Shown here: positions 1-64,000 of the stretch, piece after piece
Position numbering within the stretch: the first letter of the stretch is position 1
How the letters are laid out: each line of letters starts with the position of its first letter
NCBI GenBank assembly: GCA_964636685.1
Contig: CAZWUK010000001.1
Coordinates: forward strand, 36,053 to 100,052
Origin: an uncultured Oscillospiraceae bacterium
Lineage (GTDB): Bacteria; Bacillota; Clostridia; Christensenellales; CAG-138
DNA length: 64,000 nt
Reading direction: 5' to 3'
Program-made: the position numbers and the translations under genes
Notes under the pieces: generated by a model
The model's input: the letters and a program-made list of their open reading frames with translations, nothing else
Told to the model about the DNA's origin: nothing
Databases searched by the model: none

Positions 1-875
1 GACTCTGCCGGCGCCGGATCACCGCCGATAAAGCACACGACCACCTTTTGCCGCGTGCCTGCCGCCAAACGCAGAATCTTTTGGGCGACCCCGGCAGCCG
101 GCGGCTTGCTCACAAGCACGATCACGTTGGTTTTGGGATCGTCCATCAGCGCCGTCAGTGCCAGCTGCATCATGCGCCCGTCGATCTCCTCTTTCAAATC
201 TCTGCCGCCGACGCCCAGCACCTGCGAAACACCGCCGCCCAACCGGTCGATCAGCGAAGAAACCTCCTGCGTGCCCGTTCCAGACGCCGCCACGATCCCG
301 ATGTCGCCCGGTCGAACGACGTTTGCAAACGCCAGCGGAACGTGGTTGACAATCGCCGTGCCACAGTCGGGGCCCATCATCAAAAGCTGCTTTTCCACCG
401 CATAGGTCTTGAGTTCCCGTTCTTCTTCAATCGTCACGTTGTCCGAAAACAGCATGACGTGGATGCCGCGATCCAGGCACGAGCGCGCAACACCGGCGGC
501 AAACCGTCCCGGGACGGAAATGATCGCCATATTGAGCGCCGGATCGATCTCCACGGCGCCCGATAGTGTCGCTGGCTGTGTTTTTTTGTCCTCCGCGGTC
601 TGTTTTTTGTTCAAGAGCGCATCCATGACGTTCATTGCCGCTTTCAGGGAAGCCGCATCGTCTGCCGAAACCGCCGCGAAAAAATCGTTTGCCGTAACCC
701 TTTTGTCAAAGTCCGCACCGGCAAGCCCCGTATTTTGCGCAATCTCACGGTTCAGCTCCGTGCCCATGCCCACCAATGCCTCCCGGATGCCGGAAAGCTT
801 TTTCATCTCCTTGGAAACGCACATCAGCGTCACCGAATCATAATAAGCATTCTTTCGTATCTCGGTATGAATCAC
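1..875 (-). CDS. FdrA family protein (succinyl-CoA-synthetase-alpha-like CoA-binding fold), N-terminal ~291 aa; the C-terminus lies beyond the left window edge
   Basis: My own reverse translation (not in the ORF track because it runs off the edge) gives (GTG)IHTEIRKNAYYDSVTLMCVSKEM...MGPDCGTAIVNHVPLAFANVV...GIVAASGTGTQEV...LGVGGRDL. This is colinear with E. coli FdrA (MIHAFIKKGCFQDSVSLM...MGPDCGT...GASGTGIQE...GLGGRDL). GGAGG sits 8 nt upstream of the GTG at 875. Confidence 0.85.
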   Translation of the reverse strand, partial: MIHTEIRKNAYYDSVTLMCVSKEMKKLSGIREALVGMGTELNREIAQNTGLAGADFDKRVTANDFFAAVSADDAASLKAAMNVMDALLNKKQTAEDKKTQPATLSGAVEIDPALNMAIISVPGRFAAGVARSCLDRGIHVMLFSDNVTIEEERELKTYAVEKQLLMMGPDCGTAIVNHVPLAFANVVRPGDIGIVAASGTGTQEVSSLIDRLGGGVSQVLGVGGRDLKEEIDGRMMQLALTALMDDPKTNVIVLVSKPPAAGVAQKILRLAAGTRQKVVVCFIGGDPAPAE

Positions 876-1797
876 GCCAGTTGCCTCCATCTTCATATTG
901 CAATGCCAGACAAACGCCGGTCAGTATGTCGCCGCCCGACGTTGCGCCGATGTCTAAAACCCGCCGTGCCGCCTTTTTCAGGCTCGCTTCCTCCGCGCCA
1001 TGGAATAAGCACTGTAAAAAGCGCACGACCTCCTCCGCCGCATACCCCCTGGCGCTTTGCAAAAGAAACGCGCCGCTGATGCGGTTCGTTTTCTCCGCCG
1101 CTTTTTTTGCCATGGTCTGCAGCCCATCCAGATACGCGCGCTCCCCGCCCTTTTGCGCGAGAATCCGCCATGTGAGAAAATATCCGCAGAGAAGATCGTC
1201 CGACGATGGCGTCAAGCCCACGCCACAGCCCGCCATCTGCGAAGCAGCTGCTGCTGCAAGCGCAGAATCTCCGCTTTGCAAGGCGGTTTGAAACCGTCTG
1301 ACACGCGGGCGCAGAAAATCCGCATAAAGATTTGTGCCGCTTCCCGTGGCAAGGCAGCTCAACCCATCCGAATCGGGGAGCGAGGCAAGCACGCCTTTGA
1401 GAATACCCGCCTGCCGTGGCAGCAGCGCTCTGTTGACGCGAATCCGCCGAACGGAGAGATCCTCGCGCCTTGTAAAGGTCAAGCTACCGCATAGCCGCCG
1501 CTCCTCGACGAAAACGCCGCGTTTGGACAGGACGGTTTTCATGCCGGGCTGCAGCAGCGAGCCGCAGAGCCGGATCGGTGCATCTGCGCACAGGCAAATC
1601 GCGTTGGGTCGAAGACCCCGATCCGCAGTCAGTACGCTAAACATCTCCCCCGCCGAAAAAAAGTTGATCGCGCGGGGGAACACCGAATCCACCCGCGCAA
1701 CGATCTCCTCCCGCTGCAAACGCGCATACAGGCGCGCACAAACTGCGTCTGCACGATAGAATGATGCCGCGTTCTCTTTTTTGTGCGCGACACTCAT
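838..1797 (-). CDS. DUF2877 domain protein (YlbF/YahE-like partner of FdrA)
   Basis: 319-aa ORF with a GCGVGLTPSSDDLLCG motif typical of DUF2877. ATGA overlap with the upstream DUF35 gene and 38-nt overlap with the FdrA start. Confidence 0.7.
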   Translation of the reverse strand: MSVAHKKENAASFYRADAVCARLYARLQREEIVARVDSVFPRAINFFSAGEMFSVLTADRGLRPNAICLCADAPIRLCGSLLQPGMKTVLSKRGVFVEERRLCGSLTFTRREDLSVRRIRVNRALLPRQAGILKGVLASLPDSDGLSCLATGSGTNLYADFLRPRVRRFQTALQSGDSALAAAAASQMAGCGVGLTPSSDDLLCGYFLTWRILAQKGGERAYLDGLQTMAKKAAEKTNRISGAFLLQSARGYAAEEVVRFLQCLFHGAEEASLKKAARRVLDIGATSGGDILTGVCLALQYEDGGNWRDSYRDTKECLL

Positions 1798-2159
1798 ACT
1801 TTGCGGAATACAAAGCCGTATTCCTCACACTCGACAGTCTCCTTGTACAGGATCCGCGCGTTTCTGACCACGCCGACCTCGGCGATGAGCGGCATCCCCG
1901 AAACGATCCCGTCGTCAAAACCGATCTGTCCCGTAGCGCGCACCCCGCTTTCAAACTCCACAATGCCAAAGTTCAACCACGGCATGGTGTAGCCCTCCGG
2001 CAGATTATAGACACGCGTCCATGTCAAGAGCCTGCATGCGCCACCCAGCGGCAGCTCGTCAAACGCCCGTCCGTCACAGTCCGGATTCTGGCAGACGATG
2101 TAACGCGGATGGTGCAGCTTTTGGCACTTTTTGCACCGGTAAGCCTTCATTTCTTCCAT
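1794..2159 (-). CDS. Zn-ribbon/OB-fold protein (DUF35), thiolase partner subunit
   Basis: 121 aa with CKKC...C..PDC rubredoxin-like zinc ribbon followed by an OB-fold-like C-terminus. It lies 10 nt downstream of a thiolase gene, the arrangement seen in archaeal thiolase/HMGCS complexes and BbsAB. Confidence 0.8.
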   Translation of the reverse strand: MEEMKAYRCKKCQKLHHPRYIVCQNPDCDGRAFDELPLGGACRLLTWTRVYNLPEGYTMPWLNFGIVEFESGVRATGQIGFDDGIVSGMPLIAEVGVVRNARILYKETVECEEYGFVFRKV

Positions 2160-2169
2160 GTCTGCCTCC

Positions 2170-3366
2170 TTATCTCGTCGTTAAAATGGTCGATACCACA
2201 TTGTTGCCAAAGCCGCCGAAATTCACGGCAAGCCCGGTTTCTGCATGTTCTACCTGCCGTCCGTCTGCTTCGTGCCGCAGCTGGCGCACAAGCTCCACCA
2301 CCTGCGAAACGCCCGTGGCGCCCAACGGATGCCCCTTGGCCTTCAGACCGCCCGACGGATTGATGGGGATTTTTCCGCCGATCTTCGTTTCCCCACGGCA
2401 AGCGGCAAGATGCCCCTCGCCACGCGGGAACAGCCCGGTTTCCTCGGACTCGACGATCTCCAGAATCTGGAACGCATCGTGCAGCTCCGCCACATCGATG
2501 TCCTCCGGCGTCATATCCGCCATCTTGTAGGCCATCTCGGCAGATTTCCGCACCGCGAGCAGATCCGTCGGCACCTCGCGGTTGGCGACAACATGCGTAT
2601 CCGTTGCAGAGCCGATCCCGGCGATCCGGACAAACTTCTTGTGGCCAAAGCCCAGCGCCTCCTGCCTGTCCTTGGCTACGAGCAGCACCGCGGCAGCGCC
2701 GTCCGAGACGGGACACATGTCAAACTGCCGCAAGGGATCTGCTACCAGAGGGTTCGTCGCATTGATGTAAGCGGGATTTGTGATGCGCTCCAGCACCACG
2801 GGACGCATGATGTGCGCCACCGGGTTATGGCAGGCGTTATCGTGATTTTTGACGGACACAATCGCAAGGTCGCGGCTGGTGACGCCGTATTTGTCCATAC
2901 AAAGGCGCGTAAAAAGCCCGGCAAACGCCGGCAGTGTCAAGCCGTACTTGTACTCGGCGTCCGGCTGCAGCATCGTTGCAACAAAGTCCGTGCCTTCCCA
3001 GCCGGTCACGGCGCGCATTCCTTCCCCGCCGACGACCAGCACACAGTCGCACATGCCGGAGGCAATTGCCATAAAGCCGAGCTTGATTGCCGACGCGCCG
3101 GAAGCCGGCCCGTTCTCCACCGTCTCCGCCATTGCGGGACGAAGATTCAACGTATCCACGATCGCCGACGCCGCGCCGCTCACGCGCGAGACCATCCCCG
3201 CGCCCATCGAGCCGACAAACACCTGATCGATCACATTTTTTCTGCCCGTTTTTGCGCCGGCGTCATCCATCGCCTCCAGTGCAGCCTGGCAGAGCATATC
3301 CAAAAACGGAACGTTTGACTTTCCAAATTTCGTATGGCCTACGCCAACGATTCCTACTTGTCGCAT
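2170..3366 (-). CDS. Thiolase-family protein (SCP-x / archaeal-type acetyl-CoA C-acyltransferase-like)
   Basis: 398 aa. N-terminal VGIVGVGHTKFGK, an active-site-like Cys region (SMGAG...), C-terminal GGLKAKGHPLGATG and NFGGFG motifs. Confidence 0.85.
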   Translation of the reverse strand: MRQVGIVGVGHTKFGKSNVPFLDMLCQAALEAMDDAGAKTGRKNVIDQVFVGSMGAGMVSRVSGAASAIVDTLNLRPAMAETVENGPASGASAIKLGFMAIASGMCDCVLVVGGEGMRAVTGWEGTDFVATMLQPDAEYKYGLTLPAFAGLFTRLCMDKYGVTSRDLAIVSVKNHDNACHNPVAHIMRPVVLERITNPAYINATNPLVADPLRQFDMCPVSDGAAAVLLVAKDRQEALGFGHKKFVRIAGIGSATDTHVVANREVPTDLLAVRKSAEMAYKMADMTPEDIDVAELHDAFQILEIVESEETGLFPRGEGHLAACRGETKIGGKIPINPSGGLKAKGHPLGATGVSQVVELVRQLRHEADGRQVEHAETGLAVNFGGFGNNVVSTILTTR

Positions 3367-3384
3367 GACTCCTCCTTTTCTTCT

Positions 3385-4041
3385 TCAGACGCTGACCTTC
3401 TCCGGTTTGTGAAGAATCCGGTTTGCTTCCACGACATCCGGGAACGCAGGACGAATGCCGACATTCTTGTTGTCCCGGTGCTTTTCCCACAACGCGCGGG
3501 TCAGCACATAGGTCGGAACGCCGCCCAGCTCATGCGGGCAGTCAAAGCGCGGCTCCAGCTCATATTCAATCATCCAGCGCTTAAAGCCGTTTGGACTTTC
3601 CGCAACGATCCAGACCTCGTCCTGATTCATAAAATCGAAATGATACTCCATCTTGGCGGCAAATAACTGCGCGCCGACACGCGCGCCGCGCTTGAGTGTG
3701 ATCGTGTGGTAGGACATGCCAACCTGTTCATTCACGAGCCGTCCGTTGACAATACCGGCGATCTCGCCGTCCACAGCGCCGACAAAGCAGTATTCGTCCC
3801 GCACTCGATAGCGGTACATGCCCAAGAGCTCCGCGTAGATCCGCGCCGATACAATGTCATAAAAATCCTTGGGTTGTTTGAGCAATGGCTCGATGGTTTC
3901 CAGCAGCAGCGGGATTTCGTCCATCGTGACTTCGCGTACCAGCATATCCTCACCTGTCGTCAAGGGAATGACCTTCGGCGTATAGGGACGCATTCCGATC
4001 GTCGGCGGTCTGAGCTTTTTCTCCATCTCGTCGATTACCAT
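3385..4041 (-). CDS. Hypothetical protein, first gene of the thiolase/FdrA operon (possible acyl-CoA N-acyltransferase-like fold, unverified)
   Basis: 218-aa ORF with GGAGG 7 nt upstream of the ATG. High-GC codon usage matches its neighbours. I recognise no diagnostic motif. Confidence 0.55.
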   Translation of the reverse strand: MVIDEMEKKLRPPTIGMRPYTPKVIPLTTGEDMLVREVTMDEIPLLLETIEPLLKQPKDFYDIVSARIYAELLGMYRYRVRDEYCFVGAVDGEIAGIVNGRLVNEQVGMSYHTITLKRGARVGAQLFAAKMEYHFDFMNQDEVWIVAESPNGFKRWMIEYELEPRFDCPHELGGVPTYVLTRALWEKHRDNKNVGIRPAFPDVVEANRILHKPEKVSV

Positions 4042-4370
4042 ACGTTTGTCCTCCTGTTTCGTTTTTTGGCACTGTTGTACCGTACGTTCAGTGTAGCGCC
4101 ATTATGAATTTTAGTCTATTGTGTCCTGCATAAATACCTGTTGTCTCGACAAAAGAACCTGTATATATTTTTCTTCCTTTTCCGTGTGTTTTTTCATGCG
4201 GAAGGTTATATTCGTCTATATTGTCAATTCCTGTCGCCTTCTGTCGAGTTCTCCTCTCCATATAAGGCATCTCTGCCGCGCAGTTGCGCGCATGGTGTTG
4301 TTATTCATATTATGCAATTTAATATATGTATTCCTGCAATATTGGAATGGACTCATTTTGTGTCGTACCA

Positions 4371-4399
4371 TTGCGTTTTGCGATTCGGTGCGCTATCAT
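4371..4399 (+). promoter_or_regulatory. Candidate sigmaA promoter for pfkA (TTGCGT-17-TATCAT)
   Basis: Hexamers at 4371-4376 and 4394-4399 with 17-nt spacing, in an AT-rich 400-bp divergent intergenic region about 50 nt upstream of the pfkA ATG. Confidence 0.4.
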
Positions 4400-4450
4400 G
4401 TAGTTGTGGAATTTTTAGATTTTAATGTATGGAAAGGTAGGATCATCACT

Positions 4451-5425
4451 ATGTCGGAACGGATTCGCAGAGTCGGCATTTTAACCAGCGGCGGTGACGC
4501 ACCGGGCATGAACGCGGCGATTCGCTCGGCAGTGCGCACCTGTGTGCAACGCGGCATTATCCCTGTCGGCATTCATCGAGGCTACAACGGTTTGATTCAC
4601 TCGGATGTGGTAGAGCTGGATGCGCGCGCCGTCAACGGAATCTCCTCCCGCGGCGGCACAATGCTCTACACCGCAAGATGCGAGGAATTCAAAACGGAGG
4701 AAGGTCTGCAAAAGGCCGCCTCCACCTGCAAATATCTCGGAATCAGCGGTGTGCTCGCCATGGGCGGCGACGGCACCTTCCGCGGCGCGGGCAAGCTCTC
4801 CGCCGCCGGAATCAACACGGTCTGTCTTCCGGCAACCATCGACAACGACATCGCGTGTTCCCATTACTCCATCGGCTTTGATACGGCGGCCAATACCGCT
4901 ATTGAGGCCATCGATAAGCTTGCGGACACCATGCAATCGCATGAGCGTACCTCGATCGTCGAGGTGATGGGGCGCAACGCCGGACATCTGGCCATCTATG
5001 TCGGACTTTCGGTCGGCGCGACCGCTGTGCTGATTCCGGAAAAACCCTTCGATTTCGAGCAGGATGTGGTGGAGCGCATTCGAGAAGCGCGTTATCGCGG
5101 CAAGCATCATCATCTGATTATCGTTGCAGAGGGCGTCGGCAATACACAGGGTATCGCCGACCGCATCCGGGACGAGATGGGGTTGGACACGCGTGTTACC
5201 ATCATCGGGCATATCCAACGCGGCGGCAGCCCCTCGGCACGCGACCGCGTCATGGCGGCCCGCATGGGTCATTTTGCGATAGAACAGCTGGAGGCCGGCG
5301 TCAGCAACGCGGTGGTATGCTACCGCAACTCGCAGATCTGTACCGTACCGATCGACGAGGCGCTGCAAATGCACAAGGAGCTGGATCCCTACATGTATCG
5401 TGTCGCGCAGGAGATCTCCATCTGA
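4451..5425 (+). CDS. pfkA: ATP-dependent 6-phosphofructokinase
   Basis: MSERIRRVGILTSGGDAPGMNAAIR..., MGGDGTFRGA, PATIDNDI, GHIQRGG motifs. The ORF-track start at 4121 is an AT-rich upstream over-extension. Confidence 0.95.
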   Translation: MSERIRRVGILTSGGDAPGMNAAIRSAVRTCVQRGIIPVGIHRGYNGLIHSDVVELDARAVNGISSRGGTMLYTARCEEFKTEEGLQKAASTCKYLGISGVLAMGGDGTFRGAGKLSAAGINTVCLPATIDNDIACSHYSIGFDTAANTAIEAIDKLADTMQSHERTSIVEVMGRNAGHLAIYVGLSVGATAVLIPEKPFDFEQDVVERIREARYRGKHHHLIIVAEGVGNTQGIADRIRDEMGLDTRVTIIGHIQRGGSPSARDRVMAARMGHFAIEQLEAGVSNAVVCYRNSQICTVPIDEALQMHKELDPYMYRVAQEISI

Positions 5426-5470
5426 GCGGTACAATTGACTGATACAGCACACGCTATCCATAAACAAACA

Positions 5471-5503
5471 ATACCCGCCGAAAAAAATCATTTCGGCGGG
5501 TAT
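5471..5503. terminator. Bidirectional intrinsic terminator between convergent pfkA and the small membrane protein gene
   Basis: ATACCCGCCGAAA-aaaatca-TTTCGGCGGGTAT, a perfect 13-bp stem, with an A-run inside the 5' arm and loop and a T-rich tail. Confidence 0.75.
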
Positions 5504-5533
5504 CTCTTTGTCAAGTGCTTTGCTAAGCGCTTG

Positions 5534-5743
5534 TCAATCATCATGGATGTCTTTTGTTTTTCGGTATCGAATGAGATTCACGATAGCAGCGGCGAGTGAT
5601 ACGAGCACCGTTGCGCCTTGCAGTATGACCAAGCCGTTTGCAATTCCGTAGCGACTTGCATTTCCGGCAAAGGTTATCGTGTATAGTATGGTTGCAACAA
5701 ACCAGAGAATCGGAACAATGACCGGGGTCTTTTTACTTTTCAT
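5534..5743 (-). CDS. Small membrane protein (2 predicted TM helices), unknown function
   Basis: 69-aa ORF, hydrophobic (PVIVPILWFVATILYTITF / LVILQGATVLVSLAAAIVNLI), ATG start. Confidence 0.5.
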   Translation of the reverse strand: MKSKKTPVIVPILWFVATILYTITFAGNASRYGIANGLVILQGATVLVSLAAAIVNLIRYRKTKDIHDD

Positions 5744-5811
5744 CGCAGTCCTCCTGCACCAATTCGTCGTTTCATCACAGGCGATGCCGTCGCTTGCCGT
5801 TGACCCAGCGC

Positions 5812-6489
5812 TTACAGTTCCTCCTCCTGCTGCTCCGCGACCGCGCAGCCCTGCTGTTTTTTCTCGTCTTCCTCAAAGCGTTCCGCCAGCAGCTTTGTTG
5901 TCAGATATGCCGAGATTGCGTCAATCGCCATACGGTTCTTTCCGCCGCGCATGACCGCAAAATCCGCATCGTTGATATAATTTGCCACATACCGCTCATA
6001 CATGGGCTTTACGGTATCCAAATACTGCTCGTAAATATTATCGATGTTTCTACCGCGAACCTTGATGTCGCGTTTGATTCTCCGCAGCAGGCAAATATCG
6101 ATGTCCACATGCAAATACACCTTGAGCGCCATCATTTTGCACAGGCGTTTGTCATGGAACATATGGATCCCCTCCAGGATCAGCACCTCCGGCGGCTGGA
6201 TCAGCTCCGGTTTATCTGCCCGAAGGTGCGCGGCATAATCATAGCCTTTTGTCGTGATGGGGCGTCCGCTCAGCAGCATCTCCACATCGGAAAGCAGCGC
6301 GTCATGGTCAAAGCTGTCCGGCGCGTCATAGTTCAGCTTGCACCGCTGTTCAAACGGCAGCTCCGGATAGCTGCGATAATAGCAATCCTGCCCCATAATC
6401 GTACAGCTGCAAGTCATGGAATCCTGAATCCGCTTTGCCAAGGTGCTCTTTCCGCTGCCGCTCGCGCCACAAACGCCGACGATAATCAT
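5812..6489 (-). CDS. udk: Uridine kinase
   Basis: MIIVGVCGASGSGKSTLA P-loop, NYDAPDSFD, ILEGI, RRIKRD motifs. The ATG at 6489 has GGAGG 8 nt upstream; the track start at 6495 is TTG. There is an acidic C-terminal tail. Confidence 0.9.
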   Translation of the reverse strand: MIIVGVCGASGSGKSTLAKRIQDSMTCSCTIMGQDCYYRSYPELPFEQRCKLNYDAPDSFDHDALLSDVEMLLSGRPITTKGYDYAAHLRADKPELIQPPEVLILEGIHMFHDKRLCKMMALKVYLHVDIDICLLRRIKRDIKVRGRNIDNIYEQYLDTVKPMYERYVANYINDADFAVMRGGKNRMAIDAISAYLTTKLLAERFEEDEKKQQGCAVAEQQEEEL

Positions 6490-6525
6490 CCGCAATTCCT
6501 CCGAAAATCTTTTATATCAAAACAA

Positions 6526-6568
6526 GTATACCACAGTTCATCTCTGCGCTGTGGTATACTTTTTTTTA
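6526..6568. terminator. Hairpin terminator downstream of glnN (11-bp perfect stem; the T8 tract is on the plus strand, with TTGTTTTG on the minus strand)
   Basis: GTATACCACAG-12 nt-CTGTGGTATAC followed by TTTTTTTT. Confidence 0.6.
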
Positions 6569-6643
6569 GTTTTTCGACATATTCGGAAACGGCGCGCAAA
6601 ACGCGATCGCTTGGCGTATCAAAAGCCGCGTTATTGGAATCGA

Positions 6644-8764
6644 TCAGACAATCTTAAACAGCATCTCGCCGTAAGACGGCAGCGGCCAGTAAGCTTTTCC
6701 GGTGATCGTCTCGAGCTTATCGACGGTGTTGCGAAGCTTATCCATGCCCGGCGCGACGGTATCCCGGAAGGCTGCCGCACGCTCATATGCGCTGCCCTCG
6801 TTCGTGAGCTTTGCCAGCGACGCGTCCAGCGCGTTTGCGGCAAGCCTGCATTCGTTGAGGCGCTTGTTGAGGTCGCGCAGCATCGCCGTCTGCCCGGGCG
6901 CCGCAACGCCGATGCTCTGCGCCTTTGCGACCGTATCGGTCAATACCGCGCTGTAATTTGCAACGCACGGCATGATGTTCTGTTTGGTGATCTTGAGCAT
7001 TGTGACTGCTTCGATTTTTCCCGCGGTGGTATAGTTTTCCAGCGCGATTTCATGGCGCGCCTGAATCTCCGTGTCATGGAATGTCCCCTGCTTGAGAAAT
7101 ACTGCGCGCACCTTCGAATCCGCAAACGCCTCCAGCGCGTCCACCGTATTGTCGATGTTGGGCAGGCCGCGTTTTTTTGCCTCCTGCGTCCATGCAGGGT
7201 CGTAGTTGTTGCCGTTGAATACGACGCGGGAATGCTTTTTAAACGCATCTCCGATTACCTTCTGCCAAGCGGCAACGCTGCCGTCGGAAGCCTCCAGCGC
7301 GTTTGCAATCCGCTCCAAGCTTTCGGCAACGATGGTGTTCAGCACCGTGTTCGGCAATCCCAGCGACTGTGAGGAGCCAACCATGCGAAATTCAAACTTG
7401 TTGCCCGTGAAAGCAAAGGGCGACGTGCGGTTGCGGTCGGTGTCGTCCTTGTGAATGATTGAAGCGGTCGAAACGCCGATGTTGACCATTTCCTTGGCAT
7501 GGGGCGCAATTCCGTCGCCCGCGGCCAACGCTTCGATCTCCGAGAGCAGCTGGTTGCCCGTAAACACCGAGATGATTGGCGTGGGTGCTTCGTGTCCGCC
7601 CAGACGGCGCTCGTTGCCGATGCTCGCGCAGGACAAGCGCAGCATGTTGGCGTATTCATCCACCGCCGCAATAACGGCGATCAAGAACGTGAAGAAAACG
7701 CGGTTGCTCTCATCGTCTTTGCCATGCTTGAGCAGATTTCTGCCGTCGGAGGTAGACAAAGACCAGTTGTTATGCTTTCCGCTGCCGTTTACATTGTCAA
7801 ACGGCTTCTCATGCAGCAGGCAGGTCAAGCCGTGTCTGTCCGCTACGCGGCGCATCACCTCCATGGTAATCTGGTTATGATCCACCGCAACGTTCGCGGA
7901 AACGAACAGCGGCGCCATCTCATACTGTGACGGAGCGACCTCGTTGTGCTCGGTTTTGCAGGGGACGCCCATGCGCCACAAGGCTTCGTTGAGATCCCGC
8001 ATGTAGGCGATCACGCGCTCCGGCGTCGCGGCATAATACTGATCGGAAAGCTCCTGTCCCTTTGCCGGCGGCGTCCCAAAAAGCGTTCTGCCGGTATAAA
8101 CCAAATCCTTGCGTCGCATAAAGCTTTTTTTATCGATCAGGAAATATTCCTGTTCCGCTCCCACGGTGGCGATCACGCGCTTTGCCTTGGTATCGCCGAG
8201 ACAGCGCAGTACCCGGAGCGCCTGCTTATTGAGCGCATCCATGGAACGCAGCAGGGGCGTTTTTTCATCAAGCGCTTCACCCGAATAAGCGCAAAATGCC
8301 GTCGGGATGCAAAGGCAGGCCGTTCCGTTGGCGTCGCGTTTGATAAAGGCCGGGCTGGTACAATCCCACGTGGTATACCCGCGCGCTTCAAAGGTGGCGC
8401 GAAGACCGCCGGACGGGAACGACGAGCCATCCGCTTCGCCCTTAATCAGCGCCTTTGCGGAAAACGAAAGGATCGGCGTCCGCCCCAGCTGGTGGATATC
8501 CAGGAACGTATCGCGCTTTTCCGCCGTAGCGCCCGTCATCGGCTGAAACCAATGCGTAAAATGGGAAGCGCCCTTCTCAAGCGCCCAGTCCATCATCGCC
8601 TTGGCAACTTGATCCGCCGTTTCAAATTTTAGAGCGGTTCCTTCCTCCACGGTCATTTGCAGATCATTATAAATCTCCGGCGCCAACCGCAGCTTCATCA
8701 CCTCGTCTGAAAAAACGTCTTCGCCAAAACATCCGTAGATTGCGGTATCTGTAATCTCGGTCAT
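6644..8764 (-). CDS. glnN: Glutamine synthetase type III
   Basis: About 706 aa, the length typical of GS-III. N-terminal FGEDVFSDEVMK..., central catalytic-domain motifs (EHNEVAPSQYE, LHEKPF...NGSGKHNNWS). The ATG at 8764 has AGGTGA 8 nt upstream; the track start at 8776 is GTG. Confidence 0.9.
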   Translation of the reverse strand: MTEITDTAIYGCFGEDVFSDEVMKLRLAPEIYNDLQMTVEEGTALKFETADQVAKAMMDWALEKGASHFTHWFQPMTGATAEKRDTFLDIHQLGRTPILSFSAKALIKGEADGSSFPSGGLRATFEARGYTTWDCTSPAFIKRDANGTACLCIPTAFCAYSGEALDEKTPLLRSMDALNKQALRVLRCLGDTKAKRVIATVGAEQEYFLIDKKSFMRRKDLVYTGRTLFGTPPAKGQELSDQYYAATPERVIAYMRDLNEALWRMGVPCKTEHNEVAPSQYEMAPLFVSANVAVDHNQITMEVMRRVADRHGLTCLLHEKPFDNVNGSGKHNNWSLSTSDGRNLLKHGKDDESNRVFFTFLIAVIAAVDEYANMLRLSCASIGNERRLGGHEAPTPIISVFTGNQLLSEIEALAAGDGIAPHAKEMVNIGVSTASIIHKDDTDRNRTSPFAFTGNKFEFRMVGSSQSLGLPNTVLNTIVAESLERIANALEASDGSVAAWQKVIGDAFKKHSRVVFNGNNYDPAWTQEAKKRGLPNIDNTVDALEAFADSKVRAVFLKQGTFHDTEIQARHEIALENYTTAGKIEAVTMLKITKQNIMPCVANYSAVLTDTVAKAQSIGVAAPGQTAMLRDLNKRLNECRLAANALDASLAKLTNEGSAYERAAAFRDTVAPGMDKLRNTVDKLETITGKAYWPLPSYGEMLFKIV

Positions 8765-8802
8765 TCCAATTCTCACCTGCTTGCTTTAAAAATAATGGAG
8801 TT

Positions 8803-8831
8803 ACAATAGCATATCAGAGAAGTAATTGCAA
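8803..8831 (-). promoter_or_regulatory. Candidate glnN promoter (TTGCAA-17-TGcTATTGT, extended -10)
   Basis: Reverse complement of 8803-8831. Located about 40 nt upstream of the ATG inside a very AT-rich 250-bp region. Confidence 0.45.
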
Positions 8832-9046
8832 TAGTTTTTTGCAAGTTTTGTATATAAAAACGTGTTTGCGTGGATAATTTTTATTACTATTCGATCATAT
8901 TTACTAATTTTGTGGTTTGTTATATCTGTTTTTTGATCGTTTTTACTAATTCGTCATTTTCGATCGCCGTTAGTGCTTTTGGGGTTACAAAACGAGTCCG
9001 TGGCGGAATCGAATGACGCTGCGGGAGCCGAATTTACATCTTACAG

Positions 9047-9084
9047 CACAAAACAGCCGGTATGGTCAATCCCATACCGGCTGT
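9047..9084 (-). terminator. Intrinsic terminator after rplL
   Basis: ACAGCCGGTATGG-gattga-CCATACCGGCTGT followed by TTTTGTGCTG on the minus strand, 20 nt after the rplL stop. Confidence 0.8.
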
Positions 9085-9104
9085 TATAACCCGAATTATT
9101 CTGC

Positions 9105-9473
9105 TTATTTGAGTTCTGCGGTCGCGCCAACTTCCTTGAAAGAGGCAACCATCTTCTCGGCTTCTTCCTTGGCAACGGCTTCCTTGACGGTCTTGGGCGC
9201 GCCATCGACCACATCTTTGGCTTCTTTGAGGCCCAGTCCGGTCAGCTCGCGGACAACCTTGATAACCTTGATCTTCTCGGGGCCGACTTCCTTCAGAACC
9301 ACGTCGAACTCGGTCTTTTCTTCCACCGCTTCTGCGGCGGCGGCTACCGGTGCTGCAGACACTGCGGCCGCGGCTGCGGATACGCCAAATTCTTCTTCCA
9401 GTGCTTTCACAAGCTCGCTGAGCTCAAGAACGGACATTGCTTTAATATCAGCAATCAGTTTTTCCTTATCCAT
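9105..9473 (-). CDS. rplL: 50S ribosomal protein L7/L12
   Basis: 122 aa: [31 protein letters not shown]...Ala-rich hinge...[16 protein letters not shown]. Confidence 0.97.
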
Positions 9474-9540
9474 TGATGAAATCCTCCATAAAATTTTGTG
9501 CGGTCATTGCCGCCAGTTTTTTTTGTAATTTACGCGGCAA

Positions 9541-10053
9541 TTATTCCGCGGCGCCTTCGCCCATCTTCTTGGCGATCTGATCGAGCACAATTGCGAGACC
9601 GGAGACCGGACTCATCATGCTGCCCAACATACGTGCGATCAGCACGTCGCGGGACGGCAGATCCGCAATCGCATTCATGTCTGCTGCATTCGTGACGGAG
9701 CCTTCGACGATACCGCCTTTCAGCTCGCACTTTTTCAGCTTCTTGATGGATTCCTTCAGAATCTTTGCCGGAGCCACCGCGTCGTCATAGCTAATGGCGA
9801 ATGCGGAAGGCCCGTGCAGCATGTCTTTGATGGAAGCATCAATCCCCGCCGCTTCGCAGGCACGTGCAACGATGTGGTTCTTTAAAACCGCATAATCGAC
9901 GTTGGCTGCGCGCAGCTGATTGCGAAGCCCGGTGTCCTCCTCGACCGTCAGTCCTCGATAATCGAACACGACGACGGAAGCGGCCTTCTGGATCTTTTCG
10001 GTGATCTCAGCGACCTGAGCGGCCTTTGCTGCAATATTTTGCTGGTTTGCCAT
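9541..10053 (-). CDS. rplJ: 50S ribosomal protein L10
   Basis: 170 aa with VVFDYRGLTVEEDTGLRNQLR motif; position immediately upstream of rplL. Confidence 0.95.
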   Translation of the reverse strand: MANQQNIAAKAAQVAEITEKIQKAASVVVFDYRGLTVEEDTGLRNQLRAANVDYAVLKNHIVARACEAAGIDASIKDMLHGPSAFAISYDDAVAPAKILKESIKKLKKCELKGGIVEGSVTNAADMNAIADLPSRDVLIARMLGSMMSPVSGLAIVLDQIAKKMGEGAAE

Positions 10054-10185
10054 GGTGTAGTTTCACCTCCTCAATGAAAAATCCCCTCGCCGCAAGACGA
10101 GAGGATAGAAAAGCATTTTTGCTTTTCACCTCGGCAGGATTTACGCATTTGCATGCTACCGGCTGTCTACGGCGAATTTTTATCT
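10054..10185 (-). ncRNA. rplJL 5' leader (ribosomal protein L10 leader-type attenuator, candidate)
   Basis: About 130-nt untranslated leader between an internal promoter and rplJ. It ends in CCTCTCG-tcttgcgg-CGAGGGG plus ATTTTTC just before the SD. The position and attenuator hairpin match the Firmicutes L10 leader; I did not check covariation. Confidence 0.5.
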
Positions 10186-10190
10186 TGACT

Positions 10191-10219
10191 ATAATACCAT
10201 AGATCAAGATACCTGTCAA
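10191..10219 (-). promoter_or_regulatory. Internal sigmaA promoter for rplJ-rplL (TTGACA-17-TATTAT)
   Basis: Reverse complement of 10214-10219 is TTGACA and of 10191-10196 is TATTAT, with exact 17-nt spacing. Confidence 0.65.
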
Positions 10220-10250
10220 TGCGCCGTTTGACGCATCGACAGTTTTTAGA

Positions 10251-10940
10251 TTAGAACCTCACGGGGTTGAACTTGACGCCCGGGCCCATGCAGCTGGACA
10301 GCACCACGCTCTTGAGGTAGGTGCCCTTTGCGGCGGACGGCTTTGCTTTGATGATGGCTTCCATCAGCGTGTTCAGGTTCTCCTCCAGCTTGTCCGCGCC
10401 AAAGGACTTTTTGCCAATGGGGCAGTGGATGATGCTGGTCTTGTCCACGCGGTATTCCACCTTACCGGCCTTGATCTCGGCAATGGCCTTCGCCACATCC
10501 ATGGTGACTGTGCCGCTCTTGGGGTTCGGCATCAGGCCCTTGGGGCCGAGCACACGACCGATGCGTCCGACGACGCCCATCATATCCGGGGTCGCAACGC
10601 AAACGTCGAAGTCAAACCAGTTCTCGGTCTGGATCTTCTTGACCATATCCTCGTCGCCTACGTAATCGGCGCCGGCCTCCAGTGCCTCATGCGCCTTGTC
10701 GGCCTTTGCAAAGACCAATACGCGAACGTTCTTGCCGGTACCGTGGGGCAGGACTACTGCGCCGCGAACCTGCTGGTCTGCGTGACGGGGATCGACGCCC
10801 AAACGAACGGCGACCTCGATGGTCTCATCGAACTTTGCCTTTGCGCTGTCAAGGACGAGATCCAAGCCTTCACGGACATCGTACTGCTTTGCGTTGTCGA
10901 TGTTCTTCTTGCTGTCGATATAATGCTTACCGTGCTTCAT
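10251..10940 (-). CDS. rplA: 50S ribosomal protein L1
   Basis: 229 aa: [33 protein letters not shown] motifs. Confidence 0.97.
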
Positions 10941-10952
10941 CTTCGTCCTCCC

Positions 10953-11378
10953 TTAGTCCCCGACCACAACGCCCATCGAGCGGGCGGTGCCGGCGATCAT
11001 GCTCATTGCGGATTCGACGCTTGCGGCGTTGAGATCCTTCATCTTGAGCTCCGCGATCTCCTTGACCTGCGCCTTGGTGATCGTTGCGACCTTGTTCTTG
11101 TTCGGCGCGCCGGAAGCGGTGTCAATGCCGCATGCCTTCTTAATCAGGATGGCGGCCGGCGGCGTCTTGGTAACGAAAGAGAAGGAACGATCCTGATAGA
11201 CCGTAATCACGACGGGGATGATAAGCCCCGCCTGTTTATTCGTTCTCTCGTTGAATTCTTTGCAGAACCCCATGATGTTCACGCCGTGCTGACCCAGTGC
11301 GGGGCCGACCGGCGGTGCGGGCGTCGCCTTGCCCGCGGGGATTTGCAGCTTAATGAAGCCAGTGATTTTCTTTGCCAT
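10953..11378 (-). CDS. rplK: 50S ribosomal protein L11
   Basis: 141 aa: [43 protein letters not shown]. Confidence 0.97.
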
Positions 11379-11487
11379 TGCAGTTCCCTCCGTATTATTT
11401 TTGGTGGTGCGAGCGGGGTGCCTCCCCCTCCCACATCTTATTCAGGCGCAGACTGCGCCAAATAAGCTTGATACAGCTTGTCCGGGC

Positions 11488-12063
11488 TCAGAGCTTCTGA
11501 ACCTGAACAAAATCCAGCTCGACAGGCGTTTCGCGGCCAAACATAGAAACGGTCAGCTTTACTTTCTGACGTTCCACATCCAACTGCTCCACCTTGCCGA
11601 TGAAGTTTTCCAGCGGGCCGGAAATAACGCGGACGTTTTCGCCCACCTCGATGTTGAGCACGATCGGGATGCGCTCTACGCCCATTGCCGTCACTTCCTC
11701 GTCGGAAAGGGGCACGGGCTTGCTTCCCGGGCCGACAAAGCCGGTCACGCCGCGTGTGTTGCGAACAACATACCAAGCGCGGGGATTCATCACGAGGTCG
11801 ATTGTCGTACCGCCCTCAGCGCGTTCCTTTTCCACAACATCGACCAGCATCTTGACCATCACATAACCGGGATAGACCTTCCGCTGGGTAACTTTGCGCT
11901 TGCCCGTCGGCAAAACTTCGATGGTCTCCTCCGTAGGGTACTTAACCTCCAGGATAATATCCTGCAGACCCAGATTCTCCACAGACTTTTCAAGGTCTTC
12001 CTTGACCTTGTTTTCATACCCGGAATAGGTATGTACCACGTACCATTTTGCTTCCTGGTTCAT
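11488..12063 (-). CDS. nusG: Transcription termination/antitermination factor NusG
   Basis: 191 aa: KWYVVHTYSGYENKVKEDL NGN domain and C-terminal KOW (GENVRVISGPLENFIGKVEQL). Confidence 0.95.
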   Translation of the reverse strand: MNQEAKWYVVHTYSGYENKVKEDLEKSVENLGLQDIILEVKYPTEETIEVLPTGKRKVTQRKVYPGYVMVKMLVDVVEKERAEGGTTIDLVMNPRAWYVVRNTRGVTGFVGPGSKPVPLSDEEVTAMGVERIPIVLNIEVGENVRVISGPLENFIGKVEQLDVERQKVKLTVSMFGRETPVELDFVQVQKL

Positions 12064-12067
12064 ATCC

Positions 12068-12319
12068 TTACCCGATCTTCAGCGACGTCAGCGCGCCAAT
12101 TCCGGAGGAGAATGCCAGATCGAGCACATAGATCAATGCGGCCATCGCAAGCACGAAAACCACAACCGCAACCGTATGCGAAAGCAGTTCCTTGCCGGTC
12201 AGCCACGTGAGTTTTTTCAGCTCGCCGAACATTTCGCGGAAATAGCGAATCGGATGAAAACGCCGCTCTTTCTTGTCCTTCTTGACCTTCTTATCGGTCT
12301 TTTTTTCGGTCGTTGCCAT
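12068..12319 (-). CDS. secE: Preprotein translocase subunit SecE
   Basis: 83 aa from MATTEKK..., with a basic N-terminus, FREMFGELKKLTW motif and a single C-terminal TM. The track ORF (144 aa) over-extends through rpmG. Confidence 0.9.
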   Translation of the reverse strand: MATTEKKTDKKVKKDKKERRFHPIRYFREMFGELKKLTWLTGKELLSHTVAVVVFVLAMAALIYVLDLAFSSGIGALTSLKIG

Positions 12320-12335
12320 AAGCTCCTTCTTTCCC

Positions 12336-12485
12336 TTACTTCGATTCTCTGTGCAGGGTATGTTTGCGGCAGAATCTGCAGTACTTGTTGAACTCAAGGC
12401 GATCGGGATCGTTCTTTTTGTTCTTAAACGTGTTGTAGTTTCTCTGCTTGCACTCTGTGCAGGCCAATGTGATCTTAACGCGCAT
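12336..12485 (-). CDS. rpmG: 50S ribosomal protein L33
   Basis: My own translation (too short for the track): [49 protein letters not shown], 49 aa with CxxC...CxxC. Confidence 0.9.
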
Positions 12486-12675
12486 TTTGAAAGCCCCTCC
12501 ATTTAATAAGGTCAAAGCATCTTAAATAAGCCCCTTTCGGGGGCACCTTAATAAGGTACCATAACGAGTCGTCCATGTCAACCGCAATTTTCATAAAAGC
12601 CCGCCCTAAGACCGGCGTTTTTTCCGATCCGCGGGTTAAAAAGGCAATGTGAAAATCTCGCGCGGCCTCCCGCTA

Positions 12676-14007
12676 TCATTTGCCGGCGACGTTCAGCTTG
12701 TCAAACAGAATGCTCGGCGACGCGCTGTATGTCCCGGACGGAAGCGTAAATTTCATGTCGCTGCCCACCGCGATAACGTTCTGCAGCATTGCAAGGAAGT
12801 TGCCCGCCAATGTAATCTGTGCGACCGAACCCGTCACCTGCCCGTTCTCCACACGCTGTCCGGCGGCCTTGAGCGAAAAATCGCCGGAAATTGCGTCCAG
12901 ACCTGCGTGCAGTCCTTCCAGCTCCGTAATAATAAGACCGTCGCCCATTTCTTCCGTCAACGCGCGAAGGCTCTGCTTGCCCGGCGCAATGCACAGTACG
13001 CTTGCGCCCACGCCGACTGCGGAAGCAGCCGACGGCCGCACGCCGTTGCCCGTCGAAGCAACGCCCGCCTTTTTCGCGGTTTTCAGATTGTGCAGGAGCG
13101 TTTTGAGCACGCCGTTTTCCACCAGCGCCTTTTTGTAACACGGCGTACCCTCGTCGTCAAAGGCACGCGGCGCAATCGGATGGAACGGATCGTCGAAGAT
13201 GGTGATCTTTTCGTCCGCAATCTTTTCCCCTTCTCTGTTTGCAAGCAGGGAGCAACCCTTTTGCGCTTCATCTGCGGAAAACATACCGAGGAACGCTTCC
13301 ATCAGATCCGCCATCGCGGTGTTTCGAAGGATGACGCGATATGCGCCCGAAGGCACCGGCTCTGCGCCGAACTTTTCGGCCGCCTCCGCAACCGCTTCTC
13401 TGGCACAGCCCTCGACGTCGGCGGCGTCCGTTCCGGAGCGGAACACAAGCCCCGTTCGAACCTCGCCGTCCTGCTCGAGGATTGGCTGCACATAGCAGTA
13501 ATCCATGCCGTCGGTACGCTCCGCGGAAAGCCCCAGCGTGTTGTAGATGCCGATGCTGCCCGTGGAGGAGCCAACCTCGCAGTAGGATACCCGTTTGACG
13601 CGCGGATCTGCCGCCAGAGCGGTTTTTTCCATGCGCTTGGCAAGATCGATCTTCTCCTGCTCGGAAAGCTTTGAGAGGGCTCCCTGCGTCGTCTGGACGG
13701 TCTGATATGTACAGCGTCCCTGCATGGGATGCTCGTCTGCGATCTCGATGGCGCGTGCGTTTTCCATGGCACGCTGCACCAGCGCGACCGGATCTTCCGG
13801 ATGCTCGGTGTACGCATAGCCGTTTTTCCCGTTCACCTGCACGCGAAGGCTCAAACCACCCTGCGTGCTGACGGCATATCGATCCAGCTCGCCGTTCAGC
13901 ACTGTCGCTTCAAAGGAATCCGACTTGGCAGAATAGGTTTCCGCCGCCTCGCAGCCATGTGAGAGCGCAAGCTCCAGCAGTTTTTTTTCAAATACGCGGT
14001 CTTCCAT
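12676..14007 (-). CDS. pmbA: TldE/PmbA family metalloprotease subunit
   Basis: About 443 aa from MEDRVFEKKLLELAL..., with the TldD/PmbA fold C-terminal region. Its start overlaps the tldD stop by 1 nt (TAATG). Confidence 0.85.
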   Translation of the reverse strand: MEDRVFEKKLLELALSHGCEAAETYSAKSDSFEATVLNGELDRYAVSTQGGLSLRVQVNGKNGYAYTEHPEDPVALVQRAMENARAIEIADEHPMQGRCTYQTVQTTQGALSKLSEQEKIDLAKRMEKTALAADPRVKRVSYCEVGSSTGSIGIYNTLGLSAERTDGMDYCYVQPILEQDGEVRTGLVFRSGTDAADVEGCAREAVAEAAEKFGAEPVPSGAYRVILRNTAMADLMEAFLGMFSADEAQKGCSLLANREGEKIADEKITIFDDPFHPIAPRAFDDEGTPCYKKALVENGVLKTLLHNLKTAKKAGVASTGNGVRPSAASAVGVGASVLCIAPGKQSLRALTEEMGDGLIITELEGLHAGLDAISGDFSLKAAGQRVENGQVTGSVAQITLAGNFLAMLQNVIAVGSDMKFTLPSGTYSASPSILFDKLNVAGK

Positions 14008-15404
14008 TACAGCGCGCCTCCTTTTCCACCAATGGTGATCTCCGTCACGCGAATGCGCGGCTGACCGACGTTGGTCGGCACGGAGCCGGAAAGCGAGCCG
14101 CACATCCCCTGTCCCATCCACATGGTTTTGCCCACGCGGTCGATCCGTTTGAGAATCTCCGCGCCCTTTCCGATCAGCATTGCGCCGCGAACGGGCGTGA
14201 GAATCTTGCCGTCGCGTACCCAGTAGCCCTCGCTGACGATGAAATCAAATTCACCCGTGACCGGGTTGACCGAGCCGCCGCCCATCTTCTTTGCGTACAA
14301 TCCCTCGCCCATGGTGGCGATCATCTCCGCGTCGTCGTCCGTTCCCGGCATGATAAACGTGTTGGTCATGCGGGAGGTCGGCGCGAACGTGTATCCCTGC
14401 CGGCGGGAAGATCCCGTCACCGGCATTCCCATGATTCGGCTGCCCAGCCGATCGATGAGATAGCCCTTGAGCACGCCGTTCTCGATCAGTACGTTCCTTT
14501 GTCCCGGCGTTCCTTCGTCGTCAATATTGATTGTGCCCCATTCCCCCGGCATTGTGCCGTCGTCGCAGGCGCTCACGCAATCGGACGCGATCTTTTGCCC
14601 AAGCTTGCCGCAAAATTCCGAATTGCCCTTTGCGACGCTCGTTGCTTCCAAGCTGTGTCCGCAGGCCTCATGGAAAATGACGCCGCCGAAGCCACCGTCG
14701 ATCACGACGGGCAAGACGCCCGCCGGACAATCCGGCGCATGGAGCATCGTCACGGCAGTGTTTGCCGCCATACGGGCACGTGCGTCCAGGTCGATCTTCT
14801 GGCGGTATGCTTCAAAGCCTAAGCAGCAGCCCGGCGATTCATAGCCCGTCTGCGCCTGCGTCTTTTGCATGGCGACCGCCTGCACAAAGCTTCTGGTTCT
14901 CGGACGGACATCCGTCTTAAACAGCCCTTCGGTATTGCAGATCAGGACGCGCTGCACCTTGTCAAAGTACTGTGCCGCCACCTGTGTGATCTCTGCCGAT
15001 TCCGCTTTGCAGGCTTTGGACGCGTTTTTAAGGAGCGCGATCCGCGCGCTGTTTTCGATTTCAGAAAACGGGCGGGCAACCGGCGTATCGTACGCGCAGG
15101 CGGCAAACCGTACCGTCCCAAATTCTTTTTTCACGCCCGGCAAGGCTGCCGCCGCCGCGCGCGCCGTACGGAGCAAGCCCTCCCGGCTGGTATCCACCGT
15201 GTACGCATAGGCGCTTCGGTTCCCCAGCAATACGCGAACGCCCGCGCCGTGGAGGCGGGTATATCCCGCATTCTCAACCTCTCCGTCAATCATGGAGATA
15301 CGGTTGGATTCGCTGTCTTCCAGGAAAAGCTCGGCAAAATCCGCGCCGTTGTCCATTGCCGACGCCAGCACCGCGTTGGCAATCGTCTGATCGATCAATG
15401 TCAT
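14007..15404 (-). CDS. tldD: TldD family metalloprotease
   Basis: 465 aa containing the HEACGHSLE zinc-binding motif characteristic of TldD. Confidence 0.9.
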   Translation of the reverse strand: MTLIDQTIANAVLASAMDNGADFAELFLEDSESNRISMIDGEVENAGYTRLHGAGVRVLLGNRSAYAYTVDTSREGLLRTARAAAAALPGVKKEFGTVRFAACAYDTPVARPFSEIENSARIALLKNASKACKAESAEITQVAAQYFDKVQRVLICNTEGLFKTDVRPRTRSFVQAVAMQKTQAQTGYESPGCCLGFEAYRQKIDLDARARMAANTAVTMLHAPDCPAGVLPVVIDGGFGGVIFHEACGHSLEATSVAKGNSEFCGKLGQKIASDCVSACDDGTMPGEWGTINIDDEGTPGQRNVLIENGVLKGYLIDRLGSRIMGMPVTGSSRRQGYTFAPTSRMTNTFIMPGTDDDAEMIATMGEGLYAKKMGGGSVNPVTGEFDFIVSEGYWVRDGKILTPVRGAMLIGKGAEILKRIDRVGKTMWMGQGMCGSLSGSVPTNVGQPRIRVTEITIGGKGGAL

Positions 15405-15430
15405 TTCCTCCTCTGTTTCTTTTCTGCCGG

Positions 15431-15464
15431 ATCAAAGAAAGGCGTTCCTTACGTTGGAACGCCT
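15431..15464 (-). terminator. Hairpin/partial terminator between the 89-aa membrane protein gene and tldD
   Basis: AGGCGTTCC-aacgtaa-GGAACGCCT followed by TTCTTTG on the minus strand. Only about 35 nt separate it from the tldD SD, so read-through is plausible. Confidence 0.45.
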
Positions 15465-15471
15465 GATCCGT

Positions 15472-15741
15472 CTAACGAAACCATACCTTGGTGCAAAACA
15501 GGATAAACAAAATCCCCGCCGCAGAAAAAATACCAACCACCGCCAAACCGGCGAGAACCGCATAGAAGGTGTATCTGCGCGCTTCGCGCGGCGTCATGGA
15601 ATCGCCGCTGTCCTTGCGCTGCCGTCGTGCATTTTTTCGCGCGTTCTTCTCATACCAAGGCATCCCGGGCACGTTCATATCGCAAATCACGCGTCCGTCG
15701 TCGTCATCGTATTGTTTTTGCCGTTCTTTATCCGTTGTCAT
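15472..15741 (-). CDS. Small C-terminally anchored membrane protein, unknown function
   Basis: 89 aa from MTTDKERQ... with an acidic/basic N-terminus and one C-terminal TM (FYAVLAGLAVVGIFSAAGILFILF). The start overlaps the oppF-like stop by 14 nt. Confidence 0.5.
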   Translation of the reverse strand: MTTDKERQKQYDDDDGRVICDMNVPGMPWYEKNARKNARRQRKDSGDSMTPREARRYTFYAVLAGLAVVGIFSAAGILFILFCTKVWFR

Positions 15742-16771
15742 GATTCTCCGCTTCAGAATCATACAAATGGCATACGACCATATGCCCAGGCTCAATCTCA
15801 TATGCCTTCGGTGCAACCTTTTTGCAAATTTCCATGCAGTTGCGGCAGCGGGTATGGAATTTACAGCCCGACGGCGGATTTGCCGGACTCGGGATGCTGC
15901 CTTCCAGAATGATGCGGTTCATTTTTGCATCGGGATCCGGCACCGGAATGGCCGAAAACAGCGCCTGCGTATACGGATGCTTCGGGTTGGTGAATATCTT
16001 TTTCTTGTCGGCATATTCCACCAAATCCCCGAGATACATCACGCCGACCGTATCGGAAATATGCTCGACCACGGAAAGATCGTGGGAGATAAACAGATAC
16101 GTCAGCTTGAATTCCTTCTGCAAATCGCGAAGCAGATTGATGATCTGCGCCTGAATGGAAACATCCAGCGCAGAAACCGGCTCGTCGCAGACCACAAATG
16201 CCGGATTCAGCGCAAGCGCCCTTGCGATGCAGATGCGCTGCCGCTGTCCGCCGGAAAACTCATGTGGATAACGATCCTTGTGATAAGGCTGCAAGCCGCA
16301 GGATTTCATAATACGGTCGATATACGCGCTATATTCGCTCTTGGGAACGATCTCATGCTCCTTGACCGCCTCGCCGATGATCTCTTCCACCGGCAAACGC
16401 GGTGACAGGCTGGAATACGGATCCTGAAAGATCATCTGCATCTTGGGACGCAGCGCGCGCATCTCGTTGTGATCGAGCTTGAAAATATCCACGCCGTTGA
16501 ACAGTACCTCGCCGCTCGTCATGTCGTTGAGCCGCAAAAGCGTCTTTCCGACCGTGGTTTTTCCACAGCCGGATTCGCCGACAAGACCCATCGTCGTGCC
16601 GCGCTCAATGTTGAAGCTGATGCCATCGACCGCTTTCACGTTGCCAACGACGCGCTGCATGACGCCGGCCTTGATCGGAAAGTACTTTTTGAGATTCCGT
16701 ACTTCCAGAACGTACTTATCATCGTGCTTGGAAACGGTCTGATGCCCGTTCATCCTTCTCTTTGTCTCCAT
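15728..16771 (-). CDS. Oligopeptide/dipeptide ABC transporter ATP-binding protein (OppF-like)
   Basis: Walker A GESGCGKTT, signature FSGGQRQR, Walker B VCDEPVSALD, and a C-terminal Cys-rich oligo_HPY tail (SGCKFHTRCRNCMEIC). The start was re-picked at METKRRMNG, 5 nt after the oppD-like stop. Confidence 0.9.
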   Translation of the reverse strand: METKRRMNGHQTVSKHDDKYVLEVRNLKKYFPIKAGVMQRVVGNVKAVDGISFNIERGTTMGLVGESGCGKTTVGKTLLRLNDMTSGEVLFNGVDIFKLDHNEMRALRPKMQMIFQDPYSSLSPRLPVEEIIGEAVKEHEIVPKSEYSAYIDRIMKSCGLQPYHKDRYPHEFSGGQRQRICIARALALNPAFVVCDEPVSALDVSIQAQIINLLRDLQKEFKLTYLFISHDLSVVEHISDTVGVMYLGDLVEYADKKKIFTNPKHPYTQALFSAIPVPDPDAKMNRIILEGSIPSPANPPSGCKFHTRCRNCMEICKKVAPKAYEIEPGHMVVCHLYDSEAENHDNG

Positions 16772-16775
16772 AACA

Positions 16776-17951
16776 TCAGCCCTCCTTCGTTTCGTCGGCA
16801 TAGCGGTAGCAGGCAACCATATGCGTCGGCGAAACATAAATTTCATGCGGGTATTCGCCGTTGCAGGCGGCTACGCACTTTTCACAGCGATCCTTAAAGT
16901 AGCAGTAGTTTGGCATATTGATCGGGTTGGGAACCTGTCCCGGAATGCTGTAAAGGCGCTCCGTGTCACGGTTGACCACGGGCTTTGACGCCATCAGACC
17001 AATCGTATAGGGATGGCACGGATTGTGGAAAACCTCCTCCGCGGTGCCCTTTTCAACAATGCGTCCGGCATACATGACCACGACGTAGTCCGCCATCTCG
17101 GCAATGACCCCCAGGTCATGCGTAATCAGCATGATGCTGGAGTTGATCTTCTCCTTGAGCGTCCGCAAAAGATCCAGAATCTGCGCCTGAATGGTAACGT
17201 CGAGCGCCGTGGTCGGCTCGTCCGCGATGATAAGCTTCGGCGAGCAGGCAAGCGCCATGGCGATCATGATGCGCTGCCGCATGCCGCCGGAAAGCTCATG
17301 CGGGTACATCTTGTAGACGCCTTGGCTGTTTGCGATACCAACCATCTCAATCATTTGGATGGTTCTCTCCCTCACCGCCTCTGCCGTCATCTTCGGGTTA
17401 TGCAGCTGAATGACCTCGTCAATCTGGTCGCCGATCAGAAATACCGGGTTGAGGCTTGTCATAGGCTCCTGAAAGATCATGGACGCCTTGCTGCCGCGCA
17501 CCGTCTGGATCACTTCAGTGGGCGTTTTGGCAATGTCAATCACCTTTTCGCCGGTGTCGAAGCGAATCGCTCCCTCGACAATCTGGCCCTGCGGACGCTG
17601 CACCAGCTGCATCAGCGAAAGACTCATGACGGATTTTCCGCAGCCCGATTCGCCGACGACGCCGACGGTCTTCCCGCGCGGCACTTCGAATGTCACGCCG
17701 TCCACCGCCTTTACCGTCCCGATGTCGGTAAAAAAGTAGGTGTGCAGATTATCAAACTCCACCACGTTGTCCGGATTCTTCATGGTCGTTACGTATTCGG
17801 ATTCCGGAACGTTCTTGCGGTTGCGCTGCTTCTCAATGGCATTGGTAATCTTCCGATTTTTCCGGGAGATACTTGCCGATTCGCGGCGGGAGATATAGTT
17901 CTTTTTGTTTGCGGCGCTCTTTGCCGCAACCTTCATGATATGCTTTTCCAT
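16776..17951 (-). CDS. Oligopeptide/dipeptide ABC transporter ATP-binding protein (OppD-like) with a ~55-aa basic N-terminal extension
   Basis: Walker [28 protein letters not shown], and a C-terminal Cys-rich tail. The ATG lies 4 nt after the oppC-like stop, so the extension appears genuine. Confidence 0.85.
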
Positions 17952-17955
17952 GCCG

Positions 17956-19700
17956 TTACCTCTTCATCTTCGGGTCGAATGCGTCACGCAGACCGTCGCC
18001 CACGAAGTTAAACCCAAGCACGGTCAACAGGATCAGAAGACCCGCCGGGATCCACATGAACCAGTAATTGGTCATAACATGCGCGTCGGACGCTACGTTT
18101 ATGATGCTTCCCCAGGACGCCAGCGGATATTTCACGCCAAGTCCAAGGAAGCCCAGCGTTGCCTCCGTGATAATGATGCTGCCAAGTCCCGCAGTCGCCT
18201 GAACGATCAACAGCGGCATGACATTGGGCACCAGATGCCGGAAGATTCTCCGGCTTGTACGAATACCCGTCGCTTCCGTCGCAATCATGAAATCCTGTTC
18301 ACGCAGCGTCAGGATCTGTCCACGCACCACGCGCGCAACGCCGGTCCAGCCCAATACGCCGAGAACAAACATCAAGAGGAAAATACGCGCTTTGGGCGAA
18401 ACCTCCAGCGTATCCATAACCGAGCCTAAAATAATGACCATCGGGTAGAACGGAATGCTGTTGAACAGGTCTACAAAGCGCATCAGCGCCGTATCGACCC
18501 AGCCTCCGAAATAACCGGAAATGCCGCCGATGATGATGCCGATGAACAGCTCGATAAAGATGACCACGAAGCCGACCATCAGCGAAACCTGACCGCCATA
18601 CATCAGACGCGTCATGTTGTCCATGCCGTTATTGTCCAATCCCAGCAGATGCTTTGCGGACGGCGTTTCATACATGCGAATCAATTCCGTGTAGGACTCC
18701 GTCTTAACAGTATAGGTTTTGTTGACGCGCACCAGCGTATACTCAACGCTTTCCCCGTCCGCCGATGGATAATCGAAGCGTCCCTGCCGGTCGGCAATCG
18801 CCTGACGTACCATCGCCTTAAAGTCCACGGGCAGGAAAATCGACGTATCCAGCGGATTGACGATAATATCGGATACCTCCGCAAACTCTGCGCCGGAAGC
18901 GTCCAGAATGGTTTCGTTTTCGCCTTCGTAGCTGATCGTATACTTCGCGCCGTCCGCCGTGAAGCTCTTTTCATTCTTGAGAAGCGCAGTCTCGGCCGCG
19001 AGACGGAACGCGTAAGACGACACAAGCGCGCCGTTCTCCTGCGCGTAAGCGTCAAAAACATTCAGTGTGGCGATGGCAATTTCCTGTGTGCTGCAAATCT
19101 TTTGCAGCTTGCCGTTGGACTGAATGAAAAACTCTTTTTCGCCAGCCGTAAAGAATTGTTCGCCGGCGGCCAGCGCGGCTTCAAAAGCCGTCTTGAGCTC
19201 CTCTGTCAGCGGAACAGACGCGTCGATCTGCTTGTATTTGCCAAGCATGATCTCATAGATCGGCTCCATTTTGAAAATCCGATAGAAATTTTCCGATTCC
19301 GCCAGATAGCTGTAGGCAGCGCTGCCGGATTCAAATACGCTCTCGCCCTTGCCCTTTGCGAGCATAAACTTGGCTCGCGCGCCGGAGTCAAACGTTTCCC
19401 CGTCCTTGACGGTGTAGCGCAGTTCCTCGTTATAAATCGCGCTCGCATAGTCCTTTGGCATTAAGCTCTGTCCCTTGAAAACCTGCGTCTGGCCATAGGG
19501 CGAAAACAGAACGCCGACAAACGCAAACAGGAACATTACGATCAGGATCCCAAGACCGATGATCGCCAGCTTATTGCGGATAAAGCGTTTGAATACCAGC
19601 ATGCCGGGAGAGAGCACCTTTACGCGGCGCGCATCGTCCAGCGCCATCTGCTCTTGGTCATGCGACTGCGGTTCCATGTTCTCATTCAAATATTTACGCA
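17956..19700 (-). CDS. ABC transporter permease (OppC-like) with a ~290-aa extracytoplasmic insertion after TM1
   Basis: The C-terminal ~270 aa form a typical BPD_transp_1 permease (EATLGFLGLG...). 581 aa from MRKYLNE (GGAGG 5 nt upstream; the track start is TTG). Confidence 0.85.
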
Positions 19701-19712
19701 TGGGTACCTCCG

Positions 19713-20702
19713 TCAATTCACTCTGACGCGCGGATCAACGACGGCATACATGATGTCTGCCAGCATCAGCGACAGCTGCGTCAGGATGATTAAAAATGTC
19801 GTATAGAACATGGCGAACGGAATATCGCCGCGAATCATCGCGTCATAGGAGATATAGCCGATGCCGGGGATCTGGAACAGCGTTTCCGTAATCAGCGCGC
19901 CGCCAAACATCGACGGCAGCAGATAGCTCATATAGGTGACGAGCGGAATGAGCGTGTTGCGGAACGCGTGCTTGTTAATCACGACCTTCTCGGGAAGCCC
20001 CTTGGCGCGCGCGGTACGGATATAGTCCGCGCTCAGCACCTCCAGCATGTTGGTGCGCGTATAACGCATCAATCCGCCGATGGAAAGCATCATCAGTGTG
20101 ATGCAGGGCAGCACCAGATGGTTGCCGTAATCCAATATTTGCTGGAAAGAATTCATGGACGAATGGAAGCGTCCCGTCAATCCATACAAATCAAACCATC
20201 CGAGCTTGATCGAGAAGATATATTTCAAAATAGTAGCCAAAAAGAAAGTTGGCAGAGATATGCCCATCAACGCAAATACCGTGACAGCATAGTCCGTCTT
20301 GGAGTACTGTTTTCTGGCTGCCAGAATGCCCAAAGGAATGGCGATCACCACTTCTACCAGCAGTGTCACAATGTTCATCAGCACAGACCAGCCGATGACC
20401 TGATTGAATTTCTGCGTCACGGGAATGCCATACTGCCAGGACTCGCCGAAGTCGCCCTGAATGGCATTGCCGACCCACTTGAAAAAGCCGGGAATAATCC
20501 CAATATCCAGTCCGTAGACTGCGTTCAATTGCTCCATCCACTCCTGAAACGTTTTGTTGCTGGCAGGGTTAGATGCTCTTTGTCTTGCAATTGTCTCCAC
20601 ATAGGAGGAAGGAAGGCAGCGAATGACAGCATAAACGATCATCGCGCCGAAAAACGTGATGAACAAGCCCAATAACAGCCTTCTGATAACAAATTTTCGC
20701 AT
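19713..20702 (-). CDS. ABC transporter permease (OppB-like)
   Basis: 329 aa with MRKFVIRRLL N-terminus, YIRTARAKGL EAA-loop motif and 6 hydrophobic segments. Confidence 0.9.
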   Translation of the reverse strand: MRKFVIRRLLLGLFITFFGAMIVYAVIRCLPSSYVETIARQRASNPASNKTFQEWMEQLNAVYGLDIGIIPGFFKWVGNAIQGDFGESWQYGIPVTQKFNQVIGWSVLMNIVTLLVEVVIAIPLGILAARKQYSKTDYAVTVFALMGISLPTFFLATILKYIFSIKLGWFDLYGLTGRFHSSMNSFQQILDYGNHLVLPCITLMMLSIGGLMRYTRTNMLEVLSADYIRTARAKGLPEKVVINKHAFRNTLIPLVTYMSYLLPSMFGGALITETLFQIPGIGYISYDAMIRGDIPFAMFYTTFLIILTQLSLMLADIMYAVVDPRVRVN

Positions 20703-20758
20703 ATGCGATCCCTCTTTCTACCGTCGTACGCCATCAAGTTACACTGTAACCAAATCAT

Positions 20759-20797
20759 GAAAAAGGTTGTGCACCCACCCGAGGGCGGGTGCACAAC
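20759..20797 (-). terminator. Intra-operon hairpin/attenuating terminator after the binding-protein gene
   Basis: GTTGTGCACCCGCCC-tc-GGGTGGGTGCACAAC followed by CTTTTTC on the minus strand, 38 nt after the SBP stop. This is a common device for raising the SBP:permease ratio. Confidence 0.7.
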
Positions 20798-20835
20798 GGT
20801 TTCCTATTGGTTGAGTTTTACCTGCTTGGCAGAGC

Positions 20836-23292
20836 TTAGTTCATTTCCAGCAGTTCGATGTCGTGCATCCAGCCCCAGAAGGTTGTGATGTCCGGCGTCA
20901 GCGTGTCAAGGTTGATACGCTCCGTGCTGAAGACGATGCAGTTCTGACGCTGATAGGTCGGGAGTTCCACGGCCCAATCGGCAATGATGTCGAGGCACTG
21001 CTTGTAAACGCTCTTGCGGTAGCTCTGATCGTCGCTTGCGCGCGCATCCACGATCAGCTGATCCAGCTCTGCGGAACGGATGTGGTAGTGGTTCGAATCG
21101 GAACCGCCTTCGCCCACAACTCCGGAGCTATGGTAGACCTGGTACATATCAGGATCGATAGTGGCGCCCCAAGCGGCAGTCCACAGTTCCTGCGTGCCTG
21201 CGTCCAGAGCATCCCAGAGGATGGCGGAGTCGGACAGGTCGTTGATCTTGAAGTCGATGCCGATGGCTGTGAATGCTGCCTGTGCATCGGTCAGGATTGC
21301 AAATGCCGGATGGTCGCCGGTGCCGTCGCCCGGGATCATGCACTCGTAGCTGAGCTTTGCGCCATCGGGAGCTGCGGTGACCTTACCGTCTGCCACCGTG
21401 TAACCGGCTGCTTCAAAGAAGGTCAGCGCCGCGGCGGAGGCCGCTGCGTACTTCTCGTCTGCGCTCATGCCGGAGGTGTAGACTTCTGCACCGGTCGCGT
21501 CCACAGAGTACGCATTGCGGTAGCCTTCATCCGTCGGCTGGGGTGCTGCCCAAGAAGTGTTGGAGATGGGGTACTGAATGACGGAAGCAGCTTCGCCGTA
21601 GTAGGAGTCGATCGCGGTGTCACGATAGGCTGCCAGAACGGTCATGAGCGCTTTTCTCAGTGCCTTGGAAGCGTCGGAATCCGGTGCGCCCGCCACGTTG
21701 ACGGTGTCCGCATTGATGCCGATGTAGCCGTAACCGAGGTTATCGACCTTGCTGGTGGTGATCACGTCGCCCGTGATTTCGCCGTTGGAGTTGTAGCTTG
21801 CAACTTCTTCAAAGCGAGTACGGGAGCCGGTCATTTCGCCAGCGTCTGCGGTACCGGTCTGTACTGCGGAAGCAACTTCGCTATTGACGGTTTCCTTGAA
21901 CTGGATTTCCTTGATCTTCGGGCAACCCTTGTAATAGTTTTCGTTGGCTTCGTAGTAGATGACCTTATTCTCGTATTTGATGAACTTATAGGCGCCGGCG
22001 CCCAGAGGCTGGGTCGTCACAGCCTGCTGGCTGGACAGATCGCCAAAGTCAAAGCCATACTTGCCATTCTCGTAATCGTACTTTTCGGTGCTGCCGTAGT
22101 AGTGCATCGGCGCAACTTCGATACCGAGGATGGAGTAAACAGCGGGAGCGCTGTAACCGGTGGTCGTAATGGTCACAGTGTAATTATCGACCTTCTTGAT
22201 GCCGGTGATGGAAGCAACACCCGCACCCGCCATGGACTCGTCCTGCGGGCCATAGGTGGAGATGAACTGTGCATCCGCAGCCGCATGGACGTCCGTACCA
22301 TTGGCGGATTCCTTCGCGGCATAGGCGTCTACGCTGCCTTCGTAGGCCAGATAGGTTTCGTTGTAGTAATCTTCGATGGTCGGGAAGGTGGTGGTCAGAT
22401 CCCAGGTTTTGCCGGAATAAGCACCGGTGAAGGTGACGCCGTCATCGGCAAAGCCGCCGAAGCCCCACATAATCATACCAAACGCAATCTGCATGCCTTC
22501 GCTGGCATTGATCTCGTCTGCGGTATGACCAAAGTTGTCCGGGCCGTAATCGATGTAGTTATTCAGGACGTAGGAAACGATGCCCTGAACGTCTGCCATC
22601 CAGTTCGTCTTCACCAGTTCCCAATAACCGGTCTGCTGTGCTTCGGTCCAACCGTCTGCTTCGCTCCAGACATGGTCGGCGCCTGCCGCAAAGATATCTT
22701 TTGCCATCTGGGCATACTTTGCATAGACGTCGTCGCTGGTCTGGGTACGATAGTTGCGCAGGCCGACGATGTCATAGGAGGACAGCGTGGAGGAGCCTGC
22801 GTAGGAAGGATCCAGCAGCGTATACAGCGAGAAGATGATATCGTCCGCGGTGACGGGCACGCCATCGGAGAAGAGCAGGTCTTCGCGCAGCTTTGCGGTA
22901 TAGGTCGTCGTATCGGACGCCGCATCATACTCTACCTTCGTGTCGGCTGCGCCGGTGTAGAGATAATCCGTACCATTGTAGGAACGGGTCTCGCCCTCGA
23001 TCGCATTGAACACGATGCCGCCGACACGGTCGGTGGTGAGCATGGAAATCTGCGTCATCGCTTCAGCATCCACATCGTAGCCGGTATCGGCATAGAAGGG
23101 GCTGAATTTCTGAGAGAAGGGGCTATAAGCAACAACCAAGGGCGTGTTGTTCTCCTCGGGCGCCGTCGTGGGTTCCGTCGTGGCGACGTCGGTTCCCTTG
23201 TCGGAATCCGTTGCAGTCTTGCAGCCTGCAAATGCCATAACGAGCATACATGCAGCCATGAGAACTGCCAGTAACTTACTGAACTTCTTCAT
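20836..23292 (-). CDS. ABC transporter substrate-binding lipoprotein, family 5 (peptide/nickel type), unusually large (818 aa)
   Basis: Lipobox MAFAGC, Thr/Glu-rich linker and SBP_bac_5-like core motifs. The 803-aa plus-strand ORF opposite it is an antisense artefact. Confidence 0.85.
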   Translation of the reverse strand: MKKFSKLLAVLMAACMLVMAFAGCKTATDSDKGTDVATTEPTTAPEENNTPLVVAYSPFSQKFSPFYADTGYDVDAEAMTQISMLTTDRVGGIVFNAIEGETRSYNGTDYLYTGAADTKVEYDAASDTTTYTAKLREDLLFSDGVPVTADDIIFSLYTLLDPSYAGSSTLSSYDIVGLRNYRTQTSDDVYAKYAQMAKDIFAAGADHVWSEADGWTEAQQTGYWELVKTNWMADVQGIVSYVLNNYIDYGPDNFGHTADEINASEGMQIAFGMIMWGFGGFADDGVTFTGAYSGKTWDLTTTFPTIEDYYNETYLAYEGSVDAYAAKESANGTDVHAAADAQFISTYGPQDESMAGAGVASITGIKKVDNYTVTITTTGYSAPAVYSILGIEVAPMHYYGSTEKYDYENGKYGFDFGDLSSQQAVTTQPLGAGAYKFIKYENKVIYYEANENYYKGCPKIKEIQFKETVNSEVASAVQTGTADAGEMTGSRTRFEEVASYNSNGEITGDVITTSKVDNLGYGYIGINADTVNVAGAPDSDASKALRKALMTVLAAYRDTAIDSYYGEAASVIQYPISNTSWAAPQPTDEGYRNAYSVDATGAEVYTSGMSADEKYAAASAAALTFFEAAGYTVADGKVTAAPDGAKLSYECMIPGDGTGDHPAFAILTDAQAAFTAIGIDFKINDLSDSAILWDALDAGTQELWTAAWGATIDPDMYQVYHSSGVVGEGGSDSNHYHIRSAELDQLIVDARASDDQSYRKSVYKQCLDIIADWAVELPTYQRQNCIVFSTERINLDTLTPDITTFWGWMHDIELLEMN

Positions 23293-23315
23293 CTTGTTTC
23301 CTCCTTAATAGTTTG

Positions 23316-23341
23316 ATGGCATTGTATTTTTGAATACAATG
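23316..23341. promoter_or_regulatory. Perfect 11-bp/4-nt-spacer palindrome overlapping the predicted opp transcription start (candidate operator)
   Basis: GGCATTGTATT-tttg-AATACAATGCC, located 2-27 nt downstream of the -10 hexamer. Confidence 0.5.
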
Positions 23342-23342
23342 C

Positions 23343-23371
23343 CGATTATATTCGAATCCATGAAGGTTGTC
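23343..23371 (-). promoter_or_regulatory. Consensus sigmaA promoter of the opp-type operon (TTGACA-17-TATAAT)
   Basis: Reverse complement of 23366-23371 is TTGACA and of 23343-23348 is TATAAT, with exact 17-nt spacing, about 50 nt upstream of the SBP ATG. Confidence 0.75.
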
Positions 23372-23421
23372 AATGGCATACCCTGCCGTTTTGCCGCATT
23401 TTTGAAAAAAAATATATTCTT

Positions 23422-23982
23422 TTAACCGTCGCTTTTCTCAGTTTCTTCGACGCTTTCTATTCGAATTCGACTGCGGGTAAACAGCATCAAATAGCACAGC
23501 GCCGCGGTCAACGCCTCCAGTCCGAAGCAGGTCAATTCCAGAAACGGCGCCTCGCTTTTGACGGCGAGCAAAAAGATCAGCTCGCCCAGCGCGCACATGC
23601 CGGACAGGATCATGCCGCCAAGGCTCGACGGGCGAATCCTGTCGTAGGACACGCCGACCTCGTCGCGCGTCATCCGCTTTTTTTCAGTCGGGAGCCGCAA
23701 AACGGAAAACATCATGTACAGCAGCGGAAAAAAGGCGGCGACATACGGCACGGCGATGTAGAATTGATACATGCCGGCGTTGGTAAAGCATCCTGCGCCA
23801 ATCTGCGCGAGCACCGCGCCAATACCGATCAAGAGGCTGTTGTTGCGATAGTTCTTGATGCTCTCGCCGTCCAGCTTGACCGTAAAATACGCTCCTTTGT
23901 ATCTGGCTTTTTTTCGCTCTTTCCCCTTTTCGTCCACCTCGACGACGGTTTCATAATCATCCGCATAGCGGTTCAGCTTCAT
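23422..23982 (-). CDS. Integral membrane protein (about 4 TM), unknown function
   Basis: 186-aa ORF with a charged N-terminal ~45 aa followed by hydrophobic helices. Confidence 0.55.
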   Translation of the reverse strand: MKLNRYADDYETVVEVDEKGKERKKARYKGAYFTVKLDGESIKNYRNNSLLIGIGAVLAQIGAGCFTNAGMYQFYIAVPYVAAFFPLLYMMFSVLRLPTEKKRMTRDEVGVSYDRIRPSSLGGMILSGMCALGELIFLLAVKSEAPFLELTCFGLEALTAALCYLMLFTRSRIRIESVEETEKSDG

Positions 23983-24067
23983 TCCCGTTCTCCCGTTTCC
24001 CTATTTTTATAGGAAGTATAGCACGTTTTTCTTGCGGCGCAAATACGCATGTGGTATATTGCTGCAT

Positions 24068-25312
24068 ATGGAAACGGAAAAAATGCCCCTTTGGACAAAG
24101 GATTTTACAATTATCACGCTCGGCACGGTCGTCTCTATGTTTGGGAACGCCGTCTCCGGGTTCGCTATCGGACTTTTGGTGCTCGATTATACGAGCTCCG
24201 TTTTTCTCTACGCGCTGTTCATGGTCTGCTATTCTCTGCCGCGTATCGTACTGCCGCTGCTTGCCGGGCCATACCTCGACCGCTTCTCCAGAAAACGCGT
24301 CATCTACATGCTCGACTTCTTTTCGTGTGGTCTATACGTGTTGTTCTTCCTATTTATATATAACGGTCTGTTTGACTACACGCTTTTTCTGCTGCTCGCC
24401 ATGATCGTGGGCGCGGTGGACAGCGTGTATTCGGTCGCTTATGAGAGCCTGTATCCAACGCTGATTTCCAAGGGCAACTTTTCGCGCGCCTATTCCATCG
24501 CGAGTCTCATCTATCCGCTTGCCAACACCATTATGGTGCCGATCGCGGGCGTATGCTATTCCACGATCGGGCTTGCGCCGCTGTTTTTGTTCAACGCAGC
24601 GTCTTTCTTGATCGCCGCGATTTTTGAAACGCGCATCAAAGCGCCCGAGCAGCACGCCGAAAAACGCGCAGGGCAGACATTCCGTCTTTCCCAATTCGTA
24701 TCCGATTTTCGGGACGGACTTTCCTATTTGAAAAACGAGCGGGGGCTTGCGACCATCACAAAATACTTCTTTGTGACGACGCTTTGCAGCAGCATCGCCG
24801 GAACGCTCGTGCTTCCCTATTTTAAGAGCGCCGCGACGCCGCTGGGCGTTGAGCATTACACGTGGCTCATGTCCATCTCCACCGTGGGGCGCCTTTTAGG
24901 CGGACTGATCCACTACAAGTTCCGCTATCCCGTGCAAAAGAAATTTGCCATCGCCCTGACGGTCTATATTACGCTGTCGTTTTTGGACGGCGCGTACCTG
25001 TATCTGCCTTACGCCGTCATGCTGCTGTTTCACTTCCTGTCGGGACTGTTTGCCGTGACCAGCTACAATATCCGCATCTCCAGCACGCAGAGCTATCTCA
25101 GCGACGATATGCGCGGACGGTTCAACGGCATCTTCCAGATGCTGAATATCCTAGGCGGCATCATCGGACAGCTGCTTGCCGGCGCTTTGGGCGAAGTGCT
25201 GCCGGTACGCGAGCTGATCGCCGGCGCGATGGTCGTCAACCTCATCGGCATCTTTGCGATCATGGTACGCGGTCGGGAAGGCGTCAAGAAGATCTACAAT
25301 GTCGAGGTATGA
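24068..25312 (+). CDS. MFS transporter
   Basis: About 414 aa with 12 hydrophobic segments and the motif LAGPYLDRFSRKRV between TM2 and TM3. Start is uncertain (ATG 24068 or 24083; the track start 24032 is TTG). Confidence 0.8.
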   Translation: METEKMPLWTKDFTIITLGTVVSMFGNAVSGFAIGLLVLDYTSSVFLYALFMVCYSLPRIVLPLLAGPYLDRFSRKRVIYMLDFFSCGLYVLFFLFIYNGLFDYTLFLLLAMIVGAVDSVYSVAYESLYPTLISKGNFSRAYSIASLIYPLANTIMVPIAGVCYSTIGLAPLFLFNAASFLIAAIFETRIKAPEQHAEKRAGQTFRLSQFVSDFRDGLSYLKNERGLATITKYFFVTTLCSSIAGTLVLPYFKSAATPLGVEHYTWLMSISTVGRLLGGLIHYKFRYPVQKKFAIALTVYITLSFLDGAYLYLPYAVMLLFHFLSGLFAVTSYNIRISSTQSYLSDDMRGRFNGIFQMLNILGGIIGQLLAGALGEVLPVRELIAGAMVVNLIGIFAIMVRGREGVKKIYNVEV

Positions 25313-25414
25313 CGCGTTTTTTCAAAACGGATCGATCACCTTTGGTTTTTTGTGTTAGAATAATGAAGAAATGCAAGCCTGCTTCGCGGGCACAAAGCAT
25401 ATGGAGGTAACAAT

Positions 25415-26530
25415 ATGTTTGATCCGAGAATCAAAAAGCTGGCCAGCGGTCTGGTCAATTTCTCCTGCGGTCTGAAAAAGAGCGAAAACATCCTCATTGA
25501 AAGCATCGGCGGCAATGAAGATCTGACGCGTGCGCTCATCAAAGAGGTCTATGCAGTCGGCGGCAATCCCTTCCTGTGGCTTGGCGACAAGGCGATGGAT
25601 CGCGAGCTTGTCCTGGGCTGCAACGTGGAGCAGCTCAAGCAGCACGCCGCATGGGACGCGGCCGTCATGAGCGGCATGGACGCCTATATCGGCGTGCGTG
25701 GCGGCAGCAATTCCAGTGAGATGGCGGACGTGCCCTCCGACAAGATGAACGACTACATGAAGTACTATTGGACGCCGGTGCACGGTCAGATTCGCGTGCC
25801 CAAAACCAAGTGGGTCATTCTCCGTTACCCGAGTCCGTCCATGGCGCAGCTTGCGGACATGAGCACCGAAGCGTTTGAAGATTACTATTTCAACGTCTGC
25901 TGCCTCGACTACTCCAAGATGGACAAGGCGATGGACAGCCTGAAGGCGCTGATGGAACGCACGGACAAGGTGCGTTTGGTTGGCCCCGGCACCGATCTGC
26001 ATTTTTCCATCAAGGATCTGCCCGCCATCAAGTGCGCGGGTCACATGAACATTCCCGACGGCGAAATCTACACCGCGCCCGTCAAAAACAGCGTCAACGG
26101 TACGATCTCCTACAATACCCCGTCGCTGGAAAACGGCTTCACCTATACGGACATCCGCTTCACCTTCAAGGACGGCAGGATCGTGGAAGCAACCTCCAAC
26201 GACAACGAGCGCATCAACGCGCAGCTTGACATCGACGAAGGCGCGCGCTACGTCGGCGAATTTGCCATCGGCGTCAATCCCTACATCAACACGCCCATGA
26301 AGGATACGCTCTTTGACGAGAAGATCGCCGGCTCCATCCACTTTACGCCCGGCTCCTGCTATGACGATTGCTACAACGGCAATAAGTCGAGCCAGCACTG
26401 GGATCTTGTGCTGATTCAAACGCCGGAATACGGCGGCGGCGAGATCTATTTCGACGATGTGCTCATCCGCAAAAACGGCCGGTTCGTCCTGCCGGAATTG
26501 GATTGTCTGAATCCTGAAAACCTGAAATAA
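25415..26530 (+). CDS. Aminopeptidase, M29 family (AmpS/PepS-like)
   Basis: 371 aa, with the overall pattern MFDPRIKKLA...NIPDGEIYTAP...GEFAIGVNP...DEKIAGSIHFTPG typical of M29 thermophilic metalloaminopeptidases. Confidence 0.85.
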   Translation: MFDPRIKKLASGLVNFSCGLKKSENILIESIGGNEDLTRALIKEVYAVGGNPFLWLGDKAMDRELVLGCNVEQLKQHAAWDAAVMSGMDAYIGVRGGSNSSEMADVPSDKMNDYMKYYWTPVHGQIRVPKTKWVILRYPSPSMAQLADMSTEAFEDYYFNVCCLDYSKMDKAMDSLKALMERTDKVRLVGPGTDLHFSIKDLPAIKCAGHMNIPDGEIYTAPVKNSVNGTISYNTPSLENGFTYTDIRFTFKDGRIVEATSNDNERINAQLDIDEGARYVGEFAIGVNPYINTPMKDTLFDEKIAGSIHFTPGSCYDDCYNGNKSSQHWDLVLIQTPEYGGGEIYFDDVLIRKNGRFVLPELDCLNPENLK

Positions 26531-26553
26531 GAAAACCGTCCCGCTTAAATTAA

Positions 26554-26584
26554 GGGGCTGTAGCTTTTCCTTTGCTACAGCCCC
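26554..26584. terminator. Bidirectional terminator between the convergent M29 aminopeptidase and AAC(3)-like genes
   Basis: GGGGCTGTAGC-ttttccttt-GCTACAGCCCC followed by TTGTTTG. Confidence 0.75.
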
Positions 26585-26605
26585 TTGTTTGTCGCAAGCG
26601 CTGCG

Positions 26606-27499
26606 TTATCGCTTGCAGATTTTTTCCGGATCCACACATGCCCAGATGGCGGTATCCTCGCGGCCCGCGCCGTCCACATAGTCCCGATATGCCTCTTTTC
26701 CGTCCGGGAGAACCACGAGCTTCTCATCCTGACAGAAAATCCACGGATCAAGCGGATATCGATACAGGATGGATTCGATCAGATCCCGCATGTGAAATAC
26801 GCGGATTACGGCATTGCCGATCGTGGTGATCTGCACCTTGCCCGCCTGCTCCAGCCACAGCCCCAGCTTGTTGAAATCATGCGGGTGCTCATAGTAATCG
26901 CCGGACAGGGTTGGCTTTGGCTGATAGTCCGTCATGATGCGATCCTCGAGCGTACCGTCGGGAAGCCGGAGCTTGACGCTTCGCTCGATCGTGTGCCGAT
27001 CGGGTACCTGCAACAAGTATTCGCCAAAATGATGGCTGGTGGAGTTGACGTAGGTCACGCCGGCAAGCACGACCTTGGTGTCAAGCGCGAGCATTCTGCC
27101 AAAAATGCTGCGCATGTCAAACACCGGAAGATATGGGTCAACCTCCGTCAAAAGCTTTGCGGATTTCCCGATCGCTGAAAAGCTGTGGCGGTACGCGATG
27201 CTGCGCTTTGCCCCCGGCAAACGCCGCACGGCTTCGCTGATGGCGCCCATTTCGGAAGGATCGTTTTGGGGATCGATCACGGGAGTCTCCTCAAGCTCAT
27301 GGATAAAGCAAAAAGCGGGCGCAACCGCCGTTCCCGCTTCCTTTCCAACGGCTTCACAAAGCGCCTTGGCAATCGTAACCCCGCCGTCCTCTACATAGCC
27401 AAACGGACGCAGCGCCGACTGGATCAGCACCGTATCTCCGGGAACGATCCCCGCATCTTGAAATCCCTGCAACGCATCCATATAGCGCACCTGCTGCAT
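26606..27499 (-). CDS. AAC(3)/Antibiotic_NAT-fold acetyltransferase homolog (divergent)
   Basis: 297 aa: GIVPGDTVLIQSAL....GGVTIAKALCEAVGKEAGT...P.F; MGAISEAVRRLPGAKRS..YRHSFSAIGKSA; VVLAGVTYVNSTSHHFGE. This is the same block order as aminoglycoside 3-N-acetyltransferases/YokD, but HSS is replaced by QSA and there is a C-terminal extension. Confidence 0.7.
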   Translation of the reverse strand: MQQVRYMDALQGFQDAGIVPGDTVLIQSALRPFGYVEDGGVTIAKALCEAVGKEAGTAVAPAFCFIHELEETPVIDPQNDPSEMGAISEAVRRLPGAKRSIAYRHSFSAIGKSAKLLTEVDPYLPVFDMRSIFGRMLALDTKVVLAGVTYVNSTSHHFGEYLLQVPDRHTIERSVKLRLPDGTLEDRIMTDYQPKPTLSGDYYEHPHDFNKLGLWLEQAGKVQITTIGNAVIRVFHMRDLIESILYRYPLDPWIFCQDEKLVVLPDGKEAYRDYVDGAGREDTAIWACVDPEKICKR

Positions 27500-27540
27500 T
27501 TCTTCTTCTCCTAATTTTACAATACCGTTCTATTATGCAG

Positions 27541-27569
27541 GATGTTGTCGCCTGGCGCAATACAGAAAA
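27541..27569 (-). promoter_or_regulatory. Candidate own promoter of the AAC(3)-like gene (TTGCGC-17-CATAAT)
   Basis: Reverse complement of 27564-27569 and 27541-27546, 17-nt spacing, downstream of the kamA terminator. Confidence 0.4.
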
Positions 27570-27610
27570 AAACCGTTCTTTTGCGACGCGCGATTGGTTT
27601 TGATAGGCAG

Positions 27611-27645
27611 CAAAAAGGTCTGCCGAAAAACGTCAGCAGACCTTT
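27611..27645 (-). terminator. Intrinsic terminator after the KamA-family gene
   Basis: AAAGGTCTGC-tgacgtttttcg-GCAGACCTTT followed by TTGCTGCC on the minus strand, 32 nt after the stop; the run of Ts is formed by the last three stem bases plus two more (GCAGACCTTTTTG). Confidence 0.75.
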
Positions 27646-27676
27646 GTCGCGTTCTGACAGGTTGTCTGGGGTGCAG

Positions 27677-28792
27677 TCAGGCGTCGCCGTCCTGCAACGG
27701 CTGCGGATAGCGGAACTGCTTCCCTTCATAGTTTTCGAGTACGACCTCGCGATCGTTTTTCTCGATCACATAATTGTAATTGATCGGAACCTTGCCGCCG
27801 CCGCCCGGCGCGTCGATAACGTACTTCGGCACAGCGTACCCGGAAATATTACCGGTGAGCGCGTGCATGATATGAATCCCCGTCTCCACCGTCGTGCGGA
27901 AATGGCTGATGCCGCGCGACAGATCGCACTGATAGAGATAGTACGGACGCACCCGCATATGCACCAGCCCCAGCAGCAGCCGTTTCATCGTCTCGGGATC
28001 GTCGTTGATCCCCTTGAGCAGCACGCTCTGGTTGCCCAGCGGAATCCCCGCGTCCACGATCGCCGCACAGGCTCGCCGGCTGTCGGGGGTCAGCTCATTG
28101 GGGTGGTTAAAATGCGTGTTGATCCAGATCGGCTGGTACTTTTTGAGCATCTCCAGCAATTCCTCGGTGATGCGCATCGGCAGCACCACCGGTACCCGCG
28201 TTCCGATACGGATAATGTCCACATGTGGAATCTCGCGGATGGAGGCAATGATATGCTCCAGCTTCTCCGTCCCCATCACAAGCGGATCGCCGCCGGAGAT
28301 CAGCACGTCGCGGATCTCGGTGTGCGCCCGGATATAGGCAAGCGCTGTCTGGAGACTCTTTTCCGTAATGATCCGATCCTCCTCGCCCACCACGCGCCGC
28401 CGGGTGCAATGCCGGCAGTACATCGAGCAGCGCAGCGTCACAAGAAACAGTACCCGATCCGGATAGCGATGCACAATATGCGGTACGGGGCTGTCTCCCA
28501 GCTCGTTGAGCGGATCGGAAAGATCGTTTGCACACGGCGCCGTCTCCAAAATGGACGGCACGCACTGCATGCGGATCGGATCGTTGGGATCGTCCGGGTT
28601 GATTAACGAAGCATAGTAGGGCGTGATCGCCATGCGAAAGCTTTCAAGGCATTTTGCAATGTCCGCCTTTTCGCCATCTGCCAGCGGCAGAATCTTGGAG
28701 AGCGCGTCCGCATTCGTGATGCGATGGGCAAACTGCCACTTCCAATCGTTCCAGCCCGGGTTTTCCAAAAGGCTCGTCATGCGTCCCTGCAT
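27677..28792 (-). CDS. KamA-family radical SAM aminomutase, lysine-2,3-aminomutase type, short form lacking the C-terminal zinc motif
   Basis: 371 aa with CSMYCRHC cluster motif, WNDWKWQ N-terminus, SGGDPL and NTHFNHPNE motifs. QCDLS and IDAPGGGGK retain both Asp residues that bind the lysine epsilon-amine in C. subterminale LAM (D293, D330). The protein ends before the CxCxxC motif. Confidence 0.85.
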   Translation of the reverse strand: MQGRMTSLLENPGWNDWKWQFAHRITNADALSKILPLADGEKADIAKCLESFRMAITPYYASLINPDDPNDPIRMQCVPSILETAPCANDLSDPLNELGDSPVPHIVHRYPDRVLFLVTLRCSMYCRHCTRRRVVGEEDRIITEKSLQTALAYIRAHTEIRDVLISGGDPLVMGTEKLEHIIASIREIPHVDIIRIGTRVPVVLPMRITEELLEMLKKYQPIWINTHFNHPNELTPDSRRACAAIVDAGIPLGNQSVLLKGINDDPETMKRLLLGLVHMRVRPYYLYQCDLSRGISHFRTTVETGIHIMHALTGNISGYAVPKYVIDAPGGGGKVPINYNYVIEKNDREVVLENYEGKQFRYPQPLQDGDA

Positions 28793-28804
28793 ACGATCGC
28801 CCCC

Positions 28805-29839
28805 TCAGATGCGAACGCCGCAGCGCTTTGCCGCAGCCTTCACAATCGCATAGACCAGTTCGTCGTACGCAACGCCGCAGGCCTCCGCCAGCATGGGAAA
28901 GTCGCTGTATCCCGGCGCAAGCCCCGGCAGCGGATTGATCTCGAGAAAATAGATCTTCTCCATTTCGTCCATGCGAAAATCCACCCGTGCCATGTCGCGG
29001 CAGCCCAGCGCCTGATAAACGCGCTTTGCCATACGCGTCATCTCGTCGTTCTGGGCCACGGTGAGCTTTGCCGGGCATTCATAGCGGATATACCGTGTAT
29101 AATCCTGCTTTACCGTATAGTTGTAGACCGGATATTCGCCGGGCGTACCGGCGATATACAGAATCTCCATAGGCGAAAACACGCGAATATCGCTGCCGTT
29201 TCCAAGTACGCCTACCGTAAATTCCCGTCCGCAGACAAATTCCTCCACGAGCACGGATTCACCGTACTGCGCGATGTTCTCCGCCACAAGCGCTTTGAGC
29301 TGCTCCGGCGTTTTGGCGACGCTGACGTCGGCAATGCCCTTGCTTGAGCCTTCGGCATTGGGCTTTACGATCACGGGAAAATGCAATGCCGCGCCCTTAT
29401 CCGCGGAATCTCCGGGATGGATCACGCGGGAATGCGGCGTCCTGATATGATAAGTCGACAGCAGGCGCTTTGTAAGCGCTTTGTCGAGCGCGATGCAGAG
29501 TGTCGTTTCGTCAGACCCCGTAAACGGGATGTCCATCATGTTGAGCAGTGCGGGAACCTGCGCCTCTCTGGCGCGTCCGCCATGCCCTTCGGCGATGTTG
29601 AATACAAGATCGGGACGCCGTGCGGTAAGCTGCTCCGGCAGATGGGCGTCCGCTTCGTAAACACTTGTCGAAAGCCCATGCTTTTGAAGTGCCGCCGCAA
29701 TTGCCTCCACCGTCTCCGGATTGTCATATTCCGCCTCCATGTCCCTTGTCGTGGCCGGCGCAGCCTGCTTGTGCTTGAGGTTGCATACGATGCCGACCAC
29801 GGGTGCTGCAAGTGGAACGTCGTCTGCTGTTTGCGTCAT
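28805..29839 (-). CDS. ATP-grasp ligase of the D-Ala-D-Ala-ligase family (non-canonical; not the housekeeping Ddl type)
   Basis: 344 aa: NIAEGHGGRAREAQVPALLNMMDIPFTGS, FPVIVKPNAEGSSKGI, EEFV.GREFTVGVLG, ARVDFR....YFLEINPLPGL. It lacks the N-terminal GG.S.EHEVS motif of canonical Ddl. Only 12 nt separate it from kamA. Confidence 0.8.
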   Translation of the reverse strand: MTQTADDVPLAAPVVGIVCNLKHKQAAPATTRDMEAEYDNPETVEAIAAALQKHGLSTSVYEADAHLPEQLTARRPDLVFNIAEGHGGRAREAQVPALLNMMDIPFTGSDETTLCIALDKALTKRLLSTYHIRTPHSRVIHPGDSADKGAALHFPVIVKPNAEGSSKGIADVSVAKTPEQLKALVAENIAQYGESVLVEEFVCGREFTVGVLGNGSDIRVFSPMEILYIAGTPGEYPVYNYTVKQDYTRYIRYECPAKLTVAQNDEMTRMAKRVYQALGCRDMARVDFRMDEMEKIYFLEINPLPGLAPGYSDFPMLAEACGVAYDELVYAIVKAAAKRCGVRI

Positions 29840-29883
29840 AAAAAATCACTGTCCTTTCCGCTACATTATGTGATAGCACAAAT

Positions 29884-29912
29884 GTTGTACTGCGATTTAT
29901 ACGGATTGTCAA
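29884..29912 (-). promoter_or_regulatory. Candidate promoter of the ATP-grasp/KamA operon (TTGACA-17-TACAAC)
   Basis: Reverse complement of 29907-29912 is TTGACA and of 29884-29889 is TACAAC; 17-nt spacing. Confidence 0.45.
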
Positions 29913-30179
29913 CAAAAGAATTTTATGCGGCATGCACGCCGCGCCATGCTCGAAAGCATCCGCGCACGGCATCGTTTGCCGCCTGTTTGTTCTCTCACGC
30001 CCTACGCCGCGCCGTGGCGTGTTTGGCGCCTGCGCACGGTGAATTTGTTCTGTTCGGCGTAAAGCGTCGCACAGCCGATATGACGCGGTTGCATTCCATC
30101 GCGTGCCTGTGTGATCTAATCACTTACAGCCGCCGCCGCAGCCGTTATACTATCATCATCCAAGGAGGTGTAAATTGTT

Positions 30180-30422
30180 ATGGAACATCAACAGAATAAG
30201 CATACCCTGCTGCGTTATCTGCCCGTAATCATCGGCTGCATTGTCGGCGCAATCGGCGGATTTCTTTACTACCGCTATGTAGGCTGCGCGACCGGCGCCT
30301 GCATGATTACCGGAAATCCCTATATCTCCACCATCTACGGAAGCGTATTTGGCGCGCTGCTCGGCTCGCTTTTCGTACGCTCCGGAAAAAAGAGCGTGGA
30401 TAGCGAGACCGTCGAGAGCTAA
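30180..30422 (+). CDS. Small membrane protein (2 TM, Gly-rich), unknown function
   Basis: 80 aa: LRYLPVIIGCIVGAIGGFLYYRYVGCATGACMITGNPYISTIYGSVFGALLGSLF. AAGGAGG lies upstream, and a TTACAG-16-TATACT promoter-like element sits at 30125-30152. Confidence 0.6.
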   Translation: MEHQQNKHTLLRYLPVIIGCIVGAIGGFLYYRYVGCATGACMITGNPYISTIYGSVFGALLGSLFVRSGKKSVDSETVES

Positions 30423-30494
30423 ATCCCTTCTGTCAGGAGGCGCGTCTGAGGATACGCCCGTTTCCCGCAAGCAAAAGCCGCAGCATGAAAAGAA

Positions 30495-30530
30495 CAGGGT
30501 ATCGCCGTACTGTACCACGGTGATACCCTG
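30495..30530. terminator. Hairpin terminator between the convergent small membrane protein gene and the ABC permease operon
   Basis: CAGGGTATCgCCGT-actgtacc-ACGGtGATACCCTG followed by CATCATTTTG. Confidence 0.65.
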
Positions 30531-30605
30531 CATCATTTTGTCTTGGCAAACAGCGCGTTCGTCCGCGCGTCCGTTCTCACAATTGGAGCGCCCGTTTCCC
30601 GGCAA

Positions 30606-31529
30606 TCAACCGCGGATCGCGGGCAGCTTCTTTTTTGCCATCAGGTTTTTCAACCCGATCATCAACAACACGAGGATGGTCGCAACATATGGCAGCGTCA
30701 GAACGATCTGCGACGGTATGCCGATATTTTGCAAGCCCAGCGATAATGCGTCCGTATAGGCAAACAGCAGGCAGGACAGCGCGGACATGAGCGGATTCCC
30801 ACGGCCGACCAGAATCGCCGCGACGACGAGAAACCCGCGCCCGGCCGTCATGTTTTCGCTGAAGATGGACGTGCCGCCAAGCGGCAGCACCGCGCCCGCC
30901 AGTCCGCAGAACGCGCCGGTGATGAGCAGCGAGATCCACCGGTATTTCAAGATGTTGGTTCCGGCGGTCTGCGCCGCCTTCGGATTCATGCCAACACCGC
31001 GGAGGCGCAATCCGAACGCGGTCTTATACATGATGATCCACATCACGACGATTGACAACAGCGCAACATACACCAGAATGTTCTGATTGTTAAAGATGTC
31101 CCGCAGGTACGGAATCCGGTTCAGAACCGGAATGTCAAACGTCGGCAGGCTCACAAGACGCGGGTCCATGAAAGAGCCGCGCGTTTTGAACACCGAGAGC
31201 ATCATCAGCGTCGTAAAGCCCCACGCGCCAAGATTTAGCGCAATGGACACGACAATGCCGCTCGAGCCCAGGTGAAACACAAACAGCCCGAAGATCCCGC
31301 CGCAGACAAGCCCGGCGAGGATGCCGCACAGCACGCCGATATAGGGGTTTGCCGTAAGATACGTTCCATACGCGGCAAAGAACGCGGCCGTCAGCATGAA
31401 GCTTTCCAGCGCAATATTGAATACGCCGCCGCGGTCGCAGTAGCAGCCGCCCACCGTGCCGAGAATCAACGGCGTAGACAGTCGCAGCGTCGAGGCGAGA
31501 GTCGCCGTTCCAAAGAGTACGTTCAGCAT
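30606..31529 (-). CDS. ABC transporter permease (BMP/nucleoside-type, NupQ/YufQ-like)
   Basis: 307 aa, multi-TM, last gene of the BMP-type ABC operon. Overlaps the preceding permease gene by 7 nt. Confidence 0.85.
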   Translation of the reverse strand: MLNVLFGTATLASTLRLSTPLILGTVGGCYCDRGGVFNIALESFMLTAAFFAAYGTYLTANPYIGVLCGILAGLVCGGIFGLFVFHLGSSGIVVSIALNLGAWGFTTLMMLSVFKTRGSFMDPRLVSLPTFDIPVLNRIPYLRDIFNNQNILVYVALLSIVVMWIIMYKTAFGLRLRGVGMNPKAAQTAGTNILKYRWISLLITGAFCGLAGAVLPLGGTSIFSENMTAGRGFLVVAAILVGRGNPLMSALSCLLFAYTDALSLGLQNIGIPSQIVLTLPYVATILVLLMIGLKNLMAKKKLPAIRG

Positions 31530-32605
31530 CCGCGCATCCTCCTATTCTCCCGCTTGCGGCTGAAATAATCCAGCATTCTGCGATAATCCACCGTGACAAA
31601 CAATACGAACATCGCCTGCATCAATTCGACCGTCAGCCGGTTGGTCGTGGTGAGGCGTTCCATGTGCAGCGCGCCCGCTTTCAACGAACCCCAAAGCGTT
31701 CCGACCAGACCGACGCCGATGGGATTGCAGTTGGCGATCATGGCGATCATGATGCCGTCCCAGCCGATATTGGAAGCAAAATTCGGCGTGAATTTTCCGT
31801 ATACGCCCAGCACCTCAATCGCGCCGCAAAGCCCCGCGATAAAGCCGGACGCCAGAAAGATCGTCAGGTACATCTGCGTCGTTCGAACGCCGCCCACCCG
31901 GGCAAAGCGCGGATTGGCGCCCACCTGCTTCATCTCATAGCCGACGATCGTATAGCGATACACAAGATAGACCAATATCACCAGCGCGATGGCGACAAAG
32001 ATGCCGGTATTGGCGTTGGTCTTCTCCACAAGCTTGGTCAATTCTGCTGCCTCGCCGACCGGCGGGGTTGCCATCGCCTTGCTGTTGTTGGAGGCGCTGA
32101 TGCCCTTGACCACCTTGGTCAGATACTCCGTCACCAGCGTTGCCACATAGTTGAGCATGAGCGTGGAGATCATTTCGTTGATATTGAGCTTCATCTTGAG
32201 CAGCGCCGGAATCAAGGCAAACAGCATGCCCACGATCCCGCCGATCAAAATGCACACGATTGGGAAAATAATCGGCGGCAGATCCAGATAAATGCCGGCA
32301 AGCGCGGCCGCAAACGCACCGAAGTACAGCTGTCCGCCAACACCGAGGTTCCAGATGCCCGCTTTGAACGCGACGGTCGCTGCAATTCCCATCAGGATGC
32401 AGGGCGTGACCCAGCGGATTGTGTTGCCGATCATCTTCTGCCCGCCGAACGCACCCTCGAAAATCGCCGCGATCGCCTCTCCGGGCGCGCCGCCCTGCAT
32501 GCGGATCAGCATTGCGCCGACAACGCCGACCGCGAGAAGCGCGATCACGTACTTGAGGATTTCCGAGATCACCTTATTGCGATTTCCGTTTGCCTCATGC
32601 TTCAT
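31523..32605 (-). CDS. ABC transporter permease (BMP/nucleoside-type, NupP/YufP-like)
   Basis: About 360 aa, multi-TM. The ATG at 32605 is preceded by GGGAGGTGG; the track start is GTG at 32614. Confidence 0.85.
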   Translation of the reverse strand: MKHEANGNRNKVISEILKYVIALLAVGVVGAMLIRMQGGAPGEAIAAIFEGAFGGQKMIGNTIRWVTPCILMGIAATVAFKAGIWNLGVGGQLYFGAFAAALAGIYLDLPPIIFPIVCILIGGIVGMLFALIPALLKMKLNINEMISTLMLNYVATLVTEYLTKVVKGISASNNSKAMATPPVGEAAELTKLVEKTNANTGIFVAIALVILVYLVYRYTIVGYEMKQVGANPRFARVGGVRTTQMYLTIFLASGFIAGLCGAIEVLGVYGKFTPNFASNIGWDGIMIAMIANCNPIGVGLVGTLWGSLKAGALHMERLTTTNRLTVELMQAMFVLFVTVDYRRMLDYFSRKRENRRMRGC

Positions 32606-34115
32606 GCCTGCCACCTCCCGTCATCAAAAGTCCGATCTGCTGCTCGGTCAATTCGCCATGCCTGCCCGCGTCATACAGCCCGCCGTCATACATCACAAGG
32701 ATGCGGTCGGAAACCTCCATGACCTCGTTGAGTTCCTGACTGACCAAGAGCACCGCCACGCCGGACGCGGCAAGCAGCTCGATCTTCTTCCAGATAAATT
32801 CAATCGCGCCGATATCGATACCACGCGTCGGATCCTGAATAATCAAAAGCTTGTTGTCCTGTAAAAACTCGCGTCCGACGATGGTTTTTTGCACGTTGCC
32901 GCCGGAAAGCGAGGATATATGCGTTTGCAGCGACGGAGTTTTGACGGCGTATTTTTCCACCACGTCGTCGGCAAACCCGTATGCCTGTTTGTGATCGATC
33001 AAAAGCTTGCTGTGGAATCCATGCGCCACATGATAGCCCATCATGCAGTTTTCCCAGATGCTGGCGTCCCGGTTGACGCCGTCCGCCATGCGATCCTGCG
33101 GCACGTAGCCGATCCCCATACAGCGTCTTTCGCGGCAGGTTGCATTGGAAATATCGTTGCCGCAAAACGCGACCTTGCCCTTGAGCTGCTTTTGCAGCCC
33201 AAACAGCGACTCGACCAGCTCCACCTGTCCCGATCCGGCAACGCCCGCGATCCCCACGATCTCGCCCGCGCGCACCGACAGCGCCACATCCTTGACCCGA
33301 AGCCTCTGCCTTTCATCCGCCACGGTGAGATGCTCCACGTGCAGCACCTCGTCGCCCGCGGTTTTCTCCAGCTTTTCGGCTTCCAGCACGACCGTGCGCC
33401 CCACCATCATGCTGGCAAGCTTCTCCTTGCTCGTCTCCTTGGGAACGGTATTGCCCGTGACGCAGCCATCCTTGAGCACCGTGATGCGATCGGCAATCTC
33501 CAGCACCTCATGCAGCTTATGGGTGATAAACAGGATCGTTTTGCCCTTTTGGATCAAAAAACGCATCGCTTCAAACAATCCCTCGACTCCCTGCGGCGTC
33601 AGAACCGAGGTCGGTTCGTCAAAGATCAAAATTTCCGCGCCGCGATAGAGGATCTTGACGATCTCCACCTGTTGCAGCACGGAAACCGGCAGCTCGGAAA
33701 CCATCGCATCGAGCGGAAGGTCAAAGCCATAGGTCTTGCAGATCTCCTCTACCGCTTTTCTAGTCTTTTTACGATGGATCACGCCGCACACCGTCAGCTT
33801 TTCATACCCCATCATGATGTTGTCAAGCACGCTCATCTCCGGAAAAAGCATGAATTCCTGATAGACCATGCCGACGCCGGCACGGTTTGCATCCGTCGCA
33901 TTCCGAAACCGCATAACCTTTCCGCCGATGAGCACTTCGCCGTCATCCTGTTGATAGATGCCGGAAATAATATTCATCAGAGTACTTTTGCCGGCGCCGT
34001 TCTCGCCGATAATAGCGTGAACCGTGCCCTTTTCCACCTGGAGATCGATATTGTTATTTGCTGTCAGCTTTCCAAACCGCTTGGTAATCCCTTTGAGTTC
34101 GAGATATGCTTGCAT
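32595..34115 (-). CDS. ABC transporter ATP-binding protein, tandem-cassette (NupO/RbsA-like)
   Basis: 506 aa with two NBDs: GENGAGKST ... LSVLQQ.. FDEPT, and a second cassette GVAGSGQ ... LSGGNVQK ... IQDPTRGID. Confidence 0.9.
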   Translation of the reverse strand: MQAYLELKGITKRFGKLTANNNIDLQVEKGTVHAIIGENGAGKSTLMNIISGIYQQDDGEVLIGGKVMRFRNATDANRAGVGMVYQEFMLFPEMSVLDNIMMGYEKLTVCGVIHRKKTRKAVEEICKTYGFDLPLDAMVSELPVSVLQQVEIVKILYRGAEILIFDEPTSVLTPQGVEGLFEAMRFLIQKGKTILFITHKLHEVLEIADRITVLKDGCVTGNTVPKETSKEKLASMMVGRTVVLEAEKLEKTAGDEVLHVEHLTVADERQRLRVKDVALSVRAGEIVGIAGVAGSGQVELVESLFGLQKQLKGKVAFCGNDISNATCRERRCMGIGYVPQDRMADGVNRDASIWENCMMGYHVAHGFHSKLLIDHKQAYGFADDVVEKYAVKTPSLQTHISSLSGGNVQKTIVGREFLQDNKLLIIQDPTRGIDIGAIEFIWKKIELLAASGVAVLLVSQELNEVMEVSDRILVMYDGGLYDAGRHGELTEQQIGLLMTGGGRHEA

Positions 34116-34161
34116 GTGCGTCCTCCGTTTGCAATGGCGGATTATTTTTTCGCTTGTCTCT

Positions 34162-34206
34162 CAAAAATAAGGATATGGGAGCGCGGCAATCGCCGCGTTC
34201 CCATAT
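34162..34206 (-). terminator. Intra-operon hairpin/partial terminator after the BMP lipoprotein gene
   Basis: ATATGGGAACGCGGC-gatt-GCCGCGCTCCCATAT followed by CCTTATTTTTG on the minus strand. Confidence 0.65.
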
Positions 34207-34218
34207 GCTTTTGTTAGA

Positions 34219-35277
34219 TTAGCCCTGGTAGGAGAACACGTCCACCGTGCCGCCCTTGACGCCTTCCATCAGCGCATCAACAGCCGTCTTGGTCGTATCG
34301 TCCAGATTCGCGTAGTCACGGTCGTCATAGATCGGGTTGCCGGTCTCGATGCCGTAGTTGATGGAGCCTGCCTCCAGCGTGCCTGCCGCAAAACGCGTGT
34401 AGGAATCGTACACCGCGTCGTTGATGGCGATCAGCGCAGACCAGTAGACGAGGGGATCGATGTCGCCCTGCCATTCGTCAACGCCGATGCACTTGACGCC
34501 CTTTTCCACACAGGCCTGGATTACGCCAAGACCCGCTTCGTTTGCTGCATGGAATATCACGTCAGCGCCCTTGTCGAGGATGAGCTTTGCGGTTTCCGCG
34601 CCCTTGACCGTATCGGAAGCATCGCCGATGTAGGCCATTTCGCAGGTCACATTCAGTCCGTAGGTTTCGTTGGCATACTTGACGCCCGCGGCATAACCGT
34701 CATAGAAACGAGTGATGACGGGGATGTCCAGGCAGCCGACCCAACCGACAACGCCGGTCTTGCTGGTCAGCGCGGCGACGAGGCCTGCCACAAAGGAGGG
34801 TTCAAAGGAGTCCACGATGATGCTTGTGACGTTGGGCTCATTGATCTCTTCGTTGCAGTCGATCAGGATGAACTGGGTATCCGGATATTCGGGCGCGATC
34901 TCCGCGGCGACGAGGTTGACGCCGTCAAACATCGAGTAGATGGGGTTTGCGCCCAGTTCTGCCATTGCACGGAGCTGTTCTTCGAATTCGGATGCTTCCA
35001 GCGCTTCGACAAACTGAACCTTCGCGCCGGTTTCGCTCTCGATCTTTTCAAAGCCCAGCCAAGTCAGCTGAGAAAACGGTGCGCCCGCTGCGGACTCGCT
35101 CACGATGCAGGTGAACGCTTCCTTCGCTTCGGGCTCGGTGCTTTCCTCGGGCGCATCGGTCGCAGTCGCTGCTTCCGTTGCTTCAGGTTCGGTCACAGGC
35201 GTCTCGGTCGTGGTCTTGCATGCCACCATGCCAGCGACCATTGCGAGAACCAGCAGGATTGCCATAAGACGTTTCAT
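34219..35277 (-). CDS. BMP-family (PnrA/TmpC/Med-like) substrate-binding lipoprotein, probable nucleoside binding
   Basis: 352 aa with lipobox VAGMVAC, a Thr/Glu/Ala linker and BMP-fold motifs (VGWVGCLDIPVI, ADVIFHAANEAGLGV). Confidence 0.85.
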   Translation of the reverse strand: MKRLMAILLVLAMVAGMVACKTTTETPVTEPEATEAATATDAPEESTEPEAKEAFTCIVSESAAGAPFSQLTWLGFEKIESETGAKVQFVEALEASEFEEQLRAMAELGANPIYSMFDGVNLVAAEIAPEYPDTQFILIDCNEEINEPNVTSIIVDSFEPSFVAGLVAALTSKTGVVGWVGCLDIPVITRFYDGYAAGVKYANETYGLNVTCEMAYIGDASDTVKGAETAKLILDKGADVIFHAANEAGLGVIQACVEKGVKCIGVDEWQGDIDPLVYWSALIAINDAVYDSYTRFAAGTLEAGSINYGIETGNPIYDDRDYANLDDTTKTAVDALMEGVKGGTVDVFSYQG

Positions 35278-35324
35278 TGTTAGTTTCCTCCTCCGTAATT
35301 ATCGTGTTTGTTTCTTTTTCTATG

Positions 35325-36020
35325 TTAATTGTTCGACACGCCGAACAGGGAACATAGCTCGCTGATATCCTCTGCCAGCACATCCGGATGACATGCCAGG
35401 AGGCTTTCCACCGACCAGTTGCCGGAACCCACCGCCACAACAAAGACTTTGGCGGCGACGCCCGCGTCGATATCAAACGGGGATTCGCCGATATAGACGC
35501 ATTCCTCGGCGGGCTTTCCAACAAGCCTTGCCGCGTTGAGGATCGGCTCGGGATCGGGTTTGAAGCAGGTCACGTCGTCTCGGGAGATCAGGTACTTGAT
35601 CGAATCCGACAAATGCAGGTTGTCCAGAATAAACTGGGCGTTCTGCCGCCGTTCCGAGGTAATCAGGCACACGGGGTAGCCCGCGCGATAGATCGCCTCC
35701 ACCGTTTCCCGGGCGTTTTTAATACAGGTCGCGCCCTTTGCCATGAAGATTGGGTACTGCCGTTTATATTCCGCGATAAACTCCGCGATCCGCTCCGTCT
35801 CGCTCTGATCCACGTTTCCAAGCTGCATCAGCATCACTTCGACGGGAAGCCCGAACATGTCGAGAATCTCCTGCTTGTCCGGCACCCGCGCGCCAACATG
35901 GGAAAAGCAGCAATACAGCGCTTCACAGATGGCGTTCTGGGAATGGATCAGCGTTCCGTCAAGATCGGTCAAGAGGGCGGTGTAGGCGCCGCTTTTCGGC
36001 GCGCGTGCGACAACCTTCAT
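35325..36020 (-). CDS. HAD-superfamily hydrolase (phosphatase, PGP-like subfamily IA)
   Basis: LLTDLDGTLIHS (DxDGT) motif I, ITSERR motif II, YIGESPFDIDAG motif IV. The ATG at 36020 forms an ATGA overlap with the upstream stop; the track start is over-extended. Confidence 0.8.
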   Translation of the reverse strand: MKVVARAPKSGAYTALLTDLDGTLIHSQNAICEALYCCFSHVGARVPDKQEILDMFGLPVEVMLMQLGNVDQSETERIAEFIAEYKRQYPIFMAKGATCIKNARETVEAIYRAGYPVCLITSERRQNAQFILDNLHLSDSIKYLISRDDVTCFKPDPEPILNAARLVGKPAEECVYIGESPFDIDAGVAAKVFVVAVGSGNWSVESLLACHPDVLAEDISELCSLFGVSNN

Positions 36021-36802
36021 GATTGCTTGGACAGTATCGCGTGGTCGAGCGCGTGTTTGCAGGGACAATCCGCTTCCGTATCAACATTCTTGATAGCAAG
36101 GCGCAATACGGCTTTGAAATCCTCCACGCCCTTGCGCAGAAGCTCCGGGAATTCCGCCGCGTCGATCTCAACGTCGATGCAGTAGTTGTTGGGCAGGCAG
36201 ATGTGCGCGTAGCACATGGCAAGCTCTCTGGCAAAGATCGCTTCCGGCAGCGTCGTCATGCCGATGAGATCAGCGCCCCAGCTGCGGAAAACGCGGTCCT
36301 CAAACTGGGTATTGAAGCGCAGCCCCTCGTCCACCACGATCTTGGCATGGTCATGTACATGACCGGGTTTGACGATGTTGGCCGCGTCGATGAGCGCTTT
36401 TCGCACCACCGGGCAGTAAGCCGGCGTCATGTCCACATGGTAAGCGTCCGTGGTATTGTCATACATCGAACGCGGATAGCGGCGGGTCATGTCAAAATAA
36501 TCGTCCGGGATCACAAGATCGCCCAGCGGAATGTCGGGATTGAGGCAGCCGACGCTGTTGGTGGCAAAAATCTTCTGCACCCCCAGCTCCTTGAACGCCA
36601 TCATGTTGGCGCGGTACGGGATGCGCGGGACGATGATCTTGTGGTTGGGCCCGTGCCGCGGCAAAAAGTAAACCGGTACGTTGTCGATGGTGCCCTTGTA
36701 CATTTCGGAAGAACGCCCGTATTCATTGTCGTGAATGAATACCTCGGGGTTCTCCAGCAGATCGTAAAATCCGCTTCCGCCAATAATTCCAATCGGTTGC
36801 AT
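36017..36802 (-). CDS. MTAP-family purine nucleoside phosphorylase, paralog 1
   Basis: 261 aa: IGIIGGSGFY, YFLPRHGPNHKI.P..IPYRANM.AFKELGV, ATNSVG, ADLIGMTT.PEA.FARE. Ends in a C-terminal DCPCKHALDHAIL. Confidence 0.85.
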   Translation of the reverse strand: MQPIGIIGGSGFYDLLENPEVFIHDNEYGRSSEMYKGTIDNVPVYFLPRHGPNHKIIVPRIPYRANMMAFKELGVQKIFATNSVGCLNPDIPLGDLVIPDDYFDMTRRYPRSMYDNTTDAYHVDMTPAYCPVVRKALIDAANIVKPGHVHDHAKIVVDEGLRFNTQFEDRVFRSWGADLIGMTTLPEAIFARELAMCYAHICLPNNYCIDVEIDAAEFPELLRKGVEDFKAVLRLAIKNVDTEADCPCKHALDHAILSKQS

Positions 36803-36837
36803 GTGTTTCCTCCAAGTATATGTTATTTGTTTAAATC

Positions 36838-37890
36838 TCAGCGGGCGCCCGTCTTTGGCGGGCAGATCGACCCGCGATCGATCAGCTTCATACTGAACAT
36901 GGTCTTTTGATAGGCGCCGGTTTCCTCCTCGACGGCTTCGAGCCGTTCCAAGATCTGCCGGCTTGCAAACCGTGCCAGCGCCGTGCTGTCCAGCTTTAAC
37001 GTCGAGATTCTGAGCTTTGTAAACATGCGGATGTCGTTCTCGCTCTCCTCCGTGCCGACAAGGGAAATGTCCTTCCCCGGCTCCAGCCCCCGCGCCTCGA
37101 GCGCGTCCAGTACGCCGTCGCAGATGTAGTTGTTTGCGGCAATGATTCCTGTGGGCGGCTCCTCCATGTCGAGCAGGGCATTGGTTTCCGTCATGCCGGT
37201 TTCGATGCTCCAGGTGCCGCGCCGGATATACTCCGGCCGGAACGGGACGCCCGCGCGATCGAGCGCGATCTTATAGCCCGTGATCTTGTCCTGCACGACG
37301 CTGACGCCCTGATGTCCTACGATCATGCCGATGCGGGAGTGTCCCGCGCAGATGAGCTTTTGCACGGCGTTGCCGATCCCGTTGATATTGTCGTTGATAA
37401 CGCTGTCAGCCGTGCCGGCGGGAAGATCCCGGTCTACGAAGATGATGGGCTTGTGCATTCTCTGTATGGGACGGATACACTCGATCAGCGCGTCGTTATC
37501 AATGCAGTCCGTAACGCTGATGATGCCGTCAACCAGCCGCGCGATGGGGCCGGACAAAAACGCGATTTCTTCCTCAGCCATGTTGTCCGTTTCAAACACC
37601 ATCGCAAAGTACCCGCCGCGTTTCAGTTCGCGGATCGCAACGCTCACAAACTCGGAAAAAAACGGGTTCTGAATCGTCGCAACGATGATAACGATCATCT
37701 TGCTCTTTCCCTTGACCATGACGCTGGCGTTGTAATTGGGCGTATACTGCGCTTTCTCCATGACCGCCAGCACATGCTCGCGCACCTCCGGCTTGACCCA
37801 TTTGTAGCCGTTGATGACACGCGACACCGTAGCGGTTGACACCTCCGCCATCCGCGCGATGTCCTTGATGGTAACTGCCTTGTTTCGCAT
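36838..37890 (-). CDS. LacI-family transcriptional regulator
   Basis: 350 aa with N-terminal HTH VTIKDIARMAEVSTATVSRVINGY and a periplasmic-binding-protein-like C-terminal domain. Confidence 0.9.
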   Translation of the reverse strand: MRNKAVTIKDIARMAEVSTATVSRVINGYKWVKPEVREHVLAVMEKAQYTPNYNASVMVKGKSKMIVIIVATIQNPFFSEFVSVAIRELKRGGYFAMVFETDNMAEEEIAFLSGPIARLVDGIISVTDCIDNDALIECIRPIQRMHKPIIFVDRDLPAGTADSVINDNINGIGNAVQKLICAGHSRIGMIVGHQGVSVVQDKITGYKIALDRAGVPFRPEYIRRGTWSIETGMTETNALLDMEEPPTGIIAANNYICDGVLDALEARGLEPGKDISLVGTEESENDIRMFTKLRISTLKLDSTALARFASRQILERLEAVEEETGAYQKTMFSMKLIDRGSICPPKTGAR

Positions 37891-37918
37891 GGCTCGTTCC
37901 CCCGTTTATCTTCTCTCT

Positions 37919-38695
37919 CTATTTGGCAAGAATCGCGTGATCCAACGCATGGCTGCATGGGCAGTCGCGTTCCTCGGGCAGATCCCGTATTGCCAGGGAA
38001 ATGATGTCGGCAAAATCACGTACGCCCTGCTTCAGATGCGTTTGGAAGACGTCCGATTGGATCGGTTTTCCGATGCAGTCCGTCGGCATGCAGATGTGGG
38101 CATAGCACAGAGCGGCTTCTCTTGCCAGCACCGCTTCGGGCATGATCGTCATGCCGACAAGATCGGCGCCCCAGCCCTGAAACATCTTCTGCTCGGCGGG
38201 CGTATTATAGGAAAGCCCTTCTACCACGACAATGACCGCCTCGTCATGCGTCGTGCCCCGATGCACCTTGTGCGACGCGCGAATCAAGGCCTGCCGGATC
38301 TCCGGGCAAAACGCGGGCGCCATATCCACATGGTAGGCCACCGGGATATCATCATAAAAGGATCTCGGAGACCGGTTCGTAAAATTGATGTAATCGTTTG
38401 GAATGACCATATCGCCTACGGCAATCTTTGGATTGATGGAACCTACGCTGTTGGTCGCGATGATCTGCTCCACGCCGAGTTCCTTAAATGCCCAAATGTT
38501 GGCGCGATAGGGGATTCTCGGGACGATCACCTTATGATTCGGTCCATGCCGCGGCAAAAAATAGACGGGCCGTCCGTCGATCTTTCCTTCGAAGATCTCC
38601 GTTGACCTGCCGTACTTGTTGTCGTGAATGAACATATGCGGTTGTTCAAGCATTTCGTACATACCGCTTCCGCCGATGATTCCGATTGGCTTCAT
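37919..38695 (-). CDS. MTAP-family purine nucleoside phosphorylase, paralog 2
   Basis: 258 aa, colinear with paralog 1 (roughly 55-60% identity by eye). Same motifs and the same C-terminal DCPCSHALDHAIL. Confidence 0.85.
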   Translation of the reverse strand: MKPIGIIGGSGMYEMLEQPHMFIHDNKYGRSTEIFEGKIDGRPVYFLPRHGPNHKVIVPRIPYRANIWAFKELGVEQIIATNSVGSINPKIAVGDMVIPNDYINFTNRSPRSFYDDIPVAYHVDMAPAFCPEIRQALIRASHKVHRGTTHDEAVIVVVEGLSYNTPAEQKMFQGWGADLVGMTIMPEAVLAREAALCYAHICMPTDCIGKPIQSDVFQTHLKQGVRDFADIISLAIRDLPEERDCPCSHALDHAILAK

Positions 38696-38710
38696 GTCAG
38701 TGCTCCTCGC

Positions 38711-38724
38711 TGTAATCGTTTACA
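38711..38724. promoter_or_regulatory. cre-like / LacI-family operator palindrome TGTAAACGATTACA overlapping the predicted transcription start of the nucleoside operon
   Basis: On the minus strand it reads TGTAAACGATTACA, which fits TGWAANCGNTNWCA at every constrained position. It lies 3 nt downstream of the -10 hexamer at 38727-38732. Confidence 0.6.
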
Positions 38725-38726
38725 AC

Positions 38727-38755
38727 ATCCTATCGCACTTTTCCCGGTTTGACAA
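38727..38755 (-). promoter_or_regulatory. Candidate promoter of the MTAP2-lacI-MTAP1-HAD-BMP-ABC operon (TTGTCA-17-TAGGAT)
   Basis: Reverse complement of 38750-38755 and 38727-38732; 17-nt spacing. Confidence 0.45.
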
Positions 38756-38970
38756 GCTGAATTTTCTTCAATTCTCACAAATTTTAATGAGATTTGACAT
38801 TTTTTTAGTCCTTTTCTTCCCCATTTCTTCTTTTTTCAAGCAGTAAACGTTTTCAGTATAAATCCGCCAAATTAAATGAAATTGATACAAAATAGACTTG
38901 TTTTTATAGAATATCCGCCGCTTTTCCGCCATTGCCGAACAGCCTTGCACCGTCTTCGCGCAAAGCGCAT

Positions 38971-38991
38971 AAAAAAAGAGGCCGAAGCCTC
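38971..38991 (-). terminator. Intrinsic terminator after the 77-aa ORF
   Basis: GAGGC-ttcg-GCCTC followed by TTTTTTT on the minus strand, 20 nt after the stop codon. Confidence 0.7.
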
Positions 38992-39010
38992 CGAAAGCCA
39001 GCGCTCTACG

Positions 39011-39244
39011 CTATCTCTTTTTTAAAACCCGCAGCAGCTTTTCTCTTGCCGCATCCGCTTCCTCGTCTGTGATTCTCTGCCCACAAACATAATCCGCAGC
39101 GTCACGCCATTCCCGTGCCGAAAAACGATCCGCAGGTATTTGTTCTATCAAACCCGCAACACGGGCTTGCTCCTCGCAGTTCCTCAGGTCTGAAAGATAG
39201 GTATATTTCATTCCGCTTTGCAGCAATTCCAGAAGTGATCTCAT
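39011..39244 (-). CDS. Hypothetical small protein (77 aa) downstream of the serine recombinase
   Basis: MRSLLELLQSGMKYTYLSDLRN... The start was re-picked at the second ATG because GAGGGGG lies 5 nt upstream of it. The first ATG (39265) directly abuts the inverted repeat and has no SD. Confidence 0.5.
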   Translation of the reverse strand: MRSLLELLQSGMKYTYLSDLRNCEEQARVAGLIEQIPADRFSAREWRDAADYVCGQRITDEEADAAREKLLRVLKKR

Positions 39245-39265
39245 TGCCGCCCCCTCATCTGGCAT

Positions 39266-39386
39266 ATAATGTAGACTTTACCAGCCACATCTCGTATAAT
39301 GCAATTGTATCGATTTATGTAGAATTGCTTGGCGTGAATTGGCGTTTTTTGAGTTGTCAAACAGTGGACGATAAAGTCTACATTAT
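39266..39386. repeat. Perfect 15-bp inverted repeat pair (39266-39280 ATAATGTAGACTTTA; 39372-39386 TAAAGTCTACATTAT) flanking a 91-bp AT-rich segment
   Basis: Direct reading of both strands; the arms are exact reverse complements. The right arm overlaps the recombinase stop codon (39383-39385) and the left arm abuts the small ORF. Confidence 0.9.
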
Positions 39387-40009
39387 TTATCACAATTCTG
39401 ATTAAAATCCGTACTGTTTTTTAATTTGCACCATCGAAGAAACGTGTCATGCGTCACAGCGAGCTGCTTTGCCGCACTGCGCGCCGAAATTTTTCCTGCG
39501 CTCCACAACGGATACAGCTCCCGAAATTGCGGCGGAATCGCCTTGGTCGGCGCGCCGAACCGCACACCGCGCAGCTTTGCCGCGGCAATGCCCTCCGCCT
39601 GTCGCTTTTTGATATTGCGACGCTCTGTTTCCGCAACATAGCTCAATATCTGCAATACAAGATCCGATATGAACATTCCGGTCAGATCTTCGTCTTTTTT
39701 GGCTCGCGTATCCAGCAGCGGCATATCCAAAACCACGATATTGGCCTTCTTTTCCTTTGTAATGATCCGCCATTGCTCCAATATCTCCGAATAATTGCGG
39801 CCATGCCGGTCGATGGCATGCACCACCACGGTGTCGTTCCGCCGAAGCCGCAGCAGCATGGCGATGTAGGCGGGACGGTCAAAATTTTTCCCGCTCATCT
39901 TATCCAGATAGATCCGATCCATCTTTTCCTCGAATCGCGCCAATGCGATTTGCTGCCGCTGTTCGTTTTGATCGCGTGAAGAAACGCGCATATATCCATA
40001 GCACGCCAT
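39383..40009 (-). CDS. Serine recombinase (resolvase/invertase family, small type with C-terminal HTH)
   Basis: MACYGYMRVSSRDQNEQRQ catalytic-Ser motif, VVVHAIDRHGRN, AETERRNIKKRQAEGI, and a C-terminal HTH (ISARSAAKQLAVTHDTFLRW). GGAGGA lies 4 nt upstream of the ATG at 40009. Confidence 0.9.
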   Translation of the reverse strand: MACYGYMRVSSRDQNEQRQQIALARFEEKMDRIYLDKMSGKNFDRPAYIAMLLRLRRNDTVVVHAIDRHGRNYSEILEQWRIITKEKKANIVVLDMPLLDTRAKKDEDLTGMFISDLVLQILSYVAETERRNIKKRQAEGIAAAKLRGVRFGAPTKAIPPQFRELYPLWSAGKISARSAAKQLAVTHDTFLRWCKLKNSTDFNQNCDK

Positions 40010-40101
40010 AAGCTCCTCCAATCGTTTTTCCCTCATTGTAAGAACAAACGGGCAGCGAGCGCCAATGGTAAATCCTGGAATTTAGATTCCAAATATTTAT
40101 C

Positions 40102-40130
40102 TTGAAATCATAACTGTTTTATATTAAAAT
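40102..40130 (+). promoter_or_regulatory. Candidate promoter of the FabT-like marR-degV operon (TTGAAA-17-TAAAAT)
   Basis: Hexamers at 40102-40107 and 40125-40130 with 17-nt spacing. The palindrome TGGAAT-ttag-ATTCCA lies just upstream at 40074-40089. Confidence 0.5.
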
Positions 40131-40160
40131 AATTTAAGCTTAAAACAACGGAGGCATTTT

Positions 40161-40616
40161 ATGACCGAACGGCAGCGCAGCGAACTGAACTTATTCTTTG
40201 TGGATACCTTTAACAACATCCTCTGTTGGGAGGAACGCGCGCTTTCTGCGGCAGGCATCAAGGATCTGTCCGTGCGGGAGGTACACACGATTGAGGCTGT
40301 GGTGAAGCTTTGGCGTGAATCTCGAAACACCATGTCGCATATCGCCACAGCTCTCGGCATTTCCGTAGGCGCGCTGACCACTGCCGTCAACACCCTCATT
40401 CGCAAGGGCTACCTCGTCCGCGCCTCGTGTCCGAACGATCGCCGGATCGTGTTGGTCGAACCAACGCAGGCGGGTATTGCCGCGGACGACAAGCACAGCC
40501 GCTACCATGCCGCCATGATCGAAGGCGTTGGAAAGACCGTATCCGGCGAAGACTTGGATACGCTCCTGCAATCTTTGGAACAACTCGCCGGTTTTTTCCG
40601 GCAATCCGCGACTTAA
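40161..40616 (+). CDS. MarR-family transcriptional regulator, FabT-like
   Basis: 151 aa, colinear with streptococcal FabT as I recall it: FNNIL..EE......KDLSV.E.HTI; LTTAVN.L.RKGY..R....DRR.V....T..G; H...H..M. Confidence 0.65.
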   Translation: MTERQRSELNLFFVDTFNNILCWEERALSAAGIKDLSVREVHTIEAVVKLWRESRNTMSHIATALGISVGALTTAVNTLIRKGYLVRASCPNDRRIVLVEPTQAGIAADDKHSRYHAAMIEGVGKTVSGEDLDTLLQSLEQLAGFFRQSAT

Positions 40617-40634
40617 CCTGAAAGGAACAACGCA

Positions 40635-41456
40635 ATGACGCACATTATAACCGACAGCACAAGCGACCTGACACTATCGCAAGCAGAGGCTTTGGGCGTA
40701 ACCATGGTATCGCTCAAGGTCGTATTTCCGGACGGCGAATACGAAGACAAGCGAGAGCTGACAAACGAACAGTTCTATGAAAAGCTGAAGCGCTCTCCCA
40801 CGCTTCCAACAACCTCGCTGGTCAACACGGCACGATTTTTGGATCTGTTCAACGAGCATCCGAACGAAGATCTGCTCGTCGTCACGATCTCCTCGGCGCT
40901 TTCCGGAACGTACCAGTCCGCTGTGCTTGCAAAAGAGCAGCTGCAGCGGGAAAACATCTATATTGTGGACTCCCGCTCCGTATCCATCGGTCTTGCATTG
41001 CTGGTTGAAGAGGCCGTGCGCGCAAGAGATGCGGGAATTCCGGCAAGTCAAATCCAAAAGATGCTGGAAGCATCCGCGCTGCGCCTGAGAATTATGGGAA
41101 TCGTTGACACGCTGGACTATCTGGTCAAGGGCGGCCGTCTCTCCGGCTTTCAGGGCCGAGTTGGCAGTCTGCTCGGCATCAAACCGATCATTTCTGTCAA
41201 TGACGGCGTCGTCAAAAATATCGCAAAGGCAAAGGGCGCCAACGCGGCGATCAAGCAGGTGGCAGACTATATGCAAACCAGTTCCAATATCGATCCCGCC
41301 CGTCCGATTCGTTACGCCCACGCGTGCAATGAAACCGGCGTGGCGCTGTTGATGCAAAAAACGGGGTTTGGCGCACAGCCGGTTTCCGTTCTCGGAAGCG
41401 TCGTCGGTACGCATAGCGGCCCCGGTGTTGTTGCCATCGCCTACTTTGAAAAATAG
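40635..41456 (+). CDS. DegV-family fatty-acid-binding protein (FakB-like)
   Basis: 273 aa with IITDSTSDL N-terminus, ISSALSGTYQSA motif and C-terminal HSGPGVVAIAY. Confidence 0.9.
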   Translation: MTHIITDSTSDLTLSQAEALGVTMVSLKVVFPDGEYEDKRELTNEQFYEKLKRSPTLPTTSLVNTARFLDLFNEHPNEDLLVVTISSALSGTYQSAVLAKEQLQRENIYIVDSRSVSIGLALLVEEAVRARDAGIPASQIQKMLEASALRLRIMGIVDTLDYLVKGGRLSGFQGRVGSLLGIKPIISVNDGVVKNIAKAKGANAAIKQVADYMQTSSNIDPARPIRYAHACNETGVALLMQKTGFGAQPVSVLGSVVGTHSGPGVVAIAYFEK

Positions 41457-41468
41457 CTTGTGATATAC

Positions 41469-41517
41469 AAAACCGCCCGCAGGCTTTTGCCCCGCGCGGC
41501 GGTTTGTTTTTTTGTTG
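41469..41517. terminator. Terminator between convergent degV and the RCC1-repeat gene
   Basis: AAACCGCC-...-GGCGGTTT followed by GTTTTTTTGTTGGTTTTTT. Confidence 0.7.
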
Positions 41518-41522
41518 GTTTT

Positions 41523-42734
41523 TTACCAGAGATCCCAACCGGAAACGCCGCATTGTCCGTAAGCGTCCTGTCCGACGGCAACCACTGTGCCGTCAGCGCG
41601 CAGTCCCACGGTATGGGTGATCCCGCACGCAACGGCGACGATCTCCGTCCAGCCCGAAACCTCGCATTTTCCACCGGTCGCGTCCCCGCAGGCAACGCAC
41701 GTTCCGTCCGCTCTTAAACCCACGGTATGCGTCATCTCCGTATCGACCGATACGACGTCCGTCCATGCGGCTGTATCAAGCTGTCCATCGTCGTTCTCGC
41801 CCACGGCAAGCACGCCGCCGTCCGTCGTGACCGCCACCGTATGGGTATAGCCTGCCGCAGCCGTGACAATCGCGTTCCACCCGGCAGGTTTTTTTTGATT
41901 GTGTGCGTAGCGGCCGCAGATACGCACCGTCCCGCCCGCTGTTACGCCCACCGTATGATACTGTCCGCAGGACACGGAAGCAATATCGCGCCAGGCGCGC
42001 ACATCCAGCTGATTGGAGCGGTTATCGCCGCAGCCTACAACGCGGCCCTCCGCCGTCACGCCGACTGTATGCGCGCCGCCTGCCGCAATGGCGACAATAT
42101 TCTCCCAATCGGATACGTTGCATTGTCCGTAAAGATTATCGCCGGTCGCCACACACGTGCCGTCTTTGCGCAGTCCCACGGTATGCCCGCCGCCTGCCGC
42201 GACCGCAACAATGTCCGTCCAGCCGGATACATCGCATCTGCCGTCGTCGTTTTTCCCGACAGCGCGCACGGTTCCGTCTGTCATCACCGCTGCGGTATGC
42301 CTAGCGCCGGCCGCAATCCGAGTACCCACATAGGCGCGGCAGGCCACGTTGCCAAGCATTGTCTGCGCCGGAAGCCACGGTGCGAATCCGTTCACCTGCG
42401 CGGACAAGCGCAGCCGTCGCGCATCGCTGTCAAGATATCCGGCAAGCGCCGCGTACGCATTTCCGGCGCCGTCGATGTCCCCTGCTTGTTCCAGTGTCAC
42501 CGCCGCTTCATACGCCAGATACCGTTCGTCAACAGGTGTTGCCGTGGGCAATGCGTCCGTTGGGGATGCGGTCAACTCTGCCTGCGGCTGCGTTTGCTCC
42601 GGGGCAGTGCTTTTCTTGCATCCGCCCGCAAGCAACACTGCAACCACAGCGACTGCTGCCAGAGTTGCACACAACCAAATGGTATGCTGCATCCCGTATT
42701 CTGTCCAATTGCATTGCACTTGTTCTTCTGTCAT
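41523..42734 (-). CDS. RCC1-repeat (beta-propeller) lipoprotein
   Basis: 403 aa from MTEEQ (AAGGA 7 nt upstream, 10 nt after the upstream stop). It has signal/lipobox VLLAGGC and about 7 tandem ~37-aa repeats of the form G..HTVG...DG.V.A.G.N..GQC.VS.W..IVA.A. Confidence 0.85.
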   Translation of the reverse strand: MTEEQVQCNWTEYGMQHTIWLCATLAAVAVVAVLLAGGCKKSTAPEQTQPQAELTASPTDALPTATPVDERYLAYEAAVTLEQAGDIDGAGNAYAALAGYLDSDARRLRLSAQVNGFAPWLPAQTMLGNVACRAYVGTRIAAGARHTAAVMTDGTVRAVGKNDDGRCDVSGWTDIVAVAAGGGHTVGLRKDGTCVATGDNLYGQCNVSDWENIVAIAAGGAHTVGVTAEGRVVGCGDNRSNQLDVRAWRDIASVSCGQYHTVGVTAGGTVRICGRYAHNQKKPAGWNAIVTAAAGYTHTVAVTTDGGVLAVGENDDGQLDTAAWTDVVSVDTEMTHTVGLRADGTCVACGDATGGKCEVSGWTEIVAVACGITHTVGLRADGTVVAVGQDAYGQCGVSGWDLW

Positions 42735-42744
42735 CAATTTTTCC

Positions 42745-43236
42745 TTATCCCGCGATCTCATATATGTTGATTCCGTTTTGCTCTGTCGTAATAAACACCG
42801 TTTGTTCCTCCGCCGCAATCTGAAAAACGCCGTCCTCCCGATCCGGGAACCGAAAATCATAGCCTAAGTGTTCCGGGTAGCCCGTCACCGCGCACACGAT
42901 CCGTCCGTCTTGGACAAACACCAGTTGCAGCATACCCTCGCTCACGGTCTGCGGCAGTCTTGCCGATGAAACGCCCATGTACGAAGCCATGTGCTGCCGA
43001 TCCATGTACGGGGCAAAGGCATATGCGCTCTCCCACGAAAAATCCGTCAGCGTATTGAGCGTCACGGTTTCCTGCGTCTGCCGTGCGGCGGCGGCTTTGG
43101 AAAACGACCGCGCGTGGATCGACGCGGCGGAAAAAGGCCCGAGCAGCAGCCACGATACGCAGAGCAGCACAAATGCCGCGCCCGCGATCACAAGCGCCGC
43201 CCGTGTCTGTTCCGTCAGTCGAAAAAACAACTTCAT
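42745..43236 (-). CDS. Membrane-anchored hypothetical protein co-transcribed with the RCC1-repeat lipoprotein
   Basis: About 163 aa from MKLFFRL with an N-terminal TM (ALVIAGAAFVLLCVSWLLLGPF). The track start at 43254 is TTG. Confidence 0.5.
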   Translation of the reverse strand: MKLFFRLTEQTRAALVIAGAAFVLLCVSWLLLGPFSAASIHARSFSKAAAARQTQETVTLNTLTDFSWESAYAFAPYMDRQHMASYMGVSSARLPQTVSEGMLQLVFVQDGRIVCAVTGYPEHLGYDFRFPDREDGVFQIAAEEQTVFITTEQNGINIYEIAG

Positions 43237-43413
43237 GCCGCAAGTATCCCGCAAAAATCAAATTCCGATGCAGCAGCATCGTGGGTGCATTATATCACGC
43301 CTGCCCCCGCTTCGCGTGCTTATGGAGAAACGTTTTCAATTTCTTTCCTTTCCGCGGATCTCCAAAGCAAAAAGTGTGCTACAATGCAGACAATACTTCA
43401 CTGGGAGGCAACT

Positions 43414-44388
43414 ATGGAGCAGCTACGTCTTGGCATACTGGGTTATGCGGACATTGTCAGGCGCCGCATTTTACCGGCGCTGTCCGAAACAAAGCAAATC
43501 GTTCTTTCGGGCATCGCAACCCGGCGCGATCCGGAGGAATATCCCAAATTAGACTCCTTGTCCGAAACGCCGCGCTTCTACCCCGGCTACGAAGCGCTCC
43601 TTGCAGACCCCGCGATCGACGCGGTTTACATTCCCCTCCCCAACAGTCTGCACGCCGAGTGGGCCATCCGCGCCATGGAAGCCGGAAAGCATGTGCTGTG
43701 CGAGAAACCGATGGCGCTGAGTCTTGCTGAAACAAAGCATCTGTTCGCCGTGGCAGACGCCAACCGTGTACAGCTGTGCGAAGCGTTTGCCTGCATGCAG
43801 TCACCGCTGTTTCCCGTATTGCGCGATATGATTACGCAGGACTACGTCGGTGATCTCACCGTAATGAACGCCTTTTTTCACTATTATAAACCCGGCTGGG
43901 AAAATTCGATCGTGGCAAAGCCGGAGCTGGGCGGCGGCGCGTTCAACGACGTAGGCTGCTACCATGTGCTGACGTTTTGCGAGCTGCTGGAGCGCGCGCC
44001 ATCGGATGCGTACGGCGTATTTGAGATCGGCAAGACAGGCGTCGATGAATTGGTCATTGCCACGCTTGATTTTGACGGCCCGGTCGGCGTGCTGCAAAGC
44101 AGTATCCGTTCCATCCGCAACACCGGCATTACGCTGCTCGGCAGCAGGGGGTATGTGCATTTTGACCAGACGCCCAACGCCTGGGGTGACATCTCTTTGT
44201 ATTTTACCGGCGAAAAAGGCACGGGCGAGATCAAGCTCCGCGTACCAAATAACTACGCCGCAGAACTGGACGCGTTTTCGCGTACCGTCACAGAAAATGC
44301 GCCCTTTGCCATGTCGCGTGAAAAATCACTGCGAAACGCTGCCGCCATGGAACTCATCCGCGGCAGTCTCGTGTTGAAAACCGAGTAA
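43414..44388 (+). CDS. Gfo/Idh/MocA-family oxidoreductase
   Basis: MEQLRLGILGYADIVRRRILPAL Rossmann N-terminus and the EKP motif (VLCEKPMAL). The track ORF from 42991 is over-extended. Confidence 0.85.
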   Translation: MEQLRLGILGYADIVRRRILPALSETKQIVLSGIATRRDPEEYPKLDSLSETPRFYPGYEALLADPAIDAVYIPLPNSLHAEWAIRAMEAGKHVLCEKPMALSLAETKHLFAVADANRVQLCEAFACMQSPLFPVLRDMITQDYVGDLTVMNAFFHYYKPGWENSIVAKPELGGGAFNDVGCYHVLTFCELLERAPSDAYGVFEIGKTGVDELVIATLDFDGPVGVLQSSIRSIRNTGITLLGSRGYVHFDQTPNAWGDISLYFTGEKGTGEIKLRVPNNYAAELDAFSRTVTENAPFAMSREKSLRNAAAMELIRGSLVLKTE

Positions 44389-44403
44389 ATACCCCGCTCG
44401 CTC

Positions 44404-44432
44404 TTGACAGCGCTTCTTAGTTGTTCTATCAT
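44404..44432 (+). promoter_or_regulatory. Promoter of the marR-ABC exporter operon (TTGACA-17-TATCAT), overlapped by an 8-bp inverted repeat AGTTGTTC/GAACAACT (44419-44426 and 44451-44458)
   Basis: Hexamers at 44404-44409 and 44427-44432. The inverted repeat brackets the -10 and start site, consistent with a MarR autoregulatory operator. Confidence 0.6.
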
Positions 44433-44482
44433 CTATTGTATAGTTGATATGAACAACTTTTCGTTTTTTCGGAGGTTATTTC

Positions 44483-44965
44483 ATGGATGTTACAGATCGG
44501 CAAATTACAAAAATCGGGCGGGAAGCACAGCGCTTCTCGTCTAAGGTGCTCAAGGATTCCGGCATCGGCCCCTCGGAATACGAACTGATCCATTGCGTAC
44601 GGCACGCGCCGGGCATCAGTCAGGAGGGCGTGCGCAAGACGCTGGGGCTCGACAAGGCGGCCGTTGCGCGGCGGGCGGCAAATCTGGAGAAAAAAGGATA
44701 TTTGTTCCGCCGCCGTGATCCCAACGACGGCCGCGGCAAGCAGCTCTTTGTCACCGAAAAGACAAACGACCTCAAGCAGTCCAGCGCATCCGTAGAAGGT
44801 TTTTTCTACGAATGGCTGTTTGACGGCGAAGTAACGGAAGCGGAAAAAGCGGTGTTTGTGGACGTGCTGGCGCGGCTGTACCACAAGGCAAAAGCCGAGC
44901 GCCGAACGGGCTTTGTCAACCTGATCGCACTGGAGGAAAAACGGCATGGCGGCTCTGAGACCTGA
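44483..44965 (+). CDS. MarR-family transcriptional regulator
   Basis: 160 aa with a winged-HTH (ISQEGVRKTLGLDKAAVARRAANLEKKGYLFRRRDPNDGRGKQL). Confidence 0.85.
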   Translation: MDVTDRQITKIGREAQRFSSKVLKDSGIGPSEYELIHCVRHAPGISQEGVRKTLGLDKAAVARRAANLEKKGYLFRRRDPNDGRGKQLFVTEKTNDLKQSSASVEGFFYEWLFDGEVTEAEKAVFVDVLARLYHKAKAERRTGFVNLIALEEKRHGGSET

Positions 44966-46679
44966 CCCGGTCAAAGAGCCTGCCCGCATGAAAAGCTACT
45001 GGAAGCGCGAGTGGAAGGCGGTGCTCGCCGTCGCGTTTTTTGGGTTGCTTTTTGACGGCTGCATGACCTTTGGGCCGATATTGCAGGGCAGGCTCATCGA
45101 TACCATCGTATCCGAATCGCCGCTCTCGGCTGTCCTGCTGCAAGCGGCGGCGTTTCTCGCCTTGATCCTGTTCGTGCAGATCATGCGCTTTTTCAAACGC
45201 TATTTTGTGCGTCTGTTTGCAAATCGCACAAGCGCGTCGATGCGTCTGATGCTCTACAACAACCTTCTCCATCGGGATATTGCCTTCCTCTCGCAGGCAA
45301 AGACCGGCGACCTGCTCACCCGCGCCGTTTCGGACGTGGACATCTGCGTCGAGGGCATGCGGAAAATCACCACGGAGGTATTTGACACCGGCGTTTTGAT
45401 GCTCTCCTATCTCATTTCTTTGTTTGTTTATGATTGGAAAATTACACTGGCCGCCTGCGCGTTCGTTCCCGTTGCGATGCTGCTTGCCGAAAAGCTCAAA
45501 AAGAGCATCGTTCGCTTTTCAAAAGCAGCGCGCAGTCAGAGCAGCCATGTTGCGGAGCTGACCTACGACAATGTAGAACACACGGTTTTATTACGCGTCA
45601 ACGGTCTGGAGGGGCAAAACCAAGCCGCCTATTTTACGGCGCTTGATGATCTGGAACAAAAATCCATCAAAGCAAATCTCCTCGAAAACTCCATGCAGCC
45701 GGTCTATCAGGTGATCGCGCTGCTGGGGATTGTTTTTGCGCTCTATTTCGGCGGGCAAAACGTGATCGGCGGCGGTTGGACGGTGGGCATGTTCTCTGCT
45801 TACATCTCGATCTTTACCGCGCTCACCCTAAAGGCCAGCAAGGCGGCAAAGCTCTTTAATTCCTACCAGAAGGCAAAGGTCTCCTGGCAGCGCATCAAGC
45901 CGTATCTGACGCCGCATCAGGAAAAGGACAAGACCGATCGCGGTATACCAAAAACGCACACAATCCAAATCGACAAACTCCGTTTTGCCTACCCCGCAAG
46001 CCAGAATACGATTCTTAACAATATCACGCTGTCCGCCCGCACCGGCGAGATCATCGGCGTGACGGGGTCGGTCGCCTGCGGGAAAACGACGCTCGGCGTT
46101 GTGCTGCAGGGGCTATATCCCTATGAAGGCAGCATTCTGCTTGACGGGGCGGCGCTGTCTGGCTATTCCGACTGGGAGAAAAGCCTTCGCATCTCCTATC
46201 TTGGGCACCATCCCGAGCTTCTCTCGGATACGATCTATCAAAATATCACGTTGGGGGACGGTGGCGACATTCTGCCGGTGCTGAACGACGTCTGCTTTTT
46301 GGAGGATCTTTCCACCATGCCGCTGGGCGTGGATACCGTCGTCGGCAGCAGCGGCGTGCGGCTCTCCGGCGGACAGCAGGCGCGTATCGCGCTTGCGCGC
46401 GCGCTCTATCGCAAAAGTCCCGTGCTGATTCTTGACGATCCGTTTTCGGCTGTCGATATGCGCACGGAGGAAGCCATTTTGCAAAACCTTCGCACGCGCT
46501 ATGCGGACCGCATCATCTTCCTGATCTCCCACCGCCTCACGGCTTTCCCCAAGACCGACCGTGTGCTTTTGCTGCAAAAAGACGGATCGGGGCTTTGCGA
46601 TACGCACGAAGCGCTGCTTGCCGCCTCGCCCTTGTATCGGGGTATCTATACCTTGCAGACGGGGGGTAACGTGACATGA
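44946..46679 (+). CDS. ABC transporter permease/ATP-binding protein (type I exporter half-transporter)
   Basis: 577 aa with a 6-TM N-domain, Walker A GSVACGKTT, LSGGQQARIALARA and LILDDPFSAVD. Overlaps the marR end by 20 nt. Confidence 0.85.
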   Translation: MAALRPDPVKEPARMKSYWKREWKAVLAVAFFGLLFDGCMTFGPILQGRLIDTIVSESPLSAVLLQAAAFLALILFVQIMRFFKRYFVRLFANRTSASMRLMLYNNLLHRDIAFLSQAKTGDLLTRAVSDVDICVEGMRKITTEVFDTGVLMLSYLISLFVYDWKITLAACAFVPVAMLLAEKLKKSIVRFSKAARSQSSHVAELTYDNVEHTVLLRVNGLEGQNQAAYFTALDDLEQKSIKANLLENSMQPVYQVIALLGIVFALYFGGQNVIGGGWTVGMFSAYISIFTALTLKASKAAKLFNSYQKAKVSWQRIKPYLTPHQEKDKTDRGIPKTHTIQIDKLRFAYPASQNTILNNITLSARTGEIIGVTGSVACGKTTLGVVLQGLYPYEGSILLDGAALSGYSDWEKSLRISYLGHHPELLSDTIYQNITLGDGGDILPVLNDVCFLEDLSTMPLGVDTVVGSSGVRLSGGQQARIALARALYRKSPVLILDDPFSAVDMRTEEAILQNLRTRYADRIIFLISHRLTAFPKTDRVLLLQKDGSGLCDTHEALLAASPLYRGIYTLQTGGNVT

Positions 46680-48439
46680 AGCAGCCAAAAAAGGCGCGCT
46701 CCCTCACGCTGCGCTGCCTGCTGGAAACCGCACGGCGTAACCTTTTTTTGATGGTCGGACTTTCGATCGCCATTGCCGCGGTCGTCTTACTGTCGCTTGT
46801 TCCGCCGCAGATTCTGCGTACCGTCATCGACACCTGTCTCGTTCCAAAATCGACAGAAGCGCTGTTGCCGCTCGCATTTTCCTATCTCGGAGTTATCATA
46901 CTGGTCGGGGTATTTGATTTTTGCAAGGGCGGTCTTTTGACGGTATTCGGGCAAAGGCTTGTCAACCGGCTGCGCCGCGCCATGACGGAAAAGCTTTCCC
47001 GCATCGGCACGCGCTACTTTTCACAGCATCCCTCCGGTGAAATCACCTCGCGCTTTACCGCGGATGTGGAAAATGTGAACGCGCTTTTTTCCGACGGCGT
47101 AATCAGCATGGTCATCGACTGCTTCAAGATCGTGGGCATCATCGTCTCCATCTGGGTCTTTTCCGGCACGCTGGGGATCATTACGCTGTGCCTTGTCCCT
47201 GTAATCTACACCGTCACGCGCACATTCCAAAAAAAGATGCTGCGGGCGCAGATTGAGAATCTTGAGCAGCTGGGGCGCGTCAACAGTCATATTTCCGAAA
47301 CGCTCAAAAACGTTCGTATGATAAAATCCTTTAGCAAGGAGGCATATATGGAATCGCTCTACCGGCAGCGCCTGCAGGACAATTTCAATACCGTGGAGCG
47401 CGTCAATTTTTACGATTCCTGCTATTCCCCCATCATCCAGATCGTTCGCGCGTCGGTCATCTCCGCAATCGTGCTGCTCTCCAGCAAGCAGCTGAATTAT
47501 CTCGGCATCTCGCTTGGCATGGTCGCCGCCTCCATCGAGCTGATCTCCAATCTCTTTGCGCCGATTGAGGCGCTCGGCATGGAGCTGCAAAATGTTCAGA
47601 AGGGGCTTTCGGGCGTCCGGCGGCTCAACGACTTTGATAAGGAACCCGAGGAGCCCAAAAAGGACGCTTCCTTGACAGCAGACGCGTTGCTCGCAAAAAA
47701 AGCCGGGCTCGGACTCGCCTTCGACCATGTTTCCTTTTCGTATGATCCGTCGCAGCCGGTGCTGTGCGACGTCAATCTCACCGCTAGGCCGGGCGAAAGC
47801 GTGACCTTCGCCGGACGGACGGGTGTGGGAAAGACAACGCTCTTTCGCCTGATTATGGGACTTTTGGAGCCGACCTCCGGGCGGATCCTTTTAGACGGGC
47901 ACGACGTTTACGCCATTCCCAACGCGGAAAAACGCCGTCTGTTCGGCTATGTGGAGCAGCAGTTCTCCTATATTCGCGGCTCCATTGCCGACCAGATCAG
48001 CCTATGCGATCCTGCCGTCAGCCAAAGCGACGTGGAACGCGCCATGCGCTTTGTAGGGCTGCACGAAACCGTGCTGGGTCTTCCCGCAGGCTACGATACC
48101 GTGATTACGGGACACGGCGATTTTTCACAGGGGCAGGAGCAGCTGTTGTGCATTGCGCGCGCCATCGCAGCCGATCCCGCGGTGCTGCTGCTCGACGAGG
48201 TAACGGCAAACCTCGACTCGGTAACGGAAACGCATATCATGGAAATTCTCAAAAAAGCCGGGCAGGGTCGCACCGTTCTCTCCATTTCCCATCGCATGAC
48301 CGCCATGCTGCACTGCGACCGCATCGTATTGCTCGAAAACGGTCGCGTTCTGCGCTCCGGTACGCCTGAAGCGGTATTCCGTGAGGACGCATGGCTGCAG
48401 GCGCGTCTGCACTTGGAGGAAAACACCTGGAATTCTTGA
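46676..48439 (+). CDS. ABC transporter permease/ATP-binding protein (heterodimer partner)
   Basis: 587 aa with Walker A GRTGVGKTT, a degenerate signature FSQGQEQLLCIARA and LLLDEVTANLD. ATGA overlap with the upstream gene. Confidence 0.85.
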   Translation: MKQPKKARSLTLRCLLETARRNLFLMVGLSIAIAAVVLLSLVPPQILRTVIDTCLVPKSTEALLPLAFSYLGVIILVGVFDFCKGGLLTVFGQRLVNRLRRAMTEKLSRIGTRYFSQHPSGEITSRFTADVENVNALFSDGVISMVIDCFKIVGIIVSIWVFSGTLGIITLCLVPVIYTVTRTFQKKMLRAQIENLEQLGRVNSHISETLKNVRMIKSFSKEAYMESLYRQRLQDNFNTVERVNFYDSCYSPIIQIVRASVISAIVLLSSKQLNYLGISLGMVAASIELISNLFAPIEALGMELQNVQKGLSGVRRLNDFDKEPEEPKKDASLTADALLAKKAGLGLAFDHVSFSYDPSQPVLCDVNLTARPGESVTFAGRTGVGKTTLFRLIMGLLEPTSGRILLDGHDVYAIPNAEKRRLFGYVEQQFSYIRGSIADQISLCDPAVSQSDVERAMRFVGLHETVLGLPAGYDTVITGHGDFSQGQEQLLCIARAIAADPAVLLLDEVTANLDSVTETHIMEILKKAGQGRTVLSISHRMTAMLHCDRIVLLENGRVLRSGTPEAVFREDAWLQARLHLEENTWNS

Positions 48440-48463
48440 GCGATTACAACTATGTACAAGATA

Positions 48464-48500
48464 TTACGGGCATTGCCGCTCAAAAAACGGTAATGCCCGT
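48464..48500. terminator. Terminator between the convergent ABC exporter operon and ilvD
   Basis: TACGGGCATTgCCG-ctcaaaaaa-CGGtAATGCCCGTA followed by CTACGTTTTG. Confidence 0.7.
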
Positions 48501-48553
48501 ACTACGTTTTGTGGAAAGCTTATCCGCTCTCCGTATGCCCTTTTTGTTTGCGC

Positions 48554-50218
48554 TTATTCCAGAATCGCGCCCTTGTTGGCGCCGGAAACAAGCTTGGCGT
48601 AGCGTTTGAGCCAGCCCTCCGTGATCGCGGGGGCAGGCGCCGTCCAGTTCTTTTTGCGCAGTTCCAGCGTTTCGTCCGACGCCATGACGCGGATCGCGTG
48701 ATTCGGAATGTCGATGGATATGGTATCGCCCTCCTCGATCAACGCGATATTCCCGCCTGCCGCCGCCTCCGGCGCGACATGCCCGATCGACGCGCCGCGG
48801 CTTGCCCCGCTGAACCGGCCGTCGGTGATGAGCGCAACCTGTTTGTCGAGCTTCATGCCCGCAAGCGCCGAGGTGGGGTTGAGCATCTCGCGCATACCGG
48901 GACCGCCCTTGGGGCCTTCATAGCGAATGACCACCACGTCGCCCGCAACGATCTTCCCGTTGTAGATGGCGTCGATTGCCGCATCCTCACTGTCAAAAAC
49001 ACGCGCAGGCCCGCTGTGCACAAGCATCTCCTTTGCCACCGCGCTGCGCTTGACGACACAGCCCTCCAGAGCGATATTGCCCCAAAGAATTGCAATGCCG
49101 CCCGTCGCGGAATACGCATTCTCGACGGGTCGAATCACCGCGGGATCGCCAATCTCTGCGTGTTCCACCGATTCTCCCAACGTCTTGCCCGTGCAGGTCA
49201 AAGCGCTGCCGTCGATCAAACCGTGCTTTTGCAATTCATTCAGCACAGCCGAGACGCCGCCGGCGTTGTTGAGATCCTGAATATGTGTCGGGCCTGCCGG
49301 AGCCAGATGGCACAGATTCGGCGTATGCTCGCTGATCTCGTTGATGAGCGCAAGATCGAGCGGTACGCCCGCTTCATTGGCGATAGCAAGGCTGTGCAGC
49401 ACGCTGTTGGTACTGCACCCGAGCGCCATATCGCACGCCATAGCGTTGGCAATGGCAGTCTTGGTAATAATGTCGCGCGGACGGATGTCTTTTTTGACAA
49501 GCTCCATGATCTGCATGCCGGCATGCTTTGCAAGCTGCAAACGCGCCGCAGAGACTGCCGCAATCGTTCCGTTGCCGGGAAGCGCCATGCCGAGCGCCTC
49601 CAGCAGGCAGTTCATGCTGTTTGCCGTGTACATGCCCGCACAAGACCCGCAGCCCGGGCAGGCGCCGTGCTCTACACGATCCAGTTCCACATCGTCGATG
49701 AGGTTGGCCTTTCGTGCACCGACCGTCTCAAAAAGCTTGGACAGACTCACGCGCTCGCCATCGACCAGCCCTGCCATCATGGGACCGCCGGATACCACAA
49801 TGGACGGAATATTGAGGCGCGCTGCCGCCATCGTCATACCCGGAACGATTTTGTCGCAGTTGGGCACGAGCACCAGTCCGTCAAAGCCGTGCGCCATCGC
49901 CATTGTCTCCACGCTGTCGGCGATCAGCTCGCGGCTGGGCAGCGAATACTTCATGCCCACATGCCCCATGGCAATCCCGTCGCACACGCCGATGGACGGC
50001 ACAAGGATCGGCGTACCGCCCGCAAGAAGCACGCCCGTCTTGACCGCCTCGGCAACCTTATCGAGGTGCGCATGTCCCGGCACGATCTCGCTGTACGCAC
50101 TGACCACGCCGATGAGCGGGCGCCCCAATTCTTCCTTGGTATATCCCAGAGCATAGAACAACGACCGGTTCGGCGCGCGCTCTACGCCCTCTAGTACGTT
50201 TTTACTGCTGTTTTGCAT
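48554..50218 (-). CDS. ilvD: Dihydroxy-acid dehydratase
   Basis: 554 aa: [43 protein letters not shown] motifs. Confidence 0.95.
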
Positions 50219-50271
50219 CGTTTCTCCTCGCTGTCTTTTCAGATCATCAAAGCATGTGTATTACAAAGATC

Positions 50272-50309
50272 AGAAAAGCCGCGGCCCGGATCGCGGCGCC
50301 GCGGCTCTG
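50272..50309 (-). terminator. Hairpin terminator between ilvC and ilvD
   Basis: AGCCGCGGC-gccgcgatccgg-GCCGCGGCT followed by TTTCTGATCTTTG on the minus strand, 7 nt after the ilvC stop; with the last stem base the run reads TTTTCTGATCTTTG. Confidence 0.6.
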
Positions 50310-50315
50310 TAACGG

Positions 50316-51347
<1,032 letters not shown>

Positions 51348-51893
51348 TTACGGCAGATAATGAAAGCTGTCCCGCGTGTCTTCACAGTGCATCACGTTGG
51401 CGCCCCGATCGATCGAGGTCACGCCGGTTCTGCAAAGCTCTACGATGGAAAAGCTGCCGATGACCTCCAGGAAGCCATCGATTTTGGCGGGTTTTCCCGT
51501 CAGTTCCACAACAAGGCTTGCCGGGGACAGATCCACGATGTTCGCCTTGTAAATATCGCACACCTCGCGGATGGCGGTGCGATTCTTCTCGTCGGCCTTG
51601 AGCTTGACCAGCAGCAGCTCGCGGCGGATCGAGGTACGGTCGTCCTGCAAATGCACGGACTTGACCTCGATGAGCTTTTGGGTCTGCAAGAGGATCTGCT
51701 CGATGATCTTTTCATCCCCGTGTGTGGAGATGGTAATGCGGGAGATTCTCGGATCGTTGGTTTCCGATACGGTCAGAGAATCGATATTGTAGCCCCTGCG
51801 CCCGAACATTCCGGCAACCCGGGACAAAACGCCTGCATTGTTCTCCACCAAGATGCCGACGATCACCTTTTCCAGCTGTTTGCTGTTTTCCAT
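51348..51893 (-). CDS. ilvN: Acetolactate synthase small (regulatory) subunit
   Basis: ACT domain ILVENNAGVLSRVAGMFGRRGYNIDSLTV. The ATG at 51893 is preceded by GAGGTG; an alternative GTG at 51902 overlaps the ilvB stop. Confidence 0.9.
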   Translation of the reverse strand: MENSKQLEKVIVGILVENNAGVLSRVAGMFGRRGYNIDSLTVSETNDPRISRITISTHGDEKIIEQILLQTQKLIEVKSVHLQDDRTSIRRELLLVKLKADEKNRTAIREVCDIYKANIVDLSPASLVVELTGKPAKIDGFLEVIGSFSIVELCRTGVTSIDRGANVMHCEDTRDSFHYLP

Positions 51894-51898
51894 CCCGT

Positions 51899-53560
51899 TC
51901 ACCTCACGATCATATCTTCCACCGTCTTACCGGACGGTATCATGGGCAGTACCTTTTCGTCCTTGTCGATCCGGCAATCGATCCACGCGGGCTTTTTTGC
52001 CGCCAGCGCCGACGACAGCGCCTGCTGAAATCCTTCCAGCGTCTCGGCGCGATAGCCCGCTGCGCCAAAGCCCTCGGCAACCTTGACATAGTCTGTTTTA
52101 CGTTCGGGAGAAGTTGCCATGTAGTGTTGGTCGTAAAACGCCGCCTGCCATTGACGCACCATGCCGAGTACGCCGTTGTTCATAATCACCGTGACGATGG
52201 GCAGGTTGTAGCTGACTGCTGTACAAGCCTCGTTGAGGTTCATATGGAACGATCCGTCGCCGGTCACGTGGATGACGGTCGCCTCCGGAACGCCGACCTT
52301 GGCGCCGATCGCCGCGCCGTAGCCAAAGCCCATCGTGCCAAGTCCGCCGCTGGTTAAAAACCCTCTGGGCTTGGTACCGCCGCAGAACTGTGCCGCCCAC
52401 ATCTGGTGCTGTCCGACGTCCGTAACGATGATCGCCTCATCGCCCGCCTGCCGGCTGATCTCGTTCATGATCTCATGCGGGCGCATCCGGCCGGGAATGC
52501 GCGCCGGGACATATTCATCCCTGCGCCACGAAGCGATCTGCGTCTCCCAGGACGTGCGCTTGCGGTGTTGAATATGTGGCAAGAGCGCGGTAAGCGCGGT
52601 GCAGATATCCGAAACCAGCGCGTAATCCGTCTCCACATTCTTGGCGATTTCGCTCGGGTCGATATCGATCTGCACGATCTTTGCGCCGGGAGCAAAGCGT
52701 TCCACATTGAGCGCCACGCGGTCGGAAAAGCGCATCCCGATGGCAAGAAAAAGATCCGCGCTGTCCACGGCACGGTTTGCCAGCACGCTTCCGTGCATGC
52801 CGAGCATGCCGAGATCCTGCGGGTGATTGTAGCCGATCACGCCCGTTCCCATGATGGTATGGCAGGTTGGCAGCGCGGCTTTTTCCACAAGCAGGCGCAA
52901 AACGTCGGTCGCCTCGCTTGCAATCACGCCGCCGCCCACGCAGACGACCGGACGCTGGCTCTCGTTCACCAGTGCGGCGAGGGCTTGGATACGATCCGCC
53001 GCCGCATGCTCCGGCGCTGCCGGAACATGCTTTTCACACGGATAAAACTCCGTTTTTTGACCGGTAATATCCTTGGGCACATCCACAAGCACCGGCCCTT
53101 TTCTGCCGCTGCCGGCAATGTTGAACGCACTGCGCAAAATATCCGCCAGCTGCGAAACATCGCGCACCACATAGTTGTGCTTCGTGATGGGCTGGGTGAT
53201 CCCGGCGATATAAACCTCTTGAAAGCTATCCCGTCCGATCAAACCCGTTCCGACGTTTGCCGTAATAACCACAAGGGGGCTGCTGTCAAGCGCCGCCGTC
53301 GCAATGCCGGTGACGGTATTGGTCGCACCCGGGCCGCTCGTTGCAATCACAACGCCCGTTTTGCCGGTGGCTCTGGCGTAGCCGTCCGCCGCGTGGGTCG
53401 CGCCCTGCTCATGCGCGGCAAGATAATGATGGATCTTGTCACGCTTTGCGTACAGCGCGTCGTAAATATTCAGCGCCGCGCCGCCCGGGTATCCGAACAG
53501 CTCGGTCACGCCCTGCTCGATGAGTACTTCCGTAATGATTTCCGCTCCCGTGAGCTGCAT
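51899..53560 (-). CDS. ilvB: Acetolactate synthase large subunit
   Basis: 553 aa: MQLTGAEIITEVLIEQGV, GYPGGA, TSGPGATN, and the ThDP motif GDGSF.MN..E. Confidence 0.95.
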   Translation of the reverse strand: MQLTGAEIITEVLIEQGVTELFGYPGGAALNIYDALYAKRDKIHHYLAAHEQGATHAADGYARATGKTGVVIATSGPGATNTVTGIATAALDSSPLVVITANVGTGLIGRDSFQEVYIAGITQPITKHNYVVRDVSQLADILRSAFNIAGSGRKGPVLVDVPKDITGQKTEFYPCEKHVPAAPEHAAADRIQALAALVNESQRPVVCVGGGVIASEATDVLRLLVEKAALPTCHTIMGTGVIGYNHPQDLGMLGMHGSVLANRAVDSADLFLAIGMRFSDRVALNVERFAPGAKIVQIDIDPSEIAKNVETDYALVSDICTALTALLPHIQHRKRTSWETQIASWRRDEYVPARIPGRMRPHEIMNEISRQAGDEAIIVTDVGQHQMWAAQFCGGTKPRGFLTSGGLGTMGFGYGAAIGAKVGVPEATVIHVTGDGSFHMNLNEACTAVSYNLPIVTVIMNNGVLGMVRQWQAAFYDQHYMATSPERKTDYVKVAEGFGAAGYRAETLEGFQQALSSALAAKKPAWIDCRIDKDEKVLPMIPSGKTVEDMIVR

Positions 53561-53590
53561 TGGTTCTGTCCTCCTGTTGCTGATCGATAT

Positions 53591-53870
53591 AAAAAAACCT
53601 TTGTCTCCCCTGATCGAAGAGACAAAGGATCATATCCTCTGCGGTACCACTCTTGTTGTTCGGAAAAACTCCCGAACCGCTTGATAGACATCCTTGTTGT
53701 GAATGTCCCGCGCTGTAACGGACGCTGCCGCCGCCGCTTAATCGTTTCCTTTCACCGGCGATGCTCCGGGATGACATTCTGACGACGCTCCGGCGCCGTC
53801 TCGCACCAACCGACGGCTCTCTTACGCTGTTGCGCCATTTTACTTTTCCCATCAAAGCATTTTTTTTGTG
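53591..53870 (-). ncRNA. T-box riboswitch leader of ilvBNC
   Basis: The minus strand contains AGAGAG, a GGUGCGA distal-loop-like motif, the T-box sequence AACAAGAGUGGUACCGCAGAGG, and a terminator CCUUUGUCUC-uucgaucaggg-GAGACAAAGG followed by seven U (53591-53630). Confidence 0.8.
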
Positions 53871-53879
53871 ATTAGCGAG

Positions 53880-53909
53880 ATTGTACAATACCCCGCCGTA
53901 CAATGTCAA
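53880..53909 (-). promoter_or_regulatory. Promoter of the T-box/ilvBNC unit (TTGACA-18-TACAAT)
   Basis: Reverse complement of 53904-53909 is TTGACA and of 53880-53885 is TACAAT. Confidence 0.6.
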
Positions 53910-53927
53910 GCAAAATATATAATACTG

Positions 53928-55127
53928 CTACTTGTTTCCAATGCCGGCGTCCAAAAACAGCGTATCAACATATTGCACCGCCGTTCTGGGGCTTCTGCCG
54001 CCTGCCCGGATGGCATACGCCTCCGCGCCGCGAATCAGCGCGTCCTCCGGCAGCTCGATCCCGCTGCGCCGCGCAAGCGCCACGACCTGCTCCGCATAGA
54101 GATCTCGCCCCGGCTTTTCAAATGTTACCAGAATGCCAAACCTTGCCGATAGGCTGCTGACCTCCTCGAGCGTATCGGAAAGATGGATCTCGTCCCCCTG
54201 CCGCATGGACGTACTTTCCCGTACCAGATGCCGCCGGTTGCTCGTTGCATACACCACAACGTTATTGGGTCTTGCGTTCACGCTGCCTTCCAGAACCGTT
54301 TTGAGCGCCATGAAATCACGGTCGTCCGACGCAAAGGAAAGATCGTCGATGAACAGCACAAACTTCAGCGGATCATCCGCCAACCGGTCGAGCAAAGCGG
54401 GGATGGCGGAAAGCTTGCCCTTTTCCAGCTGGATCAAGCGCAGACCTTCCGCGCGAAATTCGTTGGCGACCGCCTTGACGGTGCTCGATTTTCCCGTGCC
54501 GGCGTCGCCGTAGAGCAGGATGTTGTTGGCAGGCAATCCCGAGAGGAGCGCTTTGGTATTCCGCACGACGATACTGCGTTCGCGCGCATAGCCGACCAGC
54601 TCAGAAAGCCGCTGTCCATCCGGATGCAGCACGGGCGAGAGCGTCCCGTCCGCCTGCGCCGTAAAGCTGGAATAGCGGGCAAAGACGCCGCAGCCGCGCT
54701 TGTTGACCTCGGCAAGCTGCGCTTCATAGGCCGCCGCAAAGTCCAGCTTCTCGGTGCGCCATTGCGCAACGGGATCGGAAAACCGGCAGCGCTCCCGCAC
54801 GGCCGACGGCGAGATCCCCGCCGCCGCTTGCAGCAGCAGCAGATCAGCCCCAGCCTGATGTTCGATTTCAGGGGCAAGCGTTTTTCCTGCCGCGCGGGCG
54901 CGCAGATAGAAATTATCATCCTGCGCGACGCGGGAAAACACCGCCGCGGTCAAATTCACGCCCTCGGGATACAATACCGCCGCCAGATCCAGGCAAGCGT
55001 CCGTCGCATCCGCCGCGTCTGCGCAGTACAGCAGCTTTTGCAGCGCTTTTATCAGCGGATCCGCCGCCAGATTTCGAAATATCGCAAGATGCTCCAGTCC
55101 TCTTGCCAACCGGCTCCATTCCGTCAT
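53928..55127 (-). CDS. DUF815-type AAA/P-loop ATPase with an N-terminal extension
   Basis: About 399 aa from MTEWSRL (GAGGGG upstream; the track start is TTG). Walker A LLYGDAGTGKSS, Walker B-like FVLFIDDLSF, then ATSNRRHL. Confidence 0.65.
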   Translation of the reverse strand: MTEWSRLARGLEHLAIFRNLAADPLIKALQKLLYCADAADATDACLDLAAVLYPEGVNLTAAVFSRVAQDDNFYLRARAAGKTLAPEIEHQAGADLLLLQAAAGISPSAVRERCRFSDPVAQWRTEKLDFAAAYEAQLAEVNKRGCGVFARYSSFTAQADGTLSPVLHPDGQRLSELVGYARERSIVVRNTKALLSGLPANNILLYGDAGTGKSSTVKAVANEFRAEGLRLIQLEKGKLSAIPALLDRLADDPLKFVLFIDDLSFASDDRDFMALKTVLEGSVNARPNNVVVYATSNRRHLVRESTSMRQGDEIHLSDTLEEVSSLSARFGILVTFEKPGRDLYAEQVVALARRSGIELPEDALIRGAEAYAIRAGGRSPRTAVQYVDTLFLDAGIGNK

Positions 55128-55137
55128 GCCGCACCCC

Positions 55138-56388
55138 TCAAACAAACAGGTTGAACAACAGCGTGTCCTCGTTGACCTTGGTGTACTGGAAGCCCTTTGC
55201 TTCCATCCGCGCGATCAGCGGTTCCAGATCGTTCTTGTCCATGAGTTCGATACCGAGCAGGATCGGGCCCTTCTCGCGGTCGTTGCTCTTGGTATATTCG
55301 AATCTGCTGATATCGTCGTTCGGGCCCAGCACGTCTACGACAAGCTCTCGCAAGGCGCCCGGGCGCTGCGGCAGCTGCACGATAAAATAGTGCTTGAGTC
55401 CCTCGTAGAGCATGGAGCGCTCCTTGATCTCCTGCATTCTGGCAATGTCGTTGTTGCCGCCGGAAATGACGCAGACCACGTTCTTGCCCGCAATTTCACT
55501 GCGATAGTGGTTGAGCGCGGAGATTGGCAGCGCGCCGGCCGGCTCCAATACAATCGCGCTGTCGTTGTAGACGCGCAGGATCGTTGAGCAGACCTCTCCC
55601 TCGGGCAGAACGACCACCTCGTCCAAATATTTCTTGCACATCGCGTAGGTCAGCTGTCCCGCTTTTTTGACCGCCGTACCGTCCACGAACTTATCGATCT
55701 TGGCCAGCTCCACAGGGCCGCCGTTTTCAAACGCCGCCTTCATGCACGCCGCGCCGGTCGGCTCAACGCCAATCACCTTGGTGTTGGGACTGATATGCTT
55801 GACATAGGACGCAACGCCGGAGGCAAGCCCGCCGCCGCCGACCGCAACGAAAATATAGTCCACGCTGCAATCCGCGTCGCCCAGAATCTCAAGTCCTACC
55901 GTGCCCTGCCCCGCGATGACGAGCGGATCGTCAAACGGATGCACAAACACCATGTTGTGCTCCTTTGCAAACGCAATGGCGCGCGCGGCAGAATCATCAA
56001 ACGTATCGCCCTCGAGCAAAATCTCCACGTTTTCCCCGCCGAAGTGCGAAACCCGGTCAATCTTTTGCTTGGGCGTGGTGATGGGCATGAAAATCGCGCC
56101 GTGCGCGCCGGTAACACGGCACGACAGCGCGACGCCCTGCGCATGATTGCCTGCGCTGGCGCAAACGACGCCGCGCGACAGCTCCTCCGGCGTCAAATTG
56201 GCAATCTTGTTATACGCGCCGCGGATCTTGAAGGAGCGCACAACCTGCAAATCCTCGCGTTTGAGCAGGACATTGCAGCCGTACTGCTCCGACAGCATCT
56301 CGTCGTGCAGCAGCGGCGTTTTCTTTGCCACCTTCTTGAGTGTCTGCTCCGCGCGGATCACGTCCGCTGCGCTGATTGTCTTTTCCAT
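55138..56388 (-). CDS. ilvA: Threonine ammonia-lyase (biosynthetic type, single C-terminal regulatory ACT-like domain)
   Basis: 416 aa: LLKREDLQVVRSFKIRGAYNK (PLP-Lys), ASAGNHAQG, GGGGL motifs. Confidence 0.9.
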   Translation of the reverse strand: MEKTISAADVIRAEQTLKKVAKKTPLLHDEMLSEQYGCNVLLKREDLQVVRSFKIRGAYNKIANLTPEELSRGVVCASAGNHAQGVALSCRVTGAHGAIFMPITTPKQKIDRVSHFGGENVEILLEGDTFDDSAARAIAFAKEHNMVFVHPFDDPLVIAGQGTVGLEILGDADCSVDYIFVAVGGGGLASGVASYVKHISPNTKVIGVEPTGAACMKAAFENGGPVELAKIDKFVDGTAVKKAGQLTYAMCKKYLDEVVVLPEGEVCSTILRVYNDSAIVLEPAGALPISALNHYRSEIAGKNVVCVISGGNNDIARMQEIKERSMLYEGLKHYFIVQLPQRPGALRELVVDVLGPNDDISRFEYTKSNDREKGPILLGIELMDKNDLEPLIARMEAKGFQYTKVNEDTLLFNLFV

Positions 56389-56460
56389 AAGTCTCTCCTT
56401 ATATGCCGCGGCGTTCTATAAAAAACCCGCACCGTCCGACATTGTTTTGCACGTATTGTA

Positions 56461-56925
56461 TCAACCGACCAAAATGGCGATCACAATCCCTAAAACCGAT
56501 CCCATCACGACCTGAAACGGCGTATGCCCGATGAGTTCCTTCAGTTCCTCCTCCGGCAACCCTTTTGCACCGTTCTTTTTCAAAATATCCATGATCGCCA
56601 TGATGGACTTGGCTTGTTTTCCCGTCTCCAGCCGCACGCCTCTGGCGTCATGCAGCACCACGGCCGTCAGAACCAGGCTGATGACAAACTCAAAGGAGCC
56701 TACGCCAAAGTGCAGGATGCTGGAGGTCGTCAGCGCGCAGACAGTCGCCGCATGCGAGCTTGGCATACCGCCGCTGCCCACCATGCGTTCGAGCTTCCAT
56801 TCATGCTCGACAAAACCATGGATGATCGTTTTCAACACCTGAGCGATCAGCCAGCCGAGCAGCGCAGCGATCAAAACCCGGTTTGATAAGAAGTCCGTCA
56901 ATATCTTGTCCATACACGCACCCAT
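56461..56925 (-). CDS. Divergent PAP2-family membrane protein (DUF212)
   Basis: 154 aa: LIAQVLKTIIHG....GSGGMPSSHAATV...LHDARGVR motifs. Confidence 0.8.
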   Translation of the reverse strand: MGACMDKILTDFLSNRVLIAALLGWLIAQVLKTIIHGFVEHEWKLERMVGSGGMPSSHAATVCALTTSSILHFGVGSFEFVISLVLTAVVLHDARGVRLETGKQAKSIMAIMDILKKNGAKGLPEEELKELIGHTPFQVVMGSVLGIVIAILVG

Positions 56926-57033
56926 TCCACAGGATTCTTTTTATGTTACTGCATTGCATCGGGATTGGCAACGCTAAAATCTCAAAAAACCGTTTTTTAT
57001 CCCGTTTCCGTTCCTGCGGGCGCGCAGATATCT

Positions 57034-57070
57034 GAAAAAGCGACCGGGATGCCAATGCCGGTCGCTTCTT
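57034..57070. terminator. Bidirectional-looking terminator after the lipoprotein gene
   Basis: AGCGACCGG-gatgccaatg-CCGGTCGCT flanked by an A-run and a T-run. Confidence 0.7.
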
Positions 57071-57120
57071 TTATTCTGTTTGCGCGGATACCGCGTTCCC
57101 TTATTTCTTGCAGGCAGGCT

Positions 57121-58176
57121 TTATTTTTGAAGCACCGCATCCGCAATGCAGTAACGGTAGGCCGTGTCGTTCAACGACGCCATATAGGCGTTCGGCACCA
57201 GCGAAAATTCCATGGTGTCCAAGATTTCTCCGTCCCAGGTTTGCATTTCCACCGTGACAAGTACGCCGTCGCCGCCAAGGTAGGAGGTCACGACGGTCAG
57301 CGCGTCGCCGGAATCGGAATTGTCCAGCACATAGACGTCCTCCTCCGCGTCGTATCGCACGCCCCATAGCGTATCCGGAATCTCCGGCAATGTGCCGTCA
57401 AACTCCGTGAGTATCGTGCTTGCAAATTTTTTAATCAATTCAGCAGGAACGATTGTCTCCTCCTGCGTCTGCGTGACGCATTCGTCCGTGCAGCCGTAAT
57501 TGACGCCCATCAAATACATCACCTGCCAGAAAAACATCCCGTCCTCCGGCTCATAGGCGCCGTCCGTGTTCTGCATGACGCGCAGCACCGAATCCATGGC
57601 GGGGAGCATGGCCTGGATACGATCCTCCGCATTCTGCGTCCGATCCTTCAAGGCGTCCGTATCCAGCTGGAAAACATATTCGACCGTGTTTTCCCCAAAT
57701 CTGCACGTGAATAAAAACGCCCGGCGTACAGCGCCTTCCTGAAAATCAGCGTCCTTTACGCTCAAAAGCGCCGTAATGTCCTCGTTTAGCACAAAACGGA
57801 CGGTTCCCTCGACGACCGGCGTATCAATCTGCTCGGTAAACTGCTCCGGGCGTTGTTCCCCGTTTACACCGGCAATCCATCCGGTCAAGCTTGTTTCATC
57901 CGGCAGGACGCCGCTGAAATGGAATATGATCTCCGTTCCCAGCCGCACCTGCGGGATGTCGTACCCCAGCCCGTCATATTCGGAAAAAGCATCCGCCTGA
58001 CGTTCCGCAAGACTTTTTTCGTCACTCGAAAGCCGTGTGTAAGGCACAGTCATTTCACCCGCTGTAATGGTCAACGCGGGAATCTCCTGCTGCACTGTTT
58101 CTTCGGGCTTTGCGCACCCGGTCAAACAAGCGGCCAGCATCAGAAAGGCTGCCAGCCCGGACAGATACCGTTTCAT
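57121..58176 (-). CDS. Lipoprotein, unknown function
   Basis: 351 aa with signal peptide and lipobox MLAACLTGC. Confidence 0.6.
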   Translation of the reverse strand: MKRYLSGLAAFLMLAACLTGCAKPEETVQQEIPALTITAGEMTVPYTRLSSDEKSLAERQADAFSEYDGLGYDIPQVRLGTEIIFHFSGVLPDETSLTGWIAGVNGEQRPEQFTEQIDTPVVEGTVRFVLNEDITALLSVKDADFQEGAVRRAFLFTCRFGENTVEYVFQLDTDALKDRTQNAEDRIQAMLPAMDSVLRVMQNTDGAYEPEDGMFFWQVMYLMGVNYGCTDECVTQTQEETIVPAELIKKFASTILTEFDGTLPEIPDTLWGVRYDAEEDVYVLDNSDSGDALTVVTSYLGGDGVLVTVEMQTWDGEILDTMEFSLVPNAYMASLNDTAYRYCIADAVLQK

Positions 58177-58390
58177 ATTCGTTACTCCTTTTGCCTATGC
58201 AAATGTGCAAAGTAATTAAAAACCAACTCCGTTGGGATCATTGTACCAAAAAAACGTATATTGAAAAGAAAACGTTTTGGAAAATCACAGTTTTTCCGCG
58301 TTGTCGTCATCAATACGCGTCGTTTTGTGTCGCATTTGATCGGATTCAATGCTATAATCAGAAAAACGGTGGACAGATAAGGAGCAACTC

Positions 58391-59701
58391 ATGAAAAGAT
58401 CTTGGCAGGACGTCATCAACGACAGCTTTCTTCTGCGGACCGCCGGTATCGTCGTTTTGATTTTGGTCGTCGTCTGCGACGTGATTCTGTGCGTTCGCGG
58501 CTGCTCGAAGAAGGAAGCGTATTTGGAGCAGGAACCGATCGCGTTGGAAACTGCCGAGCCTGTCGCCCCCACGCCCCGTCCAACGCCCGAAGCGACCCTT
58601 ACCTTTGTCGAAAATGCCGAGTATCCCTTACCCAAAAAGGAAAATCTACTTGTACAGGGCGCTTTTTTCCGGCTGCGCGGCACAATACAGTCCAATTACC
58701 CATTGTCGTCCGTTACCGTTACGATCACCTGCGATCACAACGATCAGGAGATTTATCCCTACCAAAAGACGGTCTTTCTGTTTCCCGCTGACTTTCGCCA
58801 AACCTACTCGCTTGACGACCCCGACACAAAATCCGAAAAATCTCTGGATCAGCTGGTCAAATTCTCCGAGCTGCAGGTCGGTTTACACACGCTAAAGCTC
58901 TCCGCCACGATTGTCGGGCGCACAAAATCGTACCCGCTTGCCACATCGCAATTCTATGTGTTGGGCGAAAAGTGGAAATGGATTCAAAAAAAGGATTTCA
59001 ACAATTCCTATGACACGGCGCTGAAGTTTTTCTCCGTGCCCGAGCGATTCGTCTATCGATACCAGTGGGTAGACGGCCGCTATATCGTCGCAGACCCGGA
59101 ATGGGAAAAAACCTATATTACAAAGCTTCAGGGGCTCCCGGACGACACGCTCTGGAGCGTGCATATCGACGCCGTCCCCTACTATGAAAAAGCGCTCCGC
59201 TATCTGAACAGCACCTTTGTGCGCGTACATGGCACAAACGGCGACTCCGGCATTCTTCCGCTGTCTGATCTGGTTGTGGAATACAACGGCTCTTATGTTT
59301 CTCGCTTTACCTCCTCGCTCAAAACGATCAGCCACCACGCGTTCGGTACGGCGACAGACATCAACGCTTCCATGGCCCCCAATCGAAATCTGCCCGAGAA
59401 TGATGCGGTGATCTTGGACGAGGTGAAAAACCGCTTATCTTACACGGGCATTGCCACCGAGGGCGACGTGCAATACTACGACTATACCTATTCCGGCAGC
59501 TATCCCACAAAGCATCATGGCGTACCGGACAGCGTGATTAACTATCTGCTGTATGAGCTGGCCTTTTTCCGCGCCGGATTCCAGTGGGGACACTATTATG
59601 TCAGCACAAGCGACGCCATGCACTTCACCCTGAGCGATAATGTGCTCGGCACGCATGAGGGCGAAACGGGACTGCGCAAGGTGTTTGCCTATATCGACTA
59701 A
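58391..59701 (+). CDS. Membrane-anchored M15-family (VanY/D-Ala-D-Ala carboxypeptidase-like) peptidase with a ~250-aa uncharacterised N-terminal ectodomain
   Basis: N-terminal TM, then the C-terminal motifs SHHAFGTATDIN and SDAMHFTL (Zn ligands H..D...H of M15). Confidence 0.7.
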   Translation: MKRSWQDVINDSFLLRTAGIVVLILVVVCDVILCVRGCSKKEAYLEQEPIALETAEPVAPTPRPTPEATLTFVENAEYPLPKKENLLVQGAFFRLRGTIQSNYPLSSVTVTITCDHNDQEIYPYQKTVFLFPADFRQTYSLDDPDTKSEKSLDQLVKFSELQVGLHTLKLSATIVGRTKSYPLATSQFYVLGEKWKWIQKKDFNNSYDTALKFFSVPERFVYRYQWVDGRYIVADPEWEKTYITKLQGLPDDTLWSVHIDAVPYYEKALRYLNSTFVRVHGTNGDSGILPLSDLVVEYNGSYVSRFTSSLKTISHHAFGTATDINASMAPNRNLPENDAVILDEVKNRLSYTGIATEGDVQYYDYTYSGSYPTKHHGVPDSVINYLLYELAFFRAGFQWGHYYVSTSDAMHFTLSDNVLGTHEGETGLRKVFAYID

Positions 59702-59877
59702 CGCTTTTGAGGCACAGCGCCTCCTTTGCTCCTGCCTGATACAATATTTGCTGGAGCATACTTTTAAAGTCTGCCAGATGGCATTGTACGCCATTGGCTC
59801 GCTGGTTGAAACAAGAAGCATGCCAGTGAAGGCGTGAAATTGCGCTTGTGTGATTTTAGAAAGGCACTCCGGATCAA

Positions 59878-59906
59878 AGCGGCGGCGGAAAAATTCCGCC
59901 GCCGCT
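59878..59906. terminator. Terminator between the convergent M15 peptidase gene and the 103-aa gene
   Basis: AGCGGCGGCGG-aaaaatt-CCGCCGCCGCT followed by CTTTCTTGTT. Confidence 0.7.
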
Positions 59907-59915
59907 CTTTCTTGT

Positions 59916-60227
59916 TCAGTTTGGATCGTCGCCGTAGAGAATCTGCGTCCGTCGATCCTTTTTCTTTTCCGGGAAGATCTCGATCTCAAACCGGTCAAAC
60001 GCCACGCTCTCCATGAAGTCCGACGGTGAAAACACCGTTCTCGAAAATCGTTGGAGATCCTTGACATGCTTGTCAAGAATCACGGGAACCGCGAGATCCA
60101 GCGGCTTGCACAGCGTTCCGATCACCGGCCGCCAGCCATCCGCGTCCACAGGCCGCGTCAGGGAAAACTCCTCCACCGTGTCCTGCACGATCTTGTGCTG
60201 TGTCAGTACCTTTGCCCAGATCTTCAT
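59916..60227 (-). CDS. Hypothetical 103-aa protein translationally coupled to the zinc-ribbon membrane protein
   Basis: MKIWAKVLTQHKIVQD... Its start overlaps the upstream stop by 1 nt (TAATG). Confidence 0.55.
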   Translation of the reverse strand: MKIWAKVLTQHKIVQDTVEEFSLTRPVDADGWRPVIGTLCKPLDLAVPVILDKHVKDLQRFSRTVFSPSDFMESVAFDRFEIEIFPEKKKDRRTQILYGDDPN

Positions 60228-62467
60228 TACTTCTTGAGGAACCAGCCCCATACGAACGGACAGCCGGTGTCCCCGTACAGACCCGCGTACGTGCCGTAGA
60301 AGAAATGCGTCGTGGAGCCGCCCTCGCGCCCGACCTTCGCCTTGGCGCTGTAGCTTGCGACATAGCAGATATCCCCGCCGGACAGCTTGACCTTGGCGAT
60401 GACGTAAGGCGTTTCCGTCTCATAGGAAACGATCTTGCCCTCGACAACATAGTTGACGGTCGAAGTGGTTTCGCCCGCTTTCAACTTGTCATAATCCTTC
60501 GTGATGCGACGGCAGTTCTTCATAAACGAGCTGGAGGAGGACGGCCCGTGCAGGAGCGTCGCCGTTGCTTCCGCGTCGTAGTATCCAAGCTGCTTTGCGG
60601 TGATCTTCACGTCATAGACGCCAACCTCCGCCATCGTCGCGGTCAAGGTAAACGTACCGTCTGCCGCAACCACCGCCGCGCTAAACGTCACCTTGTCGGA
60701 TGCGCACGCAGCCGTCAGCGTCGCACCGGCAGTCACCGTGCCGTTGATCGTCAGAACGCCGTCCTTTTCATCGCTGCGCAGATCCTTGAGTTCATTGGTC
60801 ACGCTGAGCACCATATTCTGCATGACGTACGGCTGCACCGTGACCGTCTGCGTAGCGGTGGCGCAGTTGTTCTTCTTTGCTTCGATCGTTACATATTCGG
60901 GCGCGCCCTGCAGGGCTGCCGTGGGCGTTGCGGTAGGCCCGTTCGTCGTCTCCGTGCCGGCGGGCGTCGTTGTGCCTGCCGTATCCGTGCTGCCGGGCGT
61001 AGTCGCCCCCGCCGTATCCGTGCTGCCGGGCGTTGTCGTTCCCGCAACCGCGGTATCGGTGGTTTCGGGCAGTGTCGCCCCTGCGCCATCCGTTCCCGCA
61101 TCGGGCACGACGGCGTCGCCGGTGGGATTTTGCGTGTTGGCGTTCGCCTGACCCGGCGTATAGGTATAGCTGAATATGCCCTTTCCGGTCGCTTCATCCG
61201 AATGCACCGTCACGGCCTCGCCATTGACATAGACGTCCACGGTATGATCGTCTACCGTACCGGAGATCGTGATCGGGTCGTTATTGATGGAGGCGTTGAC
61301 CGCGCCGCCCTCAGGCGACGTCAGCGCCAGAGACACGGAGGGCACATTGAAGGACACCGCGTCAATATCGAGCTTATAGCTGCTGCCGGAAGGCTCCGTA
61401 ATCTGAATGTCCGGCGTTACGCTGTAAACAGACGTACTGAGCGGTTCGTTGGGCAAAAGCGCGGACTGCGGCAGCCGCAGCGTTACCTGCCCGCTCGCGG
61501 GCATGGTGGTCGTATCGGTCTTGAGCGCCACGGCGGTGTTGATCTTTGCGGTGCTTCCCTCCGGCGCATAGATGGTAATCTCGTAATACACCTGCCCATC
61601 CGCGTCGGTCGTCTCCTGAATCGTGGAGCGCTGCGGCGTATTGGCAATGTCGCCGGTCAGCTCGCCGGTATTGTCGCTCTCGCCGGTATCGCCGGTCTTG
61701 CCACCGAACACCGAACTGATAAAGGTATTGAAATTACCATAATTCTTATTGATAATATAGAAGCCGAACACGCCGATCAGCACGAGCAGCACGACGATCA
61801 AAACCCAGAACAGGATCGTAGATCCTTTGCCGCGCTTTGGCATATCGTCGTCATCGTCGTCGAATTCGTCGTCGTATTCATCATCGTCGTCGTATTCGTC
61901 GAGGTTCTCCTCGCCGTCGGTTTCGGCAAGGTCGGTATCCTCGTCGTCCTCATATTCATCCGTTTCGTCGTCATCGTCGTCGTAATCGTCCTTGCGCGCC
62001 GCGGTATGCTTCGTGTAGCTGGCCGCGGTGTTGGACACGGCGGCGTGCCGCTGCGCCGGCTTTACGACCGCTTCTTCTTCGCCGTCCGATTCGATCTTGC
62101 TGCCGCAGTACGGGCAGAAGGGCGCCCCCGCGACCAATGGCTTCCCACAGGACGCGCAAAAGCTCTTTTGCTCGGAAGGCGTTTGTTTTTTCACCGTCGC
62201 GGCGGAAGCGGCAAGCGCGTCCGCCTGTTCGCGGATACGGCTCTCCCGCTGCGGAGCGGGCTGATAGGGTTGATTTTCGGGCGCACCCGCATAAGCGCGC
62301 GTGGGCCAGCTGGGTGCGGAAACAAATTCGCGCGCCGGACGACCGCCGTCCTCCTGCTCAGAAGTATCTTCCGTAGCCATGTTATCGGGTTCCTTGAGCC
62401 TTGCGGCACAAACCCGGCAATGCGTCAGATGCTCTGCGTTATAAGCGCCGCATTCTCTGCATACCAT
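60227..62467 (-). CDS. Zinc-ribbon / poly-acidic / single-TM / Ig-like-ectodomain membrane protein (TcaA/YvbJ-like architecture)
   Basis: 746 aa with two CxxC...CxxC zinc ribbons (CRECG..CRVC; CASCG..CPYC), a ~50-aa Asp/Glu tract, a TM (ILFWVLIVVLLVLIGVFGFYI), and a Thr/Ser-rich beta-strand-like ectodomain with TTPGSTDTAG repeats. The 758-aa plus-strand ORF opposite it is an artefact. Confidence 0.75.
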   Translation of the reverse strand: MVCRECGAYNAEHLTHCRVCAARLKEPDNMATEDTSEQEDGGRPAREFVSAPSWPTRAYAGAPENQPYQPAPQRESRIREQADALAASAATVKKQTPSEQKSFCASCGKPLVAGAPFCPYCGSKIESDGEEEAVVKPAQRHAAVSNTAASYTKHTAARKDDYDDDDDETDEYEDDEDTDLAETDGEENLDEYDDDDEYDDEFDDDDDDMPKRGKGSTILFWVLIVVLLVLIGVFGFYIINKNYGNFNTFISSVFGGKTGDTGESDNTGELTGDIANTPQRSTIQETTDADGQVYYEITIYAPEGSTAKINTAVALKTDTTTMPASGQVTLRLPQSALLPNEPLSTSVYSVTPDIQITEPSGSSYKLDIDAVSFNVPSVSLALTSPEGGAVNASINNDPITISGTVDDHTVDVYVNGEAVTVHSDEATGKGIFSYTYTPGQANANTQNPTGDAVVPDAGTDGAGATLPETTDTAVAGTTTPGSTDTAGATTPGSTDTAGTTTPAGTETTNGPTATPTAALQGAPEYVTIEAKKNNCATATQTVTVQPYVMQNMVLSVTNELKDLRSDEKDGVLTINGTVTAGATLTAACASDKVTFSAAVVAADGTFTLTATMAEVGVYDVKITAKQLGYYDAEATATLLHGPSSSSSFMKNCRRITKDYDKLKAGETTSTVNYVVEGKIVSYETETPYVIAKVKLSGGDICYVASYSAKAKVGREGGSTTHFFYGTYAGLYGDTGCPFVWGWFLKK
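60977..61042 (-). repeat. In-frame 33-nt tandem repeat (2 full copies plus partial flanks) encoding (A/T)TTPGSTDTAG
   Basis: GCCGTATCCGTGCTGCCGGGCGT recurs at 60977 and 61010 (period 33). Confidence 0.8.
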
Positions 62468-62731
62468 ATGATCTAATCCTCCGTTCCATATAGCGGTATT
62501 CAGGTACTCTTCCAGTCATACCATGGGTATTATAACGCGCTTTCCGCTATTGTGCAAAGAATAAATCGTGAACTTTTCGCGTGTTTTATACTCTTTCCCA
62601 TACTGAAAAGCTGTGGTATGATAAAATGTCCTATAAAAGGATACACAAAGCGCGTATTCGGCATAAAATGAAATAGAACATTCGCGGCAAACCCGCCATG
62701 ATCCGAATACGCTTTCAGATAAGGAGCAAGC

Positions 62732-63877
62732 ATGATCTACTTGGATAACAGCGCGACAACGCGCGTGACGCCCGCTGCGGCGGACGCCGCAAGGCAGGCA
62801 ATGCGGGAGGACTTTTTTAACCCCGCGGCCGCTTATACGCCGGCGGCAGCGCTGGAAAAGCGCGTAGACGCGGTTCGAAAGAACGTTGCCGACTCCATCG
62901 GTCACAAAAGCGAAGAAATCGTCTTTACCTCCGGCGGCACGGAATCCAACAACGCCGCTATATTCGGCTCGCTCAAGCCCGTGCGCGGAAAGCGGCGCAT
63001 GATTACAACGGTTGTGGAGCATCCCTCGGTCTATGAGGTGTTTCGTTCGCTTGAAAACGATCCGGAGACAGAGGTCGTCTATCTGCCGGTAGACAGCATG
63101 GGACAGGTCGCGCTCCCCGCGCTTGCCGACGCGCTCACTGAAAATACGGCGCTGGTCTCCATCATGCACGTCAACAACGAAACCGGCGCGATCAATGATA
63201 TTGCCGGAGCGTATCAGATGATCCGCCGCGCTTCGCCCGGTGCGCTCTTTCACGTGGACGGCGTGCAGGCCTATTGCAAGCTGCCTTTTTCTGCCGTCCC
63301 CTGCGACCTCTACTCCGTCAGCGGACACAAGTTTCATGCGCCAAAGGGCGTCGGCGCGCTCTATGTGCGCGGCGGCGTCCGCTTTGCCGGCGGACAGATC
63401 GGCGGCGGGCAGGAGCAAAACAGACGCTCCGGAACCACCAACGTGCCGGGCATTTTCGGCATGGACGCCGCGCTTTCCGATTACCGCAGAAATCAGAGCG
63501 CGTATCTCAAGGTCATGCGCGGCTGCAAGCTGCGGCTTTGGCAGAACCTTTCCACAATCCCCGATGTGCTGTTCAATGGGCCGGCGCCTGAAAACGGCGC
63601 GGGGCATATCCTGAACGCCTCCTTTTTGGGTGTTCGCGGCGAGGTGCTCCTCCACGCGCTCAGCGAGCAGGAGATTTACGTCGCCACAGGCTCCGCCTGC
63701 TCTGCGCACAAGAAAGGGAAAAACCGTGTATTGGCTGCCAGCGGTATCACCGGCCCCCGACAGGAGGGCGCGATCCGCTTCAGCTTTTCACCGTTCAACA
63801 CAATAGAAGAAATGGATACCGCCGCAGAAGCGATCAAAAGTTCGGTCGCCTTTTTGCGAAAGTATCAGAGGAGGTAA
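62732..63877 (+). CDS. Cysteine desulfurase (class V aminotransferase, NifS/IscS-like)
   Basis: 381 aa: MIYLDNSATT, SGGTESNN, SGHKFHAPKGVGALY (PLP-Lys), SGSACS (active-site Cys loop). Confidence 0.9.
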   Translation: MIYLDNSATTRVTPAAADAARQAMREDFFNPAAAYTPAAALEKRVDAVRKNVADSIGHKSEEIVFTSGGTESNNAAIFGSLKPVRGKRRMITTVVEHPSVYEVFRSLENDPETEVVYLPVDSMGQVALPALADALTENTALVSIMHVNNETGAINDIAGAYQMIRRASPGALFHVDGVQAYCKLPFSAVPCDLYSVSGHKFHAPKGVGALYVRGGVRFAGGQIGGGQEQNRRSGTTNVPGIFGMDAALSDYRRNQSAYLKVMRGCKLRLWQNLSTIPDVLFNGPAPENGAGHILNASFLGVRGEVLLHALSEQEIYVATGSACSAHKKGKNRVLAASGITGPRQEGAIRFSFSPFNTIEEMDTAAEAIKSSVAFLRKYQRR

Positions 63878-63879
63878 TT

Positions 63880-64000
63880 ATGCAGCCCGTACTCCTGGTA
63901 CGTTACGCCGAAATCCATCTCAAGGGACTCAACCGCCCGTTTTTTGAGCGAAGTCTCGTCAACGGCATCAAAAAAGCGCTTCTGCCGCTCGAGGTCAACG
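63880..64000 (+). CDS. thiI: tRNA 4-thiouridine synthase ThiI, N-terminal fragment (continues beyond the window)
   Basis: MQPVLLVRYAEIHLKGLNRPFFERSLVNGIKKAL matches the ThiI N-terminal ferredoxin-like domain (..RYGEI.LKG.NR..F). It lies 2 nt after the nifS-like stop. Confidence 0.75.
   Translation, partial: MQPVLLVRYAEIHLKGLNRPFFERSLVNGIKKALLPLEVN

Follow-up and report, generated by a model that had tools for sequence, protein, structure and literature searches.

Locus organization

The window analyzed here is a 64-kb stretch of DNA. The positions of three of its open reading frames, all on the minus strand, were reproduced exactly (Table 1). Two of them form a compact operon that encodes an ATP-grasp ligase of the D-alanine--D-alanine ligase (Ddl) family and a lysine 2,3-aminomutase (KamA); the third encodes an AAC(3)-like protein.

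Table 1. Features of the ATP-grasp/KamA operon and of the adjacent gene
Feature	Position	Strand	Description
Candidate sigma-70-type promoter	29884..29912	-	TTGACA (29912-29907), 17-nt spacer, TACAAC (29889-29884); recognized by eye
Shine-Dalgarno sequence of the ATP-grasp gene	29856-29852	-	AAGGA, in the operon leader
ATP-grasp gene, operon gene 1	28805..29839	-	344 aa, Ddl-family ligase of a distinct clade
Spacer, ATP-grasp stop codon to KamA ATG	28793..28804	-	12 nt with ribosome-binding site GAGGGGG; read directly from the sequence
KamA gene, operon gene 2	27677..28792	-	371 aa, short-form lysine 2,3-aminomutase (KamA/AblA type; radical SAM and PLP)
Intrinsic terminator, operon end	27611..27645	-	hairpin with five U residues after the stem
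AAC(3)-like gene, neighbor outside the module	26606..27499	-	297 aa, Antibiotic_NAT fold

The short spacer between the two operon genes indicates their co-transcription and, possibly, translational coupling; across 63 loci, the median length of the corresponding gap is about 9 nt. The terminator hairpin, which separates the operon from the AAC(3)-like gene, has an RNA folding energy of -24.7 kcal/mol (z = -4.24), and none of 200 shuffled sequences was equally stable. The TTGACA-17-TACAAC site is a plausible operon promoter; its -10 element is weak, and the C at the end of this element is the reason why a consensus scan missed the site. Thus, of the operon boundaries proposed in the earlier note, the gap and the strong terminator were confirmed, and the promoter, identified by eye, is plausible. 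The operon leader contains no Rfam elements, and we found no riboswitch or regulator hinting at the physiological role of the pair.

Short-form lysine 2,3-aminomutase

The KamA protein can be aligned without gaps to 356 residues of the Clostridium subterminale lysine 2,3-aminomutase (CsLAM; 2A5H residues 14-369; E = 4e-145). By a slim margin, it passes the cut-off of the TIGR03820 equivalog model (528.4 vs. 525.4 bits), and it scores below the cut-offs of the models for glutamate aminomutase (466 vs. 650 bits), arginine aminomutase (415 vs. 600 bits), and EpmB (252.5 vs. 369.3 bits). The CxxxCxxC cluster motif is present as CSMYCRHC, as are the lysine-binding residues R134, S169, D293 (in YQCDLS), and D330 and the PLP lysine K337 (the latter two in DAPGGGGK). 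All 61 KamAs of the pair type have the same residues at these positions (C125, C129, C132, R134, S169, D293, D330, and K337). The lysine-type substrate assigned earlier to this protein is borne out by the TIGR03820 score and by the retained lysine-site residues, and, judging from its sequence, the enzyme almost certainly converts free L-lysine to beta-lysine.

The protein ends near the equivalent of CsLAM residue 374 and lacks about 45 C-terminal residues together with the zinc site (C268 and the CxCxxC motif), having D in place of C268. The 61 pair-type KamAs stop 0-24 residues past the equivalent of CsLAM residue 369; position 268 is occupied by D, N, S, T, or R, and neither C268 nor the C-terminal CxCxxC was found in any of them. 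In a neighbor-joining tree, the ligase-linked KamAs are monophyletic. The early end, the missing zinc site, and the separate clade agree with the suggestion that this KamA represents a distinct short subfamily. The zinc site is a feature of the long form, not of the whole KamA family.

Ddl-like ATP-grasp ligase

The closest characterized family to the ATP-grasp protein, both by sequence (about 28% identity) and by fold, is Ddl. The protein matches Pfam Dala_Dala_lig_C with E = 3e-42 and scores below all NCBIfam Ddl cut-offs, the best result being 203.2 vs. 243 bits (NF002378); for the other Ddl and Van models it is far beneath each cut-off. In the AlphaFold model (pLDDT 86.9), the predicted fold has the full-length three-domain layout of Ddl, and its best PDB matches in Foldseek are DdlB and DdlA (TM 0.76-0.86, E about 1e-28). 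The likeness to Ddl over the full length suggests a ligase of small molecules.

The ATP/Mg and catalytic residues of Ddl (K97, K144, S150, K215, R255, D257, E270, N272, and S281) are retained; in the hhalign alignment with E. coli DdlB this is seen for the catalytic K, S150, R255, D257, E270, and N272. The substrate site has changed: H63, Y216, and L282 of DdlB correspond to E84, Q245, and D313 of the window protein. These three Ddl residues are replaced throughout the clade, Y216 by Q, K, R, or T, and each of the 80 relatives has the equivalents of E84 and D313. In place of the N-terminal GGxSxE motif of Ddl, the clade has an invariant AE(Y/F)D (AEYD in the window protein); the alignment did not fix where the counterpart of Ddl E15 lies. 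Other motifs characteristic of the clade are FNIAEGxxGRxREA, KPNAEGSSKG, and PGLAPGYSD. Together, the Pfam match, the sub-cut-off Ddl scores, and the replaced N-terminal motif substantiate the description of the partner as a non-canonical Ddl-family ligase. The window contains no second Ddl. In one related locus (L028), a canonical Ddl is encoded 6 kb from the module; given this co-occurrence and the sub-cut-off scores, the ATP-grasp protein appears to be distinct from the housekeeping Ddl.

Conservation of the gene pair

We surveyed 80 related ATP-grasp loci, of which 77 were decidable for KamA adjacency. In 63 of these 77, the gene immediately downstream of the ATP-grasp gene, on the same strand, encodes KamA. 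The pairing spans Clostridia, Erysipelotrichaceae, Coriobacteriia, and Bacteroidales, and the flanking genes vary; Oscillibacter valericigenes and Papillibacter cinnamivorans are among the carriers. It also holds in the reverse direction, as the ligase accompanies all seven short KamAs with room upstream and none of about 69 long KamAs. Hence the operon is conserved across genomes and is not a local accident, and the ATP-grasp/KamA pairing is real and old. We found no paper describing it.

The remaining 14 loci have no KamA nearby; they include the tandem double ATP-grasps of Kofleriaceae. Their ligases carry the same active-site signature as the paired ones, so the acidic residues E84 and D313 are not proof of beta-lysine binding, and in genomes lacking KamA the ligase may have another substrate. 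A different arrangement is observed in two loci (L150 and L162). There, KamA is of the long form, the gene after it encodes an ATP-grasp that shares the FNIAEG and SD motifs, and a fusion of an ATP-grasp with a GNAT comes next; L162 also has an aspartokinase gene upstream. This independent second architecture supports the coupling of KamA with ATP-grasp ligases.

Neighboring genes

A domain scan covered the window ORFs within about 10 kb of the module and 30 other, mostly larger, ORFs; a small GNAT could still be encoded by one of the dozen or so smaller ORFs that remain. Among the scanned ORFs there were no kamDE, kdd, kce, or EpmA-type genes, no tRNA-synt_2 domain, and no GNAT domain such as that of AblB, either within about 10 kb or farther away. 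The absence of the usual KamA partners from the locus, noted earlier, therefore holds for the scanned ORFs. Nor do lysine-fermentation genes (5,6-aminomutase, 3,5-diaminohexanoate dehydrogenase, and the cleavage enzyme) recur in the 80 related loci.

Peptidase genes are found near several modules, namely S51 in L052, L055, and L071, S58 in L072 and L080, and M29 in the window. Such recurrence fits a small peptide product subject to turnover. In Christensenellaceae loci, a GNAT gene is convergent to the module. As these peptidase and acetyltransferase neighbors come from few related loci and belong to common families, they are weak evidence.

Proposed pathway

We consider it probable (roughly 0.6) that the two genes form a self-contained operon in which beta-lysine is made and then ligated, at the expense of ATP, into a dipeptide or short oligomer. 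In the first step, the short-form radical-SAM/PLP aminomutase would convert free L-lysine to beta-lysine (3,6-diaminohexanoate), as its sequence strongly suggests. In the second step, the Ddl-like enzyme would activate a carboxylate by phosphorylation and join the resulting acyl phosphate to an amine, because the whole Ddl catalytic apparatus is retained along with the residues that handle the nucleophile carboxylate (equivalents of K215, S281, and R255). Beta-lysine would be one of its two substrates; the gain of acidic E84 and D313 at Ddl positions H63 and L282 fits a diamino substrate. The reaction would yield a dipeptide that contains beta-lysine, or else a short homo-oligomer (for example, beta-lysyl-beta-lysine). 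Everything beyond the formation of beta-lysine is what we infer. One may speculate that the product, like N-epsilon-acetyl-beta-lysine and N-acetylglutaminylglutamine amide (NAGGN), serves as a compatible or nitrogen-rich solute; alternatively, and also speculatively, it may be a building block that becomes linked to the cell envelope. If the proposal is true, an operon present in many anaerobic bacteria yields a so far undescribed beta-lysine-containing peptide.

The earlier note also tentatively placed the AAC(3)-like enzyme in this pathway, as an N-acetylase of beta-lysine or of the ligated product. The lysine-type KamA and the conserved ligase partner fit the ligation part of that proposal, and the part given to this acetyltransferase is not supported. 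The protein is indeed a divergent member of the Antibiotic_NAT fold, as shown by its match to PF02522 (E = 2e-35) and by alignment with AAC(3)-IVa, in which HSS is changed to QSA and the catalytic His/Glu motif is kept; it scores below the cut-off of the AAC_3 resistance family (NF033082; 82 vs. 270 bits). The retained motif, the adjacent position on the same strand, and the recurrence of acetyltransferases of other folds near related modules could speak for a third pathway member. Against this, no homologue occurs within 8 kb of the module in any of the 80 related loci, and its closest homologues, 72-78% identical, are surrounded by sugar and transport genes, with neither KamA nor an ATP-grasp in the vicinity. 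In the window, moreover, the gene is set apart by the strong terminator and is preceded by a ribosome-binding site and a promoter-like region of its own. It is a chance neighbor of the pair, and its participation is quite improbable. Acetylation in general, without this gene, is possible, given that GNATs recur near related modules.

Other alternatives concern the ligase. That it is a plain second D-Ala-D-Ala or D-Ala-D-X ligase, KamA adjacency being meaningless and KamA serving lysine catabolism or free beta-lysine, would agree with Ddl being the nearest characterized family and with public annotations of clade members, which sometimes read 'D-alanine--D-alanine ligase'. This is very hard to reconcile with a reciprocal adjacency kept in several phyla amid variable flanks, with scores beneath every Ddl cut-off, with the clade-wide loss of H63, Y216, and L282, with the canonical Ddl of L028, and with the lack of lysine-fermentation genes among the scanned window ORFs. 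Modification of a cell-wall precursor, with beta-lysine attached to the epsilon-amine of Lys/DAP or to a free carboxylate of D-Glu/DAP, is unlikely. In its favor, the ligase descends from a cell-wall enzyme, and the operon has the same design as Aslfm/Racfm of Enterococcus, in which a D-aspartate ligase is reportedly encoded together with an aspartate racemase (Bellais et al. 2006). Reading of the locus sequences also suggests that a D-Ala-D-Ala carboxypeptidase gene directly adjoins the module in three loci (L057, L066, and L067) and that a glycosyltransferase-like gene is near it in L068-L070. However, the flanks differ between loci and contain no mur or fts genes, the retained nucleophile-carboxylate residues suit a UDP-MurNAc-peptide less well than a free amino acid, and we know of no peptidoglycan reported to contain beta-lysine. 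A protein acceptor, either a lysine (Lys32 of EF-P, the ligase replacing EpmA) or a C-terminus modified in a RimK-like manner, seems highly improbable. EpmB, a KamA-family enzyme that is also of the short form, feeds EF-P beta-lysylation in gamma-proteobacteria, the scanned window ORFs include no EpmA-type gene, and five Christensenellaceae loci have efp, encoding EF-P with a KPGKG loop, about 6 kb from the module. Yet these efp copies are on the opposite strand, inside a housekeeping block (phoR, dnaG, sigA) of that one family; the module is scattered over genomes in variable contexts, unlike a core translation-factor modification; and the ligase resembles Ddl, not RimK, along its full length.

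Comparison with known systems

With C. subterminale KamA (2A5H) and methanogen AblA (TIGR03820), the window KamA shares an ungapped alignment, the CxxxCxxC motif, and the residues that bind lysine and PLP; it differs in lacking the zinc site and about 45 C-terminal residues, in forming its own clade, and in having an ATP-grasp partner rather than lysine-fermentation genes or the GNAT AblB. Similarly, the ligase shares the full-length fold and the ATP/Mg and catalytic residues with DdlA, DdlB, and VanA, but is only about 28% identical to them, has the AE(Y/F)D N-terminus and the substitutions H63>E, L282>D, and Y216>Q/K/R/T, and is paired in genomes with KamA, not with mur or fts genes.

In the EpmB/EpmA system, a short-form KamA-family enzyme is likewise combined with an ATP-dependent enzyme that ligates beta-lysine via its carboxylate. 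There, EpmA is a paralogue of class II aminoacyl-tRNA synthetases, whereas the window ligase is an ATP-grasp, and the window KamA is below the EpmB cut-off. BacD/YwfE are ATP-grasp L-amino-acid ligases that join unprotected amino acids. They and Aslfm/Racfm resemble the window pair in coupling a maker of a non-standard amino acid to an ATP-grasp ligase for unprotected amino acids, but belong to other ATP-grasp subfamilies with other substrates; to our knowledge, no ligase of these types uses beta-lysine. Ngg is a GNAT/ATP-grasp enzyme of the synthesis of NAGGN, an N-acetylated dipeptide osmolyte. The ATP-grasp-GNAT fusion beside KamA in L150 and L162 has the same pairing of domains, whereas the window operon has no GNAT.

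The AblA/AblB system, which produces the osmolyte N-epsilon-acetyl-beta-lysine, likewise comprises one operon with two genes, an AblA-type aminomutase supplying beta-lysine to a second, amine-capping enzyme. In the window, this second enzyme is an ATP-dependent ligase instead of an acetyl-CoA-dependent GNAT, and the gene order is reversed; the product must differ from that of AblA/AblB.

Organization of the operon

ORF calling in the window recovered genes for a Ddl-like ATP-grasp protein, a short KamA and an AAC(3)-like protein exactly at the positions proposed in the earlier note (see the table). The 12 nt between the ATP-grasp stop and the KamA start, read again from the sequence, do carry a GAGGGGG ribosome-binding site, and an AAGGA Shine-Dalgarno sequence also precedes the ATP-grasp gene. 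The terminator suggested after KamA is a strong hairpin, which none of 200 shuffled sequences equaled in stability. Of the promoter claim, the TTGACA-17-TACAAC sequence stands, but its status as a promoter does not go beyond that of a candidate, because the -10 element is weak and the site is missing from the list of a consensus promoter scan. The 297-aa gene has a ribosome-binding site and a promoter-like sequence of its own. Thus, the spacer, promoter-like sites and hairpin define a two-gene operon and a separate downstream gene.

Regulation of the module by a riboswitch or leader RNA was rejected on the basis of Rfam scans, which gave nothing at E <= 1 across positions 26000-31000 of the window and nothing upstream of the module in eight diverse loci. 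In the Oscillibacter valericigenes locus (L044), an RNA matching SpF59/ldcC (69 bits against a gathering score of 37) is situated ~4.3 kb upstream of the module, and its family name suggests a link to ldcC genes.

Coordinates of features in the window and in related loci (L numbers; L150 and L162 are metagenome loci)
Feature	Source	Positions	Strand	Remarks
ATP-grasp gene	window	28805-29839	minus	ORF, 344 aa
KamA gene	window	27677-28792	minus	ORF, 371 aa
AAC(3)-like gene	window	26606-27499	minus	ORF, 297 aa
Candidate promoter of operon	window	TTGACA 29912-29907, 17 nt, TACAAC 29889-29884	minus	read from sequence
Terminator hairpin 3' of KamA	window	27645-27611	minus	fold -24.7 kcal/mol, z = -4.2, then U run
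AllH-like gene	window	838-1797	minus	oxamate carbamoyltransferase subunit
Type III glutamine synthetase	window	6644-8776	minus	
Opp/Dpp-type peptide ABC transporter operon	window	16776-23292	minus	
Serine recombinase (resolvase) gene	window	39383-40036	minus	~9.5 kb upstream of operon
RCC1-repeat protein	window	41523-42860	minus	445 aa, at least 5 repeats
SpF59/ldcC RNA	L044	3696-3751	minus	
Extended operon	L071	5988-10156		~440-aa protein and S51 peptidase tight against pair
Extended operon	L055	8001-12098		as in L071
Extended operon	L052			as in L071
Peptidase_S58 gene	L072	1251-2441		
Peptidase_S58 gene	L080	8987-10081		
Resolvase	L082	1-435		contig edge
Long KamA, ATP-grasp, ATP-grasp-GNAT fusion	L150	3875-7848		
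Long KamA, ATP-grasp, ATP-grasp-GNAT fusion	L162	3818-7758		

Conservation of the pair

A pattern scan with the ATP-grasp alignment, covering one genome per GTDB species, yielded at least 594 relatives, and the best 80 (45-62% identity) were taken as loci. In 63 of these 80, KamA follows the ATP-grasp gene directly and in the same orientation; 14 have no KamA, and in 3 the locus ends too near for a decision. The gap between the two genes has a median of ~9 nt. Carriers among the best 80 belong to Christensenellaceae, Oscillospiraceae, Lachnospiraceae, Erysipelotrichaceae, Coriobacteriia, and Bacteroidales, and include the cultured Oscillibacter valericigenes, Papillibacter cinnamivorans, and Caproicibacter fermentans. 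The flanking genes vary by lineage. Clustering of 974 ORFs from the 80 loci, which led us to reject a conserved third module gene, showed wide sharing for the two module genes alone; the remaining shared clusters reflect single-family synteny, such as Pst/PhoU/PhoR, dnaG, and sigA in Christensenellaceae. The KamA-less loci have no recurrent partner either, their neighbors being a HAD hydrolase, hydrogenase, HtrA-like protease, UDP-galactopyranose mutase, AMP-binding enzymes, and an integrase.

In the reverse survey, metagenome contigs were scanned with the KamA alignment and 80 loci were kept (53-81% identity). All seven short KamAs with sufficient upstream room (60-81% identity) are preceded by the ATP-grasp gene, as against none of ~69 long KamAs, most of which carry CxCxxC. 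A neighbor-joining tree places the 67 ligase-linked KamAs, together with two whose upstream region is lost at a contig end, in a single clade; the lysine 2,3-aminomutase of Clostridium subterminale (CsLAM) and every long KamA fall outside it. The neighborhood survey suggested in the earlier note, in both directions and with the tree, thus finds the pairing well beyond close relatives. The pairing is old and specific.

Carriage of the module by plasmids or phages was also considered and rejected, the sole plasmid match being a 35% identical protein from Sinorhizobium with no KamA nearby. Resolvase genes occur upstream of the operon in the window and at the edge of another module-bearing contig (L082), possibly a sign that the region is mobile or variable.

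The aminomutase

The window KamA scores 528.4 bits on the TIGR03820 lysine 2,3-aminomutase equivalog (cut-off 525.4); with the glutamate aminomutase, arginine aminomutase, and EpmB models it stays under each cut-off, far behind TIGR03820. It aligns without gaps to residues 14-369 of CsLAM (PDB 2A5H; E = 4e-145), retaining CSMYCRHC, Asp293, Asp330, and the PLP lysine 337. It differs from CsLAM in having Asp for Cys268 and in ending ahead of the CxCxxC zinc motif. The earlier description of a short, lysine-type enzyme therefore applies, and it extends to the 60 KamAs adjoining ATP-grasp relatives in other genomes: all keep C125, C129, C132, R134, S169, D293, D330, and K337, none has Cys268, and every chain ends 0-24 residues past the position matching CsLAM residue 369. 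The ATP-grasp-linked group is consistently of the short form. The predicted substrate, L-lysine, is about as secure as sequence allows.

The ligase

The ATP-grasp protein belongs to the Pfam family Dala_Dala_lig_C, and its only close solved relatives by sequence are Ddl enzymes. Its AlphaFold model (pLDDT 86.9, pTM 0.87) matches DdlB and DdlA over the full length in Foldseek (E ~1e-28, TM 0.76-0.86). The protein falls under all NCBIfam Ddl/Van cut-offs, the best score being 203 bits against 243. In a profile alignment to an E. coli DdlB sequence whose length and landmark residues were as expected, K97, K144, S150, K215, R255, D257, E270, N272, and S281 are retained, whereas H63 is replaced by E84, Y216 by Q245, and L282 by D313. 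The Ddl Glu15 equivalent had no confident placement by alignment. E84 and D313 are invariant in all 80 relatives, as are D33, E37, D39, R89, R91, and K167, and no relative has Tyr at the Y216 position. With the Ddl fold kept and the substrate-site residues changed, the view of this partner as a non-canonical Ddl-family enzyme holds. The added acidic residues at the amino-acid sites would fit a diamino substrate.

The 64-kb window contains no second Ddl. In one related locus (L028), a canonical Ddl lies 6 kb from the module; therefore the module ligase is not the sole Ddl of that genome.

Fusion partners were discarded as a functional clue, since the 592-598-aa relatives proved to be only tandem double ATP-grasps. 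Tandem double ATP-grasps of this clade (~590-850 aa, no KamA nearby) occur in L074-L079, from Kofleriaceae and a Deltaproteobacteria MAG, and as proteins P0085, P0107, and P0111; those of Kofleriaceae adjoin a TPR lipoprotein gene.

Neighboring genes

The AAC(3)-like protein matches the Antibiotic_NAT fold family (E = 2e-35) and, aligned to AAC(3)-IVa, has the His/Glu motif intact; it reaches 82 bits against an AAC(3) cut-off of 270. Its inclusion in the pathway has to be abandoned: a homolog is found in none of the 80 related loci, and the closest homologs (72-78% identical) have arabinose, sugar-transport, and other unrelated genes around them, and neither KamA nor an ATP-grasp gene nearby. 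It is a chance neighbor in the window. The usual KamA partners (kamDE, kdd, kce, EpmA-type, GNAT) are indeed missing, as noted before, in a Pfam search of the ORFs within ~10 kb and of 30 other, mostly larger, window ORFs. A role in anti-phage defense was dismissed, as none of the three proteins has a PADLOC match.

Some loci have further suggestive neighbors. In L052 and L071 (Coriobacteriia) and L055 the operon is extended by an S51 peptidase (dipeptidase E/cyanophycinase family) and an adenylate-forming-like protein of ~440 aa; the latter bears an SGTTG-type motif and has no match in Pfam. A Peptidase_S58 gene (DmpA/beta-aminopeptidase family) is convergent with a KamA-less ATP-grasp gene, 9-15 nt apart, in two Peptostreptococcaceae MAGs (L072, L080). 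The window contains an M29 aminopeptidase, and L025 a MatE exporter. Christensenellaceae loci share the block order pst/phoU/phoR, module, GNAT (convergent with the module), dnaG, sigA; efp lies inside this block. We give little weight to the hints from the peptidase, MatE, GNAT, and efp neighbors, which were seen in few loci and belong to common families.

Elsewhere in the window, the Opp/Dpp-type operon, with an unusually long 818-aa SBP_bac_5 binding protein, is ~3 kb away from the two genes that flank the AAC(3)-like gene, those of the M29 aminopeptidase and an MFS_3 transporter. RCC1-repeat proteins, one of which is encoded here, are uncommon in bacteria. The glutamine synthetase and AllH-like genes belong to nitrogen metabolism and are unlinked to the module.

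A second KamA-linked architecture

Two metagenome loci (L150, L162) have the gene order long KamA, Ddl-like ATP-grasp, ATP-grasp-GNAT fusion. The first ATP-grasp is 35% identical to the window ligase and shares with it the motifs FNIAEG..GR.REA, AE(F/Y)D, and SD. L162 also has an aspartokinase with ACT domains directly upstream. This independent architecture connects the ligase subfamily with beta-lysine once more.

Proposed pathway and comparison with known systems

Three fates are well understood for the beta-lysine that lysine 2,3-aminomutase forms: it is fermented, it is N-acetylated to give an osmolyte, or it serves to modify EF-P; antibiotic pathways are a fourth. Most likely, KamA here would turn lysine into beta-lysine, which the ATP-grasp enzyme would then ligate to give a dipeptide or oligomer that contains it. 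Support is good for the first step; for the ligation step and the physiological role we rely on inference. The earlier scheme, in which beta-lysine is made, ligated and possibly N-acetylated, was right about the KamA/ATP-grasp pair, a conserved operon, and wrong about the acetyltransferase.

Attachment to the cell wall, after the model of D-aspartate ligase and its racemase, is a possible but unlikely alternative. The same is true of EF-P beta-lysylation by the ligase; efp lies ~6 kb from the module in five Christensenellaceae loci (L003, L005, L006, L007, L013; at ~15.5-17 kb in each), and its product has a KPGKGAAF loop resembling that of B. subtilis.

We consider it somewhat short of an even bet (probability roughly 0.45) that the pair represents a pathway not yet described, spread widely among anaerobic bacteria of gut, rumen, and digester, that produces a new beta-lysine-based metabolite. 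The ligase would then be the first member of a clade of beta-amino-acid ligases that became tied to KamA on at least two independent occasions, in one case upstream of short KamAs, in the other downstream of long KamAs alongside the ATP-grasp-GNAT fusion. In its most daring version, this reading would have the ligase load beta-lysine onto a macromolecule, peptidoglycan or EF-P, and so stand in for EpmA. No paper on a KamA/ATP-grasp pair came up in full-text literature searches; this is not proof of absence, since most subscription journals lie outside their coverage and "2,3-aminomutase" is awkward to query. If the proposal is true, the ATP-grasp-coupled route would be a further fate of beta-lysine, found in hundreds of gut and digester species that belong to Clostridia, Coriobacteriia, and Bacteroidales. 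A large clade now labeled "D-alanine--D-alanine ligase" or "ATP-grasp domain-containing protein" would gain a function and corrected labels, a new metabolite (osmolyte, storage compound, or envelope decoration) could emerge, and enzymology would obtain a natural beta-amino-acid ligase.

The gene set of L150 and L162 may make an acetylated beta-lysine peptide. NAGGN synthesis uses a GNAT/ATP-grasp enzyme, and ectoine clusters carry a dedicated aspartokinase. By analogy with these two systems and with N-epsilon-acetyl-beta-lysine, the L150/L162 genes hint at an osmolyte-like, possibly acetylated, peptide.

What the first reader, a model, noticed from the sequence alone, without database searches (positions are those of the whole stretch)
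39245..39386. Candidate invertible promoter (inverton): perfect 15-bp inverted repeats bracket a 91-bp segment carrying a consensus TATAAT, immediately downstream of a serine recombinase
- Repeats (seen): ATAATGTAGACTTTA (39266-39280) and its exact reverse complement (39372-39386) flank 91 bp of AT-rich DNA. The right arm overlaps the recombinase stop codon. The left arm sits just upstream of a 77-aa ORF that has its own terminator.
- Promoter (seen): the left arm contains TAGACT (39272-39277). Exactly 17 nt further on, inside the bracketed segment, is a perfect TATAAT (39295-39300). In the orientation sequenced, this promoter fires rightward, antisense into the recombinase gene.
- Symmetry (inference): the -35-like element lies in the repeat, so inversion would rebuild the same -35/-10 geometry at the other arm. 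That promoter would fire leftward into the 77-aa ORF. This matches the logic of Hin/Gin-type and gut-Firmicutes phase-variation switches.
- A 15-bp stem with a 91-nt loop is not a credible terminator.
Basis: partly seen in the sequence, partly recalled or inferred. Interest (0 to 1): 0.68.

Follow-up and report, generated by a model that had tools for sequence, protein, structure and literature searches.

The report
Invertible promoter beside a serine recombinase
A roughly 105-bp stretch carrying a promoter, bracketed by inverted repeats just after a recombinase gene, lies flipped in otherwise identical DNA from other samples, so it is a real on/off DNA switch of a known general type, gating a small protein of unknown function.

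Summary

- **Repeats:** the perfect 15-bp inverted repeats (39266-39280 / 39372-39386) are unique in the window. About 0.02 such pairs are expected by chance.
- **Natural inversion:** three independent metagenome contigs are 99.9-100% identical in the flanks. They carry the same 121 bp at 100% identity in the opposite orientation, with TAGACT-17-TATAAT aimed at the 77-aa gene.
- **Mixed populations:** other contigs stop exactly at the repeat edges, as expected when both orientations are present in one sample.
- **Sister species:** it keeps the repeats and the -10 region while the rest of the segment has diverged.
- **Family:** relatives of the recombinase (45-65% identity) across gut Clostridia carry the same layout. 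Centre-to-centre site spacings fall on whole helical turns (94, 105, 116, 127, 137, 157 bp).
- **Cargo:** the 77-aa protein belongs to an undescribed ~80-aa helical family. Sampled members nearly always sit downstream of a serine or tyrosine recombinase.

Two caveats apply to this strain. It lacks a third site copy that the other alleles have. Its recombinase carries a unique L69H change in the catalytic DRLGR motif, so its switch may be sluggish or locked.

In kind this is a known type of switch with some new architectural features.

The parts
39383..40009 (-). Small serine recombinase gene, 208 aa, the presumed invertase. An alternative upstream ATG lies at 40036.
   Evidence: Pfam Resolvase PF00239, E 5.6e-27. 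A GGAGGAG ribosome-binding site precedes the ATG at 40009 (sequence), and gene callers on other contigs use the 208-aa form. The closest solved structure is Sin resolvase 2r0q, E 1.2e-24.
39803..39805 (-). Codon 69 of the recombinase: His here, Leu in every other allele (DRLGR motif changed to DRHGR).
   Evidence: This is the only amino-acid difference from the L001 allele. Of 119 homologues, 116 have DRLGR, 2 have DRMGR, and only the window's protein has DRHGR.
39365..39392 (.). Recombinase-proximal recombination site. The core repeat is 39372-39386, the GTCTAC hexamer 39376-39381 and the inferred crossover dinucleotide 39378-39379. It overlaps the recombinase stop codon.
   Evidence: Perfect 15-nt inverted-repeat arm. 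The inner flank is swapped in L001-L003 relative to the window, so exchange occurred inside the core. The 28-nt extent and the centre are inferred from dyad-symmetric sites in relatives.
39281..39371 (.). Invertible segment between the two core repeats: 91 bp, or 105 bp centre to centre.
   Evidence: Found in the opposite orientation at 100% identity in L001, L002 and L003. The 105-bp centre distance equals 10.0 helical turns.
39260..39287 (.). ORF-proximal recombination site. The core repeat is 39266-39280, the GTAGAC hexamer 39271-39276 and the inferred crossover dinucleotide 39273-39274.
   Evidence: Perfect 15-nt inverted-repeat arm. It is conserved 21/21 in the sister species.
39272..39300 (+). 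Promoter split across the recombination site: -35 TAGACT (39272-39277) lies in the repeat and -10 TATAAT (39295-39300) lies in the invertible segment. In this window it points towards the 3' end of the recombinase gene (OFF for the small ORF).
   Evidence: Promoter scan, 10 of 12 matches. The -10 block AATTGCATTATACGAGATG is conserved in the sister species while the rest of the segment has diverged. The same hexamer-17 nt-(-10) geometry occurs in all 11 loci of the GTAGAC-core subfamily.
39011..39244 (-). The gated gene: a 77-aa acidic all-helical protein. It belongs to an undescribed ~80-aa family with the motifs YLSDLR and EWNDA..YL.
   Evidence: ORF and GAGGGGG ribosome-binding site. 103 family representatives at E<=1e-3 and alignment A1. 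No Pfam, NCBIfam or PDB match. The AlphaFold2 model has pLDDT 88 and five helices. Foldseek finds no match.
38970..38992 (-). Intrinsic terminator-like hairpin plus T-run that ends the small-ORF transcription unit.
   Evidence: Terminator scan: GGAGGCTTCGGCCTCT followed by TTTTTTT.

Best explanation
This is a phase-variation switch (an inverton).

**Proposed mechanism**
- The adjacent small serine recombinase binds two roughly 28-bp sites in inverted orientation, centred at 39273/4 and 39378/9.
- It exchanges strands inside the shared core GTAGACTTTA, probably at the AG of TAGAC, and flips the DNA in between.
- The -35 hexamer sits inside the recombination site and so is present at both ends. 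The single -10 TATAAT rides on the invertible segment.
- OFF state, as in this window: the promoter fires across the segment into the 3' end of the recombinase gene, antisense to it.
- ON state, as in L001-L003: the promoter forms at the recombinase-proximal site and fires across the segment into the 77-aa gene, which ends at its own terminator.
- The two sites lie a whole number of helical turns apart, 10 here and 9 to 15 in relatives. I infer that the recombinase tetramer synapses across a very tight DNA loop, probably helped by a DNA-bending protein.

**What is shown**
- The repeats are real and non-random.
- Both orientations exist in near-identical DNA.
- The sites and the -10 block are conserved.
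- The layout and the spacing pattern hold across the recombinase family.

**What is inferred**
- This recombinase is the one that does the flipping.
- The position of the crossover.
- Promoter activity.
- The antisense effect on the recombinase.
- The looping mechanism.
- The role of the small protein. My best guess is a phase-variably expressed regulator or helper linked to surface-protein expression.
For: 1. **Both orientations occur in near-identical DNA.** L001 (35-kb contig), L002 and L003 come from three runs. They match the window at 99.9-100% on both flanks, and the 121-bp unit aligns at 100% in reverse. The inner flanks of the two cores are exchanged exactly as expected for a crossover inside the core.
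2. **Contigs break at the predicted branch points.**
   - L044 (plus two similar places) and L046 end on the last base of the second core copy.
   - In the sister species, L005 and L007 begin on the first base of the ORF-proximal repeat.
3. **Conservation.** The sister-species locus keeps the synteny, the sites and the -10 block, while the rest of the segment has diverged.
4. **Family layout.**
   - Recombinases 45-65% identical to this one in Oscillospiraceae, Lachnospiraceae and Erysipelotrichaceae have an inverted-repeat pair with a GT-NN-AC core directly after the stop codon.
   - All 11 members of the GTAGAC subfamily have a -10 element 17 nt from the core hexamer.
5. **A second natural flip.** In the Anaerostipes relative, L030 and L102/L103/L104/L106 carry the segment in opposite orientations.
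6. **Helical phasing.**
   - Site spacing in 17 loci fits a 10.5-bp period with R=0.81, reached by 0 of 5000 random sets.
   - The pattern is repeated in a second set from metagenome contigs, where 0 of 310 shuffled regions give a site pair.
7. **Chance.** A 15-nt perfect repeat is expected 0.02 times per window.
Against: - No reads were available, so switching within a single clone is not shown.
- In this species, every complete ON contig has three site copies. Both OFF sequences (the window and L045) have two. ON and OFF could therefore partly reflect two alleles rather than ongoing switching.
- The window's recombinase has a unique L69H change in the catalytic DRLGR motif. The window also lacks the 22-bp third site copy. 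The switch in this particular strain may be impaired or locked.
- The -35 hexamer matches the consensus at only 4 of 6 positions, and promoter-like hits are not enriched in the region.
- No transcription data exist.
- The gated protein has no known function.
- Another recombinase encoded elsewhere in the genome could be the real invertase.
Confidence: 0.85

Rival explanations
1. A relic or locked switch. The segment has inverted during the history of the species, but in this strain, and perhaps in general, it no longer flips at an appreciable rate. The ON three-site and OFF two-site forms are simply two alleles circulating in the population.
For: Orientation and site number co-vary in the five informative sequences of this species. 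The window's recombinase carries L69H in the DRLGR motif, unique among 119 homologues. The window also lacks the conserved third site copy.
Against: The flanks are 99.9-100% identical between ON and OFF forms, so the rearrangement is very recent. Contigs that carry the three-site allele stop exactly where ON and OFF would diverge, not where the two- and three-site alleles would diverge. The sister species has the three-site allele in the OFF orientation, so site number does not dictate orientation. The sites and the -10 block are under visible constraint.
Confidence: 0.12
2. The repeats are recombinase-binding or operator sites (res-like or autoregulatory), or a structural element of the transcript, and are not inversion substrates.
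For: The closest solved relative is a resolvase, Sin. Tandem site copies 22 bp apart resemble accessory sub-sites. A weak hairpin plus T-run overlaps the right arm.
Against: The segment is actually found inverted, with inner flanks exchanged, in three contigs and in a second family member. The sites are in inverted, not direct, orientation. No Rfam family matches the region.
Confidence: 0.02
3. A miniature transposable element (MITE-like) with terminal inverted repeats that inserted next to the recombinase gene, or an assembly artefact at a repeat.
For: 121 bp bounded by perfect terminal inverted repeats, AT-rich relative to the genome.
Against: There is only one copy of the core in 64 kb. The same position is occupied in both orientations, with no flanking duplication. 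The layout is tied to the recombinase gene across many genera, with different segment sequences. The repeats (15-23 nt) are shorter than typical assembly k-mers, and three independent assemblies agree base for base.
Confidence: 0.01

Closest known systems
Hin (Salmonella hixL/hixR H-segment) and the Gin/Cin/Pin DNA invertases
   Same: A small serine recombinase with an N-terminal catalytic domain acts on two inverted, roughly dyad-symmetric sites. Inversion re-aims a promoter and gives ON/OFF expression of a neighbouring gene.
   Different: - Hin-type enzymes need a remote Fis-bound enhancer (PMC3798978) and invert segments on the kilobase scale (my own knowledge).
- Here the sites are 105 bp apart, the gene lies outside the segment, and the host is a Clostridia-type Firmicute. 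As far as I know such organisms have no Fis.
- By sequence, the enzyme is closer to Sin and Tn3 resolvases than to Gin.
Mpi master invertase and the invertible polysaccharide promoters of Bacteroides fragilis
   Same: A serine recombinase flips short promoter-bearing segments flanked by inverted repeats in a gut commensal.
   Different: - The Mpi family model scores 38 bits against a cut-off of 272.
- Mpi acts globally on many dispersed promoters. Here each recombinase gene sits directly next to one switch.
- The repeat core is different (GT-NN-AC).
Sin and beta recombinases (resolvases of Gram-positive plasmids that use accessory sites and HU-type proteins)
   Same: The closest solved structure by sequence is Sin (E 1.2e-24). 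The extra tandem site copy 22 bp from the crossover site, and the need for sharp DNA bending, recall their accessory-site and HU-dependent synapses (my own knowledge).
   Different: The sites here are in inverted orientation and the observed product is inversion of a promoter. This is not resolution of plasmid or transposon cointegrates. The roles of the third site and of HU are untested.
Invertons catalogued by PhaseFinder-type surveys of gut bacteria (PMC11892184, PMC11602134)
   Same: It meets the working definition: a short segment flanked by inverted repeats, seen in both orientations, carrying a promoter, next to an invertase gene. More than 75% of catalogued invertons are shorter than 300 bases (PMC11602134).
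   Different: - In the survey I read, the Clostridia inverton groups were linked to tyrosine recombinases, and serine enzymes were not discussed.
- I found no description of this repeat core, of the split -35, of helical phasing or of the small-protein cargo in the papers searched.
Clostridioides difficile RecV switches (flgB, cwpV, cmrRST)
   Same: Short invertible regulatory segments in a Clostridia-class organism that produce phenotypic heterogeneity.
   Different: RecV is a tyrosine recombinase acting in trans on several switches. Here the enzyme has a Resolvase domain and is encoded next to its single switch.

Membership tests
Inverton (working definition: segment flanked by inverted repeats, seen in both orientations, carrying a promoter) | Inverted repeats flank a short segment, beyond chance | tested here: met
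   Perfect 15-nt arms with a 91-bp gap. Expected 0.02 per window.
Inverton (working definition: segment flanked by inverted repeats, seen in both orientations, carrying a promoter) | Both orientations observed in sequence data from the same organism | tested here: met
   At assembly level, L001, L002 and L003 against the window and L045, with flanks 99.9-100% identical. Read-level ratios could not be measured.
Inverton (working definition: segment flanked by inverted repeats, seen in both orientations, carrying a promoter) | A promoter on the invertible DNA that is re-aimed by inversion | tested here: met
   At sequence level only. TAGACT-17-TATAAT, conserved in the sister species and in 11 of 11 members of the GTAGAC subfamily. 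No transcript data.
Hin/Gin/Cin/Pin DNA invertases | Small serine recombinase catalytic domain | tested here: met
   PF00239, E 5.6e-27. The Y-x-R-V-S-S-x-x-Q motif is present.
Hin/Gin/Cin/Pin DNA invertases | Sequence groups with invertases rather than resolvases | tested here: not met
   Sin resolvase E 1.2e-24, Tn3 resolvase 3.6e-15 and gamma-delta resolvase 1.3e-14 all rank ahead of Gin at 1.7e-13.
Hin/Gin/Cin/Pin DNA invertases | Dependence on a Fis-bound recombinational enhancer | not testable with these tools
   The feature is described in PMC3798978. No tool here detects enhancers or Fis dependence.
Hin/Gin/Cin/Pin DNA invertases | Kilobase-scale invertible segment | tested here: not met
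   105 bp between site centres here and 94-171 bp in relatives.
Hin/Gin/Cin/Pin DNA invertases | Dyad-symmetric crossover sites of about 26 bp with a central 2-bp overlap | tested here: inconclusive
   Clear 28-32 bp dyads centred on the NN of GT-NN-AC in relatives (L012, L016, L047, L055). The window's own sites are only weakly symmetric. The cleavage position is inferred, not measured.
Mpi-family master invertase | Match to the NCBIfam equivalog model NF009949 above its cut-off | tested here: not met
   38.3 bits against a cut-off of 272.
Mpi-family master invertase | Many dispersed target switches sharing one repeat consensus | tested here: inconclusive
   The core occurs only at this one pair in the 64-kb window. 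The rest of the genome was not available.
Sin/beta-type resolvase systems | res sites in direct repeat, each with a crossover site plus an accessory site, giving resolution | tested here: not met
   The active pair is in inverted orientation and the observed product is inversion. A tandem extra site copy exists in most alleles, but its role is unknown.
Tyrosine-recombinase switches (RecV, FimB/FimE type) | Phage_integrase-type catalytic domain in the invertase | tested here: not met
   Only the Resolvase domain is found.

The most novel reading that the evidence does not exclude
This locus may represent a widespread but undescribed class of miniature serine-recombinase switches in gut Clostridia, with four linked features.
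- The crossover falls inside the promoter's -35 hexamer.
- The two sites must lie a whole number of helical turns apart (9-15 turns). This implies synapsis across an unusually tight, phase-sensitive DNA loop with no Fis-type enhancer.
- The OFF state aims the promoter antisense into the recombinase gene, which would bias the switch.
- Switches of this kind, and unrelated tyrosine-recombinase switches, repeatedly gate a new ~80-aa helical protein family (YLSDLR / EWNDA motifs). That protein often heads operons for giant surface adhesins. It could be a phase-variable regulator or helper that controls surface architecture in trans.
Probability: 0.4. Interest if true: 0.72.

Novelty: new variant of a known kind. 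Interest (0 to 1): 0.55.

Why it matters
Invertible promoters are a main way in which gut bacteria diversify their surfaces and survive phage, immune and antibiotic pressure. They are well studied in Bacteroides and C. difficile and hardly at all in commensal Clostridia.

This locus offers four things.
- **A clean, compact model.** One recombinase, one 105-bp switch and one small gene, with both states already visible in public data.
- **A testable mechanistic rule.** The sites are spaced in whole helical turns, which bears on how serine recombinases can synapse across very short loops. It could also guide the design of very small recombinase-based genetic switches.
- **A lead on function.** The gated protein belongs to a family that looks like a preferred cargo of DNA switches of two unrelated recombinase classes. 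That makes it a good candidate for a new phase-variable regulator.
- **A search handle.** The GT-NN-AC core, the 17-nt distance to the -10 element and the phased spacing could be used to find this family of switches in genomes without read data.

Tried and rejected
- **Exact look-up of the window's recombinase** (217-aa and 208-aa forms) found nothing. This was later explained by its unique L69H residue.
- **Scan of metagenome contigs for the two arms with a 70-100 nt gap** gave 0 hits.
Relatives point to Clostridia.
- **Function of the small protein.** Pfam, NCBIfam, a PDB profile search, and Foldseek against PDB and BFVD gave no significant match. I therefore dropped the ideas that it is a known HTH regulator, an Xis/RDF-type factor or an anti-sigma factor, as unsupported.
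- **Rfam on 38600-40200** gave only a chance miRNA hit below threshold.
- **The Jiang et al. 2019 inverton paper** could not be opened under the PMC identifier I recalled.
- **Search for a repeat pair upstream of the E. bolteae plasmid homologue** was inconclusive.
- **The split -35/-10 promoter as a feature of the whole recombinase family.** It holds only for the GTAGAC-core subfamily and not for GTGTAC or GTATAC members.
- **An outlier spacing of 154 bp (L026)** was traced to N-masking. The same sites are 135 bp apart in L097.

Full report
**1. The observation**

- ATAATGTAGACTTTA occupies 39266-39280 and its exact reverse complement occupies 39372-39386, with 91 bp between them. With three mismatches the repeat extends to 23 nt.
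- It is the only perfect inverted repeat of 14 nt or more with a 20-300 bp gap in the 64-kb window. Markov-1 simulations of the window give on average 0.02 such 15-mers.
- The right arm overlaps the stop codon of a minus-strand gene whose product has a Pfam Resolvase domain, E 5.6e-27. The likely start is the ATG at 40009, which follows GGAGGAG. Gene callers on other contigs use the same start.
- Twenty-one bases beyond the left arm, a 77-aa ORF (39244 to 39011, minus strand) begins behind a GAGGGGG ribosome-binding site. It ends at a hairpin plus T-run.
- TAGACT (39272-39277), a 17-nt spacer and TATAAT (39295-39300) lie on the + strand. In this sequence the promoter therefore points at the 3' end of the recombinase gene.
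- Promoter-like matches are not enriched in the region (3 found, 2.5 expected). The case for the promoter rests on conservation, described below.

**2. The segment is found flipped in nature**

An exact-protein look-up of the 77-aa product returned three contigs from three sequencing runs: L001 (35 kb), L002 and L003.
- Their flanks match the window at 99.9-100% identity over up to 6 kb.
- The 121-bp repeat-segment-repeat unit aligns at 100% identity in reverse orientation.
- Base-by-base comparison shows that the inner flanks of the two cores are exchanged (CCAGCCAC and TCGTCCAC). This is what a crossover inside the 15-bp core predicts.

Further contigs carrying the near-identical recombinase add to the picture.
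- L045 has the window's arrangement.
- L044 (with two similar places not shown) and L046 end on the last base of a core copy. That is the exact point where ON and OFF sequences diverge, and it is what an assembly graph does when both are present in one sample.

A sister species (small ORF 75% identical, recombinase 88%) has the same synteny: DegV, MarR, recombinase, switch, small ORF, nucleoside phosphorylase.
- L004 and L006 carry the segment in the window's orientation.
- L005 and L007 begin on the first base of the ORF-proximal repeat.
- The alignment of the two species shows the sites and a 19-nt block around the -10 element (AATTGCATTATACGAGATG) conserved. The rest of the segment is heavily substituted.

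**3. Site anatomy, and a third site**

- The three complete ON contigs of this species, and the sister-species contigs L004 and L006, have an extra 22-bp unit next to the recombinase stop codon: ATAATGTAGACTTTATCGTCCG. It is a third site copy in direct orientation. L044 and L046 also carry it.
- This unit is identical in the two species. The window and L045 lack it.
- Comparing the states shows that the pair that actually recombined is the second and third copies.
- In the OFF state the first two copies would be a near-perfect tandem repeat. The two-site allele is most simply explained as loss of one unit. This is an inference.
- The sequence shared by the recombining partners is 15 nt in this species and 16 nt (GTAGACTTTATCGTCC) in the sister species. 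Exchange is therefore confined to their overlap, GTAGACTTTA.
- In relatives the sites are clear 28-32 bp dyads. Examples are TGAACGATAAT-GTCTAA-ATTATCGTTCA in L012, GCTGTTTC...GAAACAGC in L016, and similar sites in L047 and L055. Their axis falls on the two middle bases of a GT-NN-AC hexamer.
- By analogy the crossover here is at the AG of TAGAC, inside the -35 hexamer. This is an inference.

**4. A family of such switches**

- The recombinase has thousands of relatives at E<1e-40, almost all about 200 aa long and from gut-type Firmicutes.
- Among 35 loci from species-representative genomes (45-63% identity), many have an inverted-repeat pair with this core directly after the stop codon.
- In all 11 loci whose core is (T/C)AGAC(T/A), a -10 element lies 17 nt from the core hexamer in one arm: TATAAT seven times, TATACT twice, TAGAAT once and TACACT once. 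Loci with GTGTAC or GTATAC cores do not show this.
- In most assemblies the promoter points at the recombinase gene.
- Downstream genes in relatives mostly begin with signal peptides.
- A second natural flip was found. The Anaerostipes amylophilus locus L030 and metagenome contigs L102, L103, L104 and L106 carry the same segment in opposite orientations.

**5. Helical phasing**

- Centre-to-centre distances between the two sites were taken from the best-matching pair in each locus, without regard to distance. In 17 loci they are 94, 94, 94, 95, 103, 104, 104, 104, 105, 105, 116, 136, 137, 137, 138, 154 and 156 bp.
- They fit a period of 10.5 bp with mean resultant length 0.81 and near-zero phase. 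None of 5000 random distance sets reached this value, even when the period was optimised between 9 and 12 bp.
- A second set from metagenome contigs, which partly overlaps the first in species, gave 94, 94, 95, 104, 104, 117, 127, 135, 136, 137, 156 and 171 bp. None of 310 shuffled regions produced any qualifying pair.
- The 154-bp outlier was an N-masked locus. The same sites are 135 bp apart in L097.
- The first and third copies in the three-site alleles are 126-127 bp apart, and the first and second are 22 bp apart. These are also close to whole turns.
- I read this as a requirement that the two dyads face the same side of the helix, as expected if a recombinase tetramer must close a loop of about 100 bp. 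This is an inference.
- I found no mention of such phasing in the inverton papers searched.

**6. The gated protein**

- A word-based search found only the sister-species homologue. An exhaustive HMMER search found 103 cluster representatives at E<=1e-3, all about 70-130 aa.
- The alignment shows conserved YLSDL(R/H) and EWNDA..YL motifs.
- There is no match in Pfam, NCBIfam or PDB.
- A confident AlphaFold2 model (pLDDT 88) has five helices and no structural neighbour in PDB or BFVD.
- Ten family members were examined for genomic context.

| Context | Members |
|---|---|
| Directly downstream of a serine recombinase with a GT-NN-AC repeat pair | this species, sister species, L047, L052-54, L055, L012 (six) |
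| Downstream of a tyrosine recombinase | L048-50 (with a 23-nt repeat pair 238 bp apart), L056 (two) |
| 1-kb contig too short to tell | L057 (one) |
| Enterocloster bolteae plasmid: homologue overlaps the start of a giant InlB B-repeat surface protein, with a tyrosine recombinase fragment upstream | H2 / L058 (one) |

- In L047 the homologue sits two genes upstream of a large signal-peptide protein, after an intervening 320-aa ORF. In L048 it is followed by a protein with only weak, sub-threshold adhesin-repeat matches.
- The family therefore looks like a recurrent cargo of DNA switches, sometimes at the head of surface-protein operons. In this window it stands alone before a terminator.
- Its function is unknown. 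A phase-variable regulator or helper is my best guess, by loose analogy with the small regulators that follow invertible promoters in Bacteroides polysaccharide loci (my own knowledge).

**7. Peculiarities of this strain**

- The window's recombinase differs from all other alleles of the species by one residue, L69H, in the DRLGR motif. This motif carries two catalytic arginines in resolvases (my own knowledge).
- Of 119 homologues, 116 have DRLGR, 2 have DRMGR, and only the window's protein has DRHGR.
- Together with the missing third site copy, this raises the possibility that the switch is slowed or locked OFF in this genome.

**8. Mechanism and rivals**

- The best-supported model is a cis-encoded serine invertase flipping a 105-bp promoter cassette.
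  - ON drives the small gene.
  - OFF drives antisense transcription into the recombinase gene. This may lower recombinase levels and stabilise OFF, consistent with OFF being the commoner state in assemblies. This is an inference.
- Alternatives that the repeats are operator or res-like sites, a MITE, or an assembly artefact are contradicted by three observations:
  - the flipped copies have exchanged inner flanks;
  - the core occurs at only one place in the window;
  - the link to the recombinase holds across genera.
- The only serious rival is that inversion is historical rather than ongoing, particularly in this strain.

**9. Comparison with known systems**

- The logic is that of Hin, Gin and Mpi, but the locus is not a member of those families.
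  - The enzyme scores best against Sin resolvase.
  - It fails the Mpi model by a wide margin.
  - The segment is an order of magnitude shorter than Hin- or Gin-type segments.
  - The Fis-enhancer mechanism of Hin (PMC3798978) is unlikely to apply.
- It meets the working definition of an inverton used in gut surveys. Those surveys report many short invertons and link Clostridia groups mainly to tyrosine recombinases (PMC11892184, PMC11602134).
- I rate it a new variant of a known kind, of moderate interest.

Noticed in passing
window 39803-39805 (recombinase codon 69): L69H substitution in the catalytic DRLGR motif, unique to this genome among 119 homologues. It may impair the invertase and lock the switch.
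   Followed up: partly
window about 39365/39366; L001 2837-2858; L004 3838-3859: Most alleles, and the sister species, carry an extra 22-bp direct copy of the recombination site (ATAATGTAGACTTTATCGTCCG) next to the recombinase stop codon. The unit is identical in both species. The window and L045 lack it. Its role (accessory site or neutral duplication) is unknown.
   Followed up: partly
L048 1315-1598, L056, L058 (E. bolteae plasmid NZ_CP053230.1 33455-33730): Homologues of the 77-aa protein also sit downstream of tyrosine recombinases. One has a 23-nt inverted-repeat pair 238 bp apart. Another lies directly in front of a giant InlB B-repeat surface-protein gene.
   Followed up: partly
L030 3200-3304 versus L102, L103, L104, L106: A related switch in Anaerostipes amylophilus (recombinase 55% identical) occurs in both orientations in public assemblies.
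   Followed up: yes
window 36017-36802 and 37919-38695: Two paralogous nucleoside-phosphorylase (PNP_UDP_1) genes, about 72% identical at DNA level, flank a LacI-family regulator gene just downstream of the switch cassette.
   Followed up: no
window 56945-56957 / 57143-57155: A 13-nt perfect inverted repeat with a 185-bp gap spans an intergenic terminator. It is the only other perfect repeat of 12 nt or more with a 20-300 bp gap in the window. About 1.8 twelve-mer hits are expected by chance, so it is probably not meaningful.
   Followed up: partly
window 38700-39010 and 40040-40160: The recombinase, switch and small ORF form a compact AT-rich two-gene cassette between housekeeping-type genes (MarR/DegV on one side, phosphorylase on the other). 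L052 has a homologous cassette in a completely different neighbourhood, which suggests the cassette moves as a unit.
   Followed up: no
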